Shown here: in pieces, positions 1-64,000 of the stretch
Layout of the letters: every line of letters starts with the position of its first letter
How positions within the stretch are numbered: position 1 is the first letter of the stretch
DNA from: an uncultured virus (IMG/VR IMGVR_UViG_3300034072_000446)
Taxonomy: Duplodnaviria > Heunggongvirae > Uroviricota > Caudoviricetes
DNA: 64,000 nt
Direction: 5' to 3' (one strand)
IMG/VR virus record: IMGVR_UViG_3300034072_000446
The notes under the pieces: model-generated
The model's input: only the letters and a program-made list of their open reading frames with translations
Databases searched by the model: none
What the model was told of the DNA's origin: nothing
Made by a program: the position numbers and the translations under genes

Positions 1-260
1 TGATGATCTGAGTCGCGGCGGTTACTGATGGAAGCGGTGAGCAACCTACGCCGAGCAAAATAACGGGTTTAGAAAAAACCACGCCCGAACCCCACAGGTA
101 GGTTCCTTGGGGCGCATAAATGGTGCCACCCGTTTCTGGTAGCGCATCATGGGCCGCCTGAAAGGCTGGCGCATCGTCTGCGACACCATCCCCAACAGCG
201 CCGAAATCTTTGACACTAACAGTTTCCCGCAACTTATCTTGCACCGTGCGAGCAATTGTT
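1..260 (+). repeat. Copy 1 of tailspike segment shared with 46115-46374
   Basis: Exact match for 127 nt, substitutions at 128, 183 and 197, then denser, mostly synonymous changes. Confidence 0.95.
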
Positions 261-409
261 CCGATAGTCGCTTGAATAAACCCTACAAGCGACGAGCCTT
301 TGCCTGCCGTAGTAGACGCAAGATCAGCCTTAGAGGTATATCGCGGATCGCCCCATTTTTGCATAGTGGCGTCAAAAGTTGTAGAATCGTAAAGTTTTCT
401 ATCTGCCAT
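1..409 (-). CDS. Tailspike of phage 1, N-terminal part (runs off the window start; continues in 46114-44976 if circular)
   Basis: Not in the ORF track. ATG at 409 overlaps the upstream TAA. Reads [12 protein letters not shown]...[53 protein letters not shown], in frame with the 655-aa tailspike. Confidence 0.85.
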
Positions 410-1194
410 TACCAAGGGTATCCTTTGTTAAATGCTCCTTGTGGGTCGTACATTCCATAACGATTCCCCCAAAGATAGCGGTCGTTTGCCGTACGAGGAA
501 GCCGTATAAGCGCGTCCTCAGAATGAACTTCAATAGTGTTGTGGTATCGCGCTCTAAACTGCGAACGAGACCGTTTGTAAATCTCCGCTGTCTGTGCATC
601 CATAGCCACACCATAAGACGGGTTGATACGCATCGCCAGCATAGTGACAAACATATCATCAAACTCAGTTGGGAACGGAGACTCGTCTGTAAGAATAAGC
701 GGTACAGCGCGGACCCAGTCACCAAGGTCTTCTCGAAAGAACCACTCACGGTCTATGCCATCGGTTGCGATAGTAATAGAAGGAGACCCTTCAATATTTC
801 TGCCGTTACCGTGAAGTACTACGTTGTAAGTAGCGGTGTTGCCGCTTACATCACAAACACCTAGCCGAGAACCGTCCTCAGGAACAGGGTTAAGATAAAT
901 GTCTGCAGCCTCTTCAAGATTTAGCATGAGGCGCGTATTCAGAGGAACAAACCAATCAAAACTAGGAACAGTTCCTGACCAAGGGTATCCTGAAGGTCGA
1001 CTAATATTATGACGACCGATAGGAAAAGGTTGTAGATTTTCACCTGCCTCATTTCCTAGCACAGAGGCTACGATACGATTATAATACCGTAGCCCCTCTG
1101 CAAGTTGCGCGCCTGTAGGAGTTGCACCAATAGCAAGCAGGTTACTCTGCCTGTAGGCGTCAGTAATAATTTGAGTAACCGTGGTCATTTTCAC
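409..1194 (-). CDS. Head-tail adaptor / P22 gp4-like DNA stabilization protein
   Basis: N-terminal [21 protein letters not shown] and [10 protein letters not shown] pattern; position between capsid and tail genes. Confidence 0.6.
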
Positions 1195-1216
1195 TCCCTA
1201 CATTAATGTTAAGTAT

Positions 1217-3760
1217 TTAAGTCCAAGCTGAGCCTGAAACAAGTGTAACTGCCGAAGACCCCACAGGATTGTGAACCCCGCCCGATCCTCGGTTAAGACC
1301 TGCATTCCATTGTGTGTCATTACCTACAAGGAAGATAACAGGTTGTGCACCAGTCGGTCCAGTGCCGTTAGTACCTATAGCGCTCGGACTAAACTTGGCC
1401 CTGTTAGTTGCGTCAGTAAGGTCGACACGGGCTGCGATATTGAGGTAAAACGCCCCAATTTCTATATTATTACCCGTTGCAGGTCCGAACTGATAAGCGT
1501 TAATCGACGCACTATAACTAACAACTTGTCCGCCTGTGCCCCAAGTAGCCGCTGAGTTACTATCTGAAAGACCATCAACGAACAAACTGCGCCCAGCACT
1601 TTCTACCGTTTGTGAAGTATCGAATGATGCAAGAATATCGTGATAATTGCCATCACACACATTCATATTGCTTTCTATACGCCAGAGCTGTGAAGTTCCG
1701 TTGTATAGGTTAATACGCAGTTTGCCAGTCGTTCCTACAACCTGAACCTGTATTCTAGCCGTACCTGAAGACGCGCCGAAAATTGTCTGGACTGCTGCAG
1801 GAGGCGACGCCATTTTAAACCGAGTAAGAGCAATTGTACCAACATTAGAATCAGCCCCCAGCGAACCAGAAGCTCGCCTGAATAGATCAGGCGTCGCTGA
1901 ATCCATTGCGACAATAGGATAGGTAGCTGCATCCGCTGTTTGAACTTGCCATGACGCAGTATCTGATCCAATAACAACCGTCGCAGTAACACTGCCCAAC
2001 GAAGTTGCACTAGAGGTTAGACGCAATTGCATAAACCTTCCGTGTGCAATACTTCCTGGAGAGCCTACCGTCGGGATACTTGCCCAAGCTGTCGCATTGG
2101 TTCCCAAATGGTCGTCTGCTGTACGATACTCGCAATTGGTTCCATAAAGTGAACGAGTTTGGAAGCCAGCGTGTACATATGACCATTCTGTTGTTGTTAA
2201 AGTAGACGGAGTGATTCCTGTTTTATTACGCCACCCGACCCTACTCGGCATTTGTCCCCAATTGCTTTCGTTTGCCCAATAACTCCTATATGCTGCGCTA
2301 GTTGTAACACCTGCAGGTATCGGATTAGCTGATGCATAAGCAGTTTTAATAGAATTGACTTGAGCAATCCAATCATCAACACTACTGGTTTCCCAAGCCT
2401 GTGTCCAAGTGAGTCCGCCTCTTGGATCAAAATATCCTGAATACCCATCTACTACAGTAAATGGACCACCCACGTAAATGTCATTCGAAAGCAGAGAAGC
2501 GTCTGGAAGAACCCCTTCTGTAATATTATTGTTGCTGTAGTTAACAGCTCCGGCTGAAAATGTTTCGTCAGCCTTAATATCAATGTTAATCCTGTCGGGA
2601 TTAGCATCATTTGCTGCACCAGCAGGTGCCCCGTTGTTATTATTCTGAAGAGGGCCGTTATACGCAAGGTTTGCAAGAAGAATGTTCTTTTCGACCATTG
2701 CCCATACAGCACCAGATACTCCACTATCGGGGGCGTTTAGTGTTACGCCCTTTCCGCTCCATCTCGACAACATAAGATTGCCATACACGGTAGGTGCGTA
2801 GAAAGGATATCCTATGTAAACGTCTGAAGCAAAAAGCCGCTGACATGACCCTCGACAGCCGGGACGCATATAGGTAACATTCCCAATAAGCATCAAAGGA
2901 ATTTTGTACAGGTACTGAGAAGCGCCATCCTGTCCGTAGAACTGGAAAAAGTCGCTATGTGGATTGCCATGATCCTGTGGCTGAGAAAACCCGTCTGCTA
3001 CTTCATTACCAACAACCTTAATATAGTCTACTGCAGCAGTCCCTGCTTCCATACCAACAACAATAAAGTCTTGATAACATCTATAAACTTTATTATTTCT
3101 TATAGTAACACTTCCACTGCCTGCGTACCCGAATTTAATACCTTCGCAACAATCAGTAACAAGATTGTTTTCAATAACAATGCTGCCAGTTATAGCACCA
3201 GAACGGCCAATCCCAATCCAAAGGTCGGCTTGGTACGGGTTGTAAGCCGTACCAACATTATCTAGATACGTGCTGTCTGCGCCCAACCCTCCCATTCTAG
3301 TAAGATCAGTAACGGTTGGATCAAAGTCCAACATGCTATTCCAAGGATTGCCTCCTCGTATCCAACTATTCCGCAGAGTAAACCCTGAAAGATTTCCTTG
3401 CAGCGATACTAGGCGAGGGTTATTAGCAAGATTGCGCAAAGCTGTGTCACTAACAGAAGCCAGAGTCGTCGGCTGTACGTGTATTCCGTCGATAGTCGTT
3501 CCGGAACATCCATTAAAAATAATAGATTGAATAGTGTGGCCGGCTAGACTTTTGCCTCGAATAGTTATATTTTGTTTAGTAACAGTTAGGTTAGTAAAAG
3601 AGCCGGTATCTCCAAGTTCAATAATTTGACCTGAAGTTGCTGCAGTTTGAGCAGTGTTAAAATCAGCATCATTCAAGACAACATAATCTGCAGGAGGCAA
3701 TGGCGTTACTCCTCCGCCTCCTCGCTGACTTGGTTGATTAACAAAAAAAGATAAAAGCAT
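1217..3760 (-). CDS. Fibre/depolymerase: beta-helix (pectin-lyase-like) domain plus probable ConA/LamG-like C-terminal domain
   Basis: 847 aa, G/S/T/N-rich, repeated IxNNxV beta-helix turns, HSDFFQ motif, DGNYHDILASFD segment. Confidence 0.65.
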   Translation of the reverse strand: MLLSFFVNQPSQRGGGGVTPLPPADYVVLNDADFNTAQTAATSGQIIELGDTGSFTNLTVTKQNITIRGKSLAGHTIQSIIFNGCSGTTIDGIHVQPTTLASVSDTALRNLANNPRLVSLQGNLSGFTLRNSWIRGGNPWNSMLDFDPTVTDLTRMGGLGADSTYLDNVGTAYNPYQADLWIGIGRSGAITGSIVIENNLVTDCCEGIKFGYAGSGSVTIRNNKVYRCYQDFIVVGMEAGTAAVDYIKVVGNEVADGFSQPQDHGNPHSDFFQFYGQDGASQYLYKIPLMLIGNVTYMRPGCRGSCQRLFASDVYIGYPFYAPTVYGNLMLSRWSGKGVTLNAPDSGVSGAVWAMVEKNILLANLAYNGPLQNNNNGAPAGAANDANPDRINIDIKADETFSAGAVNYSNNNITEGVLPDASLLSNDIYVGGPFTVVDGYSGYFDPRGGLTWTQAWETSSVDDWIAQVNSIKTAYASANPIPAGVTTSAAYRSYWANESNWGQMPSRVGWRNKTGITPSTLTTTEWSYVHAGFQTRSLYGTNCEYRTADDHLGTNATAWASIPTVGSPGSIAHGRFMQLRLTSSATSLGSVTATVVIGSDTASWQVQTADAATYPIVAMDSATPDLFRRASGSLGADSNVGTIALTRFKMASPPAAVQTIFGASSGTARIQVQVVGTTGKLRINLYNGTSQLWRIESNMNVCDGNYHDILASFDTSQTVESAGRSLFVDGLSDSNSAATWGTGGQVVSYSASINAYQFGPATGNNIEIGAFYLNIAARVDLTDATNRAKFSPSAIGTNGTGPTGAQPVIFLVGNDTQWNAGLNRGSGGVHNPVGSSAVTLVSGSAWT

Positions 3761-3771
3761 TAAACCTCCTA

Positions 3772-4023
3772 TTAAACAAGGAGGGTGCCTGCAGCCCCAC
3801 CTGAAAGAGTAATTACACCACCATTATTGCCTATGAAAATTGGGATAGGATGAAAAACCCCAGCGGTAACAGGAAAAGACGATAGAATCGCATTACTGTT
3901 ATTATCAGTAATTGAAAGAGTCCCGCTTACTGTGCAAATAAACCCTCCCACAGAAGGCCCTGCTAACTTGAAAGTCGCATTGGCGGCCATAATATTAGGG
4001 GAATAACGTTCTTTGACGATCAT
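3772..4023 (-). CDS. Small virion protein
   Basis: 83-aa beta-rich ORF with AAGGAGG RBS, directly after the capsid gene. Confidence 0.6.
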   Translation of the reverse strand: MIVKERYSPNIMAANATFKLAGPSVGGFICTVSGTLSITDNNSNAILSSFPVTAGVFHPIPIFIGNNGGVITLSGGAAGTLLV

Positions 4024-4037
4024 TAGCCGCCTCCTTT

Positions 4038-4071
4038 ATAAGAAGTGGGGACATGCTAAGCAGAGGTCCCC
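4038..4071 (-). terminator. Hairpin / weak intrinsic terminator after capsid gene
   Basis: GGGGAC...GTCCCC stem (4047-4052/4066-4071) followed on the minus strand by ACTTCTT. Confidence 0.5.
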
Positions 4072-4079
4072 GAGTATTA

Positions 4080-5381
4080 TTACTGACCGTTGATACGAAC
4101 CAGACGGCGGCGGTCTCGTACGTTAGCGCTAAGCACCACGTCGAATCGTACGTCATGCGCACCGGTTGCGAAGTTGGAGTTCTTCCACATACGAACCGAA
4201 AGAGGAACCTTCGTGAGGCTCTTGCGCATACCGACACCGGTTGCAGGCATGATCAGATCAGCCGTGTTAACCTGAATCGCGTCCTTAGCCAGAACCACAC
4301 GAGGCTTAACCGAGGCCGAGGCCGAAGTCCACCAAGTGATAACAGCGTTGTCTGCCGGAGCAGCCGTAACCGTTGCATGTGCGGTGTTGACATTGACATC
4401 ACCACCCGAACCCGAACCGGGGACCACAAGCGCCGGGAAGATACGAAGCGAAGCAATAGCGCCCGTACCATCGGCCGTATGATCACCAACAACACGGAAC
4501 TGCTGCAGACGGCCCAGCGATGCACCAAGACGGTTATCATAGGCGTTTACACCAGCGATGGTAAACACTTCACCATCCTTGATCGTTGCGTTGGCACCGA
4601 AACCGTCAGCCGCAATGGTCTGAGTCAGATAGCGACCCGGAGCCGAGCTAACAGCAACATCCTTATAGTTGACACCTTGGTTGGCACCATTGACAGCACC
4701 ATTCGTACGCGTACCTGTGATAAGCGTCGGAAGCTGTTGGGTGAACATGGTAGGAATGCCACCAACCTTGCCGGTGAAGCCTTCACGGTAGATACCCGAA
4801 GCAATATCGTCAAGAGCAGGCAGGCCAACGATGTTCGAGGCAAGAGCCGCCTGATCGCCGTAAGTAAGTACGGCACGAAGATCAGTATCCGAAACACCTT
4901 CTTCCTTCAGGCGGACATAACCCGCGGTGAAGTCGTCGAGCGAGTCAATCGCGTTGCCTGCCGTACCGACAGAGTTATTGGCTGCGAGAGCCACCGTACG
5001 GAGGATATAAGCATCGATCTTTTCGGCAAGGTTCGTAGCAGCGTTGGTAATAGCTTCCGATTCACGGGCTTCACCGATGTCACGAATCTTGACGAAGTCG
5101 CCCCAGCCCATGCTGGAACCGAACACCTGATCAACCTTGAACTGCTCGGAACCGAACACGGTGTCCTGCGTACCCGAAGACAGGTCCTGCACGCCAGAGG
5201 TCGTCTGGGTAACAGTGTAACGGGGGCCGACCTGTTCAACAACAGTCAGGCCGTTACGGTCATTCATTTCGTTATCGTACTTGCGCCAAGTCACAAGGTC
5301 CTTGGCAATGAGGTTATTCTGAAAAGTCGCGGCAAAGGCGTTAAGAACGAGTTTTGCCTGATCGACAGTCACTGCTGGCAT
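4080..5381 (-). CDS. Major capsid protein, P22 coat-like
   Basis: 433 aa following portal and scaffold; GEVFTIAGVNA and VRFDVV motifs of the P22 gp5 family; strongly biased codon usage. Confidence 0.85.
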   Translation of the reverse strand: MPAVTVDQAKLVLNAFAATFQNNLIAKDLVTWRKYDNEMNDRNGLTVVEQVGPRYTVTQTTSGVQDLSSGTQDTVFGSEQFKVDQVFGSSMGWGDFVKIRDIGEARESEAITNAATNLAEKIDAYILRTVALAANNSVGTAGNAIDSLDDFTAGYVRLKEEGVSDTDLRAVLTYGDQAALASNIVGLPALDDIASGIYREGFTGKVGGIPTMFTQQLPTLITGTRTNGAVNGANQGVNYKDVAVSSAPGRYLTQTIAADGFGANATIKDGEVFTIAGVNAYDNRLGASLGRLQQFRVVGDHTADGTGAIASLRIFPALVVPGSGSGGDVNVNTAHATVTAAPADNAVITWWTSASASVKPRVVLAKDAIQVNTADLIMPATGVGMRKSLTKVPLSVRMWKNSNFATGAHDVRFDVVLSANVRDRRRLVRINGQ

Positions 5382-5398
5382 TTTATATTTCCTTTATA

Positions 5399-6388
5399 TT
5401 AAAAGCGTCGCTTCTTAAAGAAAGCTTTCTCAAACGCTTCAAGATCATCGGTATCAGGTGCAATGTCCTTAGCCGGAGAGTTACCTCGATTGAGTTGCTC
5501 CGGAGGCTGTGGGGCATTTGACACCTTAAGCTTCTTTTCCTTCTTCTCTTCTTCAAACGTAGAGAATCGGGCCTCGATCTGATAGAGCTTGCGGAGAGCG
5601 GCCTGCGGGCTACTGTTCACAATATCTTCTGCGATCTTGGGATTACTAGCAAGATGATAAAAGACATCAGTTCCATTTTCCATGGTCATGATCGTCTCGG
5701 CAAGGAAGTCACCGTATACAGGGTCAATGTCTTGTACAACTTCAGCAAGGTCTGCGACCTTCTCCTGATAGTCAGGATAACGTTCCTGCGACGACTGTAC
5801 CTTTTCTGACCATTCCTGAGCAAGCTGAGCCTTCTCAAGATTCTTGGCTTCTTCTGCTGCCTGTCGAGCTGCTTCTTCCTTCTGCGCTTCTGCTTCCGCC
5901 CTGATAGTGTAACGCGTCAGGTCACGAATGTATGCGGGATCGAACTCGCCCAGAGGGTACTTAGGTTCACCATTTTCGTCTGCTTCGTCAGGCTGAGGAG
6001 CAGCGTCCTTTGGTGTTTCAGCAGGCTTGACTTCATCAGTCTTACCTTCCAGCTTTGCCAGAGTCTCGTTAAGCTTCTGGAGAAGATCGTCCTTCTCACG
6101 TTCAGCAGCCCGAGCTTTCTCTGTAAGCTGGTCAATACGTTCCTGAAAGCGACTCTTTTTAGGTTTAGGCTGCTCGTCTTCATCGTTGTCAGCTTCTTCC
6201 TGTTCGTCAGTTTCAGCCGGAGTATGTTCCGGTTCCACCTCCTCTTCTGCAAGTTCTTCTGTTTCCTCATTTTCTACTACCGTGGCCTCGGCATCTTCGA
6301 TATCAGGCTTAGTATGGCCGTACATAAGCTGTTCGAAAGCGTTGAGGTCGTCAGTGTCTGCAGCGATTTCAGTGTTAGTGTCTGTCAT
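5399..6388 (-). CDS. Scaffolding protein
   Basis: Acidic and helical, KSRFQERIDQLT motif, located between portal and capsid. Confidence 0.8.
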   Translation of the reverse strand: MTDTNTEIAADTDDLNAFEQLMYGHTKPDIEDAEATVVENEETEELAEEEVEPEHTPAETDEQEEADNDEDEQPKPKKSRFQERIDQLTEKARAAEREKDDLLQKLNETLAKLEGKTDEVKPAETPKDAAPQPDEADENGEPKYPLGEFDPAYIRDLTRYTIRAEAEAQKEEAARQAAEEAKNLEKAQLAQEWSEKVQSSQERYPDYQEKVADLAEVVQDIDPVYGDFLAETIMTMENGTDVFYHLASNPKIAEDIVNSSPQAALRKLYQIEARFSTFEEEKKEKKLKVSNAPQPPEQLNRGNSPAKDIAPDTDDLEAFEKAFFKKRRF

Positions 6389-6403
6389 AGGTTTTAACGG
6401 TCC

Positions 6404-8485
6404 TTATACCGAAGCCGACTTTGATTGCGTCTTTTGCTGAGCAGTGTCGGTTTTCTGCTGAGCTGACGAGAGTTTAACTGAGTGATCAAGGATGCCCTTA
6501 ATAGCATCCATTTCCATTTGATTGTTATCGACCTCATGGTCAGACAACGCTCTAATACGTTGAGTTTCCGCATTGTAAGCATCAACAATTAGCTTCTTCT
6601 CTTCGATGGTCATATCAGCCTTAAGAGACTGGTTTTCCAACATGAGCTTCTGCAATTGTTCCTGCATCTTCTGAAGCATCTCAGGATCAGGCGGGGGAGA
6701 ACCGCCACCTTCTTCACCCGGCTCAAGGAACTGCGGAGGAATGGTCTTCTTAAGACGATCAGCAAGTTTGTCTGCTCCCGGCCAATCCTGAGCCTTAGCG
6801 ATGATATCGCCAGCGACCTGAATAAGCTGAGGCCAAACCTGAATAGCTTCCATCATCGACTGAGCGGCTTCCACCCTGCGGGTAGTATAGCTGGTGCCAG
6901 ACGTAATGGCGACATCGTAGTTGCCAATCGAAAGATCAGGAGACTCAGGATCATTAGGGTCGTTAATACGAGCAAACTTAACAGCCTCGTCTTCACCAAT
7001 AATCCGTACGATACGAGTACCGTCGTACACCTGAGAGATAAGCTGATTAGTAACGTCACCTGCCTCAAGGACCGCAGCATTGCCGTGATCGTAGTAGGTA
7101 ATCGAAGCAACGTCACCTTCACGCTGTCGAGCCTGAATAGCGCGACCAGAGGTTTCATTGCTCTTGATACCCAACGAAGCATCGTGAATACCAGTAACGT
7201 CCTTCATATCCTGCGCATTGACATTAGCTTCATTAAGAAGCGCCATCTGCGGAGCAGGGGGATCGACACGCTCAGGCGGAGCGGTAGCGTCATCATTATA
7301 GATAAGCAAAGGATCACGAGTAAGGTGTGCCTTGCGGAACTGGTCCTCACGGCCCTCTACGGCGCTCTCAGGAGCAATCCACTGAGCCTTGGGGGCATAC
7401 CCTAGCTGCTCTGCTGCAACGCTTCTCCAGAAGTTCTTGAGGCGTACAGCGTCCTTCATAAAGCGGACAAGACCGTAGCGGACTCGACGACCGTTAACAT
7501 TAACGACTCGGCCAGACATACGTATAATCGGAACGCGATTAAGCATGTACTCATACGGACCACTAAGAATGCTAAAACCTGTTACAAGGTGCATCTGGGC
7601 ATACGTACAAGGAGCGACACGCGACTTAACCGGTTGGCCGTTCTCAGCAATCAGTTCATCAAAGTTGTCCTTATCGATGAACTTAGTCTTGCCATTCTCA
7701 AACAGGCAGAGCAGGCGGTCTCGTTCGATCATTCGCCAGTATTCGGTTACTCGGTAGCCTTCATCGTTGATCCAGCCACCAGAGTAAAGCGAGGTATAAT
7801 TGTCAGAAGTCAACGTCGATGGATCAGACTTAGGCCACTTGCGTTCAAATTCCTTCTTGCTAATACGGTCATCAACAAAGACATGCCTAGCATCACGACC
7901 CGTTGGGTCGATAGAGAACCTATCCCAGATAACTGCAAGAGCGTCGTCAATCGGCTCAAGAGTGATTTCCTGATCGAAGGCGTCTGTACGTGCGTATCGA
8001 ACCGCTACTCGGAATGCGCCGTCACCACAAGTGACCATGCTCTCAAATGCATTGTTGAACACACGGTCGCTACGAGACTTAGTCTGGATAGCTCGAATAA
8101 GGTCCCCGCGAACAGATGCAATATCAGTATCGCCATCTTCAGCCGGCAGGACCTTAATCCCATTTTTATTCTGTCGCCAATCTCCTACGAGCTGAGCCAC
8201 AAACTGAGGAACGGAATTGATAACAAGGCAAGGGAGGCCCTTACGATGTTGAAGAACAATAGGGTCCCACTGCTCACCAGCCGCAAACTTCTTGTCATCA
8301 AGGGCGGCCTCCCGGTTCATACGATCAGCATCTAGGTCGAGCTGATACTCTTCTCGCATTTCCTCAAGGAAGTCTTCAACAGAGTCAAAGCCCTCGGGGA
8401 CGTAATTTTTCTTTACATCATCTTCGTACTCAAGCGTATCAACGCCCCGAGCTTCTTCGTTCTGAGTTTCTTCCATATTATCCAA
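6404..8485 (-). CDS. Portal protein, P22-like
   Basis: 693 aa; GEQW...PCLVIN, YGLVRFMKDA and ETSGRAIQARQ motifs. Confidence 0.9.
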   Translation of the reverse strand: MDNMEETQNEEARGVDTLEYEDDVKKNYVPEGFDSVEDFLEEMREEYQLDLDADRMNREAALDDKKFAAGEQWDPIVLQHRKGLPCLVINSVPQFVAQLVGDWRQNKNGIKVLPAEDGDTDIASVRGDLIRAIQTKSRSDRVFNNAFESMVTCGDGAFRVAVRYARTDAFDQEITLEPIDDALAVIWDRFSIDPTGRDARHVFVDDRISKKEFERKWPKSDPSTLTSDNYTSLYSGGWINDEGYRVTEYWRMIERDRLLCLFENGKTKFIDKDNFDELIAENGQPVKSRVAPCTYAQMHLVTGFSILSGPYEYMLNRVPIIRMSGRVVNVNGRRVRYGLVRFMKDAVRLKNFWRSVAAEQLGYAPKAQWIAPESAVEGREDQFRKAHLTRDPLLIYNDDATAPPERVDPPAPQMALLNEANVNAQDMKDVTGIHDASLGIKSNETSGRAIQARQREGDVASITYYDHGNAAVLEAGDVTNQLISQVYDGTRIVRIIGEDEAVKFARINDPNDPESPDLSIGNYDVAITSGTSYTTRRVEAAQSMMEAIQVWPQLIQVAGDIIAKAQDWPGADKLADRLKKTIPPQFLEPGEEGGGSPPPDPEMLQKMQEQLQKLMLENQSLKADMTIEEKKLIVDAYNAETQRIRALSDHEVDNNQMEMDAIKGILDHSVKLSSAQQKTDTAQQKTQSKSASV

Positions 8486-9890
8486 TCATCCATGAGTTAG
8501 GAGTTTCATCGTGGACAGGAGCAATATAAGTCGTAGTAGCAGCCTGTTGCTCTACTCGTCCTCGACCCCTGTTAGGATCACGTTTACGTGCAGTAATCTT
8601 ATCAAACAACTCGGTCAGTCCCCATACAAGGGCATCGACACGGTCAGGAGAACCCATTGCACTCGTACGGAAAGAGTCGATAGAGAAGATACACATCTGA
8701 TCTTCTAGCTTGTCGTGTCGTCCAACGTGGTGGATTCTTCCTTGTTCGTACAGAGCGGAAATAGGTTCTGCGCGTACAACCTTGCCCCGAGAAGCGTGTA
8801 CGAGGCTAAGAGGTACGGTACGGTCCACAGCCTTAATGACTGAAGCCACCATGTCTCCACCTTGATTCTTTTCTGCAATTATGCGATCCGCAGCGTACTT
8901 ACGATAAAGCGATACAGCTTTTCTAGCCCACTCCTCAGGCGACCCTTTGAGGGAACCGTCTTCAAGGACGTAGCCCCTAGCGTACCCATCAGAATCTCGG
9001 GCGAGGGCGACAACCACGATTCCTGTTTCGTCACTTCCTTCTTCATTTGAAGTGGCAGGGTCAACTGCAACGAGGATTCGTTCAAGGTCGTCTGGGGCTT
9101 CTTTGAGTCGGTTTGCATCAATATCTTCTCTCTTCCATAGTGCACCGGGAATATCCCCAAGAATTTCACCTTCAAGCTCCTGTCGACCAAGTCGCGTACC
9201 GCCGTAGCGCTCATACAACTGTTTAACAGTATTCTTGGCGAGGTTAGCTGCGTTATCCAGAGTAGAACCATTGGTAACAACAGTGTCTGGATCAGCAACA
9301 AGCTTCTTAATAAGGGGAAGTGGGCGTGGTGTAGTAGTTACAAGGCATTGAGGGTGTTCGCCCAAACGCAGGCCAAACTGTAGCTGGTCCCATGCGTCCT
9401 GCAAGTATTCGAACTTCGCAAGCTCGTCTACCCATGCAAAGTGATGCTGAGGGCCACGAAGCTGGTCAGGAGTCGTACCATTGTAGGTAAATGCTTTAGA
9501 ACCGTTAGGCCACGTCAGACACCTATTAGTAGGAGACCAACAATCTTCATCTAGCGTAGGATCACAGTTTAAGAGTCCAGAGTCACCCTTGATCATGACG
9601 TCACGGGCGTCAGCAGCCGTCTCGGCAACTAGAGCAATTCGGCAACCGGGGTGTTTATGAGCTAATTCTCTCACCCACTCTGCACCCATCCGAGTCTTTC
9701 CGAACCCTCGACCTGCCATAACAAGCCAAGTATTCCAGTTGCCCTCGGGAGGAAGCTGGTTAGGTCGTGCCCAGAATTTCCATTCCCACTTAAGCTGAGC
9801 CTTCTCCGCGTCGGACAGGGAACTCAAGTACTTCTCCTGTTCCTCCGGCGTTTGCGAGGCGAGCCAAGCGGCTGGCGAAATCTGCTGCAT
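8478..9890 (-). CDS. terL: Terminase large subunit
   Basis: AGRGFGKT Walker A, LRGPQ..FAWVDE Walker B, TTTP motif, VAVDPA and SPDRVDA nuclease motifs. Confidence 0.95.
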   Translation of the reverse strand: MQQISPAAWLASQTPEEQEKYLSSLSDAEKAQLKWEWKFWARPNQLPPEGNWNTWLVMAGRGFGKTRMGAEWVRELAHKHPGCRIALVAETAADARDVMIKGDSGLLNCDPTLDEDCWSPTNRCLTWPNGSKAFTYNGTTPDQLRGPQHHFAWVDELAKFEYLQDAWDQLQFGLRLGEHPQCLVTTTPRPLPLIKKLVADPDTVVTNGSTLDNAANLAKNTVKQLYERYGGTRLGRQELEGEILGDIPGALWKREDIDANRLKEAPDDLERILVAVDPATSNEEGSDETGIVVVALARDSDGYARGYVLEDGSLKGSPEEWARKAVSLYRKYAADRIIAEKNQGGDMVASVIKAVDRTVPLSLVHASRGKVVRAEPISALYEQGRIHHVGRHDKLEDQMCIFSIDSFRTSAMGSPDRVDALVWGLTELFDKITARKRDPNRGRGRVEQQAATTTYIAPVHDETPNSWMIG

Positions 9891-10287
9891 CCTGTTTTAC
9901 CTTTTGTTCGTGAACAATAGCACCGCCATCCGGGCCACTGATTTCCTGCCGTTCAATAAACATCCCAAGATGCTTAGCCAGCAGTTCAAGTCCTCGGAGG
10001 GTTGCCCCATGGTTGTTATCGTCTTCTGCCTTCTCGACCGTACGAACAAGCTTACGAAGGACATATTCCTTAGTAACATTCAGTTCCTTGATCTTCTTGG
10101 CAGTCAGTTCATCAATAGCCTTCTTGATATGAGGCTTTGCCTTCAACTCAGACGCTACTTTATTAAGGTTATTTCCCTTGTAACCAGCCTGTCGGGCTGC
10201 TTCAGTAAGATTGCCATCCGAGGAGACATACGCCTCAACAAAAAGCTTTTGCTTTAGAGTTAGCTCTCTGTCTTCAATCGGTCGCAT
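9790..10287 (-). CDS. terS: Terminase small subunit
   Basis: LTLKQKLFVEAY...TEAARQAGY and LELLAKHLGMF motifs. Confidence 0.9.
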   Translation of the reverse strand: MRPIEDRELTLKQKLFVEAYVSSDGNLTEAARQAGYKGNNLNKVASELKAKPHIKKAIDELTAKKIKELNVTKEYVLRKLVRTVEKAEDDNNHGATLRGLELLAKHLGMFIERQEISGPDGGAIVHEQKVKQDAADFASRLARLANAGGTGEVLEFPVRRGEGSA

Positions 10288-10546
10288 TCTTCTTCCCTGC
10301 GGTCTTCGTACGGGGATAAGACCTATTTTCTGTCTTACTGCCCATCTTCAGGTTGCTCTTGGAGTTATCAATCGGGTTCCCATTTTTATGCATGACATCC
10401 TTACCATCACCCTTACGAGCCTTACCTGCTTTAATCATTTCTCGACGAGCTGCATTCCTAGCAGCCCTGCGCTTGATTTGTTCGGGTTTTGCATTATAAC
10501 GTTTTTGAGCTGCCTGACGAGCTTTAGTATTTTTAAGTGTCACCAT
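10274..10546 (-). CDS. Small HNH-like protein upstream of terminase
   Basis: KGDGKDVMHKNGNPIDNSKSNL...NRS motif. Confidence 0.7.
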   Translation of the reverse strand: MVTLKNTKARQAAQKRYNAKPEQIKRRAARNAARREMIKAGKARKGDGKDVMHKNGNPIDNSKSNLKMGSKTENRSYPRTKTAGKKNATD

Positions 10547-11009
10547 TTTTCATAAACTCCACAAGTCTGATGAATTCTTCTATAGTGCCGTCAGATTTAA
10601 GGTTGTTGGCTCTCCACGACAAAACTTGAATATTCCCTTTTACATACCCTTTAGAAGAATCTATGCGATCTAAAGAAGGTTTGTTATCTTTTGTCCCTTT
10701 ATTAGCATAAAGCTCAAGAGGGAACCCGAAGACAGGACAATGGGTAGGGATATCAAAGTCATCTTCAGTGAGATTGAACTCTAGTCCCCTCTTTTTAGCC
10801 CTACTTTTAGCGTTTTGTAGCAAATACTTTTTAGGATTTGACTCACGCCATCTGTAGTTATAAACATCTGATTTACTAAGACCTTGCTCAAGCCCCTTTT
10901 TCTGCCAACGTTGATTAGACGCTACAGCACACGGCGAGCAATAGTTCGATTTAGTAAAAATTTCTGTACCGCATGAACAGTACTTTTTTCCATCTATGAA
11001 TTTAGCCAT
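10533..11009 (-). CDS. HNH homing endonuclease
   Basis: N-terminal Cys cluster, CPVFG and PSLDRIDSSKGYVKGNIQVLSWRANNLK; AT-rich. Confidence 0.85.
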   Translation of the reverse strand: MAKFIDGKKYCSCGTEIFTKSNYCSPCAVASNQRWQKKGLEQGLSKSDVYNYRWRESNPKKYLLQNAKSRAKKRGLEFNLTEDDFDIPTHCPVFGFPLELYANKGTKDNKPSLDRIDSSKGYVKGNIQVLSWRANNLKSDGTIEEFIRLVEFMKNGDT

Positions 11010-11036
11010 TATAAAGTTCTCCCTACCTTATACACT

Positions 11037-11065
11037 ATTATAACATATTCTGCAATTTTTGTCAA
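11037..11065 (-). promoter_or_regulatory. Consensus sigma70 promoter for the packaging/structural operon
   Basis: TTGACA-N17-TATAAT with extended TG on the minus strand. Confidence 0.85.
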
Positions 11066-11123
11066 GAGAAAAATGCAAAATTGTGTAAAAATAAAAATAT
11101 TTTTTAATTTATGACGATTTTTA

Positions 11124-11152
11124 TTGACAACTTTCGCAATCTATGGTATAAT
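11124..11152 (+). promoter_or_regulatory. Consensus sigma70 promoter, divergent from the structural promoter
   Basis: TTGACA-N17-TATAAT with extended TG. Confidence 0.85.
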
Positions 11153-11158
11153 ACATTA

Positions 11159-11391
11159 TAGGGTTGCGAGGGTTAATATATACCCCTTATATTCAATAAT
11201 GAATACTCTATGGAGGATAGGCCGAGGGAGCGTAGCGACTGAGGCCTTAGGAGGTAGTAGTTATAACATACAAAGAAAGGAGGGCCTTCCGTGTTTACTC
11301 TTGTGAAGTGAGAAGGGAGGTGATCATTAAATTATCTAGGTTAAGGGCTTCTTAGGCACCCTCTGGGCGACCTTGGGAGCCCTTTTCTTTT
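11159..11391 (+). ncRNA. Putative ~230-nt sRNA rich in GGAGG motifs
   Basis: Bounded by a consensus promoter and an intrinsic terminator; no convincing protein ORF. Confidence 0.55.
11345..11391 (+). terminator. Intrinsic terminator
   Basis: GGGCTTCTTAGG/CCTTGGGAGCCC stem followed by TTTTCTTTT. Confidence 0.8.
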
Positions 11392-11570
11392 GTCAATACT
11401 GAATTATTAATTTTTATATAGACTCATGGGTTATATGCCTGTGGGTCTTTTTTTTGTAATTTTTTCTGTAACGTTTGAGTAGGGTCCCCTCTACGCTACA
11501 TATACGCGCGCGTGCTTCATCCCCCCCCCCCTTATGAGGTAATGTTATAACGTCACCTGCCCACGGGCCG

Positions 11571-11720
11571 CGCAAGAATATTACAAGCAGACGCAACAAA
11601 CACATAGATAAGGCTCGATTCGCTTGCTGACAGACGCAACAATATTACAACACGCAATAATCTTACAAAGGACTATCCATCTATTACGCGAAGCTTCCCT
11701 TGTACGAAATAATGTAACAA
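11571..11720 (+). repeat. 16-bp direct repeats CGCAAnAATmTTACAA
   Basis: Copies at 11571, 11635 and 11653, plus a degenerate copy at 11705. Confidence 0.75.
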
Positions 11721-11740
11721 AAACAGCATGAAAAAAGCAA

Positions 11741-11769
11741 TTTACTTTCGAAAACACCTGGTCTACACC
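11741..11769 (+). promoter_or_regulatory. Putative early sigma70-type promoter
   Basis: TTTACT-N17-TACACC preceded by an A-rich UP-like tract, just upstream of the structured region. Confidence 0.5.
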
Positions 11770-11775
11770 TTGGTC

Positions 11776-12340
11776 ATCGAGAGAGACGGGCCGCCCGGAC
11801 GGGTCAAGCCTCTAGTTCTCCTTGGTCTAGGTCTGACTTGGCAACTAGTCATGTCTAGTTACATAACCCCAATGCGTTAGCTTGTGGACGTGAATTGCAG
11901 TTGCGTAAAGTGCTGCAAGTAAGCGGGTAAAACAGGTGCAAAGGGGAAGCAACGGGCAAGCGGTATTCGCACTGGACATGGATTTGTCCGAAGTGCAGGT
12001 TATCCGGCGGTAACGCGACAGGATACGATCGTCTTGTGTTGGGTCTGACAAGCCTGACAACCGGATTAGGACTATACGTAGACGTAACGTCTATCGGTAT
12101 GGTCAACACGCTGGCTAGGTTCGCTTAGGGCCGATGCCAGCAAGCCCTAGGGTCCGGTAAAAGCCCGGCAGAGAGTTATGTCCTACCTAGGGTATTCCGA
12201 TTATGTGTGATGGCTATCACACACGATGATTATCGCCAAGCTGTTGACAGTTGCAAATAGCAGGGACGGATAGGCTTTTGTAAGCCTTGGGGATGAGAGC
12301 CCGTAAGCCTTAGAATAGATTGGCTGTCCTTGGCGATAAT
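11776..12340 (+). ncRNA. Candidate large structured non-coding RNA (~565 nt)
   Basis: About ten consecutive hairpins or multibranch domains with GCAA/GUAA/UUCG tetraloops and many G-U pairs; no credible ORF. Confidence 0.65.
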
Positions 12341-12405
12341 TCCACATCCTATTGTATCTGTTAGCGCAGCAACACATATCTTTGGATAACCGGAAGGATA
12401 ACCAC

Positions 12406-12576
12406 ATGTATAGAGACTTCTCTCTGCACGTTGCACAATACAAGGCTCTCTTTTCAGGCCTTGTTCTACGGCCTGCCTGCATCGGCCCTTATACGTTCAA
12501 CTATGGCTTGGCTGGAAACTATCGCCCAAACCTTGCCAAAGCTCTTTTGGGAGACCGTTACAATGGCGAGAATTGA
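12406..12576 (+). CDS. Early hypothetical protein
   Basis: ATG preceded by AAGGA; overlaps the next ORF. Confidence 0.5.
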   Translation: MYRDFSLHVAQYKALFSGLVLRPACIGPYTFNYGLAGNYRPNLAKALLGDRYNGEN

Positions 12577-12796
12577 CACTCATCGCGCCGCCTATGTGCG
12601 GGTAAATCCTAACATGAAAGTCGGCAAGTCTGTCCCGTCTAAGCAATCGCTTATTGACAGGCTGACAGCCCTTGAAACTGACATTTCCCGTATGAACACG
12701 GCAAACTTGCCTGAGAGTGAACGTGCGCTTGTTGAACGTGCGCAAGCGGCTGTCCTTGTTGCCCGTCGTTCGTTGCGGATAATGATAACGAAGTGA
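12563..12796 (+). CDS. Early hypothetical protein
   Basis: GGGAG RBS; phage-like codon usage. Confidence 0.6.
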   Translation: MARIDTHRAAYVRVNPNMKVGKSVPSKQSLIDRLTALETDISRMNTANLPESERALVERAQAAVLVARRSLRIMITK

Positions 12797-12826
12797 TTCG
12801 TATGTGCTGCGCTAACACCTGCAATA

Positions 12827-12858
12827 GCGGCTTTGCCACGTCACGGCAAAGCCGTTTT
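12827..12858 (+). terminator. Hairpin (terminator or processing stem)
   Basis: GCGGCTTTGCC/GGCAAAGCCGT 11-bp stem followed by TTT. Confidence 0.5.
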
Positions 12859-12900
12859 AGTGTAGGGCTTGGACAACCAAGTATCTTTTGGAGAACCGAA

Positions 12901-13455
12901 ATGTCGCTCAAGACCATTGATAAGAATATCAAGACCATCACCACGAATGCAGCCAAGCTGAACATTCTCATCCATGAGACTGCCATGCTTATCATGTCTC
13001 ATGCGAAGGAACATGGCGATTGCTCTCGTGCGCTGACTCTTGCAAACGCTATGCCTGCATCCATGCGTAGGACCATGCTTGTTGCTTGGTTCGACAAGTA
13101 TTCTCCTATTCGTGTGATTCAGGCGAACAACAAGGTCGGTATTCTCAAACCTACCGCCAAGAACTATGTCGAATGGGACTTGGAAGGGGCTGCTGCTGAA
13201 CCATTCTATGAGCTTGCAGAGGCTGTGCCTGAAAAGCCTCCTCTCGACTTCAATGCACTGATGCAGATGGTTGCCCGTCTGTCCAAACAGATTGAGAAGA
13301 AGGTCGAGAATGGTGAAGTCGTGGACCGTGATATCGAATCGGCAAAGGCTCTTGCTCGTGCTGTGTCCGGTCTCAAGGTCGAACGCGTGACTGCACCTAC
13401 CAATGAGACCAAGACTCTCACTCCGCTGGCTGAAGGTATCCGCGAAGCGGCATAA
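12901..13455 (+). CDS. Early hypothetical protein
   Basis: 184 aa from ATG 12901 with GGAG RBS; biased codon usage. Confidence 0.8.
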   Translation: MSLKTIDKNIKTITTNAAKLNILIHETAMLIMSHAKEHGDCSRALTLANAMPASMRRTMLVAWFDKYSPIRVIQANNKVGILKPTAKNYVEWDLEGAAAEPFYELAEAVPEKPPLDFNALMQMVARLSKQIEKKVENGEVVDRDIESAKALARAVSGLKVERVTAPTNETKTLTPLAEGIREAA

Positions 13456-13612
13456 CCTGCCACACCTGAGCACGTGGATAAACTGCTCAACACACATCTA
13501 TCATCGTCGGAGTAACGCTTATGCAACCTCTCACTATCCGTGAAACAGTCATTGGCACCGGCATATTCATGCTTGTGCTGTGGCTTCTTGGTGTGGCTGT
13601 GGAGTTGTCTGC

Positions 13613-14098
13613 ATGAACATATTCCATCTTAGCGATAGTCCTGTCCTGTCTGCACAATACCAGCATGACAAGCATGTCGTTAAGATGACCCTTGAGACTG
13701 CACAACTTGTGTCTCAAGCCATCCGCAAGCGCCCTGACTGGTGGGAGTTGTGTGACGACAATATTCATCTTTACCAGTCAACACATATTCATCATCCTTC
13801 CTCTGTATGGACGCGCGCTACTGCTAACAATCTGCGTTGGCTGTGTGCGCACGGTCTAGCCCTTGCGGATGAATACTCATACCGCTTCTATCGTGACCAC
13901 AAATCACGACGCATAATCCAGATTGCCCAAGACTTGTGCGACAAGCTGCCAAGCGATGAACTAACACCTTTCGCTATGGCTATGCCTGTTCATTACAAGA
14001 CAGACGATCCCGTGTTGTCCTATCGTCTGTATTATCTTGGTGAGAAGATTAAGGACGACAGCAATTGGACACGTCGCAGACGTGACCTTCCTGACTAG
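13613..14098 (+). CDS. Pyrimidine-dimer DNA glycosylase (DenV-like) family protein
   Basis: MNIFHLSDSP..SAQYQHDKHVVKM.LETAQL, THIHHPSSVW and TPFAMAMP motifs. Confidence 0.8.
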   Translation: MNIFHLSDSPVLSAQYQHDKHVVKMTLETAQLVSQAIRKRPDWWELCDDNIHLYQSTHIHHPSSVWTRATANNLRWLCAHGLALADEYSYRFYRDHKSRRIIQIAQDLCDKLPSDELTPFAMAMPVHYKTDDPVLSYRLYYLGEKIKDDSNWTRRRRDLPD

Positions 14099-14130
14099 CT
14101 CTTGCGCCCTGCTTTAGGTATCAGATAGTC

Positions 14131-14256
14131 CATTGTTGTGTGTAGTAGTGTAGTCAGCATACGTAGATGACCGTCACTAGGGAGTAATTACCCGATCCGC
14201 GTGTTACCGTGCTGATAAACGGAGAACCTAGGCTCTCACTACTACACTCAGCAATG
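14131..14256 (+). ncRNA. Structured RNA element closed by a ~20-bp stem
   Basis: 14131-14150 pairs with 14237-14256 (one mismatch) and encloses inner hairpins. Confidence 0.6.
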
Positions 14257-14283
14257 AGGCTGATTAACAAGGAGTAATCTATC

Positions 14284-14448
14284 ATGGCTAAGCACGCATT
14301 CCGTTCGAACGACTATACCTTCCGCCCCACCTCGCTCGGCCAGCGTCTTGCTGAAGCAGGGCTTGTCAAGGCCCCTCACCTTGTGCGTGAAGCCAAGCTG
14401 GAAGTCATCTCGGGCAACAAGCACACTGTGCTGTCAGTTGCAGCATGA
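14284..14448 (+). CDS. Small hypothetical protein (54 aa)
   Basis: AAGGAG RBS; MAKHAFRSNDYTFRPTSLGQRLAEAGLV... Confidence 0.65.
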   Translation: MAKHAFRSNDYTFRPTSLGQRLAEAGLVKAPHLVREAKLEVISGNKHTVLSVAA

Positions 14449-14524
14449 CAGACTGGCAACCCGGAGACCGGACGTTGGAGGACGGTGAACCTGTTTCCTG
14501 TCGTTTTGTGAAGGACAATGCCTA

Positions 14525-14719
14525 ATGCTTTTTCGGACTCTTCTTCATGCGCTGTTCTATTTCAGCGTGTTCATCATGTGTCTGCTGATCAATATTCAGT
14601 TGCTAACATATATCATCATCGGCACTAGCGGTCTTTGGCCGGTCGTTCCAATCGCTGTGCTTATATTCGTAGGTTCGATCTTTCTCGACCGACTGTTCAC
14701 CACATTGACGGAGATTTAG
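14525..14719 (+). CDS. Small membrane protein
   Basis: 64 aa with two hydrophobic stretches. Confidence 0.6.
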   Translation: MLFRTLLHALFYFSVFIMCLLINIQLLTYIIIGTSGLWPVVPIAVLIFVGSIFLDRLFTTLTEI

Positions 14720-14720
14720 T

Positions 14721-15320
14721 ATGCACAAGACTCCACACGGCGGCGAGTGCTGCGGCATTTGGCATATTCACGGCATGGGGTATGGACCAACTGAAAATGA
14801 AGGAAGTCCCCAAAATCCTGTTACAAAGGAAGCACGACTTCGTGAATTGATTGACTCGCTTGATTTTCAGCGAACGTATGATGAAGACGACATTGACGAT
14901 GATGCCCCGATTTACAACAATGGTCGTGTCAAGGAAGTCGTGCTTGCTGACTACCAGCTTGCCGGCTGGCAAGACAAGCTTATTGAGATGGGATTCAAGA
15001 AGGTTGCTTCGTTCCTGAACAGTAACTCTGAGAATATTTGCCATGTCTTCTATCACCATCCTGATCTCACCCTGTATGGGAACGAGCAGCAACCGGGACG
15101 TCCGCAGATTCGTGAAGTTGAAGTGCCTGTTCGTATGCCGATTGAACGCTCGGCTGTGCTGGTGGAATACTTCCCGAATTTCCGCGTAGGTGGTCGGGGA
15201 CGCCCGTTTTCCTCGCTTCGAGAGGTGCGTGAACATGCCCCCTTGGTCCGACGGATTGATCGGCGAACTGTCTTCAATGACGGAACTGTTGAATGGGAGT
15301 ACAATGTTCGTGCAAATTAA
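14721..15320 (+). CDS. Hypothetical protein
   Basis: 199 aa, GGAG RBS. Confidence 0.75.
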   Translation: MHKTPHGGECCGIWHIHGMGYGPTENEGSPQNPVTKEARLRELIDSLDFQRTYDEDDIDDDAPIYNNGRVKEVVLADYQLAGWQDKLIEMGFKKVASFLNSNSENICHVFYHHPDLTLYGNEQQPGRPQIREVEVPVRMPIERSAVLVEYFPNFRVGGRGRPFSSLREVREHAPLVRRIDRRTVFNDGTVEWEYNVRAN

Positions 15321-16320
15321 CGACTTCTCTTATACACCTCTTCACTCTGAAGATAACATGGCGGCGGCTAAGGAGTGGCTTGTAGAGGCTATCTCTGATA
15401 AAGCTTTTACCAGCACCGCCAACTTTGCTTTTATCAACGCTGATAGCAAAGTTCTTTCGTATTGTGGGGAAGCCTGTCATAACTCAATGGGTTGTTCAGG
15501 AACTTACCAGAAAACTTCCGTTCTTGTAGCAACTGAAGCGTATCTTCATCAGAAGAATAGGCGAGACGATTACAAATACTGTCGATACGACAATGATTAC
15601 AGATTTATACGATACGATAAATCTGCCGAACTTATGATGCCATTCTTTGAGTGGGTGGTTTATGAGTCTGTGTATGGCAGGTTTATTCTTAATCGTGATG
15701 ATCGTGAATCAGTAGAGACTGGTTTCATTGTCTCCTCTGCCGTGCCTGCATCTATTATGCAGTCTATTATGATTCTTAGCAGACACTTCTATGAAGTCTG
15801 CCCAGAATCGTTCGAGGCGTTTAATCGTCTTCGTAGTATGGGTGTGCCCGGTTCTGTTGCTTATGTGGTAAGCTTTAACACGGCTTATGGAAGCAACACG
15901 GACCACGGGCCTATCGACATTAAGAAACCTGTGACCGGCAAATGGGGACACAGGTTGTTTGCTATTCCTGCAACTACAAAGGAACTGCATAACTTTATCA
16001 CAGGCAATGCCATTGGGCTCGATCAGACTGATCGGGCATACTGTGATCACCCATCTACGCGTGGCACAAGCACCTTGTTTTGCAATCGTAATACCGGGGG
16101 CCAGCCGCCATTCACTAAGCAACTGATTATGAATGATGCACCCTTTGCAGAAATGCTGCGGAAGTATCGTGGTGGAAATACGGGCACATCTATCATCAAT
16201 CCGTTTGTTCGCCACGATGGCCGAACTCCTGCCCCGACTGACGTTACTTACGAAGAATTGTATAACGTCATCATCCCTTATCTGTATGAACGAGGAGATT
16301 TCAAAGATGCGATCCACTGA
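15304..16320 (+). CDS. Hypothetical protein
   Basis: Long ORF in the operon; start uncertain (15304 or 15358). Confidence 0.7.
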   Translation: MFVQINDFSYTPLHSEDNMAAAKEWLVEAISDKAFTSTANFAFINADSKVLSYCGEACHNSMGCSGTYQKTSVLVATEAYLHQKNRRDDYKYCRYDNDYRFIRYDKSAELMMPFFEWVVYESVYGRFILNRDDRESVETGFIVSSAVPASIMQSIMILSRHFYEVCPESFEAFNRLRSMGVPGSVAYVVSFNTAYGSNTDHGPIDIKKPVTGKWGHRLFAIPATTKELHNFITGNAIGLDQTDRAYCDHPSTRGTSTLFCNRNTGGQPPFTKQLIMNDAPFAEMLRKYRGGNTGTSIINPFVRHDGRTPAPTDVTYEELYNVIIPYLYERGDFKDAIH

Positions 16321-16519
16321 TAGCCGGTCTACGGCGACCGACAATCCTATGGACGGATGGAATGACAATCAGGTTGCCGACGCTATGCGGCAGACCTTGA
16401 AGACCTTGATTGAGCTTAGAAATAAGCTTGGTAAAAGAGGCTATGACGTAACACTCGATAGCCACCCAACCAATTATATTCCAACTCGCGTAACTGCACG
16501 AAAGACGGTGATTCTCTAA
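16307..16519 (+). CDS. Hypothetical protein
   Basis: GAGGAG RBS; stop overlaps the next ATG. Confidence 0.6.
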   Translation: MRSTDSRSTATDNPMDGWNDNQVADAMRQTLKTLIELRNKLGKRGYDVTLDSHPTNYIPTRVTARKTVIL

Positions 16520-17277
16520 TGTCCGCAATGACTTCAATCTCTAAGAACTACACTAGCCGTGAAATGCCCGAATGCAAGGGTATGAAGGCTTTTGTTCTTC
16601 CGGGTGCCTTCTATGGCGCATGTGTCGCTCTCATGGCCGAGGCCGGCTTTGGCAAGGCAAACACTGTCGAAGATGCAGACGTCGTTGTCTTCATCGGCGG
16701 TGAAGATATCAACCCCAAGCTTTACGACGCCAAGGCACATCGTTCATCTTTCTGGACTGACGACCGAGACTTCCAAGAGGAGTTCTTCTATCGCAAGGCC
16801 CAGAGGCTAAACAAGGTGTGTTTCGGTATCTGCCGCGGCGCACAGTTCCTTCATGCGATGAATGGCGGCAAGCTCTGGCAGAACGTCAATAATCATGGCG
16901 GACCTGATCATGTTATCTATGACATTGACGATGATGTGTATGTGACGGCTACGTCTCTGCATCACCAGATGTTGCAGTTCAACAAGGATATGGAAGTCAT
17001 TGCTTGCACGAAGGAGCAGGTTGCTACCAAGTTTGAAGAAGCTGATTTGGTTGTCCATGTTGACAAGGAAACCGATGACGCTGCTGTTGAACTTGAGATC
17101 GAAGCAGGTTGCTACGCACTGACGCAATGCTTTTTCGTACAAGGCCATCCTGAAATCGGCAATGAGCAGTATCGTTCGTGGACCATGAACAAGCTCTTTA
17201 ACCTGATGTTGGAATGGGGAGCTAAGGATCGTATTGCCGATGAGCCTTACGACGATAGCGAAGGAGTTGCAGCATGA
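16519..17277 (+). CDS. Class I glutamine amidotransferase / peptidase C26-like
   Basis: GGEDINP..Y, FGICRGAQ nucleophile elbow, SLHHQ and VQGHPE motifs. Confidence 0.9.
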   Translation: MSAMTSISKNYTSREMPECKGMKAFVLPGAFYGACVALMAEAGFGKANTVEDADVVVFIGGEDINPKLYDAKAHRSSFWTDDRDFQEEFFYRKAQRLNKVCFGICRGAQFLHAMNGGKLWQNVNNHGGPDHVIYDIDDDVYVTATSLHHQMLQFNKDMEVIACTKEQVATKFEEADLVVHVDKETDDAAVELEIEAGCYALTQCFFVQGHPEIGNEQYRSWTMNKLFNLMLEWGAKDRIADEPYDDSEGVAA

Positions 17278-17360
17278 CACCTCTAGGGAAAGTCTTAGTA
17301 ATAGCTCTACTGACATCTCTATGTTGGTTGGCCGTTATCCTCACCTTTAATCTCCTCTAG
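17274..17360 (+). CDS. 28-aa hydrophobic peptide
   Basis: AAGGAG RBS, ATGA overlap with upstream stop; MTPLGKVLVIALLTSLCWLAVILTFNLL. Confidence 0.55.
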   Translation: MTPLGKVLVIALLTSLCWLAVILTFNLL

Positions 17361-17444
17361 AAGCATTGTTTAAGAGGGTTGTTATAGATAATAGTTAAAG
17401 ACTATTGTTTATTACAATCTTCTTAAACAACCCTTCTATAAGAG

Positions 17445-17473
17445 ATTATATCATCTCTTGTACGAATTGTCAA
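17445..17473 (-). promoter_or_regulatory. Consensus sigma70 promoter antisense to the early operon
   Basis: TTGACA-N17-TATAAT with extended TG on the minus strand. Confidence 0.8.
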
Positions 17474-17485
17474 GGAAAAAATGAC

Positions 17486-17860
17486 ATGCCAAAAGTTACA
17501 CGGGTGAATGTCTGCTTCTCTACTATTTCAGTAAGAAGGGCCAACGGCATTCGCTTCGATGATGGGTCAACTTTGGAAGACTTTCATGATAGCGAGTGCT
17601 GTGAACATCACTACTTAGATTTCTCAGCCATCTCCCTTGAAGACTTCGACGGATTGGAGTTTGATCTGTCGTCAGAAGATTTCTTTGAGAGAGTGCCTGA
17701 CTACGGTATCCGGCTTGTACCTACTAACGGCCACCCGGTTAGCATTCCGGGGTATGGTTACAACAACGGGTACTACTCAAGTAACCTGTCGTTGATTCTT
17801 ACAACACCTGATGGCAAGAAAACTTTCGACATCTCTGAATGCCAAGAGTGGAAGGACTAA
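17486..17860 (+). CDS. Hypothetical phage protein
   Basis: HDSECCEHHYLDF and GYGYNNGYYS motifs. Confidence 0.75.
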   Translation: MPKVTRVNVCFSTISVRRANGIRFDDGSTLEDFHDSECCEHHYLDFSAISLEDFDGLEFDLSSEDFFERVPDYGIRLVPTNGHPVSIPGYGYNNGYYSSNLSLILTTPDGKKTFDISECQEWKD

Positions 17861-17865
17861 TACTA

Positions 17866-19245
17866 ATGTGTGGAATTATAGGCGTAGCTGGCAAGATCGA
17901 CAACAAGCTGCTCAATGCATTCAAGGGTATGCTTGTTGTCAATCAACTTCGAGGCACTGATTCAACTGGTGTCATTCGTGTCAATTCAGCGGGTGGTTAC
18001 AAGTACAAGAAGTCTCTTGGCACTCCTAACTATCTTATGGAGACCAAGTTCTTTGACCGTGAGATTGATATTCACGGAGCCAAGGCGCTGATTGGCCATT
18101 GTCGAGCCAAGACTATTGGCGACAACATTGTTGCTAACGCTCACCCCTTTGAGCATGGTAACATTATTGGCGTTCATAATGGCACTCTTCAGGGCCATTA
18201 CACCATGGAGCGTGCTCGTCAGTTTGACGTAGATAGTGACTGGCTGTATTGGCACATTAGCGAATATGGTCTTAAGGACACCATCAGCCAGTTGGACAAC
18301 ACCGGTGCATGGGCGCTGGTCTATTGGGATAACAAGGAACGCACCCTTAACTTCCTCCGCAATGAGCGTCGTCCTCTTTACTTTGCTCATACAAAGGACC
18401 AGAAGGCTATGCTGTGGGCAAGTGAGCCGTGGTTCTTCTCGGCGGCTACTCGTATTGGTGTTGAACTCCATAAGGATGATGCTGGCAAATCGTTCTTTGA
18501 ACTTCCCATCGAGACACATCTATCATTCACCATCGACGCATACAAGGATAAGCCCTCGGAAATCTTTACCCTTAAGGTAGAGAACGATGTTAAAGGTGAG
18601 GTTAGAAGCTACTCGGGAAACGTGACACACCTGTATGGAAGTGGTGGCAGGTATGGTAGCAGCATCGGGGGTTCAGTGCCCAGCCCTTTCGTGGACAAGG
18701 ACCTTCTCGACGACAATCTCGACGACATAGGAACGTCACGCCCCCGCCAACTCCCAGCAACCACGCAGACTCCGGGCGCTGCGACACATACAGCTTCTAC
18801 CGTCGACAAATCGCAGAAGTCTTCACAACAAAATACGGGTTCCTCGACGGTATCGACAAGTTCGACAAATGGGCAGCGTCCAAAGCTCTCATTACCATCG
18901 TCGAGTTCCAAAAGCTGTCAGCAGGAAAACAGCGGAAGCACTGCAAGAAAGTGCAACGATTGTTCGGAGAATTGCGAAAAGCCGAAGGTGTCCTTTCGCA
19001 CAGTGTCCGGAATACCGTTCATCACGGATAATAAGACTAAGACTGAGTTCTCAGAGCAGCGTTTCGAACAGCTCACGGGAGCAGTCTGCACCTTCTGTAA
19101 GTCACCTGTTGGGGATTTGGATGAAGTCCATGAAATCTTTATTCATTCGAGTGATCGAAAGTTTGACAAGGAGTATGTGACTTTCATTTGTCGTACGTGT
19201 GTTGAACCAAACCCGGCACTTGTTGTTGCCACAATGATCAATTGA
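17866..19245 (+). CDS. Class II (Ntn) glutamine amidotransferase with S/T-rich linker and C-terminal Cys domain
   Basis: MCGIIG start, RGTDSTG, GHCRAKT, NAHPF, GVHNGT and VDSD motifs; CTFC/CRTC near the C-terminus. Confidence 0.9.
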   Translation: MCGIIGVAGKIDNKLLNAFKGMLVVNQLRGTDSTGVIRVNSAGGYKYKKSLGTPNYLMETKFFDREIDIHGAKALIGHCRAKTIGDNIVANAHPFEHGNIIGVHNGTLQGHYTMERARQFDVDSDWLYWHISEYGLKDTISQLDNTGAWALVYWDNKERTLNFLRNERRPLYFAHTKDQKAMLWASEPWFFSAATRIGVELHKDDAGKSFFELPIETHLSFTIDAYKDKPSEIFTLKVENDVKGEVRSYSGNVTHLYGSGGRYGSSIGGSVPSPFVDKDLLDDNLDDIGTSRPRQLPATTQTPGAATHTASTVDKSQKSSQQNTGSSTVSTSSTNGQRPKLSLPSSSSKSCQQENSGSTARKCNDCSENCEKPKVSFRTVSGIPFITDNKTKTEFSEQRFEQLTGAVCTFCKSPVGDLDEVHEIFIHSSDRKFDKEYVTFICRTCVEPNPALVVATMIN

Positions 19246-19257
19246 GGAGTATAATTA

Positions 19258-19473
19258 ATGTTTGTTGCAGGTTTTCGTATCACCTTTCCCGGACCTTTCG
19301 GTAATCTATACCATCACGGGGCTTGTGCAACCGCAGATAAGCTTAAGAAGGGCGCTAAGATTCAAGTAATGGATGCAAAAGGAAATGTTTCCCCGTATCC
19401 TGCTGTAGTTCACTCTAGCGGTGTTGCCGCACGTTCTGATTATGCGTTTAAGTTTGTTGGGGAGTTCAATTAA
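19258..19473 (+). CDS. Hypothetical protein
   Basis: GAGGAG RBS; coupled to the next gene. Confidence 0.65.
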   Translation: MFVAGFRITFPGPFGNLYHHGACATADKLKKGAKIQVMDAKGNVSPYPAVVHSSGVAARSDYAFKFVGEFN

Positions 19474-20486
19474 TGTTTACTATTGGTTGCGATCCTGAAA
19501 TCTTTCTGGTTGACGCCCGCACTAGCAAGCCTGTCAGTGCATACGGTGTAGTCAAGGGAACTAAGCGCGAGCCATTTAAGGTTCCTGCTGGTGCCTATCA
19601 GGTCGATGGAATGGCTCTTGAATTTAATACTGATCCTGTTCCTGCGACTGGGCAGTTCCCAATGTTTGACAAGAACATTGTCTCTGTCATGAAGAAGCTG
19701 AAGGAAGACGTTAAGGCTAACGGGTTCAAGACTGTTCGCTTTAACATTGCCCCTGTTCAGGACTTTGGTGAAGACCTTATGGCTGAGCAGCCGAAGGAAG
19801 CTAAGGAACTTGGGTGCGATCCTGATTGGAATGCTTACACCAAGGAACCTAATCCGCGGCCTGACGGCGATGTTACCTTCCGTACGGCCAGCGGGCATAT
19901 CCACGTAGGATGGGGTGCAGATATTCCTGTAGATCACCCCGATCATATCGAAATTTGTACAGGCTTCATTAAGAAGCTTGATATGACTGTCGGTATGTTC
20001 ATGACGCTGATTGACACTGATTCTCGTCGTCGTGAACTCTACGGCAAGGCTGGCGCATTCCGTCCGAAGCCTTACGGTGTTGAATATCGAACCCCGTCAA
20101 ACGTTTGGCTGACTCACAAGAACCGTCGTCGTATTATCTATGACCTTGTGAATCTTGCTACGTGGTTGAATATGCAGAGTGACCGGACTGTTAAACTGGC
20201 AATAGTAGGTCTGCCATATCTTAATTATGGCAATTGGTCTGCTAATCCTTACAGGTTTATGGACGATATTTCAGACTTGGATACTTTTATCCAGACTATT
20301 ATCAACACGGGTGATACGGAGAAGGCTAATCAGGTTCTTCGGAACATTCTGAATTATTGTTATAGTTCTCACGGCGCTACCCGAAGGCTGCTAAACGCTG
20401 AGCTTAAGCGGATGGCAGGAAAGGAAGAACCTACTCATGCTCATATTGTTGAGCGCGAAACCAAGAAGGGAACCAAGCGTGCTTAA
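19473..20486 (+). CDS. phiEco32-like COOH-NH2 ligase type 2
   Basis: IGCDPEIFL, QVDGMALEFN, LGCDPD.NAY, GHIHVG, RRELYGKAGAFRPKPYGVEYRTPSN motifs. Confidence 0.9.
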   Translation: MFTIGCDPEIFLVDARTSKPVSAYGVVKGTKREPFKVPAGAYQVDGMALEFNTDPVPATGQFPMFDKNIVSVMKKLKEDVKANGFKTVRFNIAPVQDFGEDLMAEQPKEAKELGCDPDWNAYTKEPNPRPDGDVTFRTASGHIHVGWGADIPVDHPDHIEICTGFIKKLDMTVGMFMTLIDTDSRRRELYGKAGAFRPKPYGVEYRTPSNVWLTHKNRRRIIYDLVNLATWLNMQSDRTVKLAIVGLPYLNYGNWSANPYRFMDDISDLDTFIQTIINTGDTEKANQVLRNILNYCYSSHGATRRLLNAELKRMAGKEEPTHAHIVERETKKGTKRA

Positions 20487-21138
20487 GACAGAGTACTTTT
20501 GGACGGACAGGGATCAGGCCAATGAAAGGTTGACCGGTTCGTTTGTTCTTTACAACGATTGTCCTGTTTATATCCACGAAATTAGGTCGCGTCGCGGAGA
20601 CCCTTCTGCGATTACCACTAAGTATCCTACAGGAGTATCTGAGGAAATCTCCTTGTCGGACAAGGGCTTTCATCGGTTCCGCGTTCCACTTCCTATCGGA
20701 TGGGTGAATAATACACATACAAAACAGGCGTATTTTCTTGAACGCCGACCTATTCGTTCCCGACAACACGGCTTCTCTCGAAACAATATTCTTGTTAAAG
20801 AAATTGCAATGCACCGGGGGCTGGGTCTTCTCGCTACTGGCGAAATTTCTTTTGAGACTATTGCTAAGGACGTTCAGTATCAGGCAGCCATTACTGGCAA
20901 TTACCCTGATATTGCAGAAGTTCTTAATCGTATTCGTGCTGGAACCACTATAGCGTTTTGCAATACCATGGCTGTTGGACGAGACGATCTAGGATTGCGT
21001 TGGCTGTATGTCGAACAGGATCGTGTAGGATTGTTTGTTGATAATGACACGCTTCTTCTTATCGACCGGTTCTCATACCTGAAAGAGCAAATTGCTGAAA
21101 CACCTGCTTTCAAGATTTCTAACATTAAGGAGTTCTGA
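20479..21138 (+). CDS. Hypothetical protein of the amidoligase cluster
   Basis: ORF overlapping the ligase stop; LPIGWVNN...RRPIRSRQHG. Confidence 0.7.
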   Translation: MLKTEYFWTDRDQANERLTGSFVLYNDCPVYIHEIRSRRGDPSAITTKYPTGVSEEISLSDKGFHRFRVPLPIGWVNNTHTKQAYFLERRPIRSRQHGFSRNNILVKEIAMHRGLGLLATGEISFETIAKDVQYQAAITGNYPDIAEVLNRIRAGTTIAFCNTMAVGRDDLGLRWLYVEQDRVGLFVDNDTLLLIDRFSYLKEQIAETPAFKISNIKEF

Positions 21139-21142
21139 TAAA

Positions 21143-22618
21143 ATGACTGCGTTCATGGAAGAGTACGAAAAGGTTAAGGCTCCGCATGTCGGTATTCCTT
21201 CTGTCGTAATGAACGAACCTGTTGTGGCCATTAACGGCCTTGGTGAAATCGGACTTGAGTTCGAGATTGAAGGCGAAAATCTTCCTTCGTCCGGAAAGCT
21301 GGCCCGTGTAGTGGGCAAGACTACTGGTTCGCAGTGGACTAGCAAGTCAGACGGTTCCCTTCGTGGTGAATCTCTTGAGTATGTCCTCAGCCGACCTTGC
21401 AATATTGACGAAGTAGACGCGATGGTCGAGGGTCTTTACAAGGCCTTTGTCGACAATGGAACAGAACTTAAGCTTTCAAATCGCTGCTCGACCCACGTAC
21501 ACGTCAACATGGCCGGTGCAAAAGTTAATGATATTACTTCTGCTATCGCTCTTTGGACCGCTTTCGAGGAGCCGTTGACTCTTTGGGCAGGAGAAGAGCG
21601 AGTTAATAACCACTTCTGCCTTGGTGCTAAGGATTGCAATGCAGGCACTGTGTCCGCATGGCGTAGCTTCCTTCGGTCAGGTCGTCGGGATTTCAATGAC
21701 AATCTCAAGTATAGTGCATTGAACATTCTTACGCTGTATCGCTTTGGCTCGCTTGAATACCGAGTAATGAACGGCACTGAGGATGCACAGCGTGCTATCG
21801 ATTGGACTAAGTTTGTTCATAGTCTTACTCGCTACGCTAGTGACAAGTTCGCTAATCCTGCCACGATGGCTTACAGCATGTCTGAGAAGGGCGGTCGTGA
21901 AATCTTCATGGAGATTTGTGAGAAGGCTGGTGTATCGCCTGACTTTGTAACTGGCGTTATTGACACCGTACCTGATATCAATACGGCTGTCATGTGCGGA
22001 TTCCGTCGAGCGCAACCTATTGTAGCAGGGTTCCCTTGGCACGATTGGTATGAAGAGTGCAAGAAGGAATACATCGCTGATCCTTTTGGCAAGTCTAAAA
22101 AGAAGACGGCACGACGAGCCTTTGAAGACTTTGTGATCGCCGATGACTTTGCCGCTATAGCTCCTGCACCTGCGTACAGGCTGCGTCCTCTCTTCGCTGA
22201 AGCGGTTCCGGTTGCTGACGTTGACGTTGCTCGTCCTGATGCCCCCGGTGAGCCTGATCGTCCTCGCATTGTCCCTCGTAATTACTACTGGAACGGCGAG
22301 TATTGGTGCAATCCTGACTATGACCCGGAAGCATTTAACATTAACCTGCCTGACGCACAAGTTGAGTACACAATGTGCCCTGCTGCTCTGCCGATTAGTG
22401 CCGGTGTTGTTAACTCAAATGGGTTACATTTCTACGATAATACTAGTATGCGAGTAGCCCGTGCAATTATCGTTAAGATTGACCGTCGAGGCACTATGAT
22501 TCAGGTACGTGCAAACAAGCGCCTTATGGTTGGGGGGCGTACAGACCTTTCTAGGGCATGGTGGTATAACATTCGTGATGGTCGTTTCAATGGCGACAAT
22601 ATTGCATTCATTCATTGA
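21143..22618 (+). CDS. Amidoligase (glutamine-synthetase-like COOH-NH2 ligase) with C-terminal extension
   Basis: IGLEFEIEG, DGSL...EYV, STHVHVN, KYSALN and GSLEYR motifs. Confidence 0.9.
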   Translation: MTAFMEEYEKVKAPHVGIPSVVMNEPVVAINGLGEIGLEFEIEGENLPSSGKLARVVGKTTGSQWTSKSDGSLRGESLEYVLSRPCNIDEVDAMVEGLYKAFVDNGTELKLSNRCSTHVHVNMAGAKVNDITSAIALWTAFEEPLTLWAGEERVNNHFCLGAKDCNAGTVSAWRSFLRSGRRDFNDNLKYSALNILTLYRFGSLEYRVMNGTEDAQRAIDWTKFVHSLTRYASDKFANPATMAYSMSEKGGREIFMEICEKAGVSPDFVTGVIDTVPDINTAVMCGFRRAQPIVAGFPWHDWYEECKKEYIADPFGKSKKKTARRAFEDFVIADDFAAIAPAPAYRLRPLFAEAVPVADVDVARPDAPGEPDRPRIVPRNYYWNGEYWCNPDYDPEAFNINLPDAQVEYTMCPAALPISAGVVNSNGLHFYDNTSMRVARAIIVKIDRRGTMIQVRANKRLMVGGRTDLSRAWWYNIRDGRFNGDNIAFIH

Positions 22619-22632
22619 GGTAAGGAACTAAC

Positions 22633-23385
22633 ATGCGTATTCGAGTTCTTCCATATCGTCAGGGCAGCCGCTCTGCTCGTGCTCTTGCTGACGCTCTTGG
22701 TGGCAAGGTCCTTCGTCTTGAGGGTTCGCGGTTTCGACCGCGGCCTACAGATGTAATCATTAACTGGGGTAATACTAATCCTTACGCTGGCCCTATGATC
22801 ATGTTTAACGAGCCTGAGTCTATCCGAAATGTTAGTAACAAGCTTACCTTCTTTCAAAGGATGCAGGAGCTTGCGCCTGATGTTATCCCACCATTCTGGA
22901 CGAACAAAGAGGATATTCCTGATGAAGACTTTCCTATTGTCTGCCGGACTGTTCTTGCTGGTCATTCCGGCGAAGGAATTGTTATTGCTAATACTCGGGA
23001 TGAACTAGTCGATTGTTCCCTGTATGTTAAGTATATCAAGAAGCAAGACGAATATCGTATCCATGTAGGAGTTCTTAATGATGGTGGCACATCTATCATC
23101 AGCCAGCAACGCAAAGCCCGTCGTGCCGACGTGGACGATCCAAACTGGCAAATCCGAAATCATGCCAACGGGTTTGTGTTCGTGCGACAAAACGTTCAGC
23201 CCCCTACCCTAGCACTGGACGTGGCACAGCGAGCAATGCTTGCATCAGGCCTTGACTTCGGAGCAGTGGACGTAATCTGGAATGAGCGTCAGCAGCGTGC
23301 TTACGTGCTAGAGATTAACTCAGCTCCCGGTCTCGAAGGGACTACTATTGATGATTACGTCAGGTATTTCGGAAGGCAAATCTGA
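22633..23385 (+). CDS. ATP-grasp ligase (RimK/YheCD-like)
   Basis: INWG, NKL, EYRIHV, IRNHANGF, GLDFGAVDVI and VLEINSAPG motifs. Confidence 0.9.
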   Translation: MRIRVLPYRQGSRSARALADALGGKVLRLEGSRFRPRPTDVIINWGNTNPYAGPMIMFNEPESIRNVSNKLTFFQRMQELAPDVIPPFWTNKEDIPDEDFPIVCRTVLAGHSGEGIVIANTRDELVDCSLYVKYIKKQDEYRIHVGVLNDGGTSIISQQRKARRADVDDPNWQIRNHANGFVFVRQNVQPPTLALDVAQRAMLASGLDFGAVDVIWNERQQRAYVLEINSAPGLEGTTIDDYVRYFGRQI

Positions 23386-23514
23386 TCGTTGGCCGTGGGC
23401 TTCTCAAGCTACTAGAGATTGGCGAGATAAGGTAGACGCACGGCTAAAAGCAGAACAACGTGAGAAAAATAGGCTTACACACGCAGAAATCATCGAGAGA
23501 CTTGAACTTTATCC

Positions 23515-23543
23515 TTGACAAGCGTTCGTTAAGCTGGTATATT
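23515..23543 (+). promoter_or_regulatory. sigma70 promoter for the replication genes
   Basis: TTGACA-N17-TATATT with extended TG. Confidence 0.75.
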
Positions 23544-23571
23544 TAATAGTAGGGTTAGTAGGAGATTTGTT

Positions 23572-23790
23572 ATGAAGTGTGCTATCTGTGATGCAGAACT
23601 AAAAGAGAACTCAATCCAGTGGAACAATGATCATCAGGATTGGGACCCGTGCCCTACTTGTCTGATTGAGATTTCAGAAGTGTTCACTGACGACAGTGAA
23701 GAAGAGATTACAGCACAGCTAGAAGGCGAGTGGTCTCTTATCTTTGGCGAAGCTGACACAGCAGAAGAGGAAGTTGAACATGCAGACTGA
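23572..23790 (+). CDS. Small acidic Cys-containing (zinc-ribbon-like) protein
   Basis: CAIC...CPTC and acidic tail; AGGAG RBS. Confidence 0.7.
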   Translation: MKCAICDAELKENSIQWNNDHQDWDPCPTCLIEISEVFTDDSEEEITAQLEGEWSLIFGEADTAEEEVEHAD

Positions 23791-24010
23791 ACCAGAACAG
23801 TGGGCAATATCTCTAGTAGAAGATGTTCGGTATCATAGGTATAGTAATAACGCTGTTATTCTCGTCCAACGCGCCTTCGAGGAACGGGAGCGGAAGCTGC
23901 GGGATGCGCTCAAGGCCGTGGAAGACGAAGGACTACGAAACCACAATACCCGTTGTCGCCCGTGGTGGAACCAAGTCCGCCAAGCCCTCAAGGATACCAA
24001 TATTGAATAA
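23780..24010 (+). CDS. Hypothetical protein
   Basis: ORF overlapping both neighbours. Confidence 0.55.
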   Translation: MQTEPEQWAISLVEDVRYHRYSNNAVILVQRAFEERERKLRDALKAVEDEGLRNHNTRCRPWWNQVRQALKDTNIE

Positions 24011-25661
24011 GCAACATCTAGAGTGTCATCAATGCGGGTCCTCCGACGCTTTCTCCATTCAAGATAACGGATGGGGCAAGTGCTTCGGAGGATGTGGTGG
24101 TAAGAACTACCCTCCCGCGTACGTAGAAAAGTATTATACCGGAGAAGGAATCGTATTGGCAGAACCTGCATCTATTATGGAACGAGTCGCTAAGGCTCGT
24201 GAACTCACCCCAATCACTAAGGTATTTCGAGGCTTCCCTGATAGGGGTCTAACTAAGGACACTATTGAACGTTACAAGATCGACGTTGGTGGTCCTGTAG
24301 CAGACTATCAAGCCAAGTATCCTCTGTTCGATATCAATAACCGTCACATCGCTAACAAGGTTCGTGGACCTGACAAGACCTTTGCCTTTGAGGGTGATGT
24401 TAAGACTGTTAAACCCGGTCTATTTGGTCGTCATGCTTTCCCTCCGGGCAGTGCTAAGTATATCACTGTTACAGAGGGTCAGGACGACGCTATGGCCGTG
24501 TATCAGATGTCAGGTAGTCGTTACCCTGCTGTGTCTGTTCACTCGTCCTCAACTGCTGAGCGTGACGTACGAGAAGACTTTGAGTATCTTAACTCGTTTG
24601 AGAATATCGTTCTTGCGTTCGATAATGACGAGATGGGCCAGAAGGCAGCCAAGGCTGTAGCCAACATCCCCGGATTCCCCCTCGGCAAGATCAAGGTAAT
24701 GACTCCGAGGAAGTATAAGGACGCTAACGACTACCTTCTCAACAAGGAAGCCGAAGCATTCTCTCGTGAATGGTGGGCCGCCCCCGTTCATCAACCAGAC
24801 GGTCTTAAGTTTGGTTCTGATATCTGGGACGAGATTATTGATAGGAAAGAGCACTTTACTGTTCAATACCCTTTTGAAGGTTTTAACAAGCTTACTTATG
24901 GCATTAGACTCTCTGAGTTTATTGTTGTTACTGCTGAAACAGGTGTCGGCAAAACTTCGTTTCTTAAACATATTGAACATAAGTTACTAACTGATCCAAC
25001 AGTTATCGAGAAAGAATATGGTGTAGGGTTCCTTCACCTTGAAGAACCTAATGGAGATACTGCACTAGGCCTGTTGAGTATTCATAATAGTGTTCCTTAC
25101 CACCTGCCAGATTCGGAAAGACCGGTAGAGGATTTGAAGAGGGCGTACGATGAAGTTCTTAACAATAGTCGTGTCGTAATTTACGACCACTTTGGAAGTA
25201 ATTCTGTCGATGCCATTCTAAATAAAATTAGGCATATGGTTGCGCTAGGGTGTAAGTATATTGTTCTTGACCACCTTAGCATTATCGTATCAGACCAAAG
25301 CGGAGATGAGCGAAAGCAGCTAGACGAAATATCTACAAAAATTAAAACACTTTGTATGGAATTAGATATTTGTGTAATAGCTGTTATTCATACTAACCGC
25401 CAAGGGCAAATACGGGGCACAGCAGGTGTAGAACAACTAGCAAATATTATATTTCGGCTAGAAAGAAATAAAACTGAGGAAAACGAATGGCGTCGAAATG
25501 TGACTAAGGTTACTGTAGAAAAGAATAGATTTTCAGGGTTTACAGGAATTGCGGGGTGTCTATGGTACAATAAAGAGACAGCACGCTTGACCGAATTGTC
25601 TCAAGAAGAGCAGAAGTTGTTTCTTGAGGGCGACGCATTAAGAGAGGATCAAATTTGGTAA
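24003..25661 (+). CDS. T7 gp4-like primase/helicase
   Basis: Zn finger (CHQCGSSDA...CFGGC), TOPRIM (TEGQDDA, FDND), AETGVGKT, LDHLSI and EKNRF motifs; likely TTG start at 24003. Confidence 0.93.
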   Translation: MNKQHLECHQCGSSDAFSIQDNGWGKCFGGCGGKNYPPAYVEKYYTGEGIVLAEPASIMERVAKARELTPITKVFRGFPDRGLTKDTIERYKIDVGGPVADYQAKYPLFDINNRHIANKVRGPDKTFAFEGDVKTVKPGLFGRHAFPPGSAKYITVTEGQDDAMAVYQMSGSRYPAVSVHSSSTAERDVREDFEYLNSFENIVLAFDNDEMGQKAAKAVANIPGFPLGKIKVMTPRKYKDANDYLLNKEAEAFSREWWAAPVHQPDGLKFGSDIWDEIIDRKEHFTVQYPFEGFNKLTYGIRLSEFIVVTAETGVGKTSFLKHIEHKLLTDPTVIEKEYGVGFLHLEEPNGDTALGLLSIHNSVPYHLPDSERPVEDLKRAYDEVLNNSRVVIYDHFGSNSVDAILNKIRHMVALGCKYIVLDHLSIIVSDQSGDERKQLDEISTKIKTLCMELDICVIAVIHTNRQGQIRGTAGVEQLANIIFRLERNKTEENEWRRNVTKVTVEKNRFSGFTGIAGCLWYNKETARLTELSQEEQKLFLEGDALREDQIW

Positions 25662-26044
25662 CAGATTACGAAAAGAATAAAGAAGGCTATTTTAGACGAG
25701 CAAGAAAATCTTATAGCAAAACATTTTCTTCTGTCGAAGAAAGACTAAACAGAATGCTAGTAGAAGCAAAAAGCAGAGCTAAGCTTAAAGGTTTAGAATT
25801 TTCTTTAAAAGTTGAAGATGTAAAGTGGAACAGTATCTGCCCTGTCTTAGGCATACCTATTTCATTTCAAAGAAACAAGGGACCAGGCGGAGATGACAAC
25901 TCACCTTCTTTAGATAGGATTGACAACACTAAAGGGTATGTTCAAGGTAATGTTCGGCTGATTTCCAATAGAGCAAATAAATTAAAAAACAGAATGGAAA
26001 AGCACGAAGCCCTGCTTATATACGAAAATTGGGACAAAATTTAA
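25655..26044 (+). CDS. HNH homing endonuclease
   Basis: CPVLG and SPSLDRIDNTKGYVQGNVRLISNRANKLK; same family as 10533-11009. Confidence 0.85.
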   Translation: MVTDYEKNKEGYFRRARKSYSKTFSSVEERLNRMLVEAKSRAKLKGLEFSLKVEDVKWNSICPVLGIPISFQRNKGPGGDDNSPSLDRIDNTKGYVQGNVRLISNRANKLKNRMEKHEALLIYENWDKI

Positions 26045-27885
26045 TGTATCTCCCAAATAAAGAAAAGTTGCATCTTTATTGGGCAATAGACATAGAGGGC
26101 GATCCCATACCTTCAACAAGGGTCTGGTGCGCTTGCGCATGGAATATTCGTACACGAGAGGAAGTTCGCTTTCGTGATTACGAGAACCTTCGTAAATGGA
26201 TTGCCGACAGGAAGGCAGAAGGCTGTAAGTTCGTAGCCCACAATGGTATTGGGTACGATTTCTACACACTGAATCTTCTTGTAGGGACTAAGCTTACTAT
26301 TTCTGATATCTGTGATACCATGCTTATGTCTATGGTTTATTCTCCGTCCCTTGACGGGGGACATGGCCTAGCAGCATGGGGCAAGCGTATTGGACACGCT
26401 AAAACAGAATGGGATGATTTCAGCAAGTGGTCTCAAGAACAAGAAGACTACTGCATGAATGATGCTATTCTGTGCGGAAAGGTGTTTATTGCTCTTGTCA
26501 ACCGTATGCGCCAGCTTGGTTTTACAGAAGACGGTCTAGACATTGAGCATCGTTCATGGCACCTCATACAGAAGCAGAAGCGTAATGGTTTTGCGTTTAA
26601 TATCAAAGAAGCTCATATTCTCTATAACAAGATAAGGGAAAAAGAGAATGAAATCCGAGACAGAATCCACGAGTTCTGGCCTCCCGAACTTAGACACGTT
26701 GCTACGTTCAAGAAGCCATTTAAGAAAGATGGAAACCCTTCTGCAAATTATACACGACACCAACAGCAATATGTTGAAGTCCGAGTCCGAGAAGACGACG
26801 GAGAATACGATGCTTATGACTACGTGTACTTCAGCATTGGAAGTCCTCAGCAACGAGTTGAAAAGCTTCTGGAACTCGGATGGGAACCCCGAGAGTTCAC
26901 GAAGGGAGGCTCGCCTCAACCCACCTCCAAAGGAAAGCTAAGCCCTAGTCTGGCAGAGTTTGTAGAGAAGTCTGGCAATGAACAGGTAAAACTGATCGCT
27001 AACTGGATTGAATACAATGCTCGTGCCAACATGATTAATACATGGATCGAGGCATACAACGATGATACCGGGTGCATTCATGGTAGCTTGTGGCTTGCTA
27101 ATACTCTTCGGTACCGCCACAGCGAGCCTAACAGCGCTAACATACCTGCTGTACGACTTGACAAAGAAGATAGAGTTCGCTACGGGGAAGACGGAGTCTT
27201 TACGTACGAAGCTCGTAACCTATGGACCGTTCGTTCTGATGATCGTATGCTCGTTGGGGTTGACGCTAAAGGCATTCAGCTACGCGTTCTCGCTCATTAT
27301 CTAAACAACCCTGAATTTACGGAGGCAGTTCTTGGAGGAGACCCACACAGTTACAATCAAAAGATTGGAAGTTTTGCGACACGAAGTATTGCCAAAACAT
27401 TTATATACAGCTACCTCTTGGGTGCAGGAGATGCAAAAGTCGGGCAAATCATTGGCGGATCAACAAAGGATGGTCGAGAAGTTAAGCAACTGTTTACAAA
27501 CAATTTCCCAGGACTTAAAAATCTACTCGATGCTCTTGAAAGACAGGTGGACCGAACTGGAAGAATTGTCCTTTGTGACGGGACTCCCATTATCGTCTCC
27601 TCTCCACACACTCGCCTTGGCTACCTCCTACAAGGAGACGAGTCAAGAATCATGAAGAAGGCCGCCATTTTGGCAGATATTGAGAACCGTCGTCGTGCTC
27701 TAGATGTCCTTAAGGTAGGGGACATTCACGATGAATGGCAGAATGATGTTTATAAGGACCATACAGATGAATTTGCGTACGAAGTTTGTCCCCTTGCTTT
27801 CCGCAGCAGCGGCGAGCATTTCCGTTATCGGCTTCCCATTGATTGTGATGCTAAGGTCGGTTTGACGTGGGCATCAACACACTAG
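26044..27885 (+). CDS. Family A DNA polymerase with 3'-5' exonuclease
   Basis: DIE, HNGIGYD and YC.ND exonuclease motifs; motif A DAKGIQLR, motif B R..AKTFIY, motif C IHDE. Confidence 0.95.
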   Translation: MYLPNKEKLHLYWAIDIEGDPIPSTRVWCACAWNIRTREEVRFRDYENLRKWIADRKAEGCKFVAHNGIGYDFYTLNLLVGTKLTISDICDTMLMSMVYSPSLDGGHGLAAWGKRIGHAKTEWDDFSKWSQEQEDYCMNDAILCGKVFIALVNRMRQLGFTEDGLDIEHRSWHLIQKQKRNGFAFNIKEAHILYNKIREKENEIRDRIHEFWPPELRHVATFKKPFKKDGNPSANYTRHQQQYVEVRVREDDGEYDAYDYVYFSIGSPQQRVEKLLELGWEPREFTKGGSPQPTSKGKLSPSLAEFVEKSGNEQVKLIANWIEYNARANMINTWIEAYNDDTGCIHGSLWLANTLRYRHSEPNSANIPAVRLDKEDRVRYGEDGVFTYEARNLWTVRSDDRMLVGVDAKGIQLRVLAHYLNNPEFTEAVLGGDPHSYNQKIGSFATRSIAKTFIYSYLLGAGDAKVGQIIGGSTKDGREVKQLFTNNFPGLKNLLDALERQVDRTGRIVLCDGTPIIVSSPHTRLGYLLQGDESRIMKKAAILADIENRRRALDVLKVGDIHDEWQNDVYKDHTDEFAYEVCPLAFRSSGEHFRYRLPIDCDAKVGLTWASTH

Positions 27886-28281
27886 TTGGACCTTTTCCTC
27901 CTGTTGATGAAGACGAAGACCACTCTGTTCCATGGATACCTTAATGACTTGTCCGACTAACCACAAATATATCTCTGCTCTTATTACCCACAAAAATGGA
28001 GACCAGTCTCGGCTGGAATTTCTTTCGGAAGGAGAGATCGAATGGTATCGTACCTTGTACGAACAAGAGATCAAGAGCATAGAACTTCTAGATGAGGACG
28101 ACTATTATGGCTTCTACGGCTGATAAAGAACTCAAGGAAATACGTGACTACTACTATAATAAGTGGTGTAATCTTCCTGATAACCTTACAGACTACGACG
28201 ATCTCATTATCGACCTGTTGAATGAGATTGAGGATTTGTATAATCCGGGTCGACTAAATGGAAATTAATTAAAAATAGTTG

Positions 28282-28310
28282 TTGACTTTTGTTGCAATTG
28301 TTGGTATAAT
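28282..28310 (+). promoter_or_regulatory. sigma70 promoter upstream of SSB
   Basis: TTGACT-N17-TATAAT with extended TG. Confidence 0.8.
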
Positions 28311-28389
28311 GAAGTAGAAGGTTAGGGGTTAAACATAGTAACCCTGCAATTGCCTAATCTTCTTTTGAGAAAACTTTGAAAGGAAATAT

Positions 28390-28953
28390 ATGACTAATAA
28401 GCCCCAGACTGTTGTTATCCGTGGTAAGGCATCGTTTGCTAAGATTCTCGGTGAGCCTGTCCTGAACTATAACAAGGACGGCAAGGAATGGAAAATGGAC
28501 CTTCTGCTGACTAACAAGGATAGTCTGAAGGAGCTTAAGGCGGCTGGCATTGCTGACCGTATTAAGCGTAAGGAAACTTACCTTGATGGTGAGCCTTATC
28601 TGTCGTTTAAGCAGACCGAATATCGTAAGGACGGTATCACTAAGAACGACCCGATCCCTGTTGTGGATATCAAGGGCCGGCCTTGGGATGATGAGAAGCT
28701 GATCGGTAACGGTTCTGACGTTGATGTTAAGTTCGTAGTTATGGACTTTGGCCCCGGCAAGAAGAAGGGTGTTTACATCCGAGGTGTCCGGGTTCTGAAT
28801 CTTGTCCCGTACGAAGGAGGTAGTGGTTTTGCCCCTATCTCTGAAGATGATGAGTTCTTTGCTAATGCTATCAAGGTTGATGATGCAGAGTTTGCTAAGG
28901 ACTTTGACCTTGCGGAACCTGTCGACGATCTCGACGACGATCTGCCCGTATGA
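28390..28953 (+). CDS. Single-stranded DNA-binding protein, T7 gp2.5-like
   Basis: LIGNGSDVDV and VRVLNLVPY motifs; acidic tail ending DDDLPV. Confidence 0.8.
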   Translation: MTNKPQTVVIRGKASFAKILGEPVLNYNKDGKEWKMDLLLTNKDSLKELKAAGIADRIKRKETYLDGEPYLSFKQTEYRKDGITKNDPIPVVDIKGRPWDDEKLIGNGSDVDVKFVVMDFGPGKKKGVYIRGVRVLNLVPYEGGSGFAPISEDDEFFANAIKVDDAEFAKDFDLAEPVDDLDDDLPV

Positions 28954-29342
28954 TCGAAGAATGGAAGAAAGTTCCAAATGTTGATTATTTATGGGTATCT
29001 ACGTTGGGTCGTGTCAAGTCAGAAGATTACGAGACACCGATGCCGCGTGGCGGGTTCAAAATAAATAGGCTAAAACCGACATACGGGCATAACCAACAAG
29101 TTACTAAAAATTACAAACGAAAGATTATCGTCTTTAGACGAAAAACGTATCGTATTGCATCTTTAATAGCTAAGACATTTTTAGGTGAACGCCCAGTATC
29201 TTTTGTCATTTCACATATTAATGAAAACTCTTTGGATAATTCGGTAAACAATTTGTGTTACGAATCACAAAAAGATAATCTAAACCGACCCAGTATAAAA
29301 GAGTATCATAGAAAAATGTGTCGTCAGAAAATGACAGTATAA
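28950..29342 (+). CDS. NUMOD4/HNH homing endonuclease
   Basis: EEWKKVP...VSTLGRVKS and LIAKTFLG..P...ISHINENSLDNSVNNL motifs. Confidence 0.85.
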   Translation: MIEEWKKVPNVDYLWVSTLGRVKSEDYETPMPRGGFKINRLKPTYGHNQQVTKNYKRKIIVFRRKTYRIASLIAKTFLGERPVSFVISHINENSLDNSVNNLCYESQKDNLNRPSIKEYHRKMCRQKMTV

Positions 29343-29463
29343 GGACCGCTGCTACGGCAGTGCTGATGGCAACAGGTCAGTGTAGGCAGGGAAGTCTGTC
29401 CTATGTCTGTTGAAGATTCCCCGCGCGTAGGGAACCAGAGGGTGAAAGGCCCTCGTCTTTATA
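29338..29463 (+). ncRNA. Multi-hairpin RNA with tRNA-like acceptor stem and T-arm
   Basis: TAAGGAC/GTCTTTA closing stem, five inner hairpins, the last with 5 bp and a 7-nt UGAAAGG loop. Confidence 0.6.
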
Positions 29464-29727
29464 AGGATTGTTATGGATATTTGGTCAGTTATTATTATCG
29501 TAGTTCTTCTAGTTGGTGTAGGACTAGCAGTACGTTGAAGCGTATTGATATTGTATTCAAACGTACGGGGCAGTTCATAATGAGAGGCGCTGCTTCTGTT
29601 GATATTGATGAGGGAGAGGACTGGCGAGAAGCTGCCAAGAGATTGCAGTTCTCAGAGTTTCTTCCTATCAATATGGCGTACGACGACGAGAATTGGGAAT
29701 TTGATACTGTCTATGTAGAGGCTGATA

Positions 29728-29925
29728 ATGACGAAGAAGATTAACTTAGACGAGGTACGCCAACTTTCTTGGGCGACTGATTATATTTTTGGCTACGAGA
29801 CTGATAATTCCTGTGGCGATCCAGATTGCTGCGGGGGTCCTTTCTATAACAAGAAAGACTATGAAGAAGCTCTAGAAGATTTGCTAAAGTTTGGACTAGA
29901 ATATGACCCAACAAAAGACGATTGA
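29728..29925 (+). CDS. Small hypothetical protein
   Basis: CGDPDCCGG motif; overlaps both neighbours. Confidence 0.6.
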   Translation: MTKKINLDEVRQLSWATDYIFGYETDNSCGDPDCCGGPFYNKKDYEEALEDLLKFGLEYDPTKDD

Positions 29926-30745
29926 CACACTCGTTCAGGACATATACTCGTTGTTTGATCCTAAGGTCATGCACGAGCCTAACGAGGACAACCTAGAAGA
30001 GTTCGCCCAGAACATGAAGCAGATTCTCCGCGTACGACTCGCATCGCGAGAAGACGTACGAGACCCTCTGCGGTTCTCTGCTCTGGGTAAGCCAGACCGA
30101 CAGCTATGGTATATGGCTAAGGGGTATCCTTCAGAAGAGATGACCCCAAAGACATACTTCAAATTCCTTTATGGTGATGTGATTGAAGCACTTCTTCTCT
30201 TCCTTGCTAAGGAATCTGGTCATAGCGTTGAAGCTGAACAGATGGAGATTGAAGTGGATGGTGTCAAGGGGCACATCGATGCTATCATTGATGGTGTTGT
30301 CACTGATGTTAAATCCGCTTCTCCCTTTGCGTATAAGAAATTCAAAGACAACACTCTCCATCAGAACGATCCTTTTGGGTATATCCAGCAAATCTCTGGC
30401 TACACAGATACGATTACTCCGGGAGAAGCTGGAGCTTTTCTTGCCGCAGACAAGGTAAGTGGGGACTTGTGTGTAATGAATGTCAGTGCATCTATCATCG
30501 CTGACAATCCGCCGCGGCCACGCATTGCACATCTCAAGGAAGTTATTGCTAGCGAGACACCGCCAGAACGTTGCTTCCCTGATGAGCCAGACGGCAAGTC
30601 TGGTAACATGAAGCTGGGAACAGAGTGTAGTTATTGTGCCTTCAAGCACCACTGCTGGAAGGACCTTAGAACGTTTATTTATAGCACAGGCCCACGGTAT
30701 CTTACTAAGGTTGTGCGAGAACCGGAGGTTTATGAAGTCACTTAA
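29903..30745 (+). CDS. PD-(D/E)XK (Cas4-like) exonuclease
   Basis: LRFSALGKPDRQLW, GHIDAIIDG...DVKSAS, QISGY and CSYCAFK..C motifs. Confidence 0.85.
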   Translation: MTQQKTIDTLVQDIYSLFDPKVMHEPNEDNLEEFAQNMKQILRVRLASREDVRDPLRFSALGKPDRQLWYMAKGYPSEEMTPKTYFKFLYGDVIEALLLFLAKESGHSVEAEQMEIEVDGVKGHIDAIIDGVVTDVKSASPFAYKKFKDNTLHQNDPFGYIQQISGYTDTITPGEAGAFLAADKVSGDLCVMNVSASIIADNPPRPRIAHLKEVIASETPPERCFPDEPDGKSGNMKLGTECSYCAFKHHCWKDLRTFIYSTGPRYLTKVVREPEVYEVT

Positions 30746-31211
30746 AGAAAAAGAGTGCAAGCACTGTAAAGAAATAAAACCACGAGACGCTTTTTATACT
30801 TCTCGTGCAGGTAAGATAAACGACCCAACTTGTAGGCTGTGTTTATCAATTTTGCGGAAGGCAAAGAATAGTTCTGATCCCAATTTGCTCAAACAGCAAC
30901 GCAGAGCTAATCACCTAAAATCAAGGTACGGTATAACAATTGAACAATATAAATTTCTACTAGAAAAGCAGAATAATTGTTGTGCTGTTTGTGAAAAGCA
31001 TCAAGATATGGAAAAAACAAATTTCCATGTAGATCACGATCATATTACTGGAGAAATCCGAGGACTTCTATGTAACTATTGTAATAGAATGCGAGTTGGA
31101 CGACACCGTGATGGTAAAATCTTTAGAAAAATTGCAGATTACCTAGAGCAAGGTACTGGATGGTTTGTCCCTAAAAAGAAAAAACCAGTAAAAAGAAAAC
31201 CATTTATATGA
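30732..31211 (+). CDS. Endonuclease VII-like HNH nuclease
   Basis: YGIT..QY, CAVC and HVDHDHITGEIRGLLCNYCN motifs. Confidence 0.88.
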   Translation: MKSLKEKECKHCKEIKPRDAFYTSRAGKINDPTCRLCLSILRKAKNSSDPNLLKQQRRANHLKSRYGITIEQYKFLLEKQNNCCAVCEKHQDMEKTNFHVDHDHITGEIRGLLCNYCNRMRVGRHRDGKIFRKIADYLEQGTGWFVPKKKKPVKRKPFI

Positions 31212-31268
31212 TAAACAAACAACATGGGTTCCTCTGGGAAGAAGGAACAACGATACCGGAGGAATGGT

Positions 31269-32015
31269 ATGGGTAAACGACACCTAATTATTGGGGACAG
31301 CCATGCGCACCCTGACTACTCTAACGAGCGGTTTACTTGGCTTGGTAAGCTTATTCACGATAGCCGTCCTGATGTGGTTGTCAATATTGGTGATATGGCT
31401 GATATGGCCTCTCTATGCGCTCACAGTAAGGCGATAGAGATCGAAGGCGCAAGGTATGAAGCGGATGTAAATGCGGCTAAGGACGCGCAAGAACGCATGT
31501 TCCACGAAGTTCGCAAACACAAGAAGAAGCTACCCCGCTTTGTATGGACCTTGGGAAATCATGACATACGGGCGGATCGTTTCGTCGCCGACAACCCGGT
31601 ATTTCAAGGGAAGATCAAGACGGAAGACATTGGATACAAGGACTACCCGTGGTCGGACGTCGTTCCATTCCTTGAACCAATTGATATCGATGGTATTGAT
31701 TATTGTCACTATTTTACAAGCGGTATCATGGGTCGCCCTATTGGTGGACAACATGCAGCATGGACTATTGTTAAGAAGCGTAATAAGTCTGGCACTGCTG
31801 GCCATTCCCACGTACTTGATTATAAGATTGACAAGACCCCGGGGCGCTCTCTGATGGGCCTTGTTGTAGGCAACTTCATTGGGTTCCACATGGGATACGC
31901 TGGTCCGTCTAATGATATGTGGTCTGATGGTATTGCTATCTGTGACAATGTTGAAGACGGTATCTATGACTTCTCGTGGATTTCTATGAACCACCTTAAG
32001 AAAGAATACGGCTAA
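31269..32015 (+). CDS. Calcineurin-like metallophosphoesterase
   Basis: GDSH, NIGDMAD, LGNHD and GHSH motifs. Confidence 0.88.
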   Translation: MGKRHLIIGDSHAHPDYSNERFTWLGKLIHDSRPDVVVNIGDMADMASLCAHSKAIEIEGARYEADVNAAKDAQERMFHEVRKHKKKLPRFVWTLGNHDIRADRFVADNPVFQGKIKTEDIGYKDYPWSDVVPFLEPIDIDGIDYCHYFTSGIMGRPIGGQHAAWTIVKKRNKSGTAGHSHVLDYKIDKTPGRSLMGLVVGNFIGFHMGYAGPSNDMWSDGIAICDNVEDGIYDFSWISMNHLKKEYG

Positions 32016-32018
32016 GGA

Positions 32019-32222
32019 GTGATGGCATTGATGGATGAGGGCGAACTTAGCCCGTTGATTAGAGAAGCCCTCATTGATCGTTTTGAGGGTTGGGAACTTG
32101 TAGAGTTTCTGAATGTAAGTATCGAACGTATTGTTGAACTTCTTGAAGAGGAAATCATAGATAACATCGAAGACGTACAAGAGGAACTCGGTCTAGAAAA
32201 GGATAATAATAATGAAGACTGA
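32019..32222 (+). CDS. Small acidic hypothetical protein
   Basis: AAGGAG RBS; Glu-rich. Confidence 0.65.
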   Translation: MMALMDEGELSPLIREALIDRFEGWELVEFLNVSIERIVELLEEEIIDNIEDVQEELGLEKDNNNED

Positions 32223-32460
32223 TGTTTATTTCTGGTTGGGTGATGACGGAGAAGCAATTGTTGTTTCAGAAGAAGGTTTTGGGGGATTGCAAGATATTGA
32301 GAGGGATGCTCGCCGACGCTTCCGCGAGGTCGATATTTCCCCGAAGCGCTATTACTTTCATGGCGTCATCGAAGAAATTGATGAAGATGACTACGACGAC
32401 GAAGGATACGAATTTGACGACCTCTTTGACGACGACAGCGACGATACCCGACCCGCTTAA
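32212..32460 (+). CDS. Small acidic hypothetical protein
   Basis: AAGGA RBS; Asp-rich C-terminus. Confidence 0.6.
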   Translation: MKTDVYFWLGDDGEAIVVSEEGFGGLQDIERDARRRFREVDISPKRYYFHGVIEEIDEDDYDDEGYEFDDLFDDDSDDTRPA

Positions 32461-32665
32461 GGTTCAGGTTGGTGGTGGTCACTATAAGGCCTTTGCTATC
32501 CAGCCTATTGAATATTGCATGGCCAACAAGCTTGATCATTGCCAATCTAATGTTGTTAAGTATGTCAGTCGCTTTCGTACGAAGGGAGGTCTCGAAGACC
32601 TTCTGAAAGCACGACATTATATTGATATTCTTATCAAGCTTGAGTATGGTAATGAGCGGACTTAA
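32414..32665 (+). CDS. DUF3310 / SaV-like protein
   Basis: QVGGGHYK...IQPIEY...NVVKYVSR...KGGLEDLLKARHYIDIL; start approximate. Confidence 0.85.
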   Translation: MTTSLTTTATIPDPLKVQVGGGHYKAFAIQPIEYCMANKLDHCQSNVVKYVSRFRTKGGLEDLLKARHYIDILIKLEYGNERT

Positions 32666-32769
32666 TAAGTACGACGAAAAGCAGAAGAGGGAAATGCGAC
32701 GGAAGTTCCATAAGGAAAAGGACTTCCGTTTCCCTAAGCGCAAGAAGAATCAAATTGAGGAAGATTACG

Positions 32770-33159
32770 ATGATGCCGAAGACTATTTCGCGTGAGGAAA
32801 AGGTTAATGAATTTCGTAAGGCGGCGGGCAAGAAGGACTTTGATGGGACTCCGGATAGTGTTGATGAGTCTATCGCTACTTGTATCGTTGAGGAACTTAA
32901 CGAGTTCTTTATGGCTGCCGAGGCATACGTACGAGAGCAGAACGAATCTAATCGAGCCGAACTCTGTAAGGAGTGGGCCGACCTACAATACGTAGTCTCT
33001 CAGGCTGCTGTGTACTTTGGTATTCCTGCTGATCCTTCCTTCAATCGTGTTCATAATTCCAATATGAGTAAGGTTGTTAACGGTAAGGTATTCTTCCGGA
33101 GCGATGGGAAAATTGAGAAGGGCCCAAATTACCATAAACCTGATATGAAAGGCCTCTGA
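32770..33159 (+). CDS. MazG-like nucleotide pyrophosphohydrolase
   Basis: IVEELNE, KEWADLQYV, FNRVHNSNMSK and DGKIEKGPNY motifs. Confidence 0.88.
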   Translation: MMPKTISREEKVNEFRKAAGKKDFDGTPDSVDESIATCIVEELNEFFMAAEAYVREQNESNRAELCKEWADLQYVVSQAAVYFGIPADPSFNRVHNSNMSKVVNGKVFFRSDGKIEKGPNYHKPDMKGL

Positions 33160-33161
33160 TC

Positions 33162-34829
33162 TTGAAGAACGATTATTTTCGTAGTTATTTTGCACGCCAT
33201 ATTTTTGAACAGAAGTACGCTCACGAAGGAGCTGAGACTTGGCCAGAACTTGCTAAGACACTTATAGAAAGTGTTTGTAGTAATTACATGAGTAAAGATG
33301 AAGTCTCTCAACTTACTCAATACGTTACAGACATGAAGTTTATTCCGGGTGGGCGCTATCTTTATTACGCAGGCCGTCCTAATCCTTTCTATAACAATTG
33401 CTATCTTCTCAAGGCGGAAGAAGACACTCGTGAAGACTGGGCCAATCTGTCTTGGAAGGCTGAAAGTTGTCTAATGACTGGAGGTGGCATTGGTGTAGAC
33501 TACTCTGTATATCGTGCAGAAGGCTCTCCTATCCGCCGTACGGGTGGATCAGCTTCTGGTCCTCTACCCAAGATGGAAATGCTTAATGAGATTGGCAGGC
33601 GAGTCATGCAAGGGGGTTCTCGTAGGTCTGCTATCTATGCATCTTTGAATTGGCGACATGCTGATATCAATAAGTTTCTTACTATTAAGGATTGGGAGAA
33701 CTACCCAATTCCGGGAACAGATAAGACTTACAAGGATGTTAAGCAACTAGACTTCAACTTCCCTTGTCCTCTAGACATGACTAATATTTCTGTAAACTAT
33801 GATACAGCATGGATTGAGGCGTATAAGGCTACTGGTAATGTAGGAGAGGTTTTCCTTACCAATGTAAGGCAGGCGCTTAAGGGAGCTGAGCCGGGTTTCT
33901 CTTTTAACTTTTATGAAAAAGAAAATGAGACACTTCGTAATGCTTGCACAGAAGTTACATCAGAAGATGATAGCGATGTATGTAACCTAGGTTCTGTCAA
34001 TATGGGGCGCATTGAAACACTTGAAGAGTTCAAGCAAGTTTGTGAACTAGCTACTAAGTTTCTTGTATGTGGGACACTAGAAGCTAAGCTCCCTTATGCT
34101 GCTGTTTACCTAACTCGCGAGAAGAATCGTAGGCTTGGTCTTGGGCTTATGGGAATGCACGAGTGGCTTATTCAAAGGGGCAATAAGTATGAAGTTACCG
34201 AAGAGCTTCATTCTTGGCTGGCATCATACAGAGATGTATCTGATTCAGTTTCTGATGCGTTTGCTGACTCTCTAGGTATTAGCCGTCCGGTAGCTAAGCG
34301 GGCGATTGCGCCTACTGGCACTATTGGTATTCTGGCTGGAACTACTACTGGTATTGAACCTCTGTTCGCTGTTGCTTACAAGAGAAGGTATCTGAAGAAT
34401 GGCACAGACTGGCATTACCAATACGTGGTTGACTCTGCTGCACAAGAGCTTATAGACATGTATGGAGCTGACCCAGATAGTATCGAATCAGCCCTTGACT
34501 TGGCGAATGACTTTGAGAGGCGGATTAAGTTCCAAGCAGACGTTCAAGACTATGTTGATATGAGCATTTCTTCAACTATTAATCTGCCGGCATGGGGGTC
34601 AGACCTTAATAATGAAGACACTGTTGATAAATTTGCAGAAACTCTTGCTCGATATGCTCATCGCCTTCGCGGGTTTACTTGCTACCCTGATGGTAGTCGT
34701 GGTGGGCAGCCCCTTACTCCTTGTTCTTATTATGAAGCGAGGGAAAGCTTGGGTCAAGAATTTCAGGAAAGTGTGATTACCCACGACGTATGTGACATCT
34801 ACGGTAAGGGTGGATCGTGTGGTGTGTAA
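33162..34829 (+). CDS. nrdJ: Class II (adenosylcobalamin-dependent) ribonucleotide reductase
   Basis: PGGR, NCY, GGSRRSA, NACTE, CNLGS and APTGTI motifs, C-terminal Cys pair; no small-subunit gene nearby. Confidence 0.85.
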   Translation: MKNDYFRSYFARHIFEQKYAHEGAETWPELAKTLIESVCSNYMSKDEVSQLTQYVTDMKFIPGGRYLYYAGRPNPFYNNCYLLKAEEDTREDWANLSWKAESCLMTGGGIGVDYSVYRAEGSPIRRTGGSASGPLPKMEMLNEIGRRVMQGGSRRSAIYASLNWRHADINKFLTIKDWENYPIPGTDKTYKDVKQLDFNFPCPLDMTNISVNYDTAWIEAYKATGNVGEVFLTNVRQALKGAEPGFSFNFYEKENETLRNACTEVTSEDDSDVCNLGSVNMGRIETLEEFKQVCELATKFLVCGTLEAKLPYAAVYLTREKNRRLGLGLMGMHEWLIQRGNKYEVTEELHSWLASYRDVSDSVSDAFADSLGISRPVAKRAIAPTGTIGILAGTTTGIEPLFAVAYKRRYLKNGTDWHYQYVVDSAAQELIDMYGADPDSIESALDLANDFERRIKFQADVQDYVDMSISSTINLPAWGSDLNNEDTVDKFAETLARYAHRLRGFTCYPDGSRGGQPLTPCSYYEARESLGQEFQESVITHDVCDIYGKGGSCGV

Positions 34830-35211
34830 CAAAGATAAACTTGAGATAACTGTCTCACAATATGAAGACAAGGCAGAATACCAACGTCAATGGCGAAAAC
34901 TCAACCCTGATAAAATGAAAGAATACGAGCGGCGGCGAGACAAAGAGAAAAGTCGTGAAAGGGCCTGGGAACGACGATATGGTATTGCTCGTCAAGATTA
35001 CGAGAATCTTCTAGAGAAGCAAGGAGATAGTTGCGCAATCTGCAAGACTACTAATGTAGGAAGGAAAGGTCATACACATTTTCACGTAGACCATGACCAT
35101 CTTACAGGCAAAGTTCGAGGGCTACTTTGTGACCTTTGTAATAGAGGTCTGGGGTATTTTAAAGACGACGCCTATATGTTGAGAAAAGCTGCTAAATACT
35201 TAGACGGTTGA
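34792..35211 (+). CDS. Endonuclease VII-like HNH nuclease
   Basis: CAIC and HVDHDHLTGKVRGLLCDLCNRGLG motifs; start uncertain. Confidence 0.88.
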   Translation: MTSTVRVDRVVCNKDKLEITVSQYEDKAEYQRQWRKLNPDKMKEYERRRDKEKSRERAWERRYGIARQDYENLLEKQGDSCAICKTTNVGRKGHTHFHVDHDHLTGKVRGLLCDLCNRGLGYFKDDAYMLRKAAKYLDG

Positions 35212-35214
35212 TAC

Positions 35215-35257
35215 AAAAAGACCCCCTCCGGCATTACGCTAGAGGGGGTTTTCTTTT
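35215..35257. terminator. Bidirectional intrinsic terminator between the convergent genome arms
   Basis: AAAAA-GACCCCCTC...GAGGGGGTT-TTCTTTT. Confidence 0.88.
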
Positions 35258-35690
35258 ACTTAACTTTCTTTACGATACTGGTTTCTACACCCTTAACCTT
35301 CTCCATCGTACGCTGGGCACCAATGCCAAGCATACCAAGGATAAGCATCAAGAGATTCTCAGTATCAACCACAGGCATTTGCCCTGCCCAACCGTTAAAC
35401 CGTGCAATAGTCTCAGCGAATGGAGATAGCACGAATTGCCAACCGAGACCTGCCGCGCACAACCAACCAACAGCGGGTCGCCAACCTGCAACAAACAAGC
35501 TCGGATGTTGGGCTTCGACCTTATTGACTTCGATCTGGCCCATGAGTTCTTCATGAAACCTTGCGTCAGCTTTGTCTTTAAGTTGTTCAAGTTGAAGGAT
35601 AATTTCATTTCTCTTATCCTTGTCAACAATAGCTTTACCGGCGAGGTCTTTAACAGCGCCGATGATATCACCTATAATCGGAATACCCAT
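35256..35690 (-). CDS. 3TM holin-family protein
   Basis: QIEVNKVEA..SLFVAGWRPAVGWLC and GMLGIG..RTMEK motifs. Confidence 0.85.
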   Translation of the reverse strand: MGIPIIGDIIGAVKDLAGKAIVDKDKRNEIILQLEQLKDKADARFHEELMGQIEVNKVEAQHPSLFVAGWRPAVGWLCAAGLGWQFVLSPFAETIARFNGWAGQMPVVDTENLLMLILGMLGIGAQRTMEKVKGVETSIVKKVK

Positions 35691-36391
35691 TAAACCCTCC
35701 CGTATCCAGCCTTCTTAAAGGCCTCTTGGAATTTTACTGCGTACGAAGCAATCAGCATTGCCTTGTCCGTTAGGTTAATAATACGCCTCGCGTTAGCAAA
35801 TCTTCCGACAGTCTCTTCCGCATTAGGAAGATGACGTGCAAGGGTATGTCTCCCTTGACTATCAGAAGAAAACCAACCTTCTGTCATTCCCTTGACCATT
35901 ATATTCGCGGAAATGTCAGGATCGAGAGCGAGATCAAGATTACTGATAAGCTTCCCACCAAGACCAAGTTCTCTATCCGCCTTCTTGTAATTCTCTTCCC
36001 ATGTAAGCTGTACGTCCCCTCGTCCGTACCACGGGTAGTATCTTAGATTCTTCCTACGCCACGAGTTACTTGCACTAAGGCCTTCGCGTACAGGGACCAT
36101 CTTGCGAGCAGTCTCGTGATACGAAGTAGCCATTGCGTACGCTGCCCAAGATAGAGGGAAGCCGGCCTCTTGAAAGGCCTTGATCTTAGCTTCCATTCCC
36201 TTTACTTGTGTGGCAGACAGCTTGCCATTAAACAGACTGCCTCGTACGTCATCAAAGAACGTCTTAAGGTCGATCTGTCTTTTCTGATCTTCGGTTGTTG
36301 CTTTCTCAATCTCTGCCAGAATCTTCTGAAGCTGACTAAGAACTTCTGTGAGTGCTTGTTCTACACCGGGGACCATTAGCTCTTTATCCAT
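35690..36391 (-). CDS. Endolysin, GH19 chitinase-like
   Basis: AYAMATSYHET, YGRGDVQLTWEENY and ARRIIN motifs. Confidence 0.85.
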   Translation of the reverse strand: MDKELMVPGVEQALTEVLSQLQKILAEIEKATTEDQKRQIDLKTFFDDVRGSLFNGKLSATQVKGMEAKIKAFQEAGFPLSWAAYAMATSYHETARKMVPVREGLSASNSWRRKNLRYYPWYGRGDVQLTWEENYKKADRELGLGGKLISNLDLALDPDISANIMVKGMTEGWFSSDSQGRHTLARHLPNAEETVGRFANARRIINLTDKAMLIASYAVKFQEAFKKAGYGRV

Positions 36392-36591
36392 TCAAAGAAA
36401 GAAAACACAACACCGATTATCCCGGTGCCTGCGAGGGCGCTGGCTAACCAGAACGCCCCCACACCCTTATTGCGAAGCCCAAGAAGATCGTCTAGCTTTT
36501 CATTCTGCTTCTCTACTATTTCAGTAAGATGCGCCATCTGAACTTCTAGAGCTGTAATTCTCTCAACTTCACTCTTCGTCATTGTATTCAT
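36376..36591 (-). CDS. Small coiled-coil plus transmembrane lysis-cassette protein
   Basis: ERITALE coiled coil followed by a hydrophobic C-terminal helix. Confidence 0.65.
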   Translation of the reverse strand: MNTMTKSEVERITALEVQMAHLTEIVEKQNEKLDDLLGLRNKGVGAFWLASALAGTGIIGVVFSFFEWIKS

Positions 36592-39500
36592 CCCAAGGTT
36601 GTTCCTCCTCGTTATTGGACCCGAAGAGGTCCTCTCTTGCCATAAGCCGCATATCTTTACCGATCTGTTTCACCCACTTAACTTTCTCTTCATCAGAAGC
36701 TTCCTTCCACTCAGGGGTGGCCATAGCTTCCTTGACAGCAGCAGAGATAAGTTGCGACGAGTAATCACGGTACTGCTTGAGTTGCTTCTCATCGAGTTCA
36801 GGGATACCAAGAGTCTTAGCATCCGTCTTGTTACCGGTAGTGACAATATCCTTGTCTCCGCCAAGACGCTGAATCTCCTGTACAGCAGGGTCATCAGTGC
36901 TGCGATCCTTCATCTCAAACCCGCCACGCTCGTCCTTGTACGTCTGCGTGCCAATACCGAACAGGCCCGGAGCAGCCATTAGAGCACCCTTGCTGGTCCC
37001 TTCTTCCTGCATGATTTCATACGCATCCTGCAAGTACAAAGGAATCATACGCTTGGTAACAGCTTCGTCCATCTTGAACTCTTTACCAACAGCGTCAGTA
37101 CCGCGGTAGTAGTCTGCGACAAACGATGCAACAGGGCTGAACTTGTTTTCAAAGAACTTCTCAATTGCGTCAAGACGGTTCTCTTCACCGAACTTAGTTC
37201 CGTACTGCTTAACAACACCTGCGGTTGTCTTCTTTTCATTTGTCATAAGACGCGAAGCAAGAGTGATGTACTGCCCAAATCCGCCAAGGATATCGTAACG
37301 AGTATCACCAGTCTTAATCTTCATGAAGTCAGACGAACGAGGATCACCTTCAACATCTGCACCAGCAGCCTGAGCAAGCGAACCAATAGTCATGGCAATA
37401 GCACCAAGAGCCATCGTTGCCTTAAGCGCTTCCTTACGAACCATAGGATCGAGCTGTGCGTAGTAGAACGGATTCAACATCTGCACACGAGAAGCAATAA
37501 GCTTAGGAGAGAAGAACAATGCACTAAGGATAGGCATTGACTGATCAACATGTTTGATTGAGCCACGGCCAGTTGCATTGTTGATAAAGCTTCCCAAGTC
37601 CCTTAGAGCCTTGCTGTCTTCTGACAGGTCAGCCCCAACTTCAAGACCCTTCTTATAGATAGTGTCAAAGGTGTCTGCCCGAAGCTTGTTAAGGAAGCCG
37701 TTGTATGCACGCTCTGAAATACGTACGCCCGGAACTCTCCCGGCAAGCTTAGAAAGAAACGCTTCTTCTCTGCCACTGATACCATCTTCAAGTTCAGCAA
37801 TAAACAGTTTAGCGTTTTGCATTGCCTCATAAGTAGGACGACTTTTGATATCTTCTAGAAGGTCTAGATATGCTTTCTCGCTTTTAGCGTAGCTAAACAT
37901 CTTTGCGTATGCTTTCCAGAACTCCTTTCTTGACACAAGGTTAATACCCTGCCGGAAAGGAGCCGACATGTCATAAGTCGATTGCAGTGTACGGGGGATA
38001 TTGATAACATCCATGAAATACTCATAAGCCTTCGAGTAACCACGTTCAGCAGTACCCTTAGGATTCTTCTTGAGTTCATCAAGAGCGTTAGCCAATTGCT
38101 TCATTGACTCAACATCGCTAAGTCCATTCTTCTCTGCCTGAGCGAGAGCGTAGCGGACCTTGTTAGTACCAGCCTTGTTATTAATCGTCATCGTACGAAG
38201 AATGTTAAGGTTACGGCCCTGCGCAGACTTAATATCTTCAAGAGCTTTAAGCGCTTCAACAAACTGTCGAGTCTGAACAATAAGATTATCTCTGTCCTTA
38301 AGCGTCCACTTGTTTCCATCAAGCTTCTTCTGTAGGTCAGTAATCATGTTGAGCTTACCGATAACAAAGACTTCAGCAGCTTTGATATGTTCAGGATTAA
38401 TGCCGTCTGCCATCTTCTCAAGCTTATTGATGTTCATGCCAATACGCTCTGCCATGGCTTCAGTCTCTTCCCAAGACTGTGTGTACTTATCAGGAAGTTC
38501 CTTCTGAAGCTCCTTGATGAACTTAGCACTAGCTTCATCGTCCTTAGTGACAATCTTGTCTAGACGGAGACCACGAGTACGACCTCCTTCAGTGTCAGGC
38601 TTGGAGTACTTATTTGTCATGCGAGGATCAAAGTTAATAACGTCTTGTGGAAGACCCTCTTTGGCTAGAGCTGCTCGAACATCTGCTCTAAAGTCCCTTT
38701 CTTTAAGGGCTTTGTTCACATCCTTGATTCCCCAGAACTCTGCTTCACGATCAATAATATCTGAGACTCGGCGCTGGTCCACATTGTCATTAGCGTACAT
38801 ACGCATATAGCGATTACCCGTACGACCGACAGAGCGGCCACCGTCTGTAACCTTCTGGTGCGCCATAGAAAGGATAGCGTAAACTTCCTTGTCTGTGTAC
38901 TTCAGGTTCTTCAGACCGGGGATACGACGGGCGTACTGCTTAAGGAAAGCACGAACCTTATCAAGGATACGGGCTTCAAGCTTACCACCTTCAGAAGTCT
39001 CAGCAAGAATCTCTTCCACAGCATGAGCAATAGGATTGCCTGCCTGAGTACTGTTCTTAGCGAGCCAGCCATCTGCAGAGTTACGTACCATTTCATTGGT
39101 ATTGTACATCTGAGTAAGGACAGCATCAAGACGCTGACGGAACATACGCTCAAGGCCTACGTGGCCAAGAGCCTCATGAAAGGTGACAGCAGACAGTTCA
39201 TCTGCGTCCTTAATGTTGTGAGCAAGGATATACACCTTACCATCAACAGTAACACCAATAGCGTCTTCAGCGCCATCCTCAATGATATCCCTACGAACAT
39301 TGTCAGGAAGGTCTTCTAGACGGCCTGCTACAGAGAACTCAGGAGCAGCCTTCCAGTCACTAGTAATGTCATTGATATGGTCAACTGCCTTATTAACAGG
39401 CACACGAATAGGAGCAGTCTCAGGTTCCTTTACAGCACCCGGAGCACTAGCTGAAGTCTTCTTTGCGCTGTTCTCAATCGAGACAGCCTTCTTGCCCTTG

Positions 39501-40618
39501 GCAGGCTTAGGAAGGTCTTCTACCGTACGAGGAGTAGCGCTCTCATTAAGGAACGCAGGAGTTTCCTTGAATGGCCCCTTGACAGGCTGATTAAGGAAAT
39601 CAGGTGCTTCAAACGGAACATCTTCCTCTGCAGGCTTATCACCACCTTCGAAGATAACCTTCTGATCCTGCCCCTTCTTGTTGGCTTCTACATACCAACC
39701 AATGGCATTACGCTGTTCTTCAGTAAGCGGATACACCTTAGCGATGTCATCAACCGTACCGCCTTCCTCGATCATCTTAGTGATGCCGAGCATTTCCTCA
39801 TCGGTCCACTCACGAGTGCCTGCAGGCGCAGCTCCTTCAACAGCAGTGGTTTCATCGGTGCGCACAGTAGGTTCAGCTTCTACGCGGTCGCCAATACCAA
39901 GGCTACGGAACAGCCCATGGAGACCCGCCCCGAAAGCTCCCGCCATTGCGACACGAGCCGCTGCTTGCTCGGGAGTCAAATCTTCTCCCATTGCTTCAAG
40001 CGCACGATCAGTAAGAGGAACTTGAGCAAGTTCAGTTAGCGCGTTAACACCTGCTTCAGTGGCGAGGGCTTTACCCAAAGACATGCCCTTAGATAAACCG
40101 CCTGTAACAAGACTAGCTCCAACATTTAACGGATCGTGAATAAAAGACCCCAGCCCGCCGATAGTACCCAAAATTGGATTATCGTACACAGTCTTAAGGT
40201 CTGCAAAACGCTCTCCATCCCTCTGCAAAAGATTACGTTCAAATTCTTTACGATCTTTAGCGGTGACAAGACCTGCTTTCTTAGCGTCATTGAACAGTGC
40301 ATCATAATCGTATTTATCGACATCGAACATGTCCGAGCCAGGGATCAAACCCTTTACTGAGAAATAGTCCGTTACAGGATTCTTCCCCATCTTGGCTGCA
40401 AGATCAAAATACGCGTCTCTCTTGCGAGTAGTCTGCACATAAGGAATTTCATCCTTTGCCGTACGATAGCCAGCGGCAAGGCTCTCGCTTATAGCAGGGC
40501 TTTTAGGAGCCTCCGGCTGGACCGGGGCCTGAGCGGTTTCAGTCTGGTATTCTTCCCACGGACCTTTCGGTTCTTGGGCAGGTGTAGTCTGATATTCAAG
40601 CCACGGTTCATTAGCCAT
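36569..40618 (-). CDS. Large DNA-ejection (internal virion) protein with zincin-like motif
   Basis: About 1350 aa, last gene of the ejection block; FHEALGH...AVEE motif. Confidence 0.75.
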   Translation of the reverse strand: MANEPWLEYQTTPAQEPKGPWEEYQTETAQAPVQPEAPKSPAISESLAAGYRTAKDEIPYVQTTRKRDAYFDLAAKMGKNPVTDYFSVKGLIPGSDMFDVDKYDYDALFNDAKKAGLVTAKDRKEFERNLLQRDGERFADLKTVYDNPILGTIGGLGSFIHDPLNVGASLVTGGLSKGMSLGKALATEAGVNALTELAQVPLTDRALEAMGEDLTPEQAAARVAMAGAFGAGLHGLFRSLGIGDRVEAEPTVRTDETTAVEGAAPAGTREWTDEEMLGITKMIEEGGTVDDIAKVYPLTEEQRNAIGWYVEANKKGQDQKVIFEGGDKPAEEDVPFEAPDFLNQPVKGPFKETPAFLNESATPRTVEDLPKPAKGKKAVSIENSAKKTSASAPGAVKEPETAPIRVPVNKAVDHINDITSDWKAAPEFSVAGRLEDLPDNVRRDIIEDGAEDAIGVTVDGKVYILAHNIKDADELSAVTFHEALGHVGLERMFRQRLDAVLTQMYNTNEMVRNSADGWLAKNSTQAGNPIAHAVEEILAETSEGGKLEARILDKVRAFLKQYARRIPGLKNLKYTDKEVYAILSMAHQKVTDGGRSVGRTGNRYMRMYANDNVDQRRVSDIIDREAEFWGIKDVNKALKERDFRADVRAALAKEGLPQDVINFDPRMTNKYSKPDTEGGRTRGLRLDKIVTKDDEASAKFIKELQKELPDKYTQSWEETEAMAERIGMNINKLEKMADGINPEHIKAAEVFVIGKLNMITDLQKKLDGNKWTLKDRDNLIVQTRQFVEALKALEDIKSAQGRNLNILRTMTINNKAGTNKVRYALAQAEKNGLSDVESMKQLANALDELKKNPKGTAERGYSKAYEYFMDVINIPRTLQSTYDMSAPFRQGINLVSRKEFWKAYAKMFSYAKSEKAYLDLLEDIKSRPTYEAMQNAKLFIAELEDGISGREEAFLSKLAGRVPGVRISERAYNGFLNKLRADTFDTIYKKGLEVGADLSEDSKALRDLGSFINNATGRGSIKHVDQSMPILSALFFSPKLIASRVQMLNPFYYAQLDPMVRKEALKATMALGAIAMTIGSLAQAAGADVEGDPRSSDFMKIKTGDTRYDILGGFGQYITLASRLMTNEKKTTAGVVKQYGTKFGEENRLDAIEKFFENKFSPVASFVADYYRGTDAVGKEFKMDEAVTKRMIPLYLQDAYEIMQEEGTSKGALMAAPGLFGIGTQTYKDERGGFEMKDRSTDDPAVQEIQRLGGDKDIVTTGNKTDAKTLGIPELDEKQLKQYRDYSSQLISAAVKEAMATPEWKEASDEEKVKWVKQIGKDMRLMAREDLFGSNNEEEQPWDEYNDEE

Positions 40619-40620
40619 TG

Positions 40621-41529
40621 TTAATCCTTTTTCCAACTCTTAGGGTCAGCAGGGTTGCCTCCCATGAAGGTGTAACCACCCTTTTTAGTTCCGACAGCAG
40701 GTCCGCTGCCCTTAGGACGGGGCGTCGAAGTCTTACTAGAGGGACGAGCAACAGGGTTGTTACGTCGTTCAATTTGATTAGCTACATTACGTTCGTACGC
40801 AGAAGTTCTACGTGCTCCTTGAGCATTTTGAGCAGCCGCTCTACTAGCTTGAATACCAGTGCGCTGATCAGCATTCTCGTCTTGAAGATCGTGATACCTA
40901 CGAGTCTCTTCTGCAGCAATCTGTCGGTCTACAGGGAAGCCGCCATACCTGTAAGCTGCAATCAAATCAGGGTCGTACTTATCACCAAGGTACGGATCAA
41001 TCTCCTCTGCAGGTACACCATACCTTTGAGCAGACTGTCTAAGTAGCGGAGCCATCTTAGCATACGTCCTATCGTCTTTAATCGTACCAAGCATCCCTTG
41101 AATAATCTGACGACCTTGTTCACGACGCTTCTCTTCTGCCAGAAGCCTTTTAGTTTCCTGTTCCCTGTACGACTCAAGCATTTCATTGCCGAGCTTACCA
41201 TCAGCTTTGAACACTCGACGGATCGCAGTCATAGGGTCTTCATTAAACCCTCGCATTGCATCGCCGATCTGTTCTTGCTTACGAAGTTGTTCGTACCTAC
41301 CAGGACGACCTTCCATATTAGCACGGAAGTCTCCTGCCATACCAAGAAGATCGCGGAGTGTTCCTTTTACTCCAAACAGCCCTTTATGCTCAGGAGCAGG
41401 ATCGGACACAATAGGAGTAGTGTCAATCGTTTCAGGAATAACTTCTGATTGGTTTTGATTAGGGTTATAAATAGGAGGAGTTGCTCCTGCTTGTGCTCCC
41501 ATTCCGAGGAGATCAAAGATGCTTGCCAT
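40621..41529 (-). CDS. DNA-ejection protein
   Basis: Helical protein ending GYTFMGGNPADPKSW; position in the ejection block. Confidence 0.65.
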   Translation of the reverse strand: MASIFDLLGMGAQAGATPPIYNPNQNQSEVIPETIDTTPIVSDPAPEHKGLFGVKGTLRDLLGMAGDFRANMEGRPGRYEQLRKQEQIGDAMRGFNEDPMTAIRRVFKADGKLGNEMLESYREQETKRLLAEEKRREQGRQIIQGMLGTIKDDRTYAKMAPLLRQSAQRYGVPAEEIDPYLGDKYDPDLIAAYRYGGFPVDRQIAAEETRRYHDLQDENADQRTGIQASRAAAQNAQGARRTSAYERNVANQIERRNNPVARPSSKTSTPRPKGSGPAVGTKKGGYTFMGGNPADPKSWKKD

Positions 41530-42209
41530 TAGACCTCCAATTTACTATAGTCGACAGACCTGTAACCAGCAATAGTCGGACCAAGCGCTTCAGGCTTAAT
41601 CTTAGCGACTTCGTCAGCCATGACACCGACCCTCTTAACGTCGTCCCACAGGTACTCGTACTCGTACGTAGGAATACCCTCAGGGGTTTCTCCGATACGA
41701 ACAATGTTTCTCTTAAGACGAGGATCAGACATAGCCACCATCTGCGCCCCAAGAGCAAGCGCATTACCAAGACCGCTCTTGCCCTCTCCCCGAGAAGTGC
41801 TGTCAGACTTGCTGTACTGCCCTGCACTGGAAGCAAGAGACCCTGCAGAAATGCCCTGTTGATTAAGACCGAGGAGACGTTGCCAATAGTTATCTGAGTA
41901 TTGATTAGAAATGTCGTTAGCTACTCGAAGATAATTTTTACCAGCCGCCCCACTGTTCAATGCACCTTTGGCTGCAAGATTAGAAGTGACTCCTCGACTA
42001 CCGGCTTCTTGTGCAGCATCATAACCAGTGGTACGTTTAAAGGTGTCGAAACCAGTAGAGTCGCCACTAAGGAACGCCTTCATCAAGTCACCGGCAGTTT
42101 GAATATTACCTAGGCTTCCTTGAGTTGCGCCAGTGATAAGACTGTTATTTAGATTACCAGAATAGCTAGTGCTTTTAGATTTGCTAGGCCCTCCGAAAAT
42201 ACCGCCCAT
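41529..42209 (-). CDS. DNA-ejection protein with C-terminal peptidase S74-like domain
   Basis: G/S-rich N-terminus, AKGALNSGAA, SDPRLKRNI...GVMADEV...VDYSKL motifs. Confidence 0.75.
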   Translation of the reverse strand: MGGIFGGPSKSKSTSYSGNLNNSLITGATQGSLGNIQTAGDLMKAFLSGDSTGFDTFKRTTGYDAAQEAGSRGVTSNLAAKGALNSGAAGKNYLRVANDISNQYSDNYWQRLLGLNQQGISAGSLASSAGQYSKSDSTSRGEGKSGLGNALALGAQMVAMSDPRLKRNIVRIGETPEGIPTYEYEYLWDDVKRVGVMADEVAKIKPEALGPTIAGYRSVDYSKLEV

Positions 42210-42634
42210 TAATCAGTTCCTTCCCATTCTTCTTTTGTAAGTACAAATAGTTCCTCAGGGCCGTTGGGCGTGTGGACTATTCCATATGATTTGAAACCAA
42301 GTTGCTTGGTCATCCACCTTGCTCCTAAGTGTTTAAGAGGAGTTATCCCCCTGATGGCTTTTACATTGTAGTCAGTAAAGACTATACGTAGAATTTCTTT
42401 AGAAAGACTAAGAGCCTCTTTGCCTCGTACGGAGAAAAAGTAATGACCTGTATAGACTCCGGGGTAATTGTGTTCAAACAGAGCGACATTTCCCTTTTCA
42501 TCGACAAGAGCGATATTAGCAGTGTCTTCTAGCCATTCTTTAGGATAGAATCCTAAAATTCTTTCTCTGTATTGAGAGACTGCCTTCATGACAGTCTCAA
42601 CGTCATTAGTCCTTTCTATCAAGACCCGATCCAC
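42209..42634 (-). CDS. GNAT-like virion assembly protein
   Basis: H.FF..RGK.A and LGFKSYG pattern; conserved position before the ejection genes. Confidence 0.6.
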   Translation of the reverse strand: MDRVLIERTNDVETVMKAVSQYRERILGFYPKEWLEDTANIALVDEKGNVALFEHNYPGVYTGHYFFSVRGKEALSLSKEILRIVFTDYNVKAIRGITPLKHLGARWMTKQLGFKSYGIVHTPNGPEELFVLTKEEWEGTD

Positions 42635-42816
42635 TTCTTAGTATCTGCATTGTAGGTAAGAGTCAAAGTAGCACCATCTGCCGGATTATCGGGAAAAGAA
42701 ATAAGTTCTACTTTTTCCAACAAAGTCTGCCAAAGAAGTACGAAGAATGGAGTAGGAGCGCCAGTAGACGGATCGACAATTTGCGTATTCCAAGAAAGTT
42801 TGTCTATCTTTTTCAT
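42619..42816 (-). CDS. Small tail protein
   Basis: IVDPSTGAPTPFF motif; coupled to both neighbours. Confidence 0.55.
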   Translation of the reverse strand: MKKIDKLSWNTQIVDPSTGAPTPFFVLLWQTLLEKVELISFPDNPADGATLTLTYNADTKKWIGS

Positions 42817-44870
42817 CGCATATCGACTCCGTCTACTCGTGCAAGAGACCCATAATCAGTGAATCGGAAGATTCTGCCCGGAGCTTGGATCACACCAAGA
42901 CTTCTCCAAACCAACTCAAAAGTCCATTCGTCTGGATTAATTTCTAGAGAACCATGAGATACCCAAGTTCTGCCGTTATCGTCAGAAGTCTCCAAGGTTA
43001 CAATGGATAGAGACGAACCATCTACCGTTAAACCCTCTACAGGCATGGCGGGATCGACTAAATAAGGCCCTCCATCGCCATCCGTTAGGTAGGTGCCACT
43101 ATCGCCATCTATTAGATAAACAGGACTGCTCAAAGAAGGACTCCCTACTGAACCAGTTACATAGACTTCGTTACATTTTGTAGTTTCTCTCATACGGGCC
43201 GGGAAACCTGTTGTAAAAACTGTTTCAATAACAGTCACAGCAGTTCTATCCGTATTGTCGTCATACCTATAAGCAGGGTCAACAACCCATAGCGTTCCTG
43301 AATATATATCTCCGACTACCACAGGATTGCTTTTAATCAAAAGAGTGGAATCAGAATAAGGTATCTCAAGAGACGCAAAAACAGGACAACCCGCGTGTTG
43401 CCTTAGAATATCACTGTTATAATTGCTCCAGCTTGTCCACTGCTCTGACGTTACGTCGTACGCGAAAGTGTGCAAATCTCCAAGATTCAGAATATAGAAT
43501 AAATGCCCGTCTGCTGAATAGGTCCAAGTTCTAAACTTAAATACTAATTCTGCGGAAGTATAGTAATTAAGATTCTGCTGGAACTGACGAACTTTTTCTT
43601 CAATAGAATTAGTGCTGATTCTTTGAGGAGCCCCGCCAGAAACAGAATAAACAATTCCTGTAGTGTCCGCAAAGAAAAGCATATTATTAATTGTTACGTC
43701 AGTGCCTTCAAGTGCACCATAGTTCATCGTAAGGCCGTTGATCTTAGCAAACGGTAGATCGGGATCGCCAGTCGCTGCCCAGATTTCTATAGAGTCCCTT
43801 CCGAGGAACCACAACTGATCCCCTACGACTTGAACAGAAACAATGCTGTCAGGGTTACTTTCTGTCGTAGCAAAGGACAGCGGATCAATCCAAGTTTCTC
43901 CGGGATTGATCCAGTAGAACCTGCCAGAAGTCCCGTTGTATTGGGAATTGACAACAACAATTACATACGAGTTAATCGTTGCGACAGCCTTAACAGAAAT
44001 TTCTCTTAGGAACGGATCACCTTCGTCCGCAGGCAGAGGGACAGCATGAGATTGGAAATCTTTACCTGACCCTGCACCACCTGTAAAAGAACTAGAAGCA
44101 AAAGACATTACCGCTGTTGCTGATACACTTGCTTGTATAGTATTGCCTGACAGACCACCAGTAGCTGCATAAAAATTAACTACAGTAAGTCCGCCGTACT
44201 CATCTGCATTAACAAGGGGGTTCTTTGTAAGAATAGACGAGTAGTCTGATCCAGGTGTACCAACTGCATTGACCGCTCTAGTCAAGTTGAAAAAGGCTTC
44301 ACCTGCCACTACACCTCGATTAACTTTCCAAGGATTAGTAGAAGTTCCGTCAATTGTTCCAGTATCTACAGCACCGGGTGCAACAAACTTATAATACATT
44401 TCTCCCAACCGAACGATAGAATCGACTTCAGGTTGTGCTGTAAACGTCAAAGAATTAGTTGCAACAGGCAAATGACAATAGCTGTCTAGAGTAGTGCCTT
44501 TTACGAAGAAGAAATAAGAAGGCACTGACCCAATCGCATTAGAAAAGCAAGCACGATTAGTAGAAGTACTGCTTGACGAAAAAGAAGAAGATAGTGGTCC
44601 AATAACAGTAGCCTGTTCATCAAGACGCATGACTTGGTTAGTCTGGATAACAAACGTGTCATTTTGAAAAGCGCCGTCTTGCGAGTAAATAGAGAGTACC
44701 GGAGAATCTCCAAGATTGGTCCAAAACTTAAAACCGGGACGAAGGATAAGCGATGAACCTTCTACAAGATTTGTAGGATTTTGCTCGAAGAACCTATTTT
44801 GGACCTTCGCCACTGGCTCTTCAGCAGTTTCTCGTCTCCAGTCTGATTTAGCCAGTGGCAAATTAACCAT
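42813..44870 (-). CDS. P22 gp10-like DNA stabilization / tail nozzle protein
   Basis: SFATTESNPD, SIEIW, GHLFYIL, TFAYD...QW, SDDNGRTW and WRSLG motifs. Confidence 0.82.
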   Translation of the reverse strand: MVNLPLAKSDWRRETAEEPVAKVQNRFFEQNPTNLVEGSSLILRPGFKFWTNLGDSPVLSIYSQDGAFQNDTFVIQTNQVMRLDEQATVIGPLSSSFSSSSTSTNRACFSNAIGSVPSYFFFVKGTTLDSYCHLPVATNSLTFTAQPEVDSIVRLGEMYYKFVAPGAVDTGTIDGTSTNPWKVNRGVVAGEAFFNLTRAVNAVGTPGSDYSSILTKNPLVNADEYGGLTVVNFYAATGGLSGNTIQASVSATAVMSFASSSFTGGAGSGKDFQSHAVPLPADEGDPFLREISVKAVATINSYVIVVVNSQYNGTSGRFYWINPGETWIDPLSFATTESNPDSIVSVQVVGDQLWFLGRDSIEIWAATGDPDLPFAKINGLTMNYGALEGTDVTINNMLFFADTTGIVYSVSGGAPQRISTNSIEEKVRQFQQNLNYYTSAELVFKFRTWTYSADGHLFYILNLGDLHTFAYDVTSEQWTSWSNYNSDILRQHAGCPVFASLEIPYSDSTLLIKSNPVVVGDIYSGTLWVVDPAYRYDDNTDRTAVTVIETVFTTGFPARMRETTKCNEVYVTGSVGSPSLSSPVYLIDGDSGTYLTDGDGGPYLVDPAMPVEGLTVDGSSLSIVTLETSDDNGRTWVSHGSLEINPDEWTFELVWRSLGVIQAPGRIFRFTDYGSLARVDGVDMR

Positions 44871-44975
44871 TGTTTACTCCTTTGTGAAATCTTTTCCTAT
44901 CACCATCCCGTATTTGCGTTGTCAGCCACAAGTACCCGGCGTTCCCGCCGCGACCGAAAACATGTTGGGTTGCCC

Positions 44976-46943
44976 CTACTTCGCTATCCACCCGGCGCTG
45001 CCAGTGCCGCTTTCCTTGACGTACAGTGTGGTTGTCGCCCCGCCCGAAGTATCGGTATAGAGCGATCCTACAGGCGCGGTGACATTACCATTCGGGCTTC
45101 CTGCGCCACTCGTCCAAATGGGGGCCCCTGAGCCGGGGCGAAACTCTTTTGAATACGCCCGATTAAACCTATTTGTCGAGCGGCCAAGGCCAATAACATC
45201 GTCGGTTACAGGATAAAGCGCATTCAAAACCGGAGATAGGCGAAGATATTCCACCATTGCTCCGCCAGTATTCAAAAAGATAGCAAGGCGGTCATTGTTT
45301 CCACCATCTTGGGCCGCTGCAATCCGCGCGGCAGTGCGCGCCGTGCCGCCCCCTGCTGGAGTTTGGATTTCAAAACCACCGCCGCGACCATCGGAGGCAT
45401 TGCCAAAAATTTTGGCAATAACAGGATAGTCGAAGGTTCCACTGGTAGGTCTTTCGGAAGTCAGGATATTGGTGACGCGCAAAGCGTCCATTTTGCTGAT
45501 ACCCGGACTAATTATGATAGTATTTGATCCAGTGTCAGTCATGCCGGGCCCCGGTGTTACGCCAAGCATGACCGTGTTAAATCCAGAGTTTACGATATTC
45601 CCTCCGACATTTCCTTCATTCTGTTCGCCAGCATAAATCGTTGTATAACGCGCTCCGATATTGGTGCCGCCAGTATTTACGATGTTGATGCCAGCCCCGG
45701 TGTTGGTTTGTGGGAGAAAGTTCTCAATGGAATTATACCAGCCACCATTTATCTTAATACCATCACCGCCGTTGCTTGTGGCGTCAATGTGCTTAATTAG
45801 GCCATTGTTGCAGTTTGCGCCAAAAGACGTGTTGTTGCGATAAAATTCATCATCGACATGATAGCCATGACGACCGTTTTCGCGGAGAAATATGTTTTCG
45901 TGAAAAAATTGATTACAGTTCAATTGAACGCTATCGCCAACGCGAATGCCATCCTGCCCCATTTTGTGCGAGGATACGCGAAGCAGGATCGAGCGCCCGC
46001 CGCGCACATGGATGCCGTCACCAGTATTGCCGGTTTGCCCGATAAACCCACATTCCATGACACCAGCCCCAAGCGCATTGAGGACCAACACCGCGCCGGT
46101 CATAGTGCTTTTTTTGATGATCTGAGTCGCGGCGGTTACTGATGGAAGCGGTGAGCAACCTACGCCGAGCAAAATAACGGGTTTAGAAAAAACCACGCCC
46201 GAACCCCACAGGTAGGTTCCTTGGGGCGCATAAATGGTGCCGCCCGTTTCTGGTAGCGCATCATGGGCCGCCTGAAAGGCTGGCGCATCGTCTGCGGCAC
46301 CATCCCCAACCGCGCCGAAGTCCTTGACGCTGACGGTCTCCCCCAACTTATCCTGTACCGTACGTGCAACTGCGCCTGTGCCAGACTGGAGAAAGCCGAT
46401 CCGCGCAGCACCGCCCTGCCCAGACAGGTCGGACCGCAACACGCCGTCAAGCGCATCTGCATAGATCGGCTCCCCAGCGGAATTCCATGCCAGGAACTTT
46501 CCGTGTCGCCCGGCCGATGGCGGCAGCAGCGCGGCCGTTTCGCCATCGGGAAGCCGTAGCGCGCGTGATTGCACATCGGCCAGGTCAACCGCCTGCTCCT
46601 GCACCGCCATCATCGTGCGATCCAGCGCCAGCTCGTGGCTCCTTGCCGGGAACGCGCCCGATGTCGGATACTGCGTCGGCTGCGCCCGGGGTGTAACCCG
46701 CTTGATCCGCACCCGCTGCCCGGCGGCCGGCGGGGTCACCATGGTCACCGTTCCCCCGGCATCCGTGCTCCCGCCAGTCGCGCTGTAATGCACCCCGGCC
46801 GCCAGCACGGCTGCCACGCCCGCGCTGGAAAGCAGCTCCACTCTCAGGCTCGATGGATCGAGATAACGGAACCGCGCCGCAAACGCCGTCGTCACCCCGT
46901 CGCCGTCGTAAAGCTCGATCGGGTCCTTGGCTGCAACCGTCAT
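44976..46943 (-). CDS. Tail fibre/tailspike: T7 gp17-like anchor plus beta-helix depolymerase
   Basis: YDGDGVTTAF...HELALDRTMM anchor, [14 protein letters not shown] beta-helix cap, C-terminal GAGSPNG.VTAPVGSLY..LYVKESGTG..GW. Confidence 0.88.
   Translation of the reverse strand: MTVAAKDPIELYDGDGVTTAFAARFRYLDPSSLRVELLSSAGVAAVLAAGVHYSATGGSTDAGGTVTMVTPPAAGQRVRIKRVTPRAQPTQYPTSGAFPARSHELALDRTMMAVQEQAVDLADVQSRALRLPDGETAALLPPSAGRHGKFLAWNSAGEPIYADALDGVLRSDLSGQGGAARIGFLQSGTGAVARTVQDKLGETVSVKDFGAVGDGAADDAPAFQAAHDALPETGGTIYAPQGTYLWGSGVVFSKPVILLGVGCSPLPSVTAATQIIKKSTMTGAVLVLNALGAGVMECGFIGQTGNTGDGIHVRGGRSILLRVSSHKMGQDGIRVGDSVQLNCNQFFHENIFLRENGRHGYHVDDEFYRNNTSFGANCNNGLIKHIDATSNGGDGIKINGGWYNSIENFLPQTNTGAGINIVNTGGTNIGARYTTIYAGEQNEGNVGGNIVNSGFNTVMLGVTPGPGMTDTGSNTIIISPGISKMDALRVTNILTSERPTSGTFDYPVIAKIFGNASDGRGGGFEIQTPAGGGTARTAARIAAAQDGGNNDRLAIFLNTGGAMVEYLRLSPVLNALYPVTDDVIGLGRSTNRFNRAYSKEFRPGSGAPIWTSGAGSPNGNVTAPVGSLYTDTSGGATTTLYVKESGTGSAGWIAK
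46115..46374 (+). repeat. Copy 2 of the shared tailspike segment
   Basis: Matches 1-260 at an offset of 46114. Confidence 0.95.
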
Positions 46944-49381
46944 TGCACGATATCTCCCTGTTGCGGTTCAACTGCGTTGGAAAAGTCGGGCGCACGCGCC
47001 GGCGCGACGTCGCCCGGTGCCCACCAGAAATCGGTGCCCTGTTCGCGCGCGAAGTCCGCCATGCGCTGCCAGGACTGGTCATAGTTGGGATCGATCGCGC
47101 GCTGGATCTGGTCGGTCACCAGTCGATCGAACGCGGTCTTGGCATACCACAGCGAGCCGCCGGGAAGCTGGCTGCGGATGAATTTGAGGGTATCGCGCTG
47201 CGGATTGGCAGACTTGGGGATGTTCGCCAGCTTCTGCGCATCCGAGATGATCGGGCCTGCCAGCGTTTCGGCAAATCCGTTACCATAGGCATTTGTACTG
47301 CTCTGCAGGAAGTCGCCGAAGATGCCAAACCCGCCGCCCTGGAGCATCGCCGCGCCCCAAAATTCGGGCGTGGTGGAATCGCGCGGATCCTTGCCATTGG
47401 CCAACGCCTTCAATTGGAGCGCCAGACCCCCGAGAAGCGTTGTTGTGATGACCAATCCGGCCGCATAGCGCGCTGCATTTCCAGCGCTCATTTCCATGAT
47501 CCGGCGCGATTGCATCAGCATGACTGTGACGCCGAAGCTTTTGAACAGGAAAGCACTGCGAATTAATTCGCCGGCCACCGTACCTTTCGGCGCCACCGCA
47601 CTGATTCCGGCCTTCACCCGAAGGTCCGGCACCGGCACCGCGTGATCGACTTCGCGGGCGATCATTTCCAATAAGCGATCGCCCAGCTGCTTGTTCGGCA
47701 GATCGGTGGGCGACAGCCATTCCACGCCCCGGTCAATCGTTACCGGCGAAGTGCGGATTTCATCCCAATCCGCCGCGGTAAAGCCATAGCGATCGAGCGC
47801 GCCTCGCAAGGCCGGATCCAGCTCGCCAAGCGCCTTGCCGCGATGTTCAGTCAGCGTGCCCAGAAACTCCATGCCGAATGCCCAGCGCCCAGCTTGTGTC
47901 CACCGCGCAAGGCCCGAAATTTTCATTACGCCCTCGGCCAACCGTCGCGAAACCTCGCCGGTCATCTCCTCGCCCATGTAACGGTTCTGCGTTGCCGTGC
48001 GGCTCGACCACTCCTCCGCGATCAGGCCCCGGCGCACCGCCATGCGCTGATCCTCTAAAGCACCAGGCTTGAGGTATTTGACGTAATCATTGAGAAGGTT
48101 TGCCACCCGAAGGCCGTTGAATGCTCGGGTAACGGCCTGATTGCCAGCGTCCGAAACTGCGGACAGAGGCGCACTTCCCAGCTTTTGCGCCGTTTGGATC
48201 GACCGGATCGACGACATAACCAGAGCAAGGTTGCGGTTCTCCGCCCGGTTGCTCGCGCCGGTAAGTTCATTCCACATCCGGTCGATCGCGCCGATCTGTG
48301 GCCGCGCGCGGTCCACCGCCTTGCTGTTGGGCGCGGCGTCCGTCTCCGCATCCTTGCGGATCAGATCTTTCATCCACTCGATCGTGTTTCCGGGGTTCGG
48401 GCCCAGCACCTCGAGCATGGCCACATCGCGCGACATGCCATCGATGTGGCCCATCATCGCGTCGAACGCGGATCCCGCGCCGAACTGGTCGGCATAGGTC
48501 ATCCAGTCATCGGCACTCTTGAAGATCAGGAACCGGGCATCGCCGCGCCGGTTGGCCAGCGCCCCGCTGCCCATCCCGCCGGGCGCGCGATCCTTCCAGC
48601 CATCGCTGCGGATCGTCTCGAACACGTCGCGCAAAGCCAGCTCAAGGCTCTGTTGCGTGAACGGCCGCCCGGTGCGCTGATCGATCATCTTGCCCAAGTC
48701 GAGCCGTGGCAGGATCTCCGCGCGCCATGCCTCAAAACCGGCGGCACGCACGGCGCGGCTGTCGTGGGTCTGGGGCAGGCCCCACCGCTCGAGCTTGCCG
48801 ATATCGCCGCCGGCGGCGTTGAAGCGCTGGCGCAGCATTTCAGCCGTACGCAACCAGGCGTCGGCCAACTCGCGCGCGTTCGCGTTGCCGGTATTTTCGC
48901 CAAAGGCTTCGCGCACGATATCGGCCAGCTGCGCCTTGTTGCGCACTTCACCCAGCAGGTTGCTGGAATGCTCGGACAGGATCCGGTCCATGATTGCGTG
49001 CGCCCGGCCGCGCACCGCCCGCCAGCGGCCCTCGACGTTGGAATAGGTGGCGCGGCCGTCGCCTCCCAGCATGGCAGGTCCCGCGCGCGGGTCGATGGGA
49101 CCATCCCCGCCGCCGCCATTATAACCGCGAAGATCTGCCTCGATGCGTTGGCGCGCCCGGACCGTCTGCGCGGCAAGGAACTTCTTGCGCGCCGCCTCAG
49201 CCGCCATGGCTTTCAGCGCGGCATCTGTCGCCATGGCATCGGCGGCCTGGTCGCCAAACTGCCGCCGGAAATCCTGTTGCAGTTCGTCGAACAGCGCACC
49301 GGCGCGATCGGCCTGCTCCTGTGTCAGCTTGCCTTCGGAAACAAGGCCAGGAAGGCAGGGCTTCATGCTCATAGCAAGCAC
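46940..49381 (-). CDS. Internal virion / ejection protein
   Basis: 813-aa helical protein ending AMLQGGGFGIFGDFL; located before the tail fibre. Confidence 0.75.
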   Translation of the reverse strand: MLAMSMKPCLPGLVSEGKLTQEQADRAGALFDELQQDFRRQFGDQAADAMATDAALKAMAAEAARKKFLAAQTVRARQRIEADLRGYNGGGGDGPIDPRAGPAMLGGDGRATYSNVEGRWRAVRGRAHAIMDRILSEHSSNLLGEVRNKAQLADIVREAFGENTGNANARELADAWLRTAEMLRQRFNAAGGDIGKLERWGLPQTHDSRAVRAAGFEAWRAEILPRLDLGKMIDQRTGRPFTQQSLELALRDVFETIRSDGWKDRAPGGMGSGALANRRGDARFLIFKSADDWMTYADQFGAGSAFDAMMGHIDGMSRDVAMLEVLGPNPGNTIEWMKDLIRKDAETDAAPNSKAVDRARPQIGAIDRMWNELTGASNRAENRNLALVMSSIRSIQTAQKLGSAPLSAVSDAGNQAVTRAFNGLRVANLLNDYVKYLKPGALEDQRMAVRRGLIAEEWSSRTATQNRYMGEEMTGEVSRRLAEGVMKISGLARWTQAGRWAFGMEFLGTLTEHRGKALGELDPALRGALDRYGFTAADWDEIRTSPVTIDRGVEWLSPTDLPNKQLGDRLLEMIAREVDHAVPVPDLRVKAGISAVAPKGTVAGELIRSAFLFKSFGVTVMLMQSRRIMEMSAGNAARYAAGLVITTTLLGGLALQLKALANGKDPRDSTTPEFWGAAMLQGGGFGIFGDFLQSSTNAYGNGFAETLAGPIISDAQKLANIPKSANPQRDTLKFIRSQLPGGSLWYAKTAFDRLVTDQIQRAIDPNYDQSWQRMADFAREQGTDFWWAPGDVAPARAPDFSNAVEPQQGDIVQ

Positions 49382-52305
49382 CCCTTGATCGCCTCGATCG
49401 CCGCTTCGTCGCTGGCGATTTCGTCCTCGATTTCCTTCAAGGTTCGCGCGCCCTTGCCGTCGCCCAGGTCGAACGTGGGTTGGTCGGCCGCATCGAACAG
49501 CGGCGTGCCCATCGTGCCGTCCTGCTCGGCTTTGGCGCGCATTGGGGCCTCGGCCCCAAGCTGTGCCTTCTGGCGATCGAGCGCGGCAATGTTGGGATCG
49601 ACCTCCGCCCGCACGTCGTGCCAGGCGCTGTCCGCTACTTGGGCAATGCCGTCTCCGGCGGGATCGTCAAAGGCGGCGTGCGCCTGTTCGTCGATCAGCG
49701 GCGAGCCAAGCCCCGCCGCCTCGATCTCGTCTAGCTCTTTCGGGCTCGGTCGACCATTGGCTGTACCAGATCCAGCGTCCGTTGCGCCCGCGCGCGCAGA
49801 TCCGGCGTCAACCGCTGATCCTGTGCCGCTTTCTGCAGTCGCTCCAGCTTCACTGGCGAGATCATAGTAAGGATCCTCGATCTCGAGGTAAGCCGCCTCG
49901 AGCACGTCGTCGATATCGCGGTTTACCATCTCAAGCACGTAGGGTGCAAGCTCGTCCGCACTTGGCAGGTCGGCTTCCCGCCAAGGCGGCAGGGTGTCGG
50001 TCCCGTCTGCCAGCAGCTGCTCGAGCCGAGCAACATCACCGCTCAGCATTGGCGCGGTACCAGCGACGTCGGCCGCCTCGTTCCAACGGTCATAGCGCTG
50101 CCAGAACCGGTCCTGCTCGGCCACGTCCGCCGCCACGTCCGGGGCATCTTCCTTGGGCCGTGCAAAGTCGGCCGCCGTGGCCTTGGGCTCGGGCGCCTGG
50201 TCCGCGAAGCTGTAGCGCTTTTCCTTCTTGCGGATCGCGTCGTCCAGCCAGGCGATCAGTTCCGTATCGGTCGGTCGCGGCGTTGACTCCGGCGGCCCGA
50301 AGTAACCTGCATCCCATAGCAGATCGGCCATGTTGTCGAGGCCTTGCCCCGTGGGGCGCAGCAGCGGCCCCGATTGCGGCACGAAGTAATTCAGGTTGCC
50401 GCTGTTGCGCAGGTCATGGCCCTTGCTGTCGATCTTGTCGGCAAGCCTCGGATCCAGCCCGTCGTAGGAAATGCCGCCGCGCCGTGCGATGAACGTCAGG
50501 GCATCTTCCGGCCCCCGCGCCATCCTGCGACGATAGATCCCGCTCTTGGTCAGGGTCAGCCGGCCTTCGTCGACCAGCTTCTGCAGGATCGGCTGCAGGC
50601 TGTCTTCATCCGTGCCCAGCTCGCGCGCCAGCCCCGGCATGTCGTTCAGCGAGATCTTGCGATCATCCACGATCGCGCGCATCGCGGTGAACAGCCCATC
50701 GTTCACCACTTCCGGCCGCAAGGGTGGTTGCGGGGCGATGTCTTCCACCGCGACCGGCTCGGGCATGTCAACCAGCGGTCGCTCGGCGTCGAGCGCGGCA
50801 GGGCGCACCGTCGCCATATCGCCCACCGGCGCGATCGCGCCCGGCTCGCTGCCCATCCGCTCGGCCGCCCAACGGCGAAAGCTGCCTGCCGTCATCCCCT
50901 CGAGGTGCGGGTTGGCTCGCATCACTTCCGGCGTCAGCAGCTGCGCCAGCGGTGTGTCGGCGGCCGCACGGAAGATCTTGCCAGCGCCGCCGGTGCCCAT
51001 GTGGTGCACCACGTAAAGGTTACCGGGACTTGCCTCGATGCCATTGCGCTGCAACCAGGCCGCGTTGTCTTCCGTAAAGGCACGCATGACGCGTTCCTGC
51101 ACGTCGCCCTGGTTCTTGCGCGCAAGGATCCGCTCGTCACTCAGGCCGGTGTTGGGGAAGGCCTTGCGATAGTAGGTGACGAACGTGTCATCGATAAACC
51201 CGTATCGTCCCGCCGCGCTCGATGTCTTGCTGCGCGCGCTGTCGTTGCCACCCGACTCTTGGGCCCGCGCCGCCGCCATGTAGCGCTCGATCGAATTGCC
51301 CAGGCCTTCGGCGATCGGCTGTGTCACCGGCGCCGGCGTGATCGGCAGGCGATCGCCCGCCGTCATGCTGTCCATCACCTCGCGGATCCGCGCGAAGTGC
51401 GCGTCCAGCCCCTCATGTGTGTTCACGAAGGGATTGGCCGACGCCACTTCCTCGTGCCGGGTCAATACATTCCACGCGGCCGCAACGTCCGGCGGCATCA
51501 GGTGCTTGGGGCTGGCCTCTTTCAGCGCCTGTGCCGCGCGATAATCGAACGGCGCGGCCTTTTCGTAAAGCTTTGCGCCAACCTTAGGACCATAGGCGAT
51601 CGCGCCGGCAAAGGCGGCATTCGCCGCGCCACCGATAAGCATATCGTTCGCCAGTTGGTCGGCGCTGTAGCCTTCCCCCATGTTGACTCGAGCATGGACG
51701 CGCGCCGGCGTTTGCAACGCCGTGCCCAGCGCACCGGCATAGAACTGCGCGATCAGGAATTCGGAGGCTGTCTTCGTCCCGCCACCCAGCAGCAGCTGCG
51801 GCAGGTTCTCGGCCGAACCGGCCGTGGAAATGCCGAACGCCAACATCGGCGCGATCTGGCTGCCAAAGCCCCCGCGCGCTGCCACGGCCATGTCCTTTGC
51901 GCGCTCGCCCTTGCGCGCATAGGCCCAAGTGTCGAACTCCGCTTGAGTCTTGGGAATGTCGGCGAAGGCGCGCGGGTTCAGGCGGCGCGCCTCTTCCACG
52001 TCGCGCCACAAAGCTCCGAACCGTTTTTCAAAATCGGTGCCCCAGTAACTCGTCCACTCCGGGTTGCGATAGCGGCTGCGCTTGCGACCCATTCCGACCA
52101 GCGCAGTCTCGAGATCGTCGTAGGCCTTGGCCCGGTTATTGAAGTTGCCGGCCTCGTCGTCGTCCAGGGCAAGCCGCCAGTTAGCCGCCGCGGCGTCCAG
52201 CCAGCTGACGGGACCGGTATTGACGGACTCGCTGTCGCTCGCCTGTCGTTGCGGCATGGTGCGGTCCTGGTCGAGCCGCGGCCGCATCGCCGCCAGAACG
52301 CTCAT
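49369..52305 (-). CDS. Internal virion protein with lysozyme/transglycosylase-like domain
   Basis: QESGGN..ARS.TSSAAGRYGFI..TF and NLYVVHHMG.GGA motifs. Confidence 0.78.
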   Translation of the reverse strand: MSVLAAMRPRLDQDRTMPQRQASDSESVNTGPVSWLDAAAANWRLALDDDEAGNFNNRAKAYDDLETALVGMGRKRSRYRNPEWTSYWGTDFEKRFGALWRDVEEARRLNPRAFADIPKTQAEFDTWAYARKGERAKDMAVAARGGFGSQIAPMLAFGISTAGSAENLPQLLLGGGTKTASEFLIAQFYAGALGTALQTPARVHARVNMGEGYSADQLANDMLIGGAANAAFAGAIAYGPKVGAKLYEKAAPFDYRAAQALKEASPKHLMPPDVAAAWNVLTRHEEVASANPFVNTHEGLDAHFARIREVMDSMTAGDRLPITPAPVTQPIAEGLGNSIERYMAAARAQESGGNDSARSKTSSAAGRYGFIDDTFVTYYRKAFPNTGLSDERILARKNQGDVQERVMRAFTEDNAAWLQRNGIEASPGNLYVVHHMGTGGAGKIFRAAADTPLAQLLTPEVMRANPHLEGMTAGSFRRWAAERMGSEPGAIAPVGDMATVRPAALDAERPLVDMPEPVAVEDIAPQPPLRPEVVNDGLFTAMRAIVDDRKISLNDMPGLARELGTDEDSLQPILQKLVDEGRLTLTKSGIYRRRMARGPEDALTFIARRGGISYDGLDPRLADKIDSKGHDLRNSGNLNYFVPQSGPLLRPTGQGLDNMADLLWDAGYFGPPESTPRPTDTELIAWLDDAIRKKEKRYSFADQAPEPKATAADFARPKEDAPDVAADVAEQDRFWQRYDRWNEAADVAGTAPMLSGDVARLEQLLADGTDTLPPWREADLPSADELAPYVLEMVNRDIDDVLEAAYLEIEDPYYDLASEAGATAESGTGSAVDAGSARAGATDAGSGTANGRPSPKELDEIEAAGLGSPLIDEQAHAAFDDPAGDGIAQVADSAWHDVRAEVDPNIAALDRQKAQLGAEAPMRAKAEQDGTMGTPLFDAADQPTFDLGDGKGARTLKEIEDEIASDEAAIEAIKGCLL

Positions 52306-54305
52306 TTTGCACCTCGGCGATAAACGCGGGTGACGTAGACTTGACCTTTTGCTGTCTTTACCAACGACCCGCCTGGGGTCTCCCAGCGATAGCGATCAGG
52401 AGCGATCCACACCGGGTAGGCATTGTTGAGGTTGTAGGGCGTCCCATCGAGATTGACCGGGCCTTCGCCGCGCTTGTCATCCATGCCGCGCTGCCGTGTG
52501 ACAAGGATCTGGAAGCTGCCATGATCCAGATCGTCGGGCAGGGCATAGGGTTGGCCACCGGCCCAATGGCCAATCCCGCCAAGATATCCGCCGTTCGGCT
52601 TGTAATACCCGCCAAGCGCGAGCGTCGCCGCATTGCGGATGTCGCCGGGCGTCAACGAATTTATGTTCCGCCCCTTTGACGCAAGCCACCCCGCCAGCCA
52701 TTGCTCGGAGATCTGCTTTACCGCGCTTGCTTCTTCAGGTCCGGCATTCCGCAGAGCAAAGTCGATTTCAGATCTGGCGATGCCCAGCAGCTGATGAGCA
52801 CGATCGCCGCCCGGAGCTTTGCGATCAGGCGTCAAGAATGTGCGATCTGCCGCCAGCTTCTCACGTCCCTCGAATACGGTCGCGCGCGCGAGTGGCCGGA
52901 TCAGGGACTCATGCCGGAAGCTGACATCGTTGGGCATGATCTGACGCGCCGCCACAGCCCGCTCAGCCGATGGCATGGCGTCCAGCCCTTTTAGCACTTC
53001 TCGCCGCCCGGCCGCGCCGCTGGTGACCCGCTCGCGCAACGGCACCAGCTCGTTGTCGGAAAACACCGGCACCGGGCGGCCTGTGGCTGCCGAGTATTGA
53101 CGCCGCCATTCCAGACGCTTTGCCACCGATTGCGGGTCTGCCGGGTCCAGCACAGGTGGAACGCTCGATCCCGTGCCATACTTGGCCGCATAGCCAACGG
53201 GATCGTTGTTGAAATCACTGTCCATCGCGCTGACCGCGCCACTGCGCGCGTATTGCAGCTCACGATCTTCCTGGTCGGTACGCTTTTCCTTGCCACTCAA
53301 GGCCGCAATGCGTTGCTCACGCTGCACCGGCGTCATCGCGCGATAGACTTTCGCGAAGGCATTGTTCGCCTTGATGCCGTCCAGCTCCAGCGCGGCTGAC
53401 GTATCCCCCATGGCCGCCGCGGCCTGTATCAGCTGGTCGATACGCGCCGGATCCACTTCCAGCCCTTGGCTGTCCGCCTCTTTCAGCGTTGCAATCTGCT
53501 CGCGGACCGCCGCCTTCTGCATGTTGGCTTCATGCTCGGCTTGCGCCTGCACGCGCCGGATCTCCACGTCGGCGCCGCTGCGCAGCTGCTCGAGCTGCTG
53601 TGGTTCGAGCACGTCGTTGAACGCGCCGGCGTCGATCAGCCCGCGCGCCACTGCGGGATTGTCGTCAATTCGCCCGTTGAGGAACGAAATCGCAAATTTC
53701 TGGTGTGTCTCGCGCTTCAGCTTGCGGCGCGTGTCCTCGTCCAGGTTAAGGCTGTCGATATAGGCTTCGGCCAGCGCGGACTCATCCTGGTACGCGTTCT
53801 GATCGGGCAGGGCGCGTACGCGGTTAGCGCCGATATCGGAATATACCTGTGCATCGTCCAGCGTCTTGGCAACGCGCTTGCCCTCCGCCCAAGTGCCTTC
53901 GCGCTCGAGGAGTGACGAACCGAACGCGATGAACTGCTGTTCGGCCTGGCGCTTCACGCTGTCTTCGGTCAGCCCGGCAAACAGGGTTTCGCGGCCTTTC
54001 TCATAGGCCTGCCGCATCGCCTCGGTATGCCCGACGCCGCCGGGTGCCGCACTGCTGCGCGTCGCCCGTACCGTCTCGTCCATGGAAAGACGGAACTCGG
54101 CAAAGCGCCGGGCAAAGTCCGTCGCCTCGGCATCGGCCGTCGCTGCCCGCTGGATCTTGTAATCGTTGATCTGGCCCTGATGGAAGACTTGCCCGGCCTC
54201 GCCGATCGAGCGGCCAAGCCCCGCGCCATAGGCCTCGGGCGAAACCTGCACGGCCACGTCCTGCGCCCGGGCTCCAACTTGACTGTCGTATCCGCGCGTC
54301 GCCAT
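52302..54305 (-). CDS. Internal virion protein
   Basis: 667-aa Ala/Gln-rich helical ORF, translationally coupled. Confidence 0.7.
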   Translation of the reverse strand: MATRGYDSQVGARAQDVAVQVSPEAYGAGLGRSIGEAGQVFHQGQINDYKIQRAATADAEATDFARRFAEFRLSMDETVRATRSSAAPGGVGHTEAMRQAYEKGRETLFAGLTEDSVKRQAEQQFIAFGSSLLEREGTWAEGKRVAKTLDDAQVYSDIGANRVRALPDQNAYQDESALAEAYIDSLNLDEDTRRKLKRETHQKFAISFLNGRIDDNPAVARGLIDAGAFNDVLEPQQLEQLRSGADVEIRRVQAQAEHEANMQKAAVREQIATLKEADSQGLEVDPARIDQLIQAAAAMGDTSAALELDGIKANNAFAKVYRAMTPVQREQRIAALSGKEKRTDQEDRELQYARSGAVSAMDSDFNNDPVGYAAKYGTGSSVPPVLDPADPQSVAKRLEWRRQYSAATGRPVPVFSDNELVPLRERVTSGAAGRREVLKGLDAMPSAERAVAARQIMPNDVSFRHESLIRPLARATVFEGREKLAADRTFLTPDRKAPGGDRAHQLLGIARSEIDFALRNAGPEEASAVKQISEQWLAGWLASKGRNINSLTPGDIRNAATLALGGYYKPNGGYLGGIGHWAGGQPYALPDDLDHGSFQILVTRQRGMDDKRGEGPVNLDGTPYNLNNAYPVWIAPDRYRWETPGGSLVKTAKGQVYVTRVYRRGAK

Positions 54306-54751
54306 CAGCCTGCACTCGTGCCGGCACGCGCAGCGGCCCAGTCATTGTTCATGCCTTTGGCAGCCGAAGCGCTGCCAAGCAGGCTACTGGCCAGCTGGAA
54401 ATAGCCTTGCGTCCGTGTCGCGCTCGCCTGTTTCCTCAGCGTCTGCGCCTTCACCGTGCCTTCTCGCCTTATGCGCAGCACGTCCAGCGCGGCATTGATC
54501 TGGCTTTCCCGCAGATAGTCGAGCGTGCTGCCCGTGCCGCCCTCGATGCCGCCGGAAAACTGGCTTGCGAGCTGCTGGCCGATCGCCTCGCGCGCCTGCA
54601 TCCGCAGGTCCGCCTCCTGCTGCACCGCCGCCTGCTGTTCTTCCCACGCCTGCGCATCCAGCGCCGCCGCGTTGGCCTGGCTCGCCTTGAACTGGCCGAT
54701 ACCTTGGATGATGGGCCCCGCAATGGCCGCCGCAGCTGGCAGGAACGACAT
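54305..54751 (-). CDS. Small internal virion protein
   Basis: MSFLPAAAAIAG..., Ala/Gln-rich. Confidence 0.7.
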   Translation of the reverse strand: MSFLPAAAAIAGPIIQGIGQFKASQANAAALDAQAWEEQQAAVQQEADLRMQAREAIGQQLASQFSGGIEGGTGSTLDYLRESQINAALDVLRIRREGTVKAQTLRKQASATRTQGYFQLASSLLGSASAAKGMNNDWAAARAGTSAG

Positions 54752-55263
54752 CAGCGGATCCTCTCGAACAGGACATGGGTTTCGCTGGCCGCGCCGAACT
54801 TGCGCAAACACGCCACTGCCGTCAGGCCTGCCATCATGGCCCACCGGCAGGGGGCGGTCGGATCGACCATCACGCTGGTCAGCAACTCGTAGGGATCCAG
54901 ATGCGGAAACCGCGCAAGGATGGCTTCGGCGTCATTGGCAAGGGCCACCGCCTCGATCCTTGGCAGCGGGCTCTCAGCCACGATCCGGTGCGCAAAGCGG
55001 GTCAGTGGCACATGCGCGGCGCCCAGCCCTTGCGCGAACAGTGCCATCGCCACGGCGCTGCGGCCGGGGAAATTCTCCGCAATCGAAATGCAGCAGATGA
55101 TCCGGTCGCCGTCCAGCGCCGTCCAAGCATCGCGCTGGTCGGCCAGCGCTTCGGCTTCTTCCTGGGTAAACTGCGTGGGCAGCCCCATCTGCAAGGATTG
55201 GCTCGGCTGCACCACGATTTCAGCCAGGTCCGATGGCACCATGCGGCGAACGTGAAACATCAT
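54751..55263 (-). CDS. GNAT-like assembly protein
   Basis: Position after tail tube B; acetyltransferase-like pattern. Confidence 0.55.
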   Translation of the reverse strand: MMFHVRRMVPSDLAEIVVQPSQSLQMGLPTQFTQEEAEALADQRDAWTALDGDRIICCISIAENFPGRSAVAMALFAQGLGAAHVPLTRFAHRIVAESPLPRIEAVALANDAEAILARFPHLDPYELLTSVMVDPTAPCRWAMMAGLTAVACLRKFGAASETHVLFERIR

Positions 55264-57491
55264 GCGTCCCCGCTCTCGATCTTGAAGCTCATCATCGCGA
55301 TCGTTGCCGGCAGCGGCGCGTCGCTAACCAGCGTCACCGTCGTGTCACGGTCCGGCTCGCTTGTGATCTGCACCTTCACGTCGCCGGTAAAGGTTGGGAT
55401 CTGCGCGTCCATTGACGCATTGGCCGGTCGGTCGATTGCATCCTCAAGCCGCTCGCCAGTCGCACCGCCCTTGATGCCAACGGTTTCGACCAGGCGGACA
55501 AAGGCATGGGCGATGCGCTGCAGGAAGCCCTGCCATCCGCCCGGAGCCTGCACATAGGGTCGCAAGGTCACTGCCCGGGCAGTGTAGGGAAGCCCCACGA
55601 TCAGCGTATAGGCGAACGGCGGCACCAGTTCATCGGGCAGCGTCAGCACCCCGTCATCGTCCACGCTTTGCCCGGCAATCACGCCACCACCCGCCAGCAC
55701 CGCCACGTCTTGCCCGGCAAGGTGCGTCAGGCCCGAAAATGTGGCTTGGCCTGCCGTAGCTTCCACGCGCACGCCCGCGTCAACGAAGAACGATTCCGCG
55801 ATATCGTCGCCCAGCTCGCGCCAGTTCGATTGCTTCCACACCTCCTTGCGGGTGCCGCCGGGCGTTTCACGGCTCACCAGCACCCACAGGTCATCGCGCT
55901 TGCCGTCCTCGCCCACCACGGCCACTGCTGAAAGGATCTGCGCGTCGCCGCCGGGGATCAGGCGCGCAAAGCCTTTGACGTCACCCTTGTTGATCGGATG
56001 CGTCACGATCTGGCCATCACCGCGCACGGCATGCAGCAGGTTGTTCGGCAGGCGCTGCACCGCCAGCTGGATCACGCCCGGTGCGGTCACATGGCGCGCC
56101 GCCGCTGTCAGATCGGCGGCAAGGTAACGGTCGCTACCGAAATCGTAGGCCGCACTACGCAACCGGCGCCCGCCACGCTCCACGAACACAGTCTCGCTAC
56201 CCAGCTGGATCGGGAACACGGCTTCGCTGCCATAGAAGCTTTGCGGCTTGCTATCGATGTTCGAGCCGGAAACCGCTTCCTGCGAATTCAGCGCGCCGAT
56301 CGCCAGTTCGCGCGTTGCCGTACCACACAGCAGGCTTCTGTCGCCCAGCGCCCACAGCGGCGGATCTTCCACGGCCAGCCTGGCCCGAAACGCCATGTCG
56401 GCCGCTACCGTGCCTTGCGACGTATATGCCTGGAAATTCAGCAAGTCGCCGCTCACGCTGGCGCACACGTCGAATCCCTTGATGTGGATTTGCCGGCCAA
56501 AGGCATGAACCACGATCTGCGGGTAACCGGCGTCGGCACTCCAAACCGAATAGGCCCAGCGATGGCTGGCAACGCTCGTCAGGCTTCTAGGCAACCTGCG
56601 GATGACATCGGCTGTGCAAGAAAGGCCATCGCCCGCCACGGCTGTGATCCGCACGATGCCGAAGCGGTCATGGATATATTCCCACAACACGCCGAACGGC
56701 CCTTGATCGCTCATGTTCTTGTTGCCGGAACCATCCCATTCGCTGCCGCTTTCATGGGTCGGCGGGATCGTCCCGGTCGTTCCGCCATAGGCCGCCCGGT
56801 AAACCTTGCCTTCGTTACGCCGGTAGTCGGAAGTCCCGAGATCCTTGATATTGGCTTCCCACGCCTTCACGTCGGAGAAGTCCTTGGCTTCGATGCGGAA
56901 CAGGCTGCCCACATGGCCACTGCGGAAGATCGCCGAATTGGCCGTAATTGTGATGGCGCTGCCCGTCGTCGCCGAAGCAGTCACGGTTACCGCCTCATTC
57001 GTGTTCACGTCCTGGAACGGTCCATTGGCAAACGCGCTCACGGCAAAGGTGAACGTCGTCGGACTCGTGCGTGTCAGCGATGCAGGCGGATAGCTGGCGT
57101 GATCGATGTACAGCCGGTCGAAGCTCTGCTGTGTCGAAAGCTCCGGCACATGCGCCGCAATGTAAGGTGTGGCCACTTCATAGGCGACGTCTGGCGCGGT
57201 TTCGATCCGCCCGCCGTTGGTATAGAAGCGGACTTTCAGGTTGCCCCATTCGATCACGTATTCCTGCGCGATGGAGCGCCGGAAGGCTGTGAGCCATACC
57301 GCCGTTTCATCGGCATCGCGGATGAATTCAAAGCCCTGCCGCTTTACCAGCGGCCCCTCGTTGACCGGCACGAAATTTTCGCAGGCTTGCAGGCCGAACT
57401 GGTATTGCTGCGTATCCACGCGGCCGAACAGCAGCGGCGAGATTTCGCCCGCGATGAACGCTGTCAGCAGGTGGCGCAGGGTGCGCGCCAT
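55260..57491 (-). CDS. Tail tubular protein B / nozzle-like
   Basis: F.AGEISP.L.GRVD..QY, G.LVKR.GF, FFVDAG and IVGLPY motifs. Confidence 0.85.
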   Translation of the reverse strand: MARTLRHLLTAFIAGEISPLLFGRVDTQQYQFGLQACENFVPVNEGPLVKRQGFEFIRDADETAVWLTAFRRSIAQEYVIEWGNLKVRFYTNGGRIETAPDVAYEVATPYIAAHVPELSTQQSFDRLYIDHASYPPASLTRTSPTTFTFAVSAFANGPFQDVNTNEAVTVTASATTGSAITITANSAIFRSGHVGSLFRIEAKDFSDVKAWEANIKDLGTSDYRRNEGKVYRAAYGGTTGTIPPTHESGSEWDGSGNKNMSDQGPFGVLWEYIHDRFGIVRITAVAGDGLSCTADVIRRLPRSLTSVASHRWAYSVWSADAGYPQIVVHAFGRQIHIKGFDVCASVSGDLLNFQAYTSQGTVAADMAFRARLAVEDPPLWALGDRSLLCGTATRELAIGALNSQEAVSGSNIDSKPQSFYGSEAVFPIQLGSETVFVERGGRRLRSAAYDFGSDRYLAADLTAAARHVTAPGVIQLAVQRLPNNLLHAVRGDGQIVTHPINKGDVKGFARLIPGGDAQILSAVAVVGEDGKRDDLWVLVSRETPGGTRKEVWKQSNWRELGDDIAESFFVDAGVRVEATAGQATFSGLTHLAGQDVAVLAGGGVIAGQSVDDDGVLTLPDELVPPFAYTLIVGLPYTARAVTLRPYVQAPGGWQGFLQRIAHAFVRLVETVGIKGGATGERLEDAIDRPANASMDAQIPTFTGDVKVQITSEPDRDTTVTLVSDAPLPATIAMMSFKIESGDA

Positions 57492-57492
57492 G

Positions 57493-58083
57493 TCAGCTCA
57501 CACCGCCAAAGCGGGCAAGGATCCAGTCGCACTCTTCCTGTTCGATTGGCGGATTCTCGCGCGCGTCCACCCGCTTTCCGCCCGATAGCGCGGCCCGGTA
57601 TTCTGCCCAGGCGGCGCTCACGTCAAAGTCCGCGCCCTGAACTTCCCGGCCACATCGCCACGCCAGGCGGCAGGCGAAGGCTTCGGCGAATGTCTCGTCC
57701 CAGCTCGCTGGCTCGGTCACATCGTCGATCCAGCGCGCATAAAGCGGCCCCGCACTGTTGCACAGCACCCGCCCTTTCTCGAGCTGGTAGGAATCGCGCG
57801 CGTCGGAATTCAGGATTTCCACAAGGCGCAAAGCCGAGGCAGGCAACGCAAAGGCCGCCGAATAGGGATAGATTTCGGTGGCCGGAACATCGGCAATCTT
57901 GGCCAGCGTGCCGCGCCCGGCGGCGAAATTCCACGCCCCATCGCGCAATGTCGCACGGCGCTGGGTAGCCCATACCGCCTTCAGGGTGCGCGCCACTTTC
58001 CGATCGTCGTCCAGCGAAACGATCGTGGCACTTGCCCCCATCTTGATGGCTGCAATGTTTGCAACCTCGGCTTCGCTGGACAT
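57493..58083 (-). CDS. Tail tubular protein A / adaptor
   Basis: VANIAAIKMG, WNFA, FALPA..LRL and FAEAFACRLA motifs. Confidence 0.85.
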   Translation of the reverse strand: MSSEAEVANIAAIKMGASATIVSLDDDRKVARTLKAVWATQRRATLRDGAWNFAAGRGTLAKIADVPATEIYPYSAAFALPASALRLVEILNSDARDSYQLEKGRVLCNSAGPLYARWIDDVTEPASWDETFAEAFACRLAWRCGREVQGADFDVSAAWAEYRAALSGGKRVDARENPPIEQEECDWILARFGGVS

Positions 58084-58095
58084 GGCGCGCGGCCC

Positions 58096-58293
58096 TTACT
58101 GCGGCGGCCAGGGCAGCGAGAAGATCTTCTGCTTTACTTCGTCCAGCAGGATCATTGCTTCACCCTTCGTCATGTTGGTGAAGTCGATGTTGACGCTCAG
58201 CGTGTCGCTCTGCGCCTCGGCCGAACCGGCTGAAAGCGCCACGTCCTTCAGCTCGACCTTGCCGCGCTGGACCGTGAATTTTGCAGTTGCCAT
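58096..58293 (-). CDS. Small hypothetical virion protein
   Basis: 65 aa, AAGGA RBS. Confidence 0.65.
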   Translation of the reverse strand: MATAKFTVQRGKVELKDVALSAGSAEAQSDTLSVNIDFTNMTKGEAMILLDEVKQKIFSLPWPPQ

Positions 58294-58399
58294 GGCCCTT
58301 GTCCTTTAAGGAGGGGGCGGGAAACGTGGGGAGCATCGACGCGGCCATGCTTCCCGCCCTGCAGCTGCCTTTCAGGGGCGGCCGCAATTCATGCACCGG

Positions 58400-58846
58400 T
58401 CACTTGACCGATGCGATTTCCAGCTCGATCGTCACGTTGACGCCGGCGGCGATGCCGCCCACGGCTAGCGTGGCAAGGATCGTTTCCTTTGCCGCAACCG
58501 GCCCGGCGGCCAGCACGCTGGCCTTGGGACCGATCGAGGTCGGCGTGTCGAGCGGCGTGGTAAAGGTGCGGGCCGCCACATACTTGCCGGTATTCCCGGC
58601 AATGCCGATCGCCACCGTCGTTGTGCCAAGCGTCGTGTCGCTGTTGATGCGGATGCCGGTGATGATCTCGCCCGGGCGCAGTTCGCCCAGTACGATATCG
58701 TCCCCGGCGGCATAGACGGCGGCCGCAGGCTTGGTAGCCAGGATGATTGACTTCTTCGCACCGACCACCTGGCCGTTTGCGCGATCTGCAGGGATCTTCG
58801 TACCGTCGAGGACGCCGATCTGCTGCGCTGCATAGAACCTTGCCAT
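58400..58846 (-). CDS. Capsid decoration/cement protein (Bbp16-like position)
   Basis: 148-aa beta-rich A/G/T protein directly after the capsid gene. Confidence 0.65.
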   Translation of the reverse strand: MARFYAAQQIGVLDGTKIPADRANGQVVGAKKSIILATKPAAAVYAAGDDIVLGELRPGEIITGIRINSDTTLGTTTVAIGIAGNTGKYVAARTFTTPLDTPTSIGPKASVLAAGPVAAKETILATLAVGGIAAGVNVTIELEIASVK

Positions 58847-58926
58847 TTCCTGTGTTTCCTTGCTTCAGGAAGCGCACGTTGCGGCAGGCGGCTCGATCCG
58901 AAAATCTCGGCCGCCGGCCGTTTCGA

Positions 58927-59865
58927 TCAGCCCTTCTGGTTGAGGATGATACCCGAAAGCTCGGGTTCGACGCGCGTTGCTGCCAGCGTGGTGCCGGCAA
59001 ACACCTGCACTGCACCCTTCTTGCCCGGCATGCGGTCGACCATCGTGCGGCTTTCCTGCCACCAGTTGCCGCGCACGCCCTGCTTCACCCAGAACGGCGT
59101 CTTGCGATAGCCGCTGCCATCGGTGGCGAGATCCGGGATCGTGGTGAGAAGCGGGTTGTCGAGCTCGAGGTGCAGGAACGTCCAGCCCAGCATGCGGATG
59201 ATCTTGCCGTTGCGGAACTCGCCGCCGAACGCGCCCTTGAAATCGCTGCTGGTTGCCGGAACTTCCGAAAGCAGCGCGTCGTTGTCGTCGGCCGTCAGAA
59301 CCATGTAGCGCACGATGTCGTCCATGTCGTCGTCAACGGCATAGCCCTGCGTCAGCAGCTTGTTGGCCGCGCGCAGCTTCATCGTGTTCATCTTCTGCGC
59401 ACCGGCCGCGCCGCCCGTGGTCACGGCAATGGTCTGCCCGCCGGGGAAAGCCGTGCTGGTCAGGCCATCCTTGCCGCTGATGATCGGCCCGTAGAACCCT
59501 TCCAGGATGCGGCGGGTCTTGGCGCGATTGATCGTCCCGGCGCCCGACTTCACTGACGAACCTTCGAGATCGATCGCAGTTGCCAGCTTGTCGGCATTAT
59601 CGATCAGGTCGGCGTAATAGAGTTCGTTGGTCTTGGGGATCCACACGCCGTCATAGGTGGGATTGTTGTACTTGGTGTCACCGTGGCGTTCGGTGTCTTC
59701 CTGCGGCTCGGTATTGCCGACAAGATCCTGCACCTTGACCTTTTCGGCCCCGCTGTCGCTCTGCCACTCGATGGCGTCAACCAGCTTGGGCTGCGTCTGC
59801 TGCACTCGCAGCTTCACGTTGTTCGAATACTTGACCTGCATTGCAGGCGCCACGTTGATCGACAT
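58927..59865 (-). CDS. Major capsid protein
   Basis: Y..NV.LRVQQ..PKL, YADLIDNADKL, TSSDF and LGWTF motifs. Confidence 0.85.
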   Translation of the reverse strand: MSINVAPAMQVKYSNNVKLRVQQTQPKLVDAIEWQSDSGAEKVKVQDLVGNTEPQEDTERHGDTKYNNPTYDGVWIPKTNELYYADLIDNADKLATAIDLEGSSVKSGAGTINRAKTRRILEGFYGPIISGKDGLTSTAFPGGQTIAVTTGGAAGAQKMNTMKLRAANKLLTQGYAVDDDMDDIVRYMVLTADDNDALLSEVPATSSDFKGAFGGEFRNGKIIRMLGWTFLHLELDNPLLTTIPDLATDGSGYRKTPFWVKQGVRGNWWQESRTMVDRMPGKKGAVQVFAGTTLAATRVEPELSGIILNQKG

Positions 59866-60058
59866 GGCTGTCGCCTCTCGTCAAAAAGGTTGGATTTTCC
59901 GATTTGTCCGAGTGGCTAAGGGCTTGCGCCGGCCTCTCTATCGTTTCACGCCCGCGATCGGCGGCTGTTCCACAGCTGGGCCCGAGCCGTATTGCTACGG
60001 TAAGTCAGGTCTTCGGGGCGGCTTGCTATCCGTCGATACCGCCAAACGACTGGGGCGG

Positions 60059-60087
60059 AAGATGATTCATCTCCCGCCCCGCGTCAA
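60059..60087 (-). promoter_or_regulatory. Putative capsid-gene promoter overlapped by an inverted repeat
   Basis: TTGACG-N17-CATCTT; inverted repeat at 60052-60080. Confidence 0.4.
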
Positions 60088-60096
60088 CCCACTTGC

Positions 60097-61029
60097 TTAG
60101 GCAGCAGCCGCCCGATTGGCTGCTTCACCGGCCGCGTCGTTCAACCGCTTCCAGCGGGCCGCCTCCGGCGATCCGGCGATCTTGACCTTGGCAAGGAAGT
60201 CGGCGTCCTTGCTCAGACGGTCGATTTCCGCCTGTGCTTCGGCACCGGTCACACCGAACCTGCCCTTGCCGCCGCCGATCAACACATCCTCGGCCATGCC
60301 TTCACCAAGGCGGGCCATCAGGCTCAGCGCTTTTTCCGGCCCCCACACCGCGCGAAGCTGCTGCAGGTCCTGGCTGCTCAGGTCCAATGCGCGCGCCGCA
60401 CGGTCGATCGCGGCGATCTTGGCACTTGCTTCGCCGCCCTGTTGCTTCACCCATTTCTGCGCCTGCGCATCGAGATCACGCTGTGCGCTTGCCAGCTGGT
60501 CAAGTTCGGCCTGGATATAGTCTGCAACCAGCCCCTGCATTGGCCCTTTCGGCAGGCCATGCTTGTGCGCAAATTCGGCAATGCGCGTCAGGGTCGCATC
60601 GTTCAGCTGGATGGGCTCGCCATTTTCGCCCACCGGAGCGGCAAATTCATAGCCGGCCGGATCATCCGGCACGCCAACTGCCTTGCGGTACGCAGCCAGC
60701 TCCTCAGGCGTCGCGTTCTCACCTGGCACCTTGATCCGCCCGCTGTCGCGCAACGCCTTCACGTTGTCTCGTGCAACCTTCGCCAGCTGATCGACATCCT
60801 TGATTCCGGCAGACTTCAGCCAGTCGCGCAACGATGGGCTGTCGTCTTCACCGGCGTCGGCGGAAACACTCTCGTACCAGCTGGGATCTGCATCGCCGCC
60901 CCCTTGCTGCTGATCGCCATTGCTGTCAGATCCACCTTGATCGCCACCGCCGCCAGCATCCCCGCCAGCGCCGCCCAGCAGATCCGCCGCGCCGCCGCTG
61001 CCGCCGTCTTCCCCGTCCTCAAATGCCAT
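60097..61029 (-). CDS. Scaffolding / capsid assembly protein
   Basis: Gly-rich N-terminus; KVPGE...YRKAVGVPDDP.GY and LG..MAED motifs. Confidence 0.8.
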   Translation of the reverse strand: MAFEDGEDGGSGGAADLLGGAGGDAGGGGDQGGSDSNGDQQQGGGDADPSWYESVSADAGEDDSPSLRDWLKSAGIKDVDQLAKVARDNVKALRDSGRIKVPGENATPEELAAYRKAVGVPDDPAGYEFAAPVGENGEPIQLNDATLTRIAEFAHKHGLPKGPMQGLVADYIQAELDQLASAQRDLDAQAQKWVKQQGGEASAKIAAIDRAARALDLSSQDLQQLRAVWGPEKALSLMARLGEGMAEDVLIGGGKGRFGVTGAEAQAEIDRLSKDADFLAKVKIAGSPEAARWKRLNDAAGEAANRAAAA

Positions 61030-61360
61030 CGTCGAGCTCCATCAGTTTGCGGACTTCCATTTCGTCCAGGTTGAGAAGGATGCAGATCCGCACGAACACT
61101 TCGCGCCGCCCTTCCCGGCGGGCGAGGATGTGGGGATCCGCGTGAAAGATTGTCTTGCCGGCAGCGCCGCAAAATTGCGCCAGATCGCGCAGCACGATCC
61201 GCCCGGCGCGGTGTGGCTTGCCATCGGGCGCAAGGAACAGCCACCGCCAGATCCGACGCACCATGACCTTGGCAAAGCGCTCCGGCACGCCGTGAAACAC
61301 GGCCTTGAACTCGCGCGCGATCAGGATCGCCCGCTCACGCAGCCGGTTCTTTTCAGACAT
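61019..61360 (-). CDS. Bbp19-like protein
   Basis: VLRDLAQFC...DPH.LARREGRREVFVRI; follows the portal gene. Confidence 0.75.
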   Translation of the reverse strand: MSEKNRLRERAILIAREFKAVFHGVPERFAKVMVRRIWRWLFLAPDGKPHRAGRIVLRDLAQFCGAAGKTIFHADPHILARREGRREVFVRICILLNLDEMEVRKLMELDDGI

Positions 61361-63018
61361 CAGGCCGCCTCGCTGATCTGGTTGGCCTTGGCCAGCGACA
61401 GGTAGGCATCAGCACCGCCCTGCAGCTGTTCCACGCTCGCCGCTGCCTGCTGATCTTCGGCACGCTTGGCACGGCGCGCGGCGATGACTTCCGGCGAACG
61501 GATGTAGGCGGCCGGCACGCCCAACGCCTCGCCAAGGCCTTGCGCCACTGCATCGGTATCCACGGCATCCGCCACTTCCGGGTCGATCGCGGCCAGCGGG
61601 CCCAGCGCCTCGATGTAGCGCAGCGTCTTGCCCGTCGCTTCCGCGCGCGCCATCTGTGCCAGCGGGTTCTCGTAATCGATGCGTGGCCATGCCCCGGCCT
61701 CGCGCACCACTTCCGGGAACGGCGCAATCTGCCCGGCGCGCAATGCCAGGTCCAGATCGCGGTTGGTCACCGGATGCTGCTTTTCCATCGCATAGCGCCC
61801 GGCATAGGGCCGAACCAGCACCCCCTGCTTTGCCATGACTTCAAGCACTTCGGTTGTCGTCATGCGCGAATTGGGATCCGTCAGGATCTTGTAGAACTCC
61901 TCGAGGAACGCGGTGCGCACGATCTGCCGCTCTGCCTCGATGTCCTGGCTGACCCACGGCAGCGAACCTTCACCGCCCGGCATGCGCTGCACCAGCGGAC
62001 GGCCTTGCTCATCGACGAGCCCAGCATTCAATCCGCCCGGCTTGGTCGAGATCGAGGTGATGCCGTCATCGTCGTAGAACAGCAGCGCCGGATCTACTGC
62101 CTTGTTGGCTGCGCGCAGCGTCGTGTGGCGCATGGCGTTCAACCCGTTGATCGTCGGCAGCATCTTGATGCCGGGGCTGCGGCCATACTTCTCGCGCGGG
62201 CTTGTCGTGTGGCGGCTCACCGATATCGGCATGGTGTGAAAACCGCGGCGGCGAAGATAGATCTTCTCGTCTACCGCCAGATAGCGCGACGCGATCGGCT
62301 TGCCGCGCCAGTCCATCGCATCGCGGTCCCAGCGCGTATTGGGCATCACCACGTGCAGCAGCTCGAATTCCGTGTGTGGCTTGTTCTTTTCCAGTGCCTC
62401 GCGCATTTTCGGGGTTAGCGCGTCGAAACCAAATTCCTGTTCGCACTGGCGGGCCGTGCGGCACACCTTGCGCAGCACCGTGTCGACCAGGCCGGCCGCG
62501 TCCACGTCGATGTAGCATTCGGAGAGATGCAGCGTGCGGTAAACCATGCCCCGCATGCCGATCGCTTCCTGGTAAACCGGCGAAGTGCCGTAGCGCCCCA
62601 GCTGGTCCCAATCCTCGTTGGCCGCCACGCTGAAACCCGTGTGCATCGCGTGGCGGATGGCATAGAGCCTGCGCCCTGCATACTCGCACCATGCCTTCAC
62701 TTCGGGCAGCTTCGCCAGATCCTCGTCTTCGAAAACGGGCCGAATGTAATCCTTTTCCTCGGGCGTCGTGATGGCAACGCCGGCAGCGGCAAATCGCTCG
62801 AGCGCGGTGATATGCGTCGGGTCGAAGTTGCGCTCGCCCCGGATATCGCCCTTGCTCTTGCTGTCGAATCCGCCTGCGCCGTCCGGGAAACGTTCGTCGA
62901 TCTCGCGCCAGGCGCTCTCATACGGCGCGCGCTCGCTAGCAAGCCGCTCGAGGTCGCGGATATCGTCCTTCGCCAGCTGGTCATCCTGCAGGCCGTCAAG
63001 GGGGTCCAACATTTGCAC
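61360..63018 (-). CDS. Portal (T7 gp8-like head-tail connector)
   Basis: YGRSPG..LP, RMTTTEV and IDYENPLA motifs. Confidence 0.9.
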   Translation of the reverse strand: MQMLDPLDGLQDDQLAKDDIRDLERLASERAPYESAWREIDERFPDGAGGFDSKSKGDIRGERNFDPTHITALERFAAAGVAITTPEEKDYIRPVFEDEDLAKLPEVKAWCEYAGRRLYAIRHAMHTGFSVAANEDWDQLGRYGTSPVYQEAIGMRGMVYRTLHLSECYIDVDAAGLVDTVLRKVCRTARQCEQEFGFDALTPKMREALEKNKPHTEFELLHVVMPNTRWDRDAMDWRGKPIASRYLAVDEKIYLRRRGFHTMPISVSRHTTSPREKYGRSPGIKMLPTINGLNAMRHTTLRAANKAVDPALLFYDDDGITSISTKPGGLNAGLVDEQGRPLVQRMPGGEGSLPWVSQDIEAERQIVRTAFLEEFYKILTDPNSRMTTTEVLEVMAKQGVLVRPYAGRYAMEKQHPVTNRDLDLALRAGQIAPFPEVVREAGAWPRIDYENPLAQMARAEATGKTLRYIEALGPLAAIDPEVADAVDTDAVAQGLGEALGVPAAYIRSPEVIAARRAKRAEDQQAAASVEQLQGGADAYLSLAKANQISEAA

Positions 63019-63079
63019 GCTCCGTTAGAAGAAGGGGAGGGCGGCACGTCGTACACCGCCCTCTTGGTTGCCCGCGCCG

Positions 63080-64000
63080 TCAGGCCGCGCGGAAAACCAC
63101 ATCGTTGCGCAGATCCATTCGGCGGCCCGGCTGCACGTCGAGCACGTCTGTGCGCGCCGCATAGGCCACCTGCGAACCGTCGAGGAACAAGCCATAGCCG
63201 TGCAAATTCACGGGACCGGTCGCCGGGCCCACCACGACGAATTCGGGCAGGCGCAGCGCAAGGCCCACCGCCGTCATGCCCCATGCCGGTCCATCGATCA
63301 TGCGCCGCTCAAACGGCAGCTCGCTCTTCCCGTCAGAGAATACCAGCTCCACCGTCTCGGCCATGCTGATCAGCTCCAGCAGATCTTCCGGCCTGGGCTG
63401 ATCATCCAACGGCCCGCACCTGCGCGGCTTCGATCCCGCTTTGCCCTTGCGCACCTTCGGCTCCGCGTCGATCTTGGCCACCTTCGCCGCAAGTGCATCG
63501 CGCTCGGCCGTCAGTGCGGCAATCTCGGTTTCCTGCTGCCCGACTTTGCTTGTGGCCTGGTCCAAAGCGCCTTCGATCTCGGTGAAGTTGTGGGCAGCAG
63601 CCTCGAGCTGGGGCGCAATCGCATGAACCAGAGTGCGAAACAGCGCATCTTTGAACTGCTGCGCCGGCGGCAATTCATCGAAGGGTACGATGCACGGATG
63701 GGTTTTCTTCTCGGGATCCTTGACCTCGCCATAGACCCAGCCATCTGCGACCTTTTCAGCCATCCAGCTGTCATGGCTGGCGCTGTCCCCCGCTTCAGGA
63801 TTTGCCATGTGGAAGCGCACGCCATTGATTGCGGAAGAACGCTGCCAATCCGGCGCATCAAACCATGACGGCTGACTGTCATCGCCAAGCGAACGGCAGT
63901 AAGCTGCATTCGCCGCATGGCAAACGCTGGCGATCAGACCAACGAACTCGGGGCTTAAAGCTTCCGCTTTTGCGGAACCTTGTGGACTTGTATCTGTCAT
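63080..64000 (-). CDS. RyR-domain protein with coiled coil
   Basis: SHDSWMAEK..DGWVYGEVKDPEKKTHPCIVPFDELP..QQFKD; start lies at the window edge. Confidence 0.8.
   Translation of the reverse strand: MTDTSPQGSAKAEALSPEFVGLIASVCHAANAAYCRSLGDDSQPSWFDAPDWQRSSAINGVRFHMANPEAGDSASHDSWMAEKVADGWVYGEVKDPEKKTHPCIVPFDELPPAQQFKDALFRTLVHAIAPQLEAAAHNFTEIEGALDQATSKVGQQETEIAALTAERDALAAKVAKIDAEPKVRKGKAGSKPRRCGPLDDQPRPEDLLELISMAETVELVFSDGKSELPFERRMIDGPAWGMTAVGLALRLPEFVVVGPATGPVNLHGYGLFLDGSQVAYAARTDVLDVQPGRRMDLRNDVVFRAA

Follow-up and report, generated by a model that had tools for sequence, protein, structure and literature searches.

Comparative analysis indicated that the interval 11124-11391 of the window (the whole 64,000-nt stretch of uncultured virus DNA that was analysed) is a genuine non-coding RNA gene and the local member of a family absent from Rfam 15. 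The comparisons showed a conserved, non-coding and putatively strongly promoted unit that appears to be under structural constraint at the RNA level, and dozens of related phages carry this promoter-RNA-hairpin unit at the corresponding location, pointing the same way. Our leading reading, to which we assign a probability of roughly 0.4, is that it would give rise to a phage RNA made in abundance, with G.A hairpins to which a protein binds. Small phage RNAs extending from a promoter to a terminator are a known kind; what appears to be new is the G.A-hairpin family, which is without a match in Rfam 15 and appears to be undescribed.

The window opens with ∼46.1 kb (47% GC) that constitute one phage genome, that of an uncultured podophage, with genes for a primase-helicase, a DNA polymerase, a gp2.5-like SSB and an RNR as well as a lysis cassette; no match to an RNA polymerase was found among the 42 ORFs scanned. 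The start of a 46,062-nt contig from a public run is identical to window positions 11508-12500 and its end to positions 10900-11455, and one IMG/VR record ends at window position 45,669. The rest of the window, at 64% GC, contains another set of virion genes and seems to be a separate record. Leftward from 11065 follow the genes for an HNH endonuclease, a second HNH_3 protein, TerS, TerL, the portal, the scaffold and the capsid, and rightward the first plausible gene starts near 12565, the stretch 11010-12560 being non-coding and containing several long-range inverted repeats. The RNA unit is divergent from the HNH-TerS-TerL-portal operon and is located at one margin of a non-coding control region of ∼1.4 kb. 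An HNH gene beside terminase genes is typical of cos-type packaging.

Next to the RNA unit, a conserved block composed of an AT-run, ACGC..ATATACGCGCGCG (ACGC..ATACGCGCGCG) and poly-C (C11 at 11521-11531) is a candidate genome end or origin element. Independent data sets show assembly breaks clustered in this block: the X3 contig has its end at 11455 and its start at 11508, and for the contigs behind L106 and L108 the end falls at the homologous ...ACGCATATAC. For a second block conserved in the relatives, RNAalifold gave no consensus structure.

Outside the related uncultured phages little resembling this region was found. Window positions 10900-12500 had no blastn match among GenBank phages, and the closest cultured phages by TerL shared at most 52.7% identity and were non-syntenic. 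With the HNH protein, the only close matches among viral contigs were L001, which is the same phage, and L002, a relative at 68% that is not syntenic, and the best match among metagenome contigs reached 54%, the RNA element being represented there by one weak match at most. A pattern scan of 185,579 species genomes found no host or prophage; its three matches all fell in actinomycete DNA (69-71% GC) that looks unrelated, and were judged to be due to chance.

The sequence-only reading had proposed that a consensus promoter and an intrinsic terminator bound an RNA of ∼230 nt, and both elements were confirmed in the sequence, together with a second terminator further downstream (Table 1). The promoter has all elements of the sigma-70 consensus, namely the -35 TTGACA, the 17-nt spacer, the -10 TATAAT and the extended TG, and transcription is predicted to start at ∼11158-11160. 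The first terminator (fold of window 11341-11393) reached -24.7 kcal/mol and a z of -3.1, was equalled by none of 200 shuffles and is directly followed by UUUUCUUUU; because its hairpin is branched, it was missed by the terminator scan. The hairpin of the second terminator (11420-11448; -16.6 kcal/mol, z -5.6) precedes a T8 tract (U8 in the RNA). Both terminators combine the stable GC-rich hairpin and subsequent U-tract of an intrinsic terminator, and with a start near 11159 the RNA would measure ∼233 nt at the first and ∼298 nt at the second. In the window phage, the conserved 3' hairpin is predicted to double as an intrinsic terminator, backed by the second one. The fold of the whole RNA was no better than that of shuffles (z -0.70), and only the individual hairpins stood out; neither a tRNA nor a tmRNA was found.

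Table 1. Positions in the window of the predicted elements of the RNA unit and of its surroundings.
Feature	Position	Strand	Basis or remark
Second, divergent promoter	11065-11037	-	12/12; predicted to drive HNH (10533-11009), HNH_3, TerS, TerL, portal
RNA promoter, TTGACA-17-(TG)TATAAT	11124-11152	+	12/12 sigma-70 match
5' hairpin, GGGU-UAAUAUAU-ACCC	11170-11185	+	-5.2 kcal/mol, weak
GGAGG 1	11212-11216	+	directly 5' of mid hairpin
Mid hairpin, AGGCC-GA-GG-GA-GC-GUA-GC-GA-CU-GA-GGCCU	11219-11247	+	-14.2 kcal/mol, z -2.7
GGAGG 2	11250-11254	+	directly 3' of mid hairpin
AGAAAGGAGG (GGAGG 3, from 11279), then CCUUCC, then 6-codon GTG minigene	11274-11311	+	
AGAAGGGAGGTGATC (GGAGG 4, from 11316)	11311-11325	+	next ATG at 11426
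Terminator 1, long hairpin AAGGGCUUCU...GGGAGCCCUU + UUUUCUUUU	11343-11393	+	fold
Family 3' hairpin, GGGC-GA-C-CUUG-G-GA-GCCC	11365-11382	+	inside terminator 1
TGTCAA, reverse complement of -35 hexamer	11392-11397	+	sequence
Terminator 2, 12-bp stem + T8	11420-11456	+	terminator scan and fold
Conserved block AATTTTTTCTGTAAC...ACGCTACATATACGCGCGCG...C11	11459-11531	.	outside RNA; conserved in relatives by eye
Iteron-like 16-nt repeat CGCAAGAATATTACAA, four copies	11571-11720	.	repeat family D1

In order to place the unit among its relatives, 79 IMG/VR contigs with a related TerL were compared. Homology of the intergenic region was detected by nhmmer in many of them (in L123, for example, with an E of 4e-24 over window 11018-11574), and a covariance model of the 3' hairpin, designated R1, matched 36 of the 79 loci (E <= 2e-4), all on the strand opposite to TerL. 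The window itself was matched at 11352-11405 with 48.1 bits (E 6e-12), and 91 unrelated phage loci (367 kb) yielded a single weak match (E 0.02). As no ORF is conserved across the relatives of the unit, and as promoter, orientation and 3' hairpin recur in these 36 loci, the prediction that 11124-11391 constitutes a discrete non-coding transcription unit is supported. None of the listed public runs that contain window 11000-12500 is recorded as RNA, a result that is neutral with regard to expression, and the one run labelled RNA-Seq (X20) is probably DNA and contains only short pieces of relatives.

Placed side by side, the relatives follow a common plan: two divergent perfect promoters, a body of 108-207 nt, the G.A hairpin and, after a further 6-12 nt that are usually pyrimidine-rich, TGTCAA. 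The perfect promoter layout was kept in all 27 family members collected by a regular expression, which itself demanded such a promoter. A U-tract (>=5 U in 8 nt) follows the hairpin in 17 of the 27, and transcription probably runs on in the ten members without a good one; TGTCAA was kept oftener than the U-tract, in 23 of the 27. The window RNA shows the three traits by which we propose to define the family, that is, a covarying 3' hairpin, a consensus promoter upstream and divergence from TerL. No Rfam 15 family, including phi29 pRNA, 6S, CsrB/Rsm, ToxI and the riboswitches, matched the window or 18 related loci at the gathering threshold, the best match below it (ctRNA_p42d, 25.1 bits against a threshold of 50) involving the terminator only, and no paper on the G.A-hairpin RNA family was among those listed in a search of the literature on small phage RNAs.

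Evidence for constraint on the RNA comes from the 3' hairpin, whose consensus is G[GC]C-GA-C(C)-loop of 3-4 nt-(G)G-GA-G[GC]C. Its stem occurs as GGGC/GCCC in 24 sequences and as GGCC/GGCC in 11, pair 16-53 being GC in 24 and CG in 11, and the outer pair 14-55 is GC in 31, AU in three, GU in three and UA in one. The covariation score of 0.221 exceeded that of shuffles (0.079; none of 500 reached it) and that obtained with the pairing partners slid (0-0.145), and an independent MAFFT alignment gave a similar result (0.208 versus 0.070). The loops vary (CUUG, AUC, GUA, UCC, GAA, GGUA, GUGA, GUUA) and the facing GA...GA stay, the invariance of CGAC...GGAG being partly built in by the regular expression and the model with which the members were collected. 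Variants were found in L103, which has GAGACC, and in L152 and L181, where the hairpin is a different one that lacks G.A. The G/C covariation could alternatively stem from a palindromic DNA site, but the G.U pairs and the U-tracts argue for RNA. In the best fold of the window sequence itself, GGGAGCCC is paired with an upstream GGGCUUC instead of forming the G.A hairpin.

Sheared G.A pairs in tandem count among the classical motifs of RNA. The mid hairpin is built in the same style as the 3' hairpin, with two tandem G.A/A.G mismatches and a GUA loop, and its core, GA-stem-GUA/GAUA-stem-GA, was found by eye in L114, L122, L126, L152 and L181; likewise, the word GAGGGUUAAU of the weak 5' hairpin recurs by eye in relatives. 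A generic scan of the phage for G.A hairpins gave 25 matches versus 34 +/- 7 in shuffles, and the motif is therefore not a genome-wide terminator type.

Upon alignment of the whole RNAs with MAFFT the ends alone could be aligned, and no body motif is common to the whole family. With 7-21% C the bodies are poor in this base; they are mostly rich in purines (49-74% purine), and contain short tandem purine-rich repeats in the relatives; a large branch of the family carries AT-rich tandem repeats (TAAGA, ATAGAATA; a 16-nt unit present five times in L120), and AAGAAGA is enriched (16 versus 1.7, in 11 of 24 bodies). The window RNA has eight runs of three or more G in 235 nt, which ranks it in the top 0.2% of the phage + strand.

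In the reading that we prefer, host RNA polymerase would make the ∼233-nt RNA in large amounts on first meeting the DNA, and the RNA would work through the binding of protein. The G.A hairpins, i.e. the mid hairpin (11219-11247) and the 3' hairpin, would offer a phage or host protein its specific point of attachment, and the unpaired G-runs and purine repeats would form the fast-evolving, multivalent part. The two terminators might also shield the adjacent genome-end or origin-like block from the very strong promoter. Very few small RNAs encoded by phages have a defined structure, family or function, even though many are being found. The RNA described here offers a clear comparative signature, a fixed place beside the packaging genes and the terminal or origin-like block, and dozens of natural variants, and thus a tractable case for learning what an abundant, strongly promoted phage RNA does, be it protein capture, control of read-through across the genome end or engagement of the ribosome.

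The main alternative, which we consider rather unlikely, is that of a cis-acting leader. The promoter at 11124 would then be the main promoter for the genes from ∼12565 onwards, the ∼233-nt RNA a product of premature termination and the conserved hairpins an antitermination signal, put-like if acting directly on RNA polymerase and nut/RAT-like if acting via a protein. The + strand between 11153 and 13000 indeed holds no sigma-70-like site of 9/12 or better, the only ones being 8/12 sites near 12287-12440, and the next TTGACA-type + promoter does not occur before 23515; in L118 and L096 the RNA promoter is likewise the only one in that direction, although L090 has further good promoters downstream. 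The 10 of 27 hairpins without a U-tract, and the further conserved block that precedes a T-run, would also fit a leader. However, between the RNA and the first gene lie two strong terminators, a possible genome end and ∼1.1 kb of non-coding DNA that includes iterons; the bodies vary widely from one relative to the next, and among the 42 larger ORFs that were scanned no Q- or N-like protein or antiterminator PHROG was found.

In phage lambda, the PR'-tR' unit yields 6S RNA, and Q antitermination overcomes the terminator. The predicted unit resembles PR'-tR' in its strong constitutive promoter, its terminated transcript of ∼200 nt and in that transcription would pass over the genome end (cos) into the next gene block, but a Q-like gene was not found among the 42 ORFs scanned and the downstream genes of the window phage are those of DNA metabolism, not late genes. 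Phages also put terminators ahead of early genes and overcome them by RNA elements, as exemplified by HK022 put, a compact ∼70-nt pair of adjacent hairpins (V) with non-canonical G-A pairs in the stems that renders RNA polymerase terminator-resistant in cis (PMC9378689). Like the present unit, put is a structured RNA located just past an early promoter and before terminators, with G-A pairs in its stems (PMC9378689); by eye, the layout differs in that the two G.A hairpins of the window lie ∼120 nt apart in a variable body. Furthermore, in 17 of the 27 members the conserved hairpin of the new family is itself terminator-like, unlike put. In virulent Pseudomonas phages, a study using ONT-cappable-seq reported 29 candidate ncRNAs derived from 5'UTRs by premature termination (PMC10914365). 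These are likewise short, structured promoter-to-terminator RNAs conserved within lineages, and are described there as abundant (PMC10914365). Unlike them, the window RNA lies ∼1.2 kb from the next gene and adjoins a terminal or origin-like block, and no sequence relation is apparent, window positions 10900-12500 having no blastn match to GenBank phages.

The second rival, binding of the 30S subunit, was the starting point of the sequence-only reading, which regarded the RNA as a possible 30S-sequestering decoy packed with Shine-Dalgarno (SD) words. Its description of the words was accurate. The four GGAGG motifs (from 11212, 11250, 11279 and 11316) are present on the + strand; AGAAAGGAGG (11274-11283) precedes nothing but the 6-codon minigene GTG TTT ACT CTT GTG AAG TGA (11291-11311), which begins 7 nt behind it; and AGAAGGGAGGTGATC matches the complement of a 16S rRNA tail at 14 of 15 positions, without an ATG before 11426. 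GGAGG is depleted across the whole window (64 versus 114 +/- 10 expected) and enriched in the 207-nt RNA body (4 versus 0.82 +/- 0.86 in 5000 dinucleotide shuffles, P=0.0054), as are GGAG or GAGG words (12 versus 4.5 in dinucleotide shuffles, P=0.001); the GGAGG cluster is real and no effect of composition. The strongest duplex predicted with a 10-nt 16S tail reaches -15.3 kcal/mol, and the words are stronger than most SDs ahead of the phage's own genes, where an SD-like word of any kind was seen by eye at ∼15 of 42 ORF starts.

Recruitment of 30S by these words, of which AGAAAGGAGG and AGAAGGGAGGTGATC are extended forms, either for titration (a decoy) or as a shield against RNases, is nonetheless unlikely. 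Although the enrichment of GGAGG in the window RNA stood (P=0.005), the conservation expected in related phages did not, as GGAGG was found in none of seven alignable relatives at motif 1 and in none of six at motif 2, positions at which GGGG(G) was seen by eye in 7/7 and 6/6, respectively; there is thus no support for the SD words as the function under selection. Around motifs 3 and 4 the sequence varies, L122 having only AAGGAG-type words with AGAAGGAGA at about the place of motif 4. Moreover, sites pairing with the 16S tail at -6 kcal/mol or better numbered six in the window RNA versus 4.5 +/- 1.3, which 19% of the shuffles reached, and in predicted folds motif 3 and/or motif 4 is paired with CCUUCC (11285-11290), the sole C-rich word nearby, with GGAG/UUCC pairing possible; therefore not all four GGAGG are expected to be free. 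Titration of ribosomes by so few sites per RNA would also need a very high copy number.

Across the family, SD-like sites of -6 kcal/mol or better were in slight excess (98 versus 86 +/- 5.8 in dinucleotide shuffles of 27 bodies) and GGRGG occurred 37 times versus 27.8 +/- 5.2 (P=0.06). The G-runs of the relatives (GGGGG) are still able to pair with CCUCC through a G.U pair, and in L122, L126 and L096 SD-like sites outnumber those of the respective shuffles, but the AT-rich members have only one to three. At most, an SD reading holds for the G-rich branch of the family. The best reading is that the GGAGG words would be the window phage's version of the G-runs and not the conserved feature; a striking cluster of SD words in one genome need not be the feature under selection.

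For the window phage and the G-rich branch, a more specific form of this idea, which we hold to be improbable, is a host-takeover RNA that would engage the pyrimidine-rich 3' tail of 16S rRNA. The GGAGG/GGGGG words, including the 10/10 and 14/15 complements to a CCUCCUUUCU-type tail, would dock 30S without a start codon, so that it would be withdrawn from host mRNAs or used as a shield, and the task of the invariant G.A hairpins would be to retain this complex or a partner from the phage. If so, the purine-rich, C-poor composition would be the family's general solution and GGAGG its sharpest form. A precedent for shielding is STAB-SD, an orphan SD near the 5' end of the Bacillus thuringiensis cry3A leader that protects the RNA from RNases. 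The window RNA resembles it in having a GAAAGGAGG-type word without a gene behind it in untranslated RNA, but STAB-SD is one site near an mRNA 5' end, and the window non-coding RNA has four sites that are not conserved.

We regard a function at the genome end as similarly improbable. Here the promoter would fire toward the terminal or origin block, and the G-rich transcript, transcription itself or pausing would prime or activate replication, or mark the terminase site. Analogies are R-loops in the style of ColE1 or a T4 ori, pausing at the T7 concatemer junction and the phi29 pRNA, and a C-poor RNA rich in G-runs favours RNA-DNA hybrids. The unit always adjoins the HNH-TerS-TerL genes and the conserved block with its AT-run, ACGC..ATACGCGCGCG and poly-C plus iterons, and independent data (X3 and the contigs behind L106 and L108) place assembly breaks within this block, although such breaks may merely reflect trouble in assembling homopolymers or GC-rich DNA. 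However, the terminators stop the RNA ahead of the block, the non-template strand is the one that carries the poly-C tract, G-run type and C-tract type do not go together (GGAGG with C11 in the window, GGGGG with C4TC5 in relatives), and the Rfam model of phi29 pRNA gave no match.

It is very unlikely that the unit specifies an ordinary base-pairing sRNA, Hfq- or ProQ-assisted, that would regulate host or phage mRNAs. The terminator hairpin with its U-tail and the enriched AAGAAGA would suit such a role, but the relatives share no conserved seed, a search of the phage genome for complementary targets of >=11 nt found none, and the family shows no enrichment of ARN runs (225 versus 223 nt). Of the (ARN)n runs and U-tail that mark Hfq class-II-like RNAs, the window RNA has no ARN run of >=3 repeats.

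A sponge for CsrA/RsmA, which had also been suggested from the GGA-containing words, is hardly credible. The RNA resembles CsrB/RsmZ as a promoter-to-terminator RNA with repeated short purine motifs, but its seven GGA equal the 7.04 +/- 1.8 expected (reached by 62% of shuffles), its four ANGGA compare with 1.95 (reached by 11%), GGA is depleted in the family (105 versus 139 +/- 7) and, unlike in CsrB/RsmZ, GGA is not placed in the hairpin loops of the predicted fold. Equally remote is a micro-peptide (MFTLVK) or bar-like minigene, given that its strong SD 7 nt ahead of the GTG is predicted to be paired and that the six codons and their stop are not kept in L122 or other relatives. A 221-nt metagenome contig is identical to the window over 11273-11400, minigene included, and then diverges.

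The window seems to be two records joined at about position 46,114/46,115 (1-46114 and 46115-64000). GC content is 47% over positions 1 to ~46,114 and rises to 62-68% beyond ~46.1 kb, where genes for internal virion proteins and the tail occur for a second time. The first part is one phage genome, circular or permuted: a public contig of 46,062 nt bridges the junction 12500...10900 of the window, and window position 45,669 is where the IMG/VR record G001 stops. The ORF at 44976-46943, which spans the seam between the two parts, is probably an artefact, and the tail fibre may have its genuine N-terminus in the ORF at 2-415(-).

Homologues of the conserved block that follows the RNA unit were present in L083, L089, L090, L105, L118 and L169, all loci on IMG/VR phage contigs with a TerL related to that of the window. 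Independent assemblies break within this block, at 11455/11508 in the public sequencing run X3 and at 11521/11544 in run X4; the contigs behind L106 and L108 break inside the homologous block, at ...ACGCATATAC, and the L169 assembly breaks immediately ahead of the C-run. Two readings fit the block: the phage DNA physically ends there (cos), or homopolymers or GC content disturb the assembly.

TGTCAA (window 11392-11397), the reverse complement of the −35 hexamer, was retained 6-12 nt 3' of the G.A-mismatch hairpin in 23 of the 27 family members and is better conserved than the U-tract, and no −10 element followed it on either strand. Many relatives carry a second conserved block, CCGTACAGAGG...GGTACATGGGTAGC...CTGTACGGGGCTTTAAAATCG, ahead of a T-run, for which RNAalifold gave no consensus structure; the window lacks this block and has terminator 2 in its stead.

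Immediately 5' of each −35 of the divergent promoters lie TGTACGATTT-like words in inverted orientation, which are kept in the relatives L114, L138, L152, L083 and L105; the window version between the two promoters (11066-11123) reads ATGACGATTTTTA. These words may constitute a shared regulator site or a UP-type site. The ~1-kb non-coding stretch 11560-12540 folds somewhat better than its shuffles (z −2.2, 20 shuffles) and also contains small palindromes, and at the place of its iteron-like copies relatives show different repeats (GAACA runs, GTTCGTCGC).

Sequence features of the window and its relatives
Feature	Position	Strand	Details
Conserved block	11459-11531		AATTTTTT-AT/CT-GTAAC, ACGC..ATATACGCGCGCG, C-run last; 3' of RNA unit
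Second block	20-150 nt past TGTCAA		L092, L102, L118, L121, L122, L144, L157, L158
Iteron-like 16-nt repeat CGCAAGAATATTACAA	11571-11720		4 copies, 75-100% alike
CAGACGCAACAA	11571-11720		2 copies
Long-range inverted repeat, 20 nt	11662/12265		
Long-range inverted repeat, 12 nt	12229/12329		perfect
Consensus-grade promoter, perfect	17445-17473	(-)	opposes + strand genes near 17405-17860
Consensus-grade promoter, TTGACA-17-TATATT with TG	23515-23543	(+)	5' of primase-helicase gene

The early arm (16519-23385) contains clustered glutamine amidotransferases, a COOH-NH2 ligase/amidoligase and an ATP-grasp (RimK-like) protein.

What the first reader, a model, noticed from the sequence alone, without database searches (positions are those of the whole stretch)
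11776..12340. Candidate novel large structured ncRNA (~565 nt) as the first early transcript
Seen: no credible ORF but continuous pairing. Elements: UGACU-UG-GCAA-CU-AGUCA (11834-11851); a long irregular helix from CCCC 11867 to GGGG 11946 topped by UUGCAG/CUGCAA; GCACU-GGACA/UGUCC-AGUGC (11969-11996); a four-way junction closed by AUCCGG/CCGGAU (12002-12066) with a GUAA tetraloop; GACUAUAC/GUAUGGUC (12070-12104); GCUGGC/GCCAGC with a UUCG loop (12110-12141); CCCUAGG/CCUAGGG enclosing a T-loop-like CCGG-UAAAAGC-CCGG (12145-12192); an 8-bp hairpin (12204-12223); and a multibranch domain closed by a perfect 12-bp stem (12229-12240/12329-12340). Tetraloops and G-U pairs favour the plus strand, and a promoter lies just upstream. 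Established: phages encode large RNAs of unknown function (GOLLD, ROOL), but I cannot assign this one to a family. Inference: an early host-takeover, anti-defence or antitermination RNA.
Basis: partly seen in the sequence, partly recalled or inferred. Interest (0 to 1): 0.85.

Follow-up and report, generated by a model that had tools for sequence, protein, structure and literature searches.

The report
Large folded leader RNA in phage
An uncultured phage carries, just ahead of its early genes, a stretch of roughly 450-560 bases that codes for no protein but folds as RNA into many hairpins that related phages keep through compensating mutations; it matches no catalogued RNA family and its job is still unknown.

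Summary
Window 11776-12340 has no credible ORF. It folds better than shuffles on the + strand (z -4.1, 0 of 100) and matches no Rfam family. A metagenome relative (L163, about 71% identical) keeps the same hairpin domains: 15-17 pairs have changed on both sides yet still pair, against 0-6 in slid controls. G-U pairs favour the + strand.

A covariance model made from the window alone (domains D5-D7) then found diverged copies in two related phage contigs. A second-round model found three or four more. All lie on the early-gene strand in the same intergenic slot, so this is a family in a clade of uncultured podophages.

It sits about 10 nt after a weak sigma-70-like promoter; relatives have TTGACA-17-TAGnnT at the matching distance. 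No terminator follows, so it is probably the 5' leader of the early operon.

It is not the first early transcript. A perfect consensus promoter plus terminators makes a separate conserved RNA of about 235-295 nt, 650 nt upstream.

Function is inferred only. I favour a protein-binding RNA cut from the mRNA at the 3' hairpin domain. A purely cis-acting leader is nearly as likely. No expression data were obtained.

The parts
11571..11720 (+). Four direct copies of a 16-mer (CGCAAnAATATTACAA; 11571, 11635, 11653, 11705) plus two copies of CAGACGCAACAA. Likely protein-binding sites (operator or iterons) upstream of the RNA promoter.
   Evidence: 7 matches in the window with up to 3 mismatches, against 1.49 expected; 4 of them are clustered here.. 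The repeats are conserved in L163.
11731..11769 (+). Candidate promoter: A-tract, -35 TTTACT (11741-11746), 17-nt spacer, -10 TACACC (11764-11769). The inferred start is near 11776.
   Evidence: Sequence. The block AACAAAAACAGCAyGAAAAAAGCAATTTAC is conserved in L163. It is not found by the consensus scan. Relatives have TTGACA-17-TAGnnT about 290-340 nt upstream of D5-D7, and the window's candidate lies 326 nt upstream.
11782..11821 (+). D1a: three-tier 5' hairpin (GAGA.C/G.UCUC, GGGC/GCCU, GCCC-GGAC-GGGU).
   Evidence: Folds of both sequences. Pairs GGGC/GCCU are kept and one pair changed on both sides (helices 1-2). Contigs of runs X5 and X20 share the stretch up to 11820-11822.
11827..11859 (+). 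D1b: variable-length hairpin. The outer stem CUAGG/UCUAG is kept, and the inner part is 12 nt longer in L163 and 6 nt shorter in the X9 contig.
   Evidence: helix 3: 4 of 8 pairs vary on one side, all still paired.
11867..11946 (+). D2: long irregular helix from CCCC to GGGG with an apical UUGCAG/CUGCAA stem.
   Evidence: Same architecture in L163. Three pairs changed on both sides (helices 5 and 7). In the X9 contig, 11901 U>G with 11912 G>C keeps a pair, and 11913 C>U and 11917 A>G keep wobble pairs.
11947..12001 (+). D3: long invariant junction (GAAnCAACGGGCAAGCGGUAUUCGCACU) and hairpin 11969-11996. The hairpin carries a 24-nt expansion in L163.
   Evidence: helix 9. The 8-mer GCAACGGG recurs on the same strand in 5 of 25 relatives' intergenic regions, where about 0.9 is expected.
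12002..12066 (+). D4: multibranch domain with the GCG-GUAA-CGC tetraloop hairpin. A hairpin loop here holds the invariant palindrome CGAUCG (12026-12031). One arm varies in length, with 19 nt more in L163.
   Evidence: I4; helices 10-13; the closing helix never varies, so it is untested.
12070..12104 (+). D5: two-tier hairpin GACUAUAC/GUAUGGUC with inner UAGACG-UAA-CGUCUA.
   Evidence: With L163, 5 of 15 pairs changed on both sides (helix 14). With four sequences, 8 of 15 did, and 100% of cells are paired (helix 1).
12110..12141 (+). D6: hairpin GCUGGC/GCCAGC with an inner stem. It is expanded by 34 nt in L163.
   Evidence: helices 15-16; helices 2-3: 8 of 11 pairs changed on both sides.
12145..12192 (+). 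D7: outer helix CCCUAGG/CCUAGGG enclosing CCGG-UAAAAGC-CCGG, followed by CAGAGAG.
   Evidence: The outer helix differs in sequence but stays paired in the window, L163, L090 and L114. All 7 outer pairs changed on both sides (helix 4). The X9 contig keeps 12140-12194 with 4 differences.
12204..12223 (+). D8: 8-bp hairpin. It is specific to the window and replaced by other hairpins in L163.
12229..12340 (+). D9: 3' domain with a conserved core (UUGCAAAUAGC...GUAAGCCUUAGAAUAGAUUGGCUG) closed by a perfect 12-bp stem. It is a candidate processing hairpin about 60-65 nt before the next start codon.
   Evidence: (I8). L163 positions 1122-1192 have the same core closed by a different perfect 12-bp stem (ACAGGAUUGCAG/CUGCAAUCCUGU), read and folded. 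The MAFFT alignment of the stems failed.
12406..12576 (+). First downstream ORF (56 aa, ATG preceded by GGAAGGA). It is absent from L163, where the 77-aa gene homologous to window 12563-12796 follows D9 directly.

Best explanation
Window 11776-12340 encodes a real + strand structured RNA of a family that is not in Rfam. The family is conserved in a clade of uncultured podophages that use the host RNA polymerase.

The RNA is a chain of hairpin and multibranch domains (D1-D8, about 11782-12223) plus a separable 3' hairpin domain (D9, 12229-12340).

It is transcribed from its own weak sigma-70-type promoter (start near 11776). Because no terminator follows, it is made as the 5' end of the rightward early-gene transcript.

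My committed reading of how it works is inference. The folded body acts as an RNA in its own right. It is made in the first minutes of infection and released from the mRNA by cleavage in the long D9-type hairpin that always precedes the next gene's ribosome-binding site. Its long invariant unpaired junctions bind a protein or other partner, as a scaffold or decoy for a host or phage factor.

Shown: the fold, the strand, the family and the position. Inferred: the promoter, the processing and any partner.
For: Fold and strand:
- z -4.14 on the + strand against -2.60 on the - strand.
- Of 102 consensus pairs, 98 and 102 are standard pairs when read on the + strand, but only 83 and 84 when read on the - strand. 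G-U pairs number 15 and 18.
- G exceeds C across 11800-12400.

Covariation:
- The window-only structure tested on L163 kept 17 pairs through changes on both sides, against 2-6 in slid controls.
- The domain-limited consensus has 15 such pairs against 0-1.
- The four-sequence model-made alignment of D5-D7 has 24 of 37 pairs against 2-7, with 98.5% of cells paired. That alignment is fitted to the model and leans towards it.
- X9 contig changes keep pairs.

Not coding. Indels against L163 are 1, 3, 7, 12, 19, 24, 27 and 31 nt.

Family:
- Model R2, built from the window alone, found L163 (57 bits, E 2e-11), L120 (22.6 bits, E 0.0016) and L090 (19.4 bits, E 0.0085) among 7 loci (88,480 nt). The next best hit had E 0.79.
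- Model R3 then found L126 (identical to L127), L146 and L122 among 80 loci, and L114 marginally.
- All hits are on the early-gene strand inside the TerS/early-gene intergenic region.

Leader:
- No terminator-like site lies between 11460 and 12840.
- Promoters sit at the matching distance in relatives.
- No phage RNA polymerase turned up in the 40 proteins I scanned against PHROGs and Pfam.

Function beyond a single gene's control:
- The gene that follows differs: a 60-aa ORF in L163, D9 plus a 56-aa ORF in the window.
- Unpaired blocks of 39 nt (one change) and 30 nt (invariant) persist at about 71% overall identity.
Against: - No transcript evidence exists. No RNA run is listed as a holder, so the start, the end and the processing are all inferred.
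- The window's own promoter is poor. It falls below the scan's 9-of-12 threshold and its second hexamer ends in C instead of the T the scan requires. Two terminator-like hairpins separate the RNA from the strong promoter at 11124.
- Being co-transcribed with and directly abutting the early genes fits a purely cis-acting leader equally well.
- Only two full-length close sequences exist. The distant members are supported for D5-D7 only. Model R1 (D2) found none of them. L089 and L094 share short motifs only.
- E-values from the shortened calibration are rough.
- D9's 12-bp stem is shorter than classic RNase III substrates (recalled), and no cleavage can be tested here.
Confidence: 0.4

Rival explanations
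1. A purely cis-acting operon leader. The fold stays attached to the early mRNA and works in cis. It might protect the 5' end from host RNases, set translation of the first genes, or modify the transcribing host polymerase in the way put or EAR RNAs do.
For: - The RNA is always directly upstream of, and co-oriented with, the early genes, with no terminator between them.
- A stable 5' hairpin starts about 6 nt after the inferred start.
- The D9-type hairpin lies 60-65 nt before a start codon in both full sequences.
- The + strand gene block it heads runs about 23 kb, and no phage polymerase turned up in the 40 proteins scanned.
Against: - A body of nine or more helices with 30-39-nt invariant junctions is far more than known stabilisers or put-type elements need (recalled sizes: about 70 and 120 nt).
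- The downstream gene is not constant.
- Near-consensus internal promoters at 19226, 23515 and 28282, together with terminator-like sites at chance level, leave no evident need for antitermination.
Confidence: 0.33
2. A DNA-level element. The region, together with the four upstream repeats and the C12 run, is the replication origin or a packaging site. The hairpins form in single-stranded DNA, or the transcript primes replication as ColE1 RNA II does.
For: - Iteron-like direct repeats lie at 11571-11720.
- A conserved element with a C12 run lies at 11458-11537.
- The location is between divergent operons next to the terminase genes.
- The size is similar to RNA II (recalled, about 550 nt).
Against: - 15-18% of the consensus pairs are G-U, which become A-C mismatches on the other strand.
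- The repeats and the C-run are conserved far more widely than the folded body, so they are separable.
- No conserved antisense promoter was found. The only - strand candidate is 12257-12229 (9 of 12), and its -10 lies in the non-conserved stem.
Confidence: 0.07
3. A diverged member of a known large RNA class (group I intron, GOLLD, ROOL, or HEARO/omega RNA) that the Rfam models miss.
For: The size and multi-domain look are similar. A GNRA tetraloop (GUAA) is present. L163 carries a tRNA 2.3 kb downstream.
Against: - No family reached even E 10 over the element itself in the window or in L163, apart from clearly unrelated models.
- No gene is interrupted.
- The window has no tRNA.
- No IscB, TnpB or reverse transcriptase gene lies nearby.
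Confidence: 0.04
4. Non-functional spacer or decayed gene whose pairing is chance.
For: The region is confined to a narrow clade at the sequence level. Blastn against 50,697 phage records finds nothing.
Against: Covariation is far above the slid and shuffled controls. Diverged copies were found with structure-based models at the syntenic place and on the matching strand. There is no protein-level similarity.
Confidence: 0.02

Closest known systems
GOLLD, ROOL and OLE: large 'ornate' bacterial and phage RNAs of unknown biochemical function
   Same: Several hundred nucleotides long, with many helices and long conserved unpaired stretches. They are non-coding, and GOLLD and ROOL are phage-associated (recalled). 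These classes form RNA-only homo-oligomers (start of the abstract of PMC12286853, seen in the listing). The window RNA has an invariant palindrome, CGAUCG, in a hairpin loop that could in principle mediate self-association.
   Different: No match to any Rfam model. The window has no neighbouring tRNA. It sits as the 5' leader of an early operon with no terminator of its own. No evidence of oligomers.
Non-coding leader of the phage T7 early transcript with RNase III site R0.3 (recalled)
   Same: A long untranslated stretch lies between host-type early promoter(s) and the first early gene. It ends in a long hairpin shortly before that gene, like D9, which is 60-65 nt before the start codon.
   Different: Here the leader is a covariation-supported, multi-domain fold conserved across diverged phages. 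Cleavage of D9 is untested, and its perfect stem is only 12 bp.
HK022 put RNAs and the EAR element: promoter-proximal RNAs giving processive antitermination (recalled)
   Same: A promoter-proximal RNA, acting as RNA, at the head of a long operon read by host polymerase.
   Different: Those are about 70-120 nt, against 450-560 nt here. No model matches. Downstream terminator-like sites are no more frequent than in shuffles.
ColE1 RNA II pre-primer (recalled)
   Same: A folded transcript of about 550 nt beside repeat-rich, origin-like DNA.
   Different: No antisense partner, no origin evidence, and it is followed directly by genes.
Structured early-gene leaders noted earlier in this scan in other phages (e1-5312274, e1-6063599)
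   Same: Uncatalogued folded RNAs right after early promoters, supported by covariation (AI notes, unchecked).
   Different: They come from different genomes. Most are 60-130 nt and repeated before several genes. No sequence relation was shown: the look-ups by sequence found nothing.

Membership tests
Any Rfam 15 family (including the GOLLD, ROOL, OLE, HEARO, raiA, group I/II intron, RNase P, 6S and tmRNA models, which I recall being in Rfam) | Score at or above the family's gathering threshold against its covariance model | tested here: not met
   There were 0 gathering matches in the whole 64-kb window. At E up to 10 on 10900-12600, only chance-level hits to unrelated models overlap the element: SBRMV1_UPD-PKd at 16.8 bits and SNORA84 at 14.5 bits. 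L163 1-1300 gave one hit, mir-449 at 15.3 bits.
GOLLD / ROOL | Frequent adjacency to tRNA genes in phage or prophage DNA (recalled) | tested here: not met
   ARAGORN found 0 tRNAs in the window. L163 has a tRNA, but 2.3 kb downstream of the RNA.
GOLLD / ROOL / OLE | Homo-oligomeric RNA-only assembly (PMC12286853, start of the abstract seen in the listing) | not testable with these tools
   Only a lead: the invariant loop palindrome CGAUCG at 12026-12031.
Group I / group II self-splicing intron | Interrupts a gene whose exons flank it; conserved catalytic core | tested here: not met
   No split ORF flanks it. tblastx found no protein-level similarity in relatives. No intron model matched.
Riboswitch or gene-specific cis-regulatory leader | Constant association with one downstream gene family | tested here: not met
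   In the window the body is followed by D9 and then a 56-aa ORF. In L163 it is followed by an unrelated 60-aa ORF, then D9. Neither ORF has a Pfam match.
put / EAR-type processive antitermination RNA | Promoter-proximal RNA followed by terminators that must be read through | tested here: inconclusive
   The RNA is promoter-proximal. Across 12300-32000 there are 18 terminator-like sites against 15.7 +/- 3.9 in shuffles, and three 11/12 internal promoters.
RNase III processing hairpin of phage early mRNAs (for D9 only) | Long, mostly perfect hairpin between transcript segments, cleaved by RNase III | not testable with these tools
   A perfect 12-bp stem is stacked on an inner helix. Its sequence is free, but the pairing is kept in L163. 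Cleavage is not testable here.
ColE1 RNA II-type replication primer | Origin immediately downstream and a conserved antisense regulator RNA | tested here: inconclusive
   Repeats lie upstream, not downstream. The only antisense promoter-like site scores 9 of 12 and is not conserved.
The new family proposed here (early-leader RNA of this podophage clade) | D5-D7 module: two-tier hairpin, then a hairpin, then an outer helix enclosing a 4-bp/7-nt-loop hairpin plus CnnAGAGAG. It lies on the early-gene strand between the TerS-side promoters and the homolog of window 12793-13455. | tested here: met
   Window 167.9 bits, L163 57 bits, L120 22.6 bits and L090 19.4 bits with model R2. L126 (identical to L127), L146, L122 and L114 with model R3. 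Positions are listed.

The most novel reading that the evidence does not exclude
This is the founding member of a new class of large, ornate phage RNAs that work as autonomous RNA machines, for example a self-assembling RNA particle or RNP scaffold. The invariant loop palindrome CGAUCG and the 30-39-nt invariant junctions fit that idea. It would be made first in infection to capture or disable a host factor such as a defence sensor, a nuclease or the polymerase. It would differ from GOLLD and ROOL in being built into the early-operon leader of host-polymerase-dependent podophages.
Probability: 0.2. Interest if true: 0.85.

Novelty: new variant of a known kind. Interest (0 to 1): 0.64.

Why it matters
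Large structured RNAs with no known function are rare, and the few phage-linked ones (GOLLD, ROOL) have turned out to have unexpected architectures. This one is backed by compensating mutations. It has a fixed genomic address, the very start of the early operon, in a whole clade of uncultured subsurface and freshwater phages. Its domains are modular enough to be synthesised and studied in vitro without culturing the phage.

If it proves to be a trans-acting early RNA, it would add an RNA-based host-takeover or anti-defence tool to phages that rely on the host polymerase. If it proves to be a cis leader, it would be by far the largest and most elaborate one known for phage early transcripts.

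Either way, the covariance model made here can seed an Rfam-type family.

Tried and rejected
**Searches that gave nothing**
- blastn (word 11) of 11000-12500 against 50,697 phage records: no match.
- The window's own assembly is not held. The nearest record, G001, does not cover the region.
- The endonuclease VII gene as an anchor: the 68% relative L002 is not syntenic, and no other locus matched the region.
- The gene 12793-13455 in viral contigs: only the identical contig.
- Exact-pattern scans. A 25-mer found only the identical contig. A 17-mer gave 3 other viral contigs sharing 18-20 nt, which are not homologous when aligned. A second 17-mer gave 99 hits in genome contigs; I estimated about 70 by chance and did not pursue them.
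- Model R1 (D2 plus junction): only the window and L163 among 81 sources. With filters off, no hit at the expected places in L089, L090, L094, L114, L120 or L159.
- An nhmmer profile of window plus L163: the best hit was L114 at E 0.09.
- MAFFT alignments of distant members were unreliable, so D7 was compared by eye and through the models.
- Smith-Waterman of the RNA against 18 intergenic regions: only L090 (z 5.6) and L159 (z 6.0) exceeded 30 shuffles. The L159 alignment was not convincing, and no model hit L159.

**Ideas rejected**
- Long-range helices of the MFE and alifold folds (11776-11826, 11827-12190, 11800-11811 with 11997-12006) were rejected. They are broken in L163 or changed on one side in the X8 contig.
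- The inverted repeat 12127-12150/12466-12489 was set aside as chance, because its second arm lies in an ORF that is absent from L163.

**Sequencing runs**
- No RNA holder is listed.
- The four runs laid were all contigs. 21 rows of differences were not shown, so most of X8's changes could not be read.
- Parts without cover say nothing.

**Earlier notes and literature**
- Earlier notes of this scan: nothing for this genome or sequence.
- Three literature searches (listings and abstract starts only) turned up no description of this RNA. No paper was read in full.
Full report
**Setting.** The window is phage DNA.
- Genes for scaffold, portal, large and small terminase and an endonuclease VII run leftward from 11009.
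- Early and replication genes run rightward from about 12406 to 35211. They include a pyrimidine-dimer glycosylase-like protein, an amidoligase/glutamine amidotransferase/ATP-grasp cluster, primase-helicase, DNA polymerase and ribonucleotide reductase.
- Virion genes run leftward again beyond that.
- No phage RNA polymerase turned up in the 40 proteins I scanned against PHROGs and Pfam.
- The phage is far from cultured ones: the portal is at most 36% identical to any of 50,697 phage records, and the region has no nucleotide match there.
- The finding lies in the 1.4-kb gap between the two divergent gene blocks.

**The observation.**
- The region has no ORF of 100 aa or more. Its one 50-aa + strand ORF (11728-11880) loses its start codon in the closest homolog.
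- As RNA the + strand folds to -212.5 kcal/mol, z -4.14, with 0 of 100 dinucleotide shuffles as good. The - strand gives z -2.60, with 3 of 100 as good.
- Rfam 15 gives no gathering hit anywhere in the window. At E up to 10 only chance-level hits to unrelated models appear.
- ARAGORN finds no tRNA or tmRNA.

**Close homologs.**
- An IMG/VR contig is identical over the whole gap.
- Using the early gene 12793-13455 as bait in the JGI metagenomes gave one relative, L163 (78% protein identity).
- L163's upstream DNA aligns to window 11590-12063 at 71% identity, and to further blocks up to 12326.
- The alignment has the look of a structured RNA. Long near-invariant stretches (39 nt with one change, and 30 nt with none) are interrupted by hairpins that differ in length by 12, 24, 19 and 34 nt.
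- The paired positions change in step. For example, UAGACG-UAA-CGUCUA becomes CAAGCG-CAA-CGCUUG.

*Test not biased by the alignment.* I folded the window alone and asked how its 152 pairs fare in L163.
- 87 were unchanged, 19 kept after a one-sided change, 17 kept after changes on both sides, 28 broken and 1 gapped.
- Sliding the partner by 1-3 columns gave 2-6 kept on both sides and 41-51 broken.
- The broken pairs cluster in the long-range helices of the minimum-energy fold, which I therefore drop.

*Domain-limited consensus.*
- It has 102 pairs, all standard in both sequences, and 15 have changes on both sides against 0-1 in slid controls. This structure was derived from the same two sequences, so it has a built-in advantage.
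- 15 and 18 of its pairs are G-U. Read on the opposite strand, only 83 and 84 of the 102 would pair.
- Together with the G-over-C excess, this fixes the + strand.

*Not coding.* tblastx between the two sequences gives short hits in all six frames with frame switches, and every frame has at least 5 stops.

*Contigs from public runs* (contigs only, 80% likeness).
- A 774-nt contig of run X9 covers 11767-11997 and 12140-12194, with 182 other letters replacing 11998-12139.
- Its changes 11901 U>G and 11912 G>C convert a U-G pair to G-C. Its changes 11913 C>U and 11917 A>G leave wobble pairs.
- Its 6-nt deletion falls in the variable hairpin D1b.
- A 230-nt contig of X8 covers 11957-12181 at about 86% identity, but most of its differences were not listed.
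- Contigs of X5 and X20 share 11487/11569 to 11820-11822.

**A wider family.** nhmmer, blastn and a first model of D2 (R1) found nothing in 79 loci carrying a related terminase (55-93% identity). Even so, 25 of these keep the same gene order with 1.7-3.4 kb between TerS and the early gene, and several of the gaps are ORF-poor. One, in L094, folds at z -4.87 against 20 shuffles.

I then built a model from the window sequence alone, with my own structure for D5-D7 (R2).
- With filters off on 7 loci (88,480 nt) it scored L163 at 57 bits (E 2e-11), L120 at 22.6 bits (E 0.0016) and L090 at 19.4 bits (E 0.0085). The next best hit had E 0.79.
- L090 is also the relative whose intergenic region aligns colinearly with the window RNA (score 38 against a null of 26 +/- 2). 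Its region folds at z -2.89.
- The four-sequence alignment made by the model has 98.5% of cells paired and 24 of 37 pairs changed on both sides, against 2-7 when slid. This alignment leans towards the model's structure.

A second-round model (R3) was searched over 80 loci plus the window.
- It added L126 (identical to L127; 29.3 bits, E 0.0022), L146 (24.1 bits, E 0.026) and L122 (19.5 bits, E 0.24).
- With filters off on 7 loci the E-values were 2.3e-4, 0.001 and 0.024. L114 scored 17 bits (E 0.079), exactly where I had found a D7-like module by eye.
- L089, L094 and L159 were not hit. L089 and L094 share only short motifs: GCAACGGG, and 'GCYUrACGA-hairpin-UGCGGG'.
- Every hit lies on the early-gene strand inside the syntenic gap.
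- E-values come from a shortened calibration and are rough.

**Anatomy.**
- *5' side:* an A-tract, TTTACT, 17 nt and TACACC (11741-11769) would start transcription near 11776. The consensus scan does not call it.
- *Comparative support for that promoter:* L126, L146 and L122 carry TTGACA-16/17-TAGnnT-type sites 290-340 nt upstream of their D5-D7. The window's candidate is 326 nt upstream of its own.
- *Further upstream:* four direct 16-mer repeats lie at 11571-11720, and nowhere else in the window do they cluster. They are conserved in L163.
- *The RNA body:* D1a 11782-11821, D1b 11827-11859, D2 11867-11946, D3 to 12001, D4 12002-12066, D5 12070-12104, D6 12110-12141, D7 12145-12192 and D8 12204-12223 (window-specific).
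- *D9 (12229-12340) is separable.* In L163 a 60-aa ORF with a GGGAG ribosome-binding site lies between D8 and D9.
- D9's conserved core is closed in L163 by a perfect 12-bp stem of unrelated sequence.
- In both phages D9 ends 60-65 nt before the next start codon.
- *3' side:* no terminator-like site follows.

**What it is not.** It is not the first early transcript.
- A 12/12 consensus promoter with a TG extension lies at 11124-11152.
- It is followed by a conserved transcript of about 235-295 nt. This holds an invariant hairpin, GGGCGACCUUGGGAGCCC, with a U-run. In the window a second strong terminator-like hairpin lies at 11420-11448.
- This unit, and the following element with a C12 run (11458-11537), are conserved far more widely than the finding.

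**How it probably works.** Shown: a + strand fold under selection, a family, and a fixed place at the head of the early operon.

Inferred: transcription by host polymerase from its own promoter as the first part of the early transcript.

Beyond that I commit, at about 40%, to the following.
- The body works as an RNA in its own right and binds a partner through its invariant junctions.
- It is freed from the mRNA by cleavage in the D9-type hairpin, as RNase III does in T7 early RNA (recalled).
- The reasons are its size and complexity, the invariant unpaired blocks at 71% overall identity, and the fact that the gene behind it is not constant.

A purely cis-acting leader (stability, translation, or polymerase modification) is nearly as likely, at about 33%.
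- Antitermination in particular has no special support. Downstream terminator-like sites are at chance level, and three near-consensus internal promoters exist.

A DNA-level role (origin or packaging) is unlikely because of the G-U content, and because the repeats and the C-run are separable from the fold.

**Comparison and novelty.**
- The closest kinds are the large ornate RNAs GOLLD, ROOL and OLE, and the long leader of T7-type early transcripts.
- Membership in any Rfam family was tested and not met.
- Three literature searches (listings and abstract starts only) and the scan's own notes show no prior description.
- I rate it a new RNA family of a known general kind.
- No expression data could be obtained, and that is the main gap.

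Noticed in passing
window 11124-11455 (+): A perfect 12/12 sigma-70 promoter with a TG extension (11124-11152) drives a separate non-coding unit of about 235-295 nt. It contains an invariant hairpin, GGGCGACCUUGGGAGCCC, plus a U-run (about 11338-11393; weak Rfam ctRNA_p42d hit, 25.1 bits, E 0.01) and a second terminator-like hairpin at 11420-11448. The promoter, the 5' motif GAGGGUUAAU and the hairpin are conserved in at least 9 related contigs. This may be a small RNA or a nut-like leader, and it is the true first rightward transcript.
   Followed up: partly
window 11458-11537: A conserved element ends in a C12 homopolymer (ACGCGCGCG...CCCCCCCCCCCC) and is shared by many terminase relatives. 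Metagenome contigs tend to break at it: L163 starts there, X9 contigs end or start there, and the run length varies by 1-3. Function unknown (genome end, origin or binding site?).
   Followed up: partly
window 11571-11720: Four direct copies of CGCAAnAATATTACAA and two of CAGACGCAACAA are clustered only here in the 64 kb and are conserved in L163. They look like iterons or operator sites.
   Followed up: partly
window 11037-11065 (-): A second perfect 12/12 consensus promoter points leftward into the endonuclease VII/terminase/portal block, back to back with the rightward one. A third 12/12 site lies on the - strand at 17445-17473, inside the rightward gene block.
   Followed up: no
window 16519-23385 (+): A cluster of glutamine amidotransferases, a COOH-NH2 ligase, an amidoligase and a RimK-like ATP-grasp protein lies among the early genes. 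This suggests a peptide- or metabolite-modifying pathway, possibly a DNA or protein modification.
   Followed up: no
window 12026-12031: The six-base palindrome CGAUCG sits in a hairpin loop of D4 and is invariant in L163. In L090 the matching place is an ordinary hairpin (AACGAUU-AGC-AAUCGUU). It is a possible kissing-loop dimerisation site.
   Followed up: no
L163 883-1065 and 3568-3640; L090 2967-3037: L163 carries a 60-aa ORF (no Pfam match) inserted between the RNA body and D9, and a tRNA gene downstream. L090 has a tRNA next to its terminase-side promoter region.
   Followed up: no
L146 and L159 intergenic regions (positions 795-1230 in window orientation): These two relatives share a 75% identical, roughly 440-nt ORF-poor block upstream of their D5-D7 position. 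It may be the 5' half of their version of the RNA, or another element.
   Followed up: no
L094:4993-5655 (-): The equivalent ORF-poor region of this relative folds at z -4.87 (20 shuffles). It shares the motifs GCAACGGG and AACCGGAU with the window RNA but is not hit by the D5-D7 models. It is possibly a very diverged or different RNA in the same slot.
   Followed up: partly

Follow-up and report, generated by a model that had tools for sequence, protein, structure and literature searches.

A class II glutamine amidotransferase gene in the DNA of an uncultured tailed virus very probably uses programmed -1 ribosomal frameshifting at a C_CCU_UUY heptamer, to judge from comparative sequence analysis, and would thereby yield a 388-aa product beside the 459-aa product of the unshifted frame. 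The gene lies within a 64,000-nucleotide stretch (IMG/VR record IMGVR_UViG_3300034072_000446), which we refer to in its whole length as the window. The gene and the domains of its unshifted product are arranged as follows:

17866..19245, + strand: class II (Ntn) glutamine amidotransferase gene (PF13522, phrog_4736, Foldseek), with a 0-frame product of 459 aa
17866..18600, + strand: glutaminase (GATase II) domain, about residues 1 to 245, common to all predicted products (alignment, model, Foldseek)
18607..18975, + strand: 0-frame linker, residues 248 to 370, Gly-rich and then Ser/Thr-rich, disordered, overlying both -1 tails
18979..19203, + strand: 0-frame C-terminal Cys domain, CxxC...CxxC, about residues 372 to 446 (alignment, strain changes, model)

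The enclosing 0-frame open reading frame spans 17839/17866-19245, and the protein starts with Met-Cys-Gly. It matches PF13522 (E 1.8e-14, 54 bits, with a cut-off of 27) and, among PHROGs, phrog_4736 (E 1e-56); its nearest solved fold by Foldseek is the GlmS glutaminase domain 1xff (E 8e-14), and R29, R80, N105, G106, and D123 are invariant in 32/32 homologues. The N-terminal Cys nucleophile and the conserved Arg, Asn-Gly, and Asp presumably play the same roles as in GlmS, and there is no synthase domain fused to the glutaminase in this gene. AlphaFold models the 0-frame product as folded over residues ~1 to 245, disordered from 248 to 370 (pLDDT <50), and folded again in the Cys domain at ~372 to 446. 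Among the 32 homologues (41 to 80% identity) the linker is variable, with Pro274-Phe275 invariant and Gly268-Gly269 nearly invariant, and Cys domain residues C408, C411, and C445 are also invariant; this domain is a probable zinc site (Cys4).

The amidotransferase gene is assigned by its sequence to a Zobellviridae-like podophage amidoligase cluster, the gene set and order of which match those of phages PA11, CW02, and CVT22 (Zobellviridae), and podophage hallmark genes are found in the window. The best cultured matches of the enzyme are to phages of the PA11/CW02/CVT22 type, at ~40% identity over the domain only. A role in cell wall modification against superinfection has been suggested for the cluster (Iyer et al. 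2009, as cited in the available text of PMC10580990). The neighboring genes are:

16519..17277, + strand: peptidase C26 / class I amidotransferase-like gene
19473..20486, + strand: phiEco32-like COOH.NH2 ligase type 2
21143..22618, + strand: amidoligase-2 with invariant Pro314-Phe315, which serves as a negative control
22633..23385, + strand: RimK-like ATP-grasp ligase

Directly 5' of the amidotransferase gene, at 17405-17860, is a small DUF7448-like open reading frame for which tblastn gives no match in other loci of the clade. Elsewhere in the window, the GC content rises from ~47% to ~64% at about 45000-46000, beyond which head-tail adaptor, major head, and tail genes appear for a second time; the window thus looks like a junction of two distinct podophage genomes. 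We also note three antisense open reading frames of 560 to 659 codons (48185-49867, 50344-52323, and 55998-57968, all on the + strand) opposite high-GC phage structural genes, which are probably codon-bias shadows.

The elements of the putative main frameshift cassette lie in and over the linker:

18667..18671, + strand: SD-like GGGGG at Gly268-Gly269, 12 nt before the main heptamer
18684..18690, + strand: main slippery heptamer C_CCT_TTC (CCCTTTC), in register at Ser273-Pro274-Phe275
18660..19031, + strand: overlapping -1 open frame of 123 codons, with stop TAA at 19029-19031
18768..18986, + strand: conserved four-helix basic domain in the -1 frame, model residues 1 to 73

The first-pass annotation of the window had described a 0 frame that turns Ser/Thr-rich after the amidotransferase domain, overlain by a -1 frame that is open from 18660 to its TAA and has no ATG, with C CCT TTC in frame at 18684-18690 and an SD-like GGGGG 12 nt upstream of it, and our analysis of the open reading frames in the window finds each of these as described; Ser and Thr make up 35 of the 113 residues of the 0-frame stretch under the main -1 tail, and this stretch is modelled as disordered. 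The heptamer codes for Pro-Phe in the 0 frame and the -1 frame alike. The two isoforms put forward at that time, one ending in the Cys domain and one in a basic helical tail of ~113 residues, are supported as predicted products of 459 and 388 aa, with the shifted one having a mass of ~43.8 kDa and 113 new residues after the shift (18690-19028). The helical tail has a pI of 10.6 in the window and is net positive in 30/33 relatives, and the AlphaFold model of the -1 domain consists of four helices with a pLDDT of ~96 over residues 1 to 73.

Relatives were collected from 160 loci, which gave 142 distinct genes, and 35 of these were chosen by similarity to the Cys domain of the window alone (34 at E<1e-3 and one at 1.2e-3). 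In every one of these, an in-frame C_CCT_TTY is present and the -1 frame stays open for at least 86 codons past it. Removal of genes that are >90% identical left 31, to which L043 and L072 were added by hand to give the 33 used below; L070 was left out of the statistics because its -1 peptide did not align, and the median identity is 39% among 34 relatives with L070 still included. Where a gene has two Pro-Phe pairs (five genes), the pair with the heptamer and the long frame was taken. A tree built from 117 enzyme domains alone is free of that choice, and it contains a clade of 29 genes (support 0.93), all 29 of which have the heptamer and the domain, with six further carriers of both falling outside the clade. 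We note that one locus, L166 (JAGWWT010000008.1), is a 46-kb contig with the cluster, the heptamer, and the -1 domain in a Patescibacteria MAG; this is probably a binned phage and not evidence for a host.

The heptamer C_CCT_TTY is kept in 33/33 non-redundant relatives, where ~7 are expected from codon usage (the sum of per-gene probabilities), although this and the other counts overstate independence because the relatives share ancestry. The invariance of Pro-Phe does not count as evidence by itself, since other cluster proteins retain a similar motif but lack the heptamer, and two controls address the choice of codons. First, a Pro-Phe inside the enzyme domain takes the form of the heptamer in only 5/33 relatives. 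Second, the amidoligase Pro-Phe is equally invariant, and the heptamer is present at 11/44 of its sites (52 genes) and a long -1 frame at 0/44. By the PMC4066793 criterion, 29/33 relatives have an SD-like element, versus a background of 1139/7420 codons (15%), and four lack one; the element reads GGAGG instead of GGGGG in most relatives and in two strain contigs. Its first Gly codon is GGA or GGG in 26/27 cases versus 235/777 elsewhere, and the pairing minimum with the anti-SD lies 10 to 12 nt upstream of the heptamer in the relatives. The heptamer is unchanged in the three strain contigs that cover it, among the substitutions listed.

These elements resemble those of well-studied bacterial cases. 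In the available part of PMC4066793, H_HH.U_UU.Y heptamers are among the efficient E. coli -1 motifs and C_CC.U_UU.C is a high-level one, GGNGG at 6 to 17 nt upstream is a proven -1 stimulator, and a 3' stimulatory structure is optional in bacteria; the typical SD spacing for -1 shifts is 9 to 14 nt (PMC5009743, in the portion available). A search for conserved 3' RNA structure found no local hairpin signal within 40 to 100 nt across the 33 relatives (mean z 0.07 to 0.15, with 1/33 below -2), so that the efficiency of shifting may be low. With a heptamer, an SD-like element, and a startless -1 frame that appears to be under selection, the gene would belong with the SD-stimulated -1 shifts of the dnaX/IS type. 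We propose that the 16S anti-SD of the elongating ribosome would pair with the internal GGNGG 12 nt upstream, that the tRNA-Pro and tRNA-Phe on C_CCU_UUY would re-pair on CCC_UUU, and that a fraction of ribosomes would go on in the -1 frame. Unshifted ribosomes would make the 459-aa enzyme ending in the Cys4 (probable zinc) domain, and shifted ones the 388-aa enzyme, whose C-terminus would be a basic four-helix domain encoded over the 0-frame linker; an SD-preceded upstream site (see below) probably adds a form of ~264 aa with a short Trp-rich tail.

Where translation enters the -1 frame bears on two alternatives to frameshifting. The open -1 frame starts 0 to 39 codons before the heptamer, and in the window its first GTG or TTG lies 89 codons past the heptamer. 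It could be a separate nested gene, translated unfused from its own non-standard start at the internal SD, and a strong GGAGG(AGAGGT) does sit upstream; gene callers have also annotated two stand-alone proteins (P0121 and P0122), both on contigs of ~1 kb. However, ATG, GTG, and TTG are all absent from the six most frequent -1 codons at every position between -12 and +3, a start codon between the upstream stop and codon 30 is found in only 9/33 relatives and at positions that do not correspond, and in the window none precedes codon 89. A nested gene would also leave the invariant C_CCT_TTY unexplained, and we regard it as very improbable. Because no start codon is shared and a -1 stop lies directly before the heptamer in five genes, in which the open frame begins at the heptamer itself, entry into the -1 frame must be at the heptamer. 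Transcriptional slippage, in which RNA polymerase inserts an extra base within the C/T run, would lead to an identical protein and to the same selection on both frames, and sequence comparison cannot fully separate it from ribosomal shifting. Nonetheless, the runs comprise only three C and three or four T residues, the heptamer is fixed in the register for tandem tRNAs with the SD-like element at a fixed distance, and the register is always the same at other sites even though their motifs differ (A_AAA_AAG, G_GGA_AAC, and A_AAT_TTT). We give slippage as little credence as the nested gene.

Several observations bear on whether the -1 frame is coding. The frame is open for 86 to 144 codons in 33/33 relatives, and when the 0-frame amino acids are held and synonymous codons redrawn, only 0.0015 of the 33 frames are expected to be open; for the window itself, the frame is open in 0/4000 such trials. 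Over the first 85 codons past the site in the 33 relatives there are 0 stops in 2805 codons of the -1 frame versus 110 in the +1 frame, and in the enzyme domain the -1 frame has 642 stops in 8344 codons (7.7%). The conservation of the heptamer and of the open -1 frame that was proposed as a check thus holds in 33/33 relatives. The -1 peptides are homologous and can be aligned across ~70 residues, and their identity exceeds that of the 0 frame over the same bases in 17/19 pairs, the other two being ties between identical pairs, with the caveat that some members recur among the pairs and that the -1 peptide was the basis of the alignment. Variation is greatest at the wobble base of the -1 frame, which coincides with the second position of the 0-frame codon. 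Among the strain changes listed in the overlap, 5/8 are silent in the -1 frame and 2/8 in frame 0, whereas those silent in frame 0 number 7/7 in the Cys domain and 16/23 upstream. Both C-termini are thus maintained, given the -1 conservation in the overlap and the 0-frame-silent changes in its flanks, and purifying selection is seen from these sequences to act on the Cys domain of the 0 frame as well as on the -1 domain.

A single product, with the open -1 frame as a by-product of the Ser/Thr-rich linker and Pro-Phe as a protein motif, is a further alternative. An invariant xPF does end the amidoligase domain and occurs in an upstream open reading frame, in neither case with the heptamer or a long frame, and Ser/Thr codons do yield hydrophobic -1 codons. 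The expected number of open frames given the fixed 0-frame amino acids, the better conservation of the -1 peptide and its confident fold, and the Pro-Phe codon choice of 33/33 versus 11/44 in the amidoligase control nonetheless leave this reading with even less to recommend it than slippage or a nested gene. The last alternative, two compensating indels introduced by assembly or sequencing, has a negligible chance of being right: although a protein with the helical domain in frame with the enzyme (P0123, see below) shows that indel versions exist in databases, contigs from four runs in four studies have no indel over 18400-19300, the same layout recurs in 33 relatives at a median identity of 39%, and the Cys domain in frame 0 and the -1 domain each bear the marks of purifying selection.

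The amidoligase Pro-Phe was considered as a second frameshift gene and was rejected, with the heptamer at 11/44 sites and long frames at 0/44. In this neighbor, [N/D]PF at 22082-22087 ends the folded part (invariant in 50/50), and it recurs near the end of the open reading frame at 15190-16320 and in the amidotransferase; it may be a short docking motif common to the cluster. The amidoligase stops 10 to 13 codons after Pro-Phe in some relatives (L014/L015 and L312; L315, L316, and L312), and in L315 and L316 it has C_CCT_TTC with a -1 tail of 43 to 56 codons, a possible local frameshift.

The helical domain is invisible to ORF callers, and the earlier annotation had remarked that the ORF track misses this frame. 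A profile search of 1.84 billion representative proteins finds only three matches (P0121, P0122, and P0123), the first two being the short stand-alone gene calls described above. No match to the -1 peptide is found among 5.8 billion proteins of 50 to 161 residues, nor as a called protein by tblastn of the phage collection, in which no cultured phage of the clade was found, and an Atlas features search returns only scores of 0.81 or below. A DNA-pattern scan for the SD-heptamer cassette gave mostly unrelated DNA among the matches listed and is left out of the counts. The domain from the window has no match in Pfam (other members have scattered weak ones only) or in PHROGs, and the best hit among PDB sequences has an E of 0.054. 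With the model as query, Foldseek gives none at E<=0.001, and VIA-align gives a best Z of 6.8, to generic helical bundles. P0123 (395 aa, from a single ENA contig) fuses the helical domain in frame to the enzyme (hhalign 97%) and was considered as an independent fusion, which we reject: the residues before its Pro-Phe match the -1 reading of the SD cassette, so its frame was apparently changed by an upstream indel, whether real or from assembly, and it lends weak support at best.

A second candidate site lies upstream of the first, ~23 codons before the main heptamer:

18595..18602, + strand: SD-like element GGTGAGGT, ending 12 nt before the upstream heptamer
18615..18621, + strand: upstream slippery heptamer G_GGA_AAC, in frame at Ser250-Gly251-Asn252
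18615..18659, + strand: -1 frame after the upstream site, a 14-codon Trp-rich tail ending in TAG at 18657-18659

The first-pass annotation had envisaged two products, and comparison supports both, but it had missed this upstream heptamer and hence a probable third, short product. In 23/33 relatives a heptamer lies in the stretch that separates the enzyme domain from the main site (null 5.5 +/- 2.0, with a maximum of 12 in 400 shuffles), and a stretch of equal length in the enzyme domain has one in 0/33. An SD-like element precedes 15 of the 23 upstream sites. Their tails contain 35 Trp versus 18.2 +/- 4.2 in the null, and Pro-Trp occurs in 9/23 tails versus 2.0 +/- 1.3, while the total length of the tails in the 23 genes is not above null. 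The motif of the upstream site varies between genes and is missing in 10/33, and the Gly-rich 0-frame stretch under these tails by itself yields Trp in the -1 frame. We nonetheless lean toward the upstream heptamer being a second -1 site that gives a short Trp-rich tail, with a good deal less assurance than for the main site. In one relative, L019, the -1 frame runs for 136 codons from an upstream A_AAA_AAG straight into the helical domain, such that either site could give the helical domain in that gene.

More distant relatives also show a signal in the linker. Among 83 distant genes without a match to the Cys domain, A_AAA_AAR or C_CCT_TTY occurs in the linker of 44 (null 11.9 +/- 2.7) and neither occurs in the other 39, and a heptamer with a -1 tail of at least 15 codons is present in 42/83 (null 4.4 +/- 1.9). 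The short -1 tails of distant relatives have a median of 25 aa, and Lys-Lys is encoded as A_AAA_AAG in 23/77 linker cases versus 1/79 domain cases. Isolates of Kuravirus, Grimontviridae, Bruynoghevirus, and the LUZ24 type have no clear site at the matching linker position, where only G_GGA_AAG and A_AAT_TTT are present in PA11 and no heptamer in CVT22. In none of 18 cultured-phage regions is a programmed shift annotated in this gene. In the cultured Pseudoalteromonas phage Slicky01 (OQ508958; L294:3000-3150) the amidotransferase ends right after A_AAA_AAG and an unannotated CxxC...CxxC domain lies in the -1 frame, an arrangement that could possibly be a sequencing error. Phage TL (NC_023583; L295:2001-3102) carries the amidotransferase as misc_features only and seems to lack the C-terminal part, because the N-terminal 255 aa are followed by a piece that resembles the end of the next LUZ24 gene.

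The proposed mechanism has several relatives among known systems. As in E. coli dnaX (tau/gamma) and IS911/IS3, an X_XXY_YYZ motif in register is preceded by an SD-like element at 9 to 14 nt (PMC5009743 and PMC4066793, in the parts available), and the dnaX/IS911 products likewise share an N-terminus. The motif is C_CCU_UUY here and A_AAA_AAG in dnaX and IS911, and a conserved 3' structure was not found here; moreover, the shifted product of dnaX is a truncation, whereas both frames here lead into conserved folded domains across 113 dual-coding codons. Tailed-phage -1 shifts that give two C-termini are described for lambda G/GT, T7 and T3 gene 10A/10B, and the capsid genes of phiEco32-like phages and Privateer (available portions of PMC5009743 and PMC7881722). 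As described there, those cases are in capsid, tail, and chaperone genes; the present one would be in the middle of an early metabolic enzyme gene, with the new domain wholly over the 0-frame linker and possibly two tandem sites. The gene set itself, comprising a GATase II, an amidoligase, a COOH.NH2 ligase, and an ATP-grasp protein, is that of the phiEco32-type cluster (Zobellviridae, Kuravirus, and Bruynoghevirus), but the helical domain has no match in the phage collection. The upstream site and the short tails of distant genes may be compared to the shifts in E. coli copA and H. neapolitanus csoS2, which follow an N-terminal module and release it from the rest; those are truncations, whereas the short tails here look selected (in Trp, in Pro-Trp, and, in the distant genes, in length above null). 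Flavivirus NS1' and arterivirus nsp2TF are also made by an internal shift into a wholly overlapping frame that supplies an alternative C-terminal part, and the heptamer C_CCU_UUU is the West Nile NS1' site. Those are eukaryotic RNA viruses with pseudoknot or protein stimulators, in contrast to a dsDNA phage that would rely on bacterial ribosomes and an SD.

What the alternative tails do is a matter for more cautious interpretation. The basic helical tail would suit an acidic partner, nucleic acid, or a membrane, and prediction of a complex between the helical domain, the enzyme domain, and both ligases gives a score of 0.01, which speaks neither for nor against an interaction. Tentatively, and somewhat short of even chances, the glutaminase may be given alternative docking or localization tails in a fixed ratio, for different partners or surfaces of the amide-ligase pathway. 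Alternatively, the enzyme could serve as carrier for the helical tail, which would itself be an effector that binds the host, or the tail could regulate enzyme activity. A broader picture, which we likewise offer as a conjecture that could readily prove wrong, is of a three-way tail switch (a Trp-rich anchor, a de novo overprinted helical domain, or a zinc domain, from two tandem SD-driven sites), of unrecognized family-wide linker frameshifting in the podophage pathway, and of a helical domain that arose in one clade as a -1 tail grew longer across the linker.

We find no report of a frameshift in this gene in the literature covered, subscription journals lying outside that coverage, and amidotransferases are not mentioned in the available portion of bioRxiv 10.1101/2025.10.02.679949. 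Phage frameshifts have so far been described in structural and assembly genes, as far as the portions of the sources at hand extend, and the present gene adds a candidate from metabolism, in an enzyme, with deep conservation. It would illustrate clearly how a dsDNA phage can write a folded domain over a disordered linker while the unshifted frame is still required. It also offers a directly testable C_CCU_UUY cassette that would be stimulated by an SD only, and a way into the amidoligase/ATP-grasp cluster, which is poorly understood. If frameshifting in the linker is indeed family-wide, many podophage annotations, including those of cultured phages, would be missing products.
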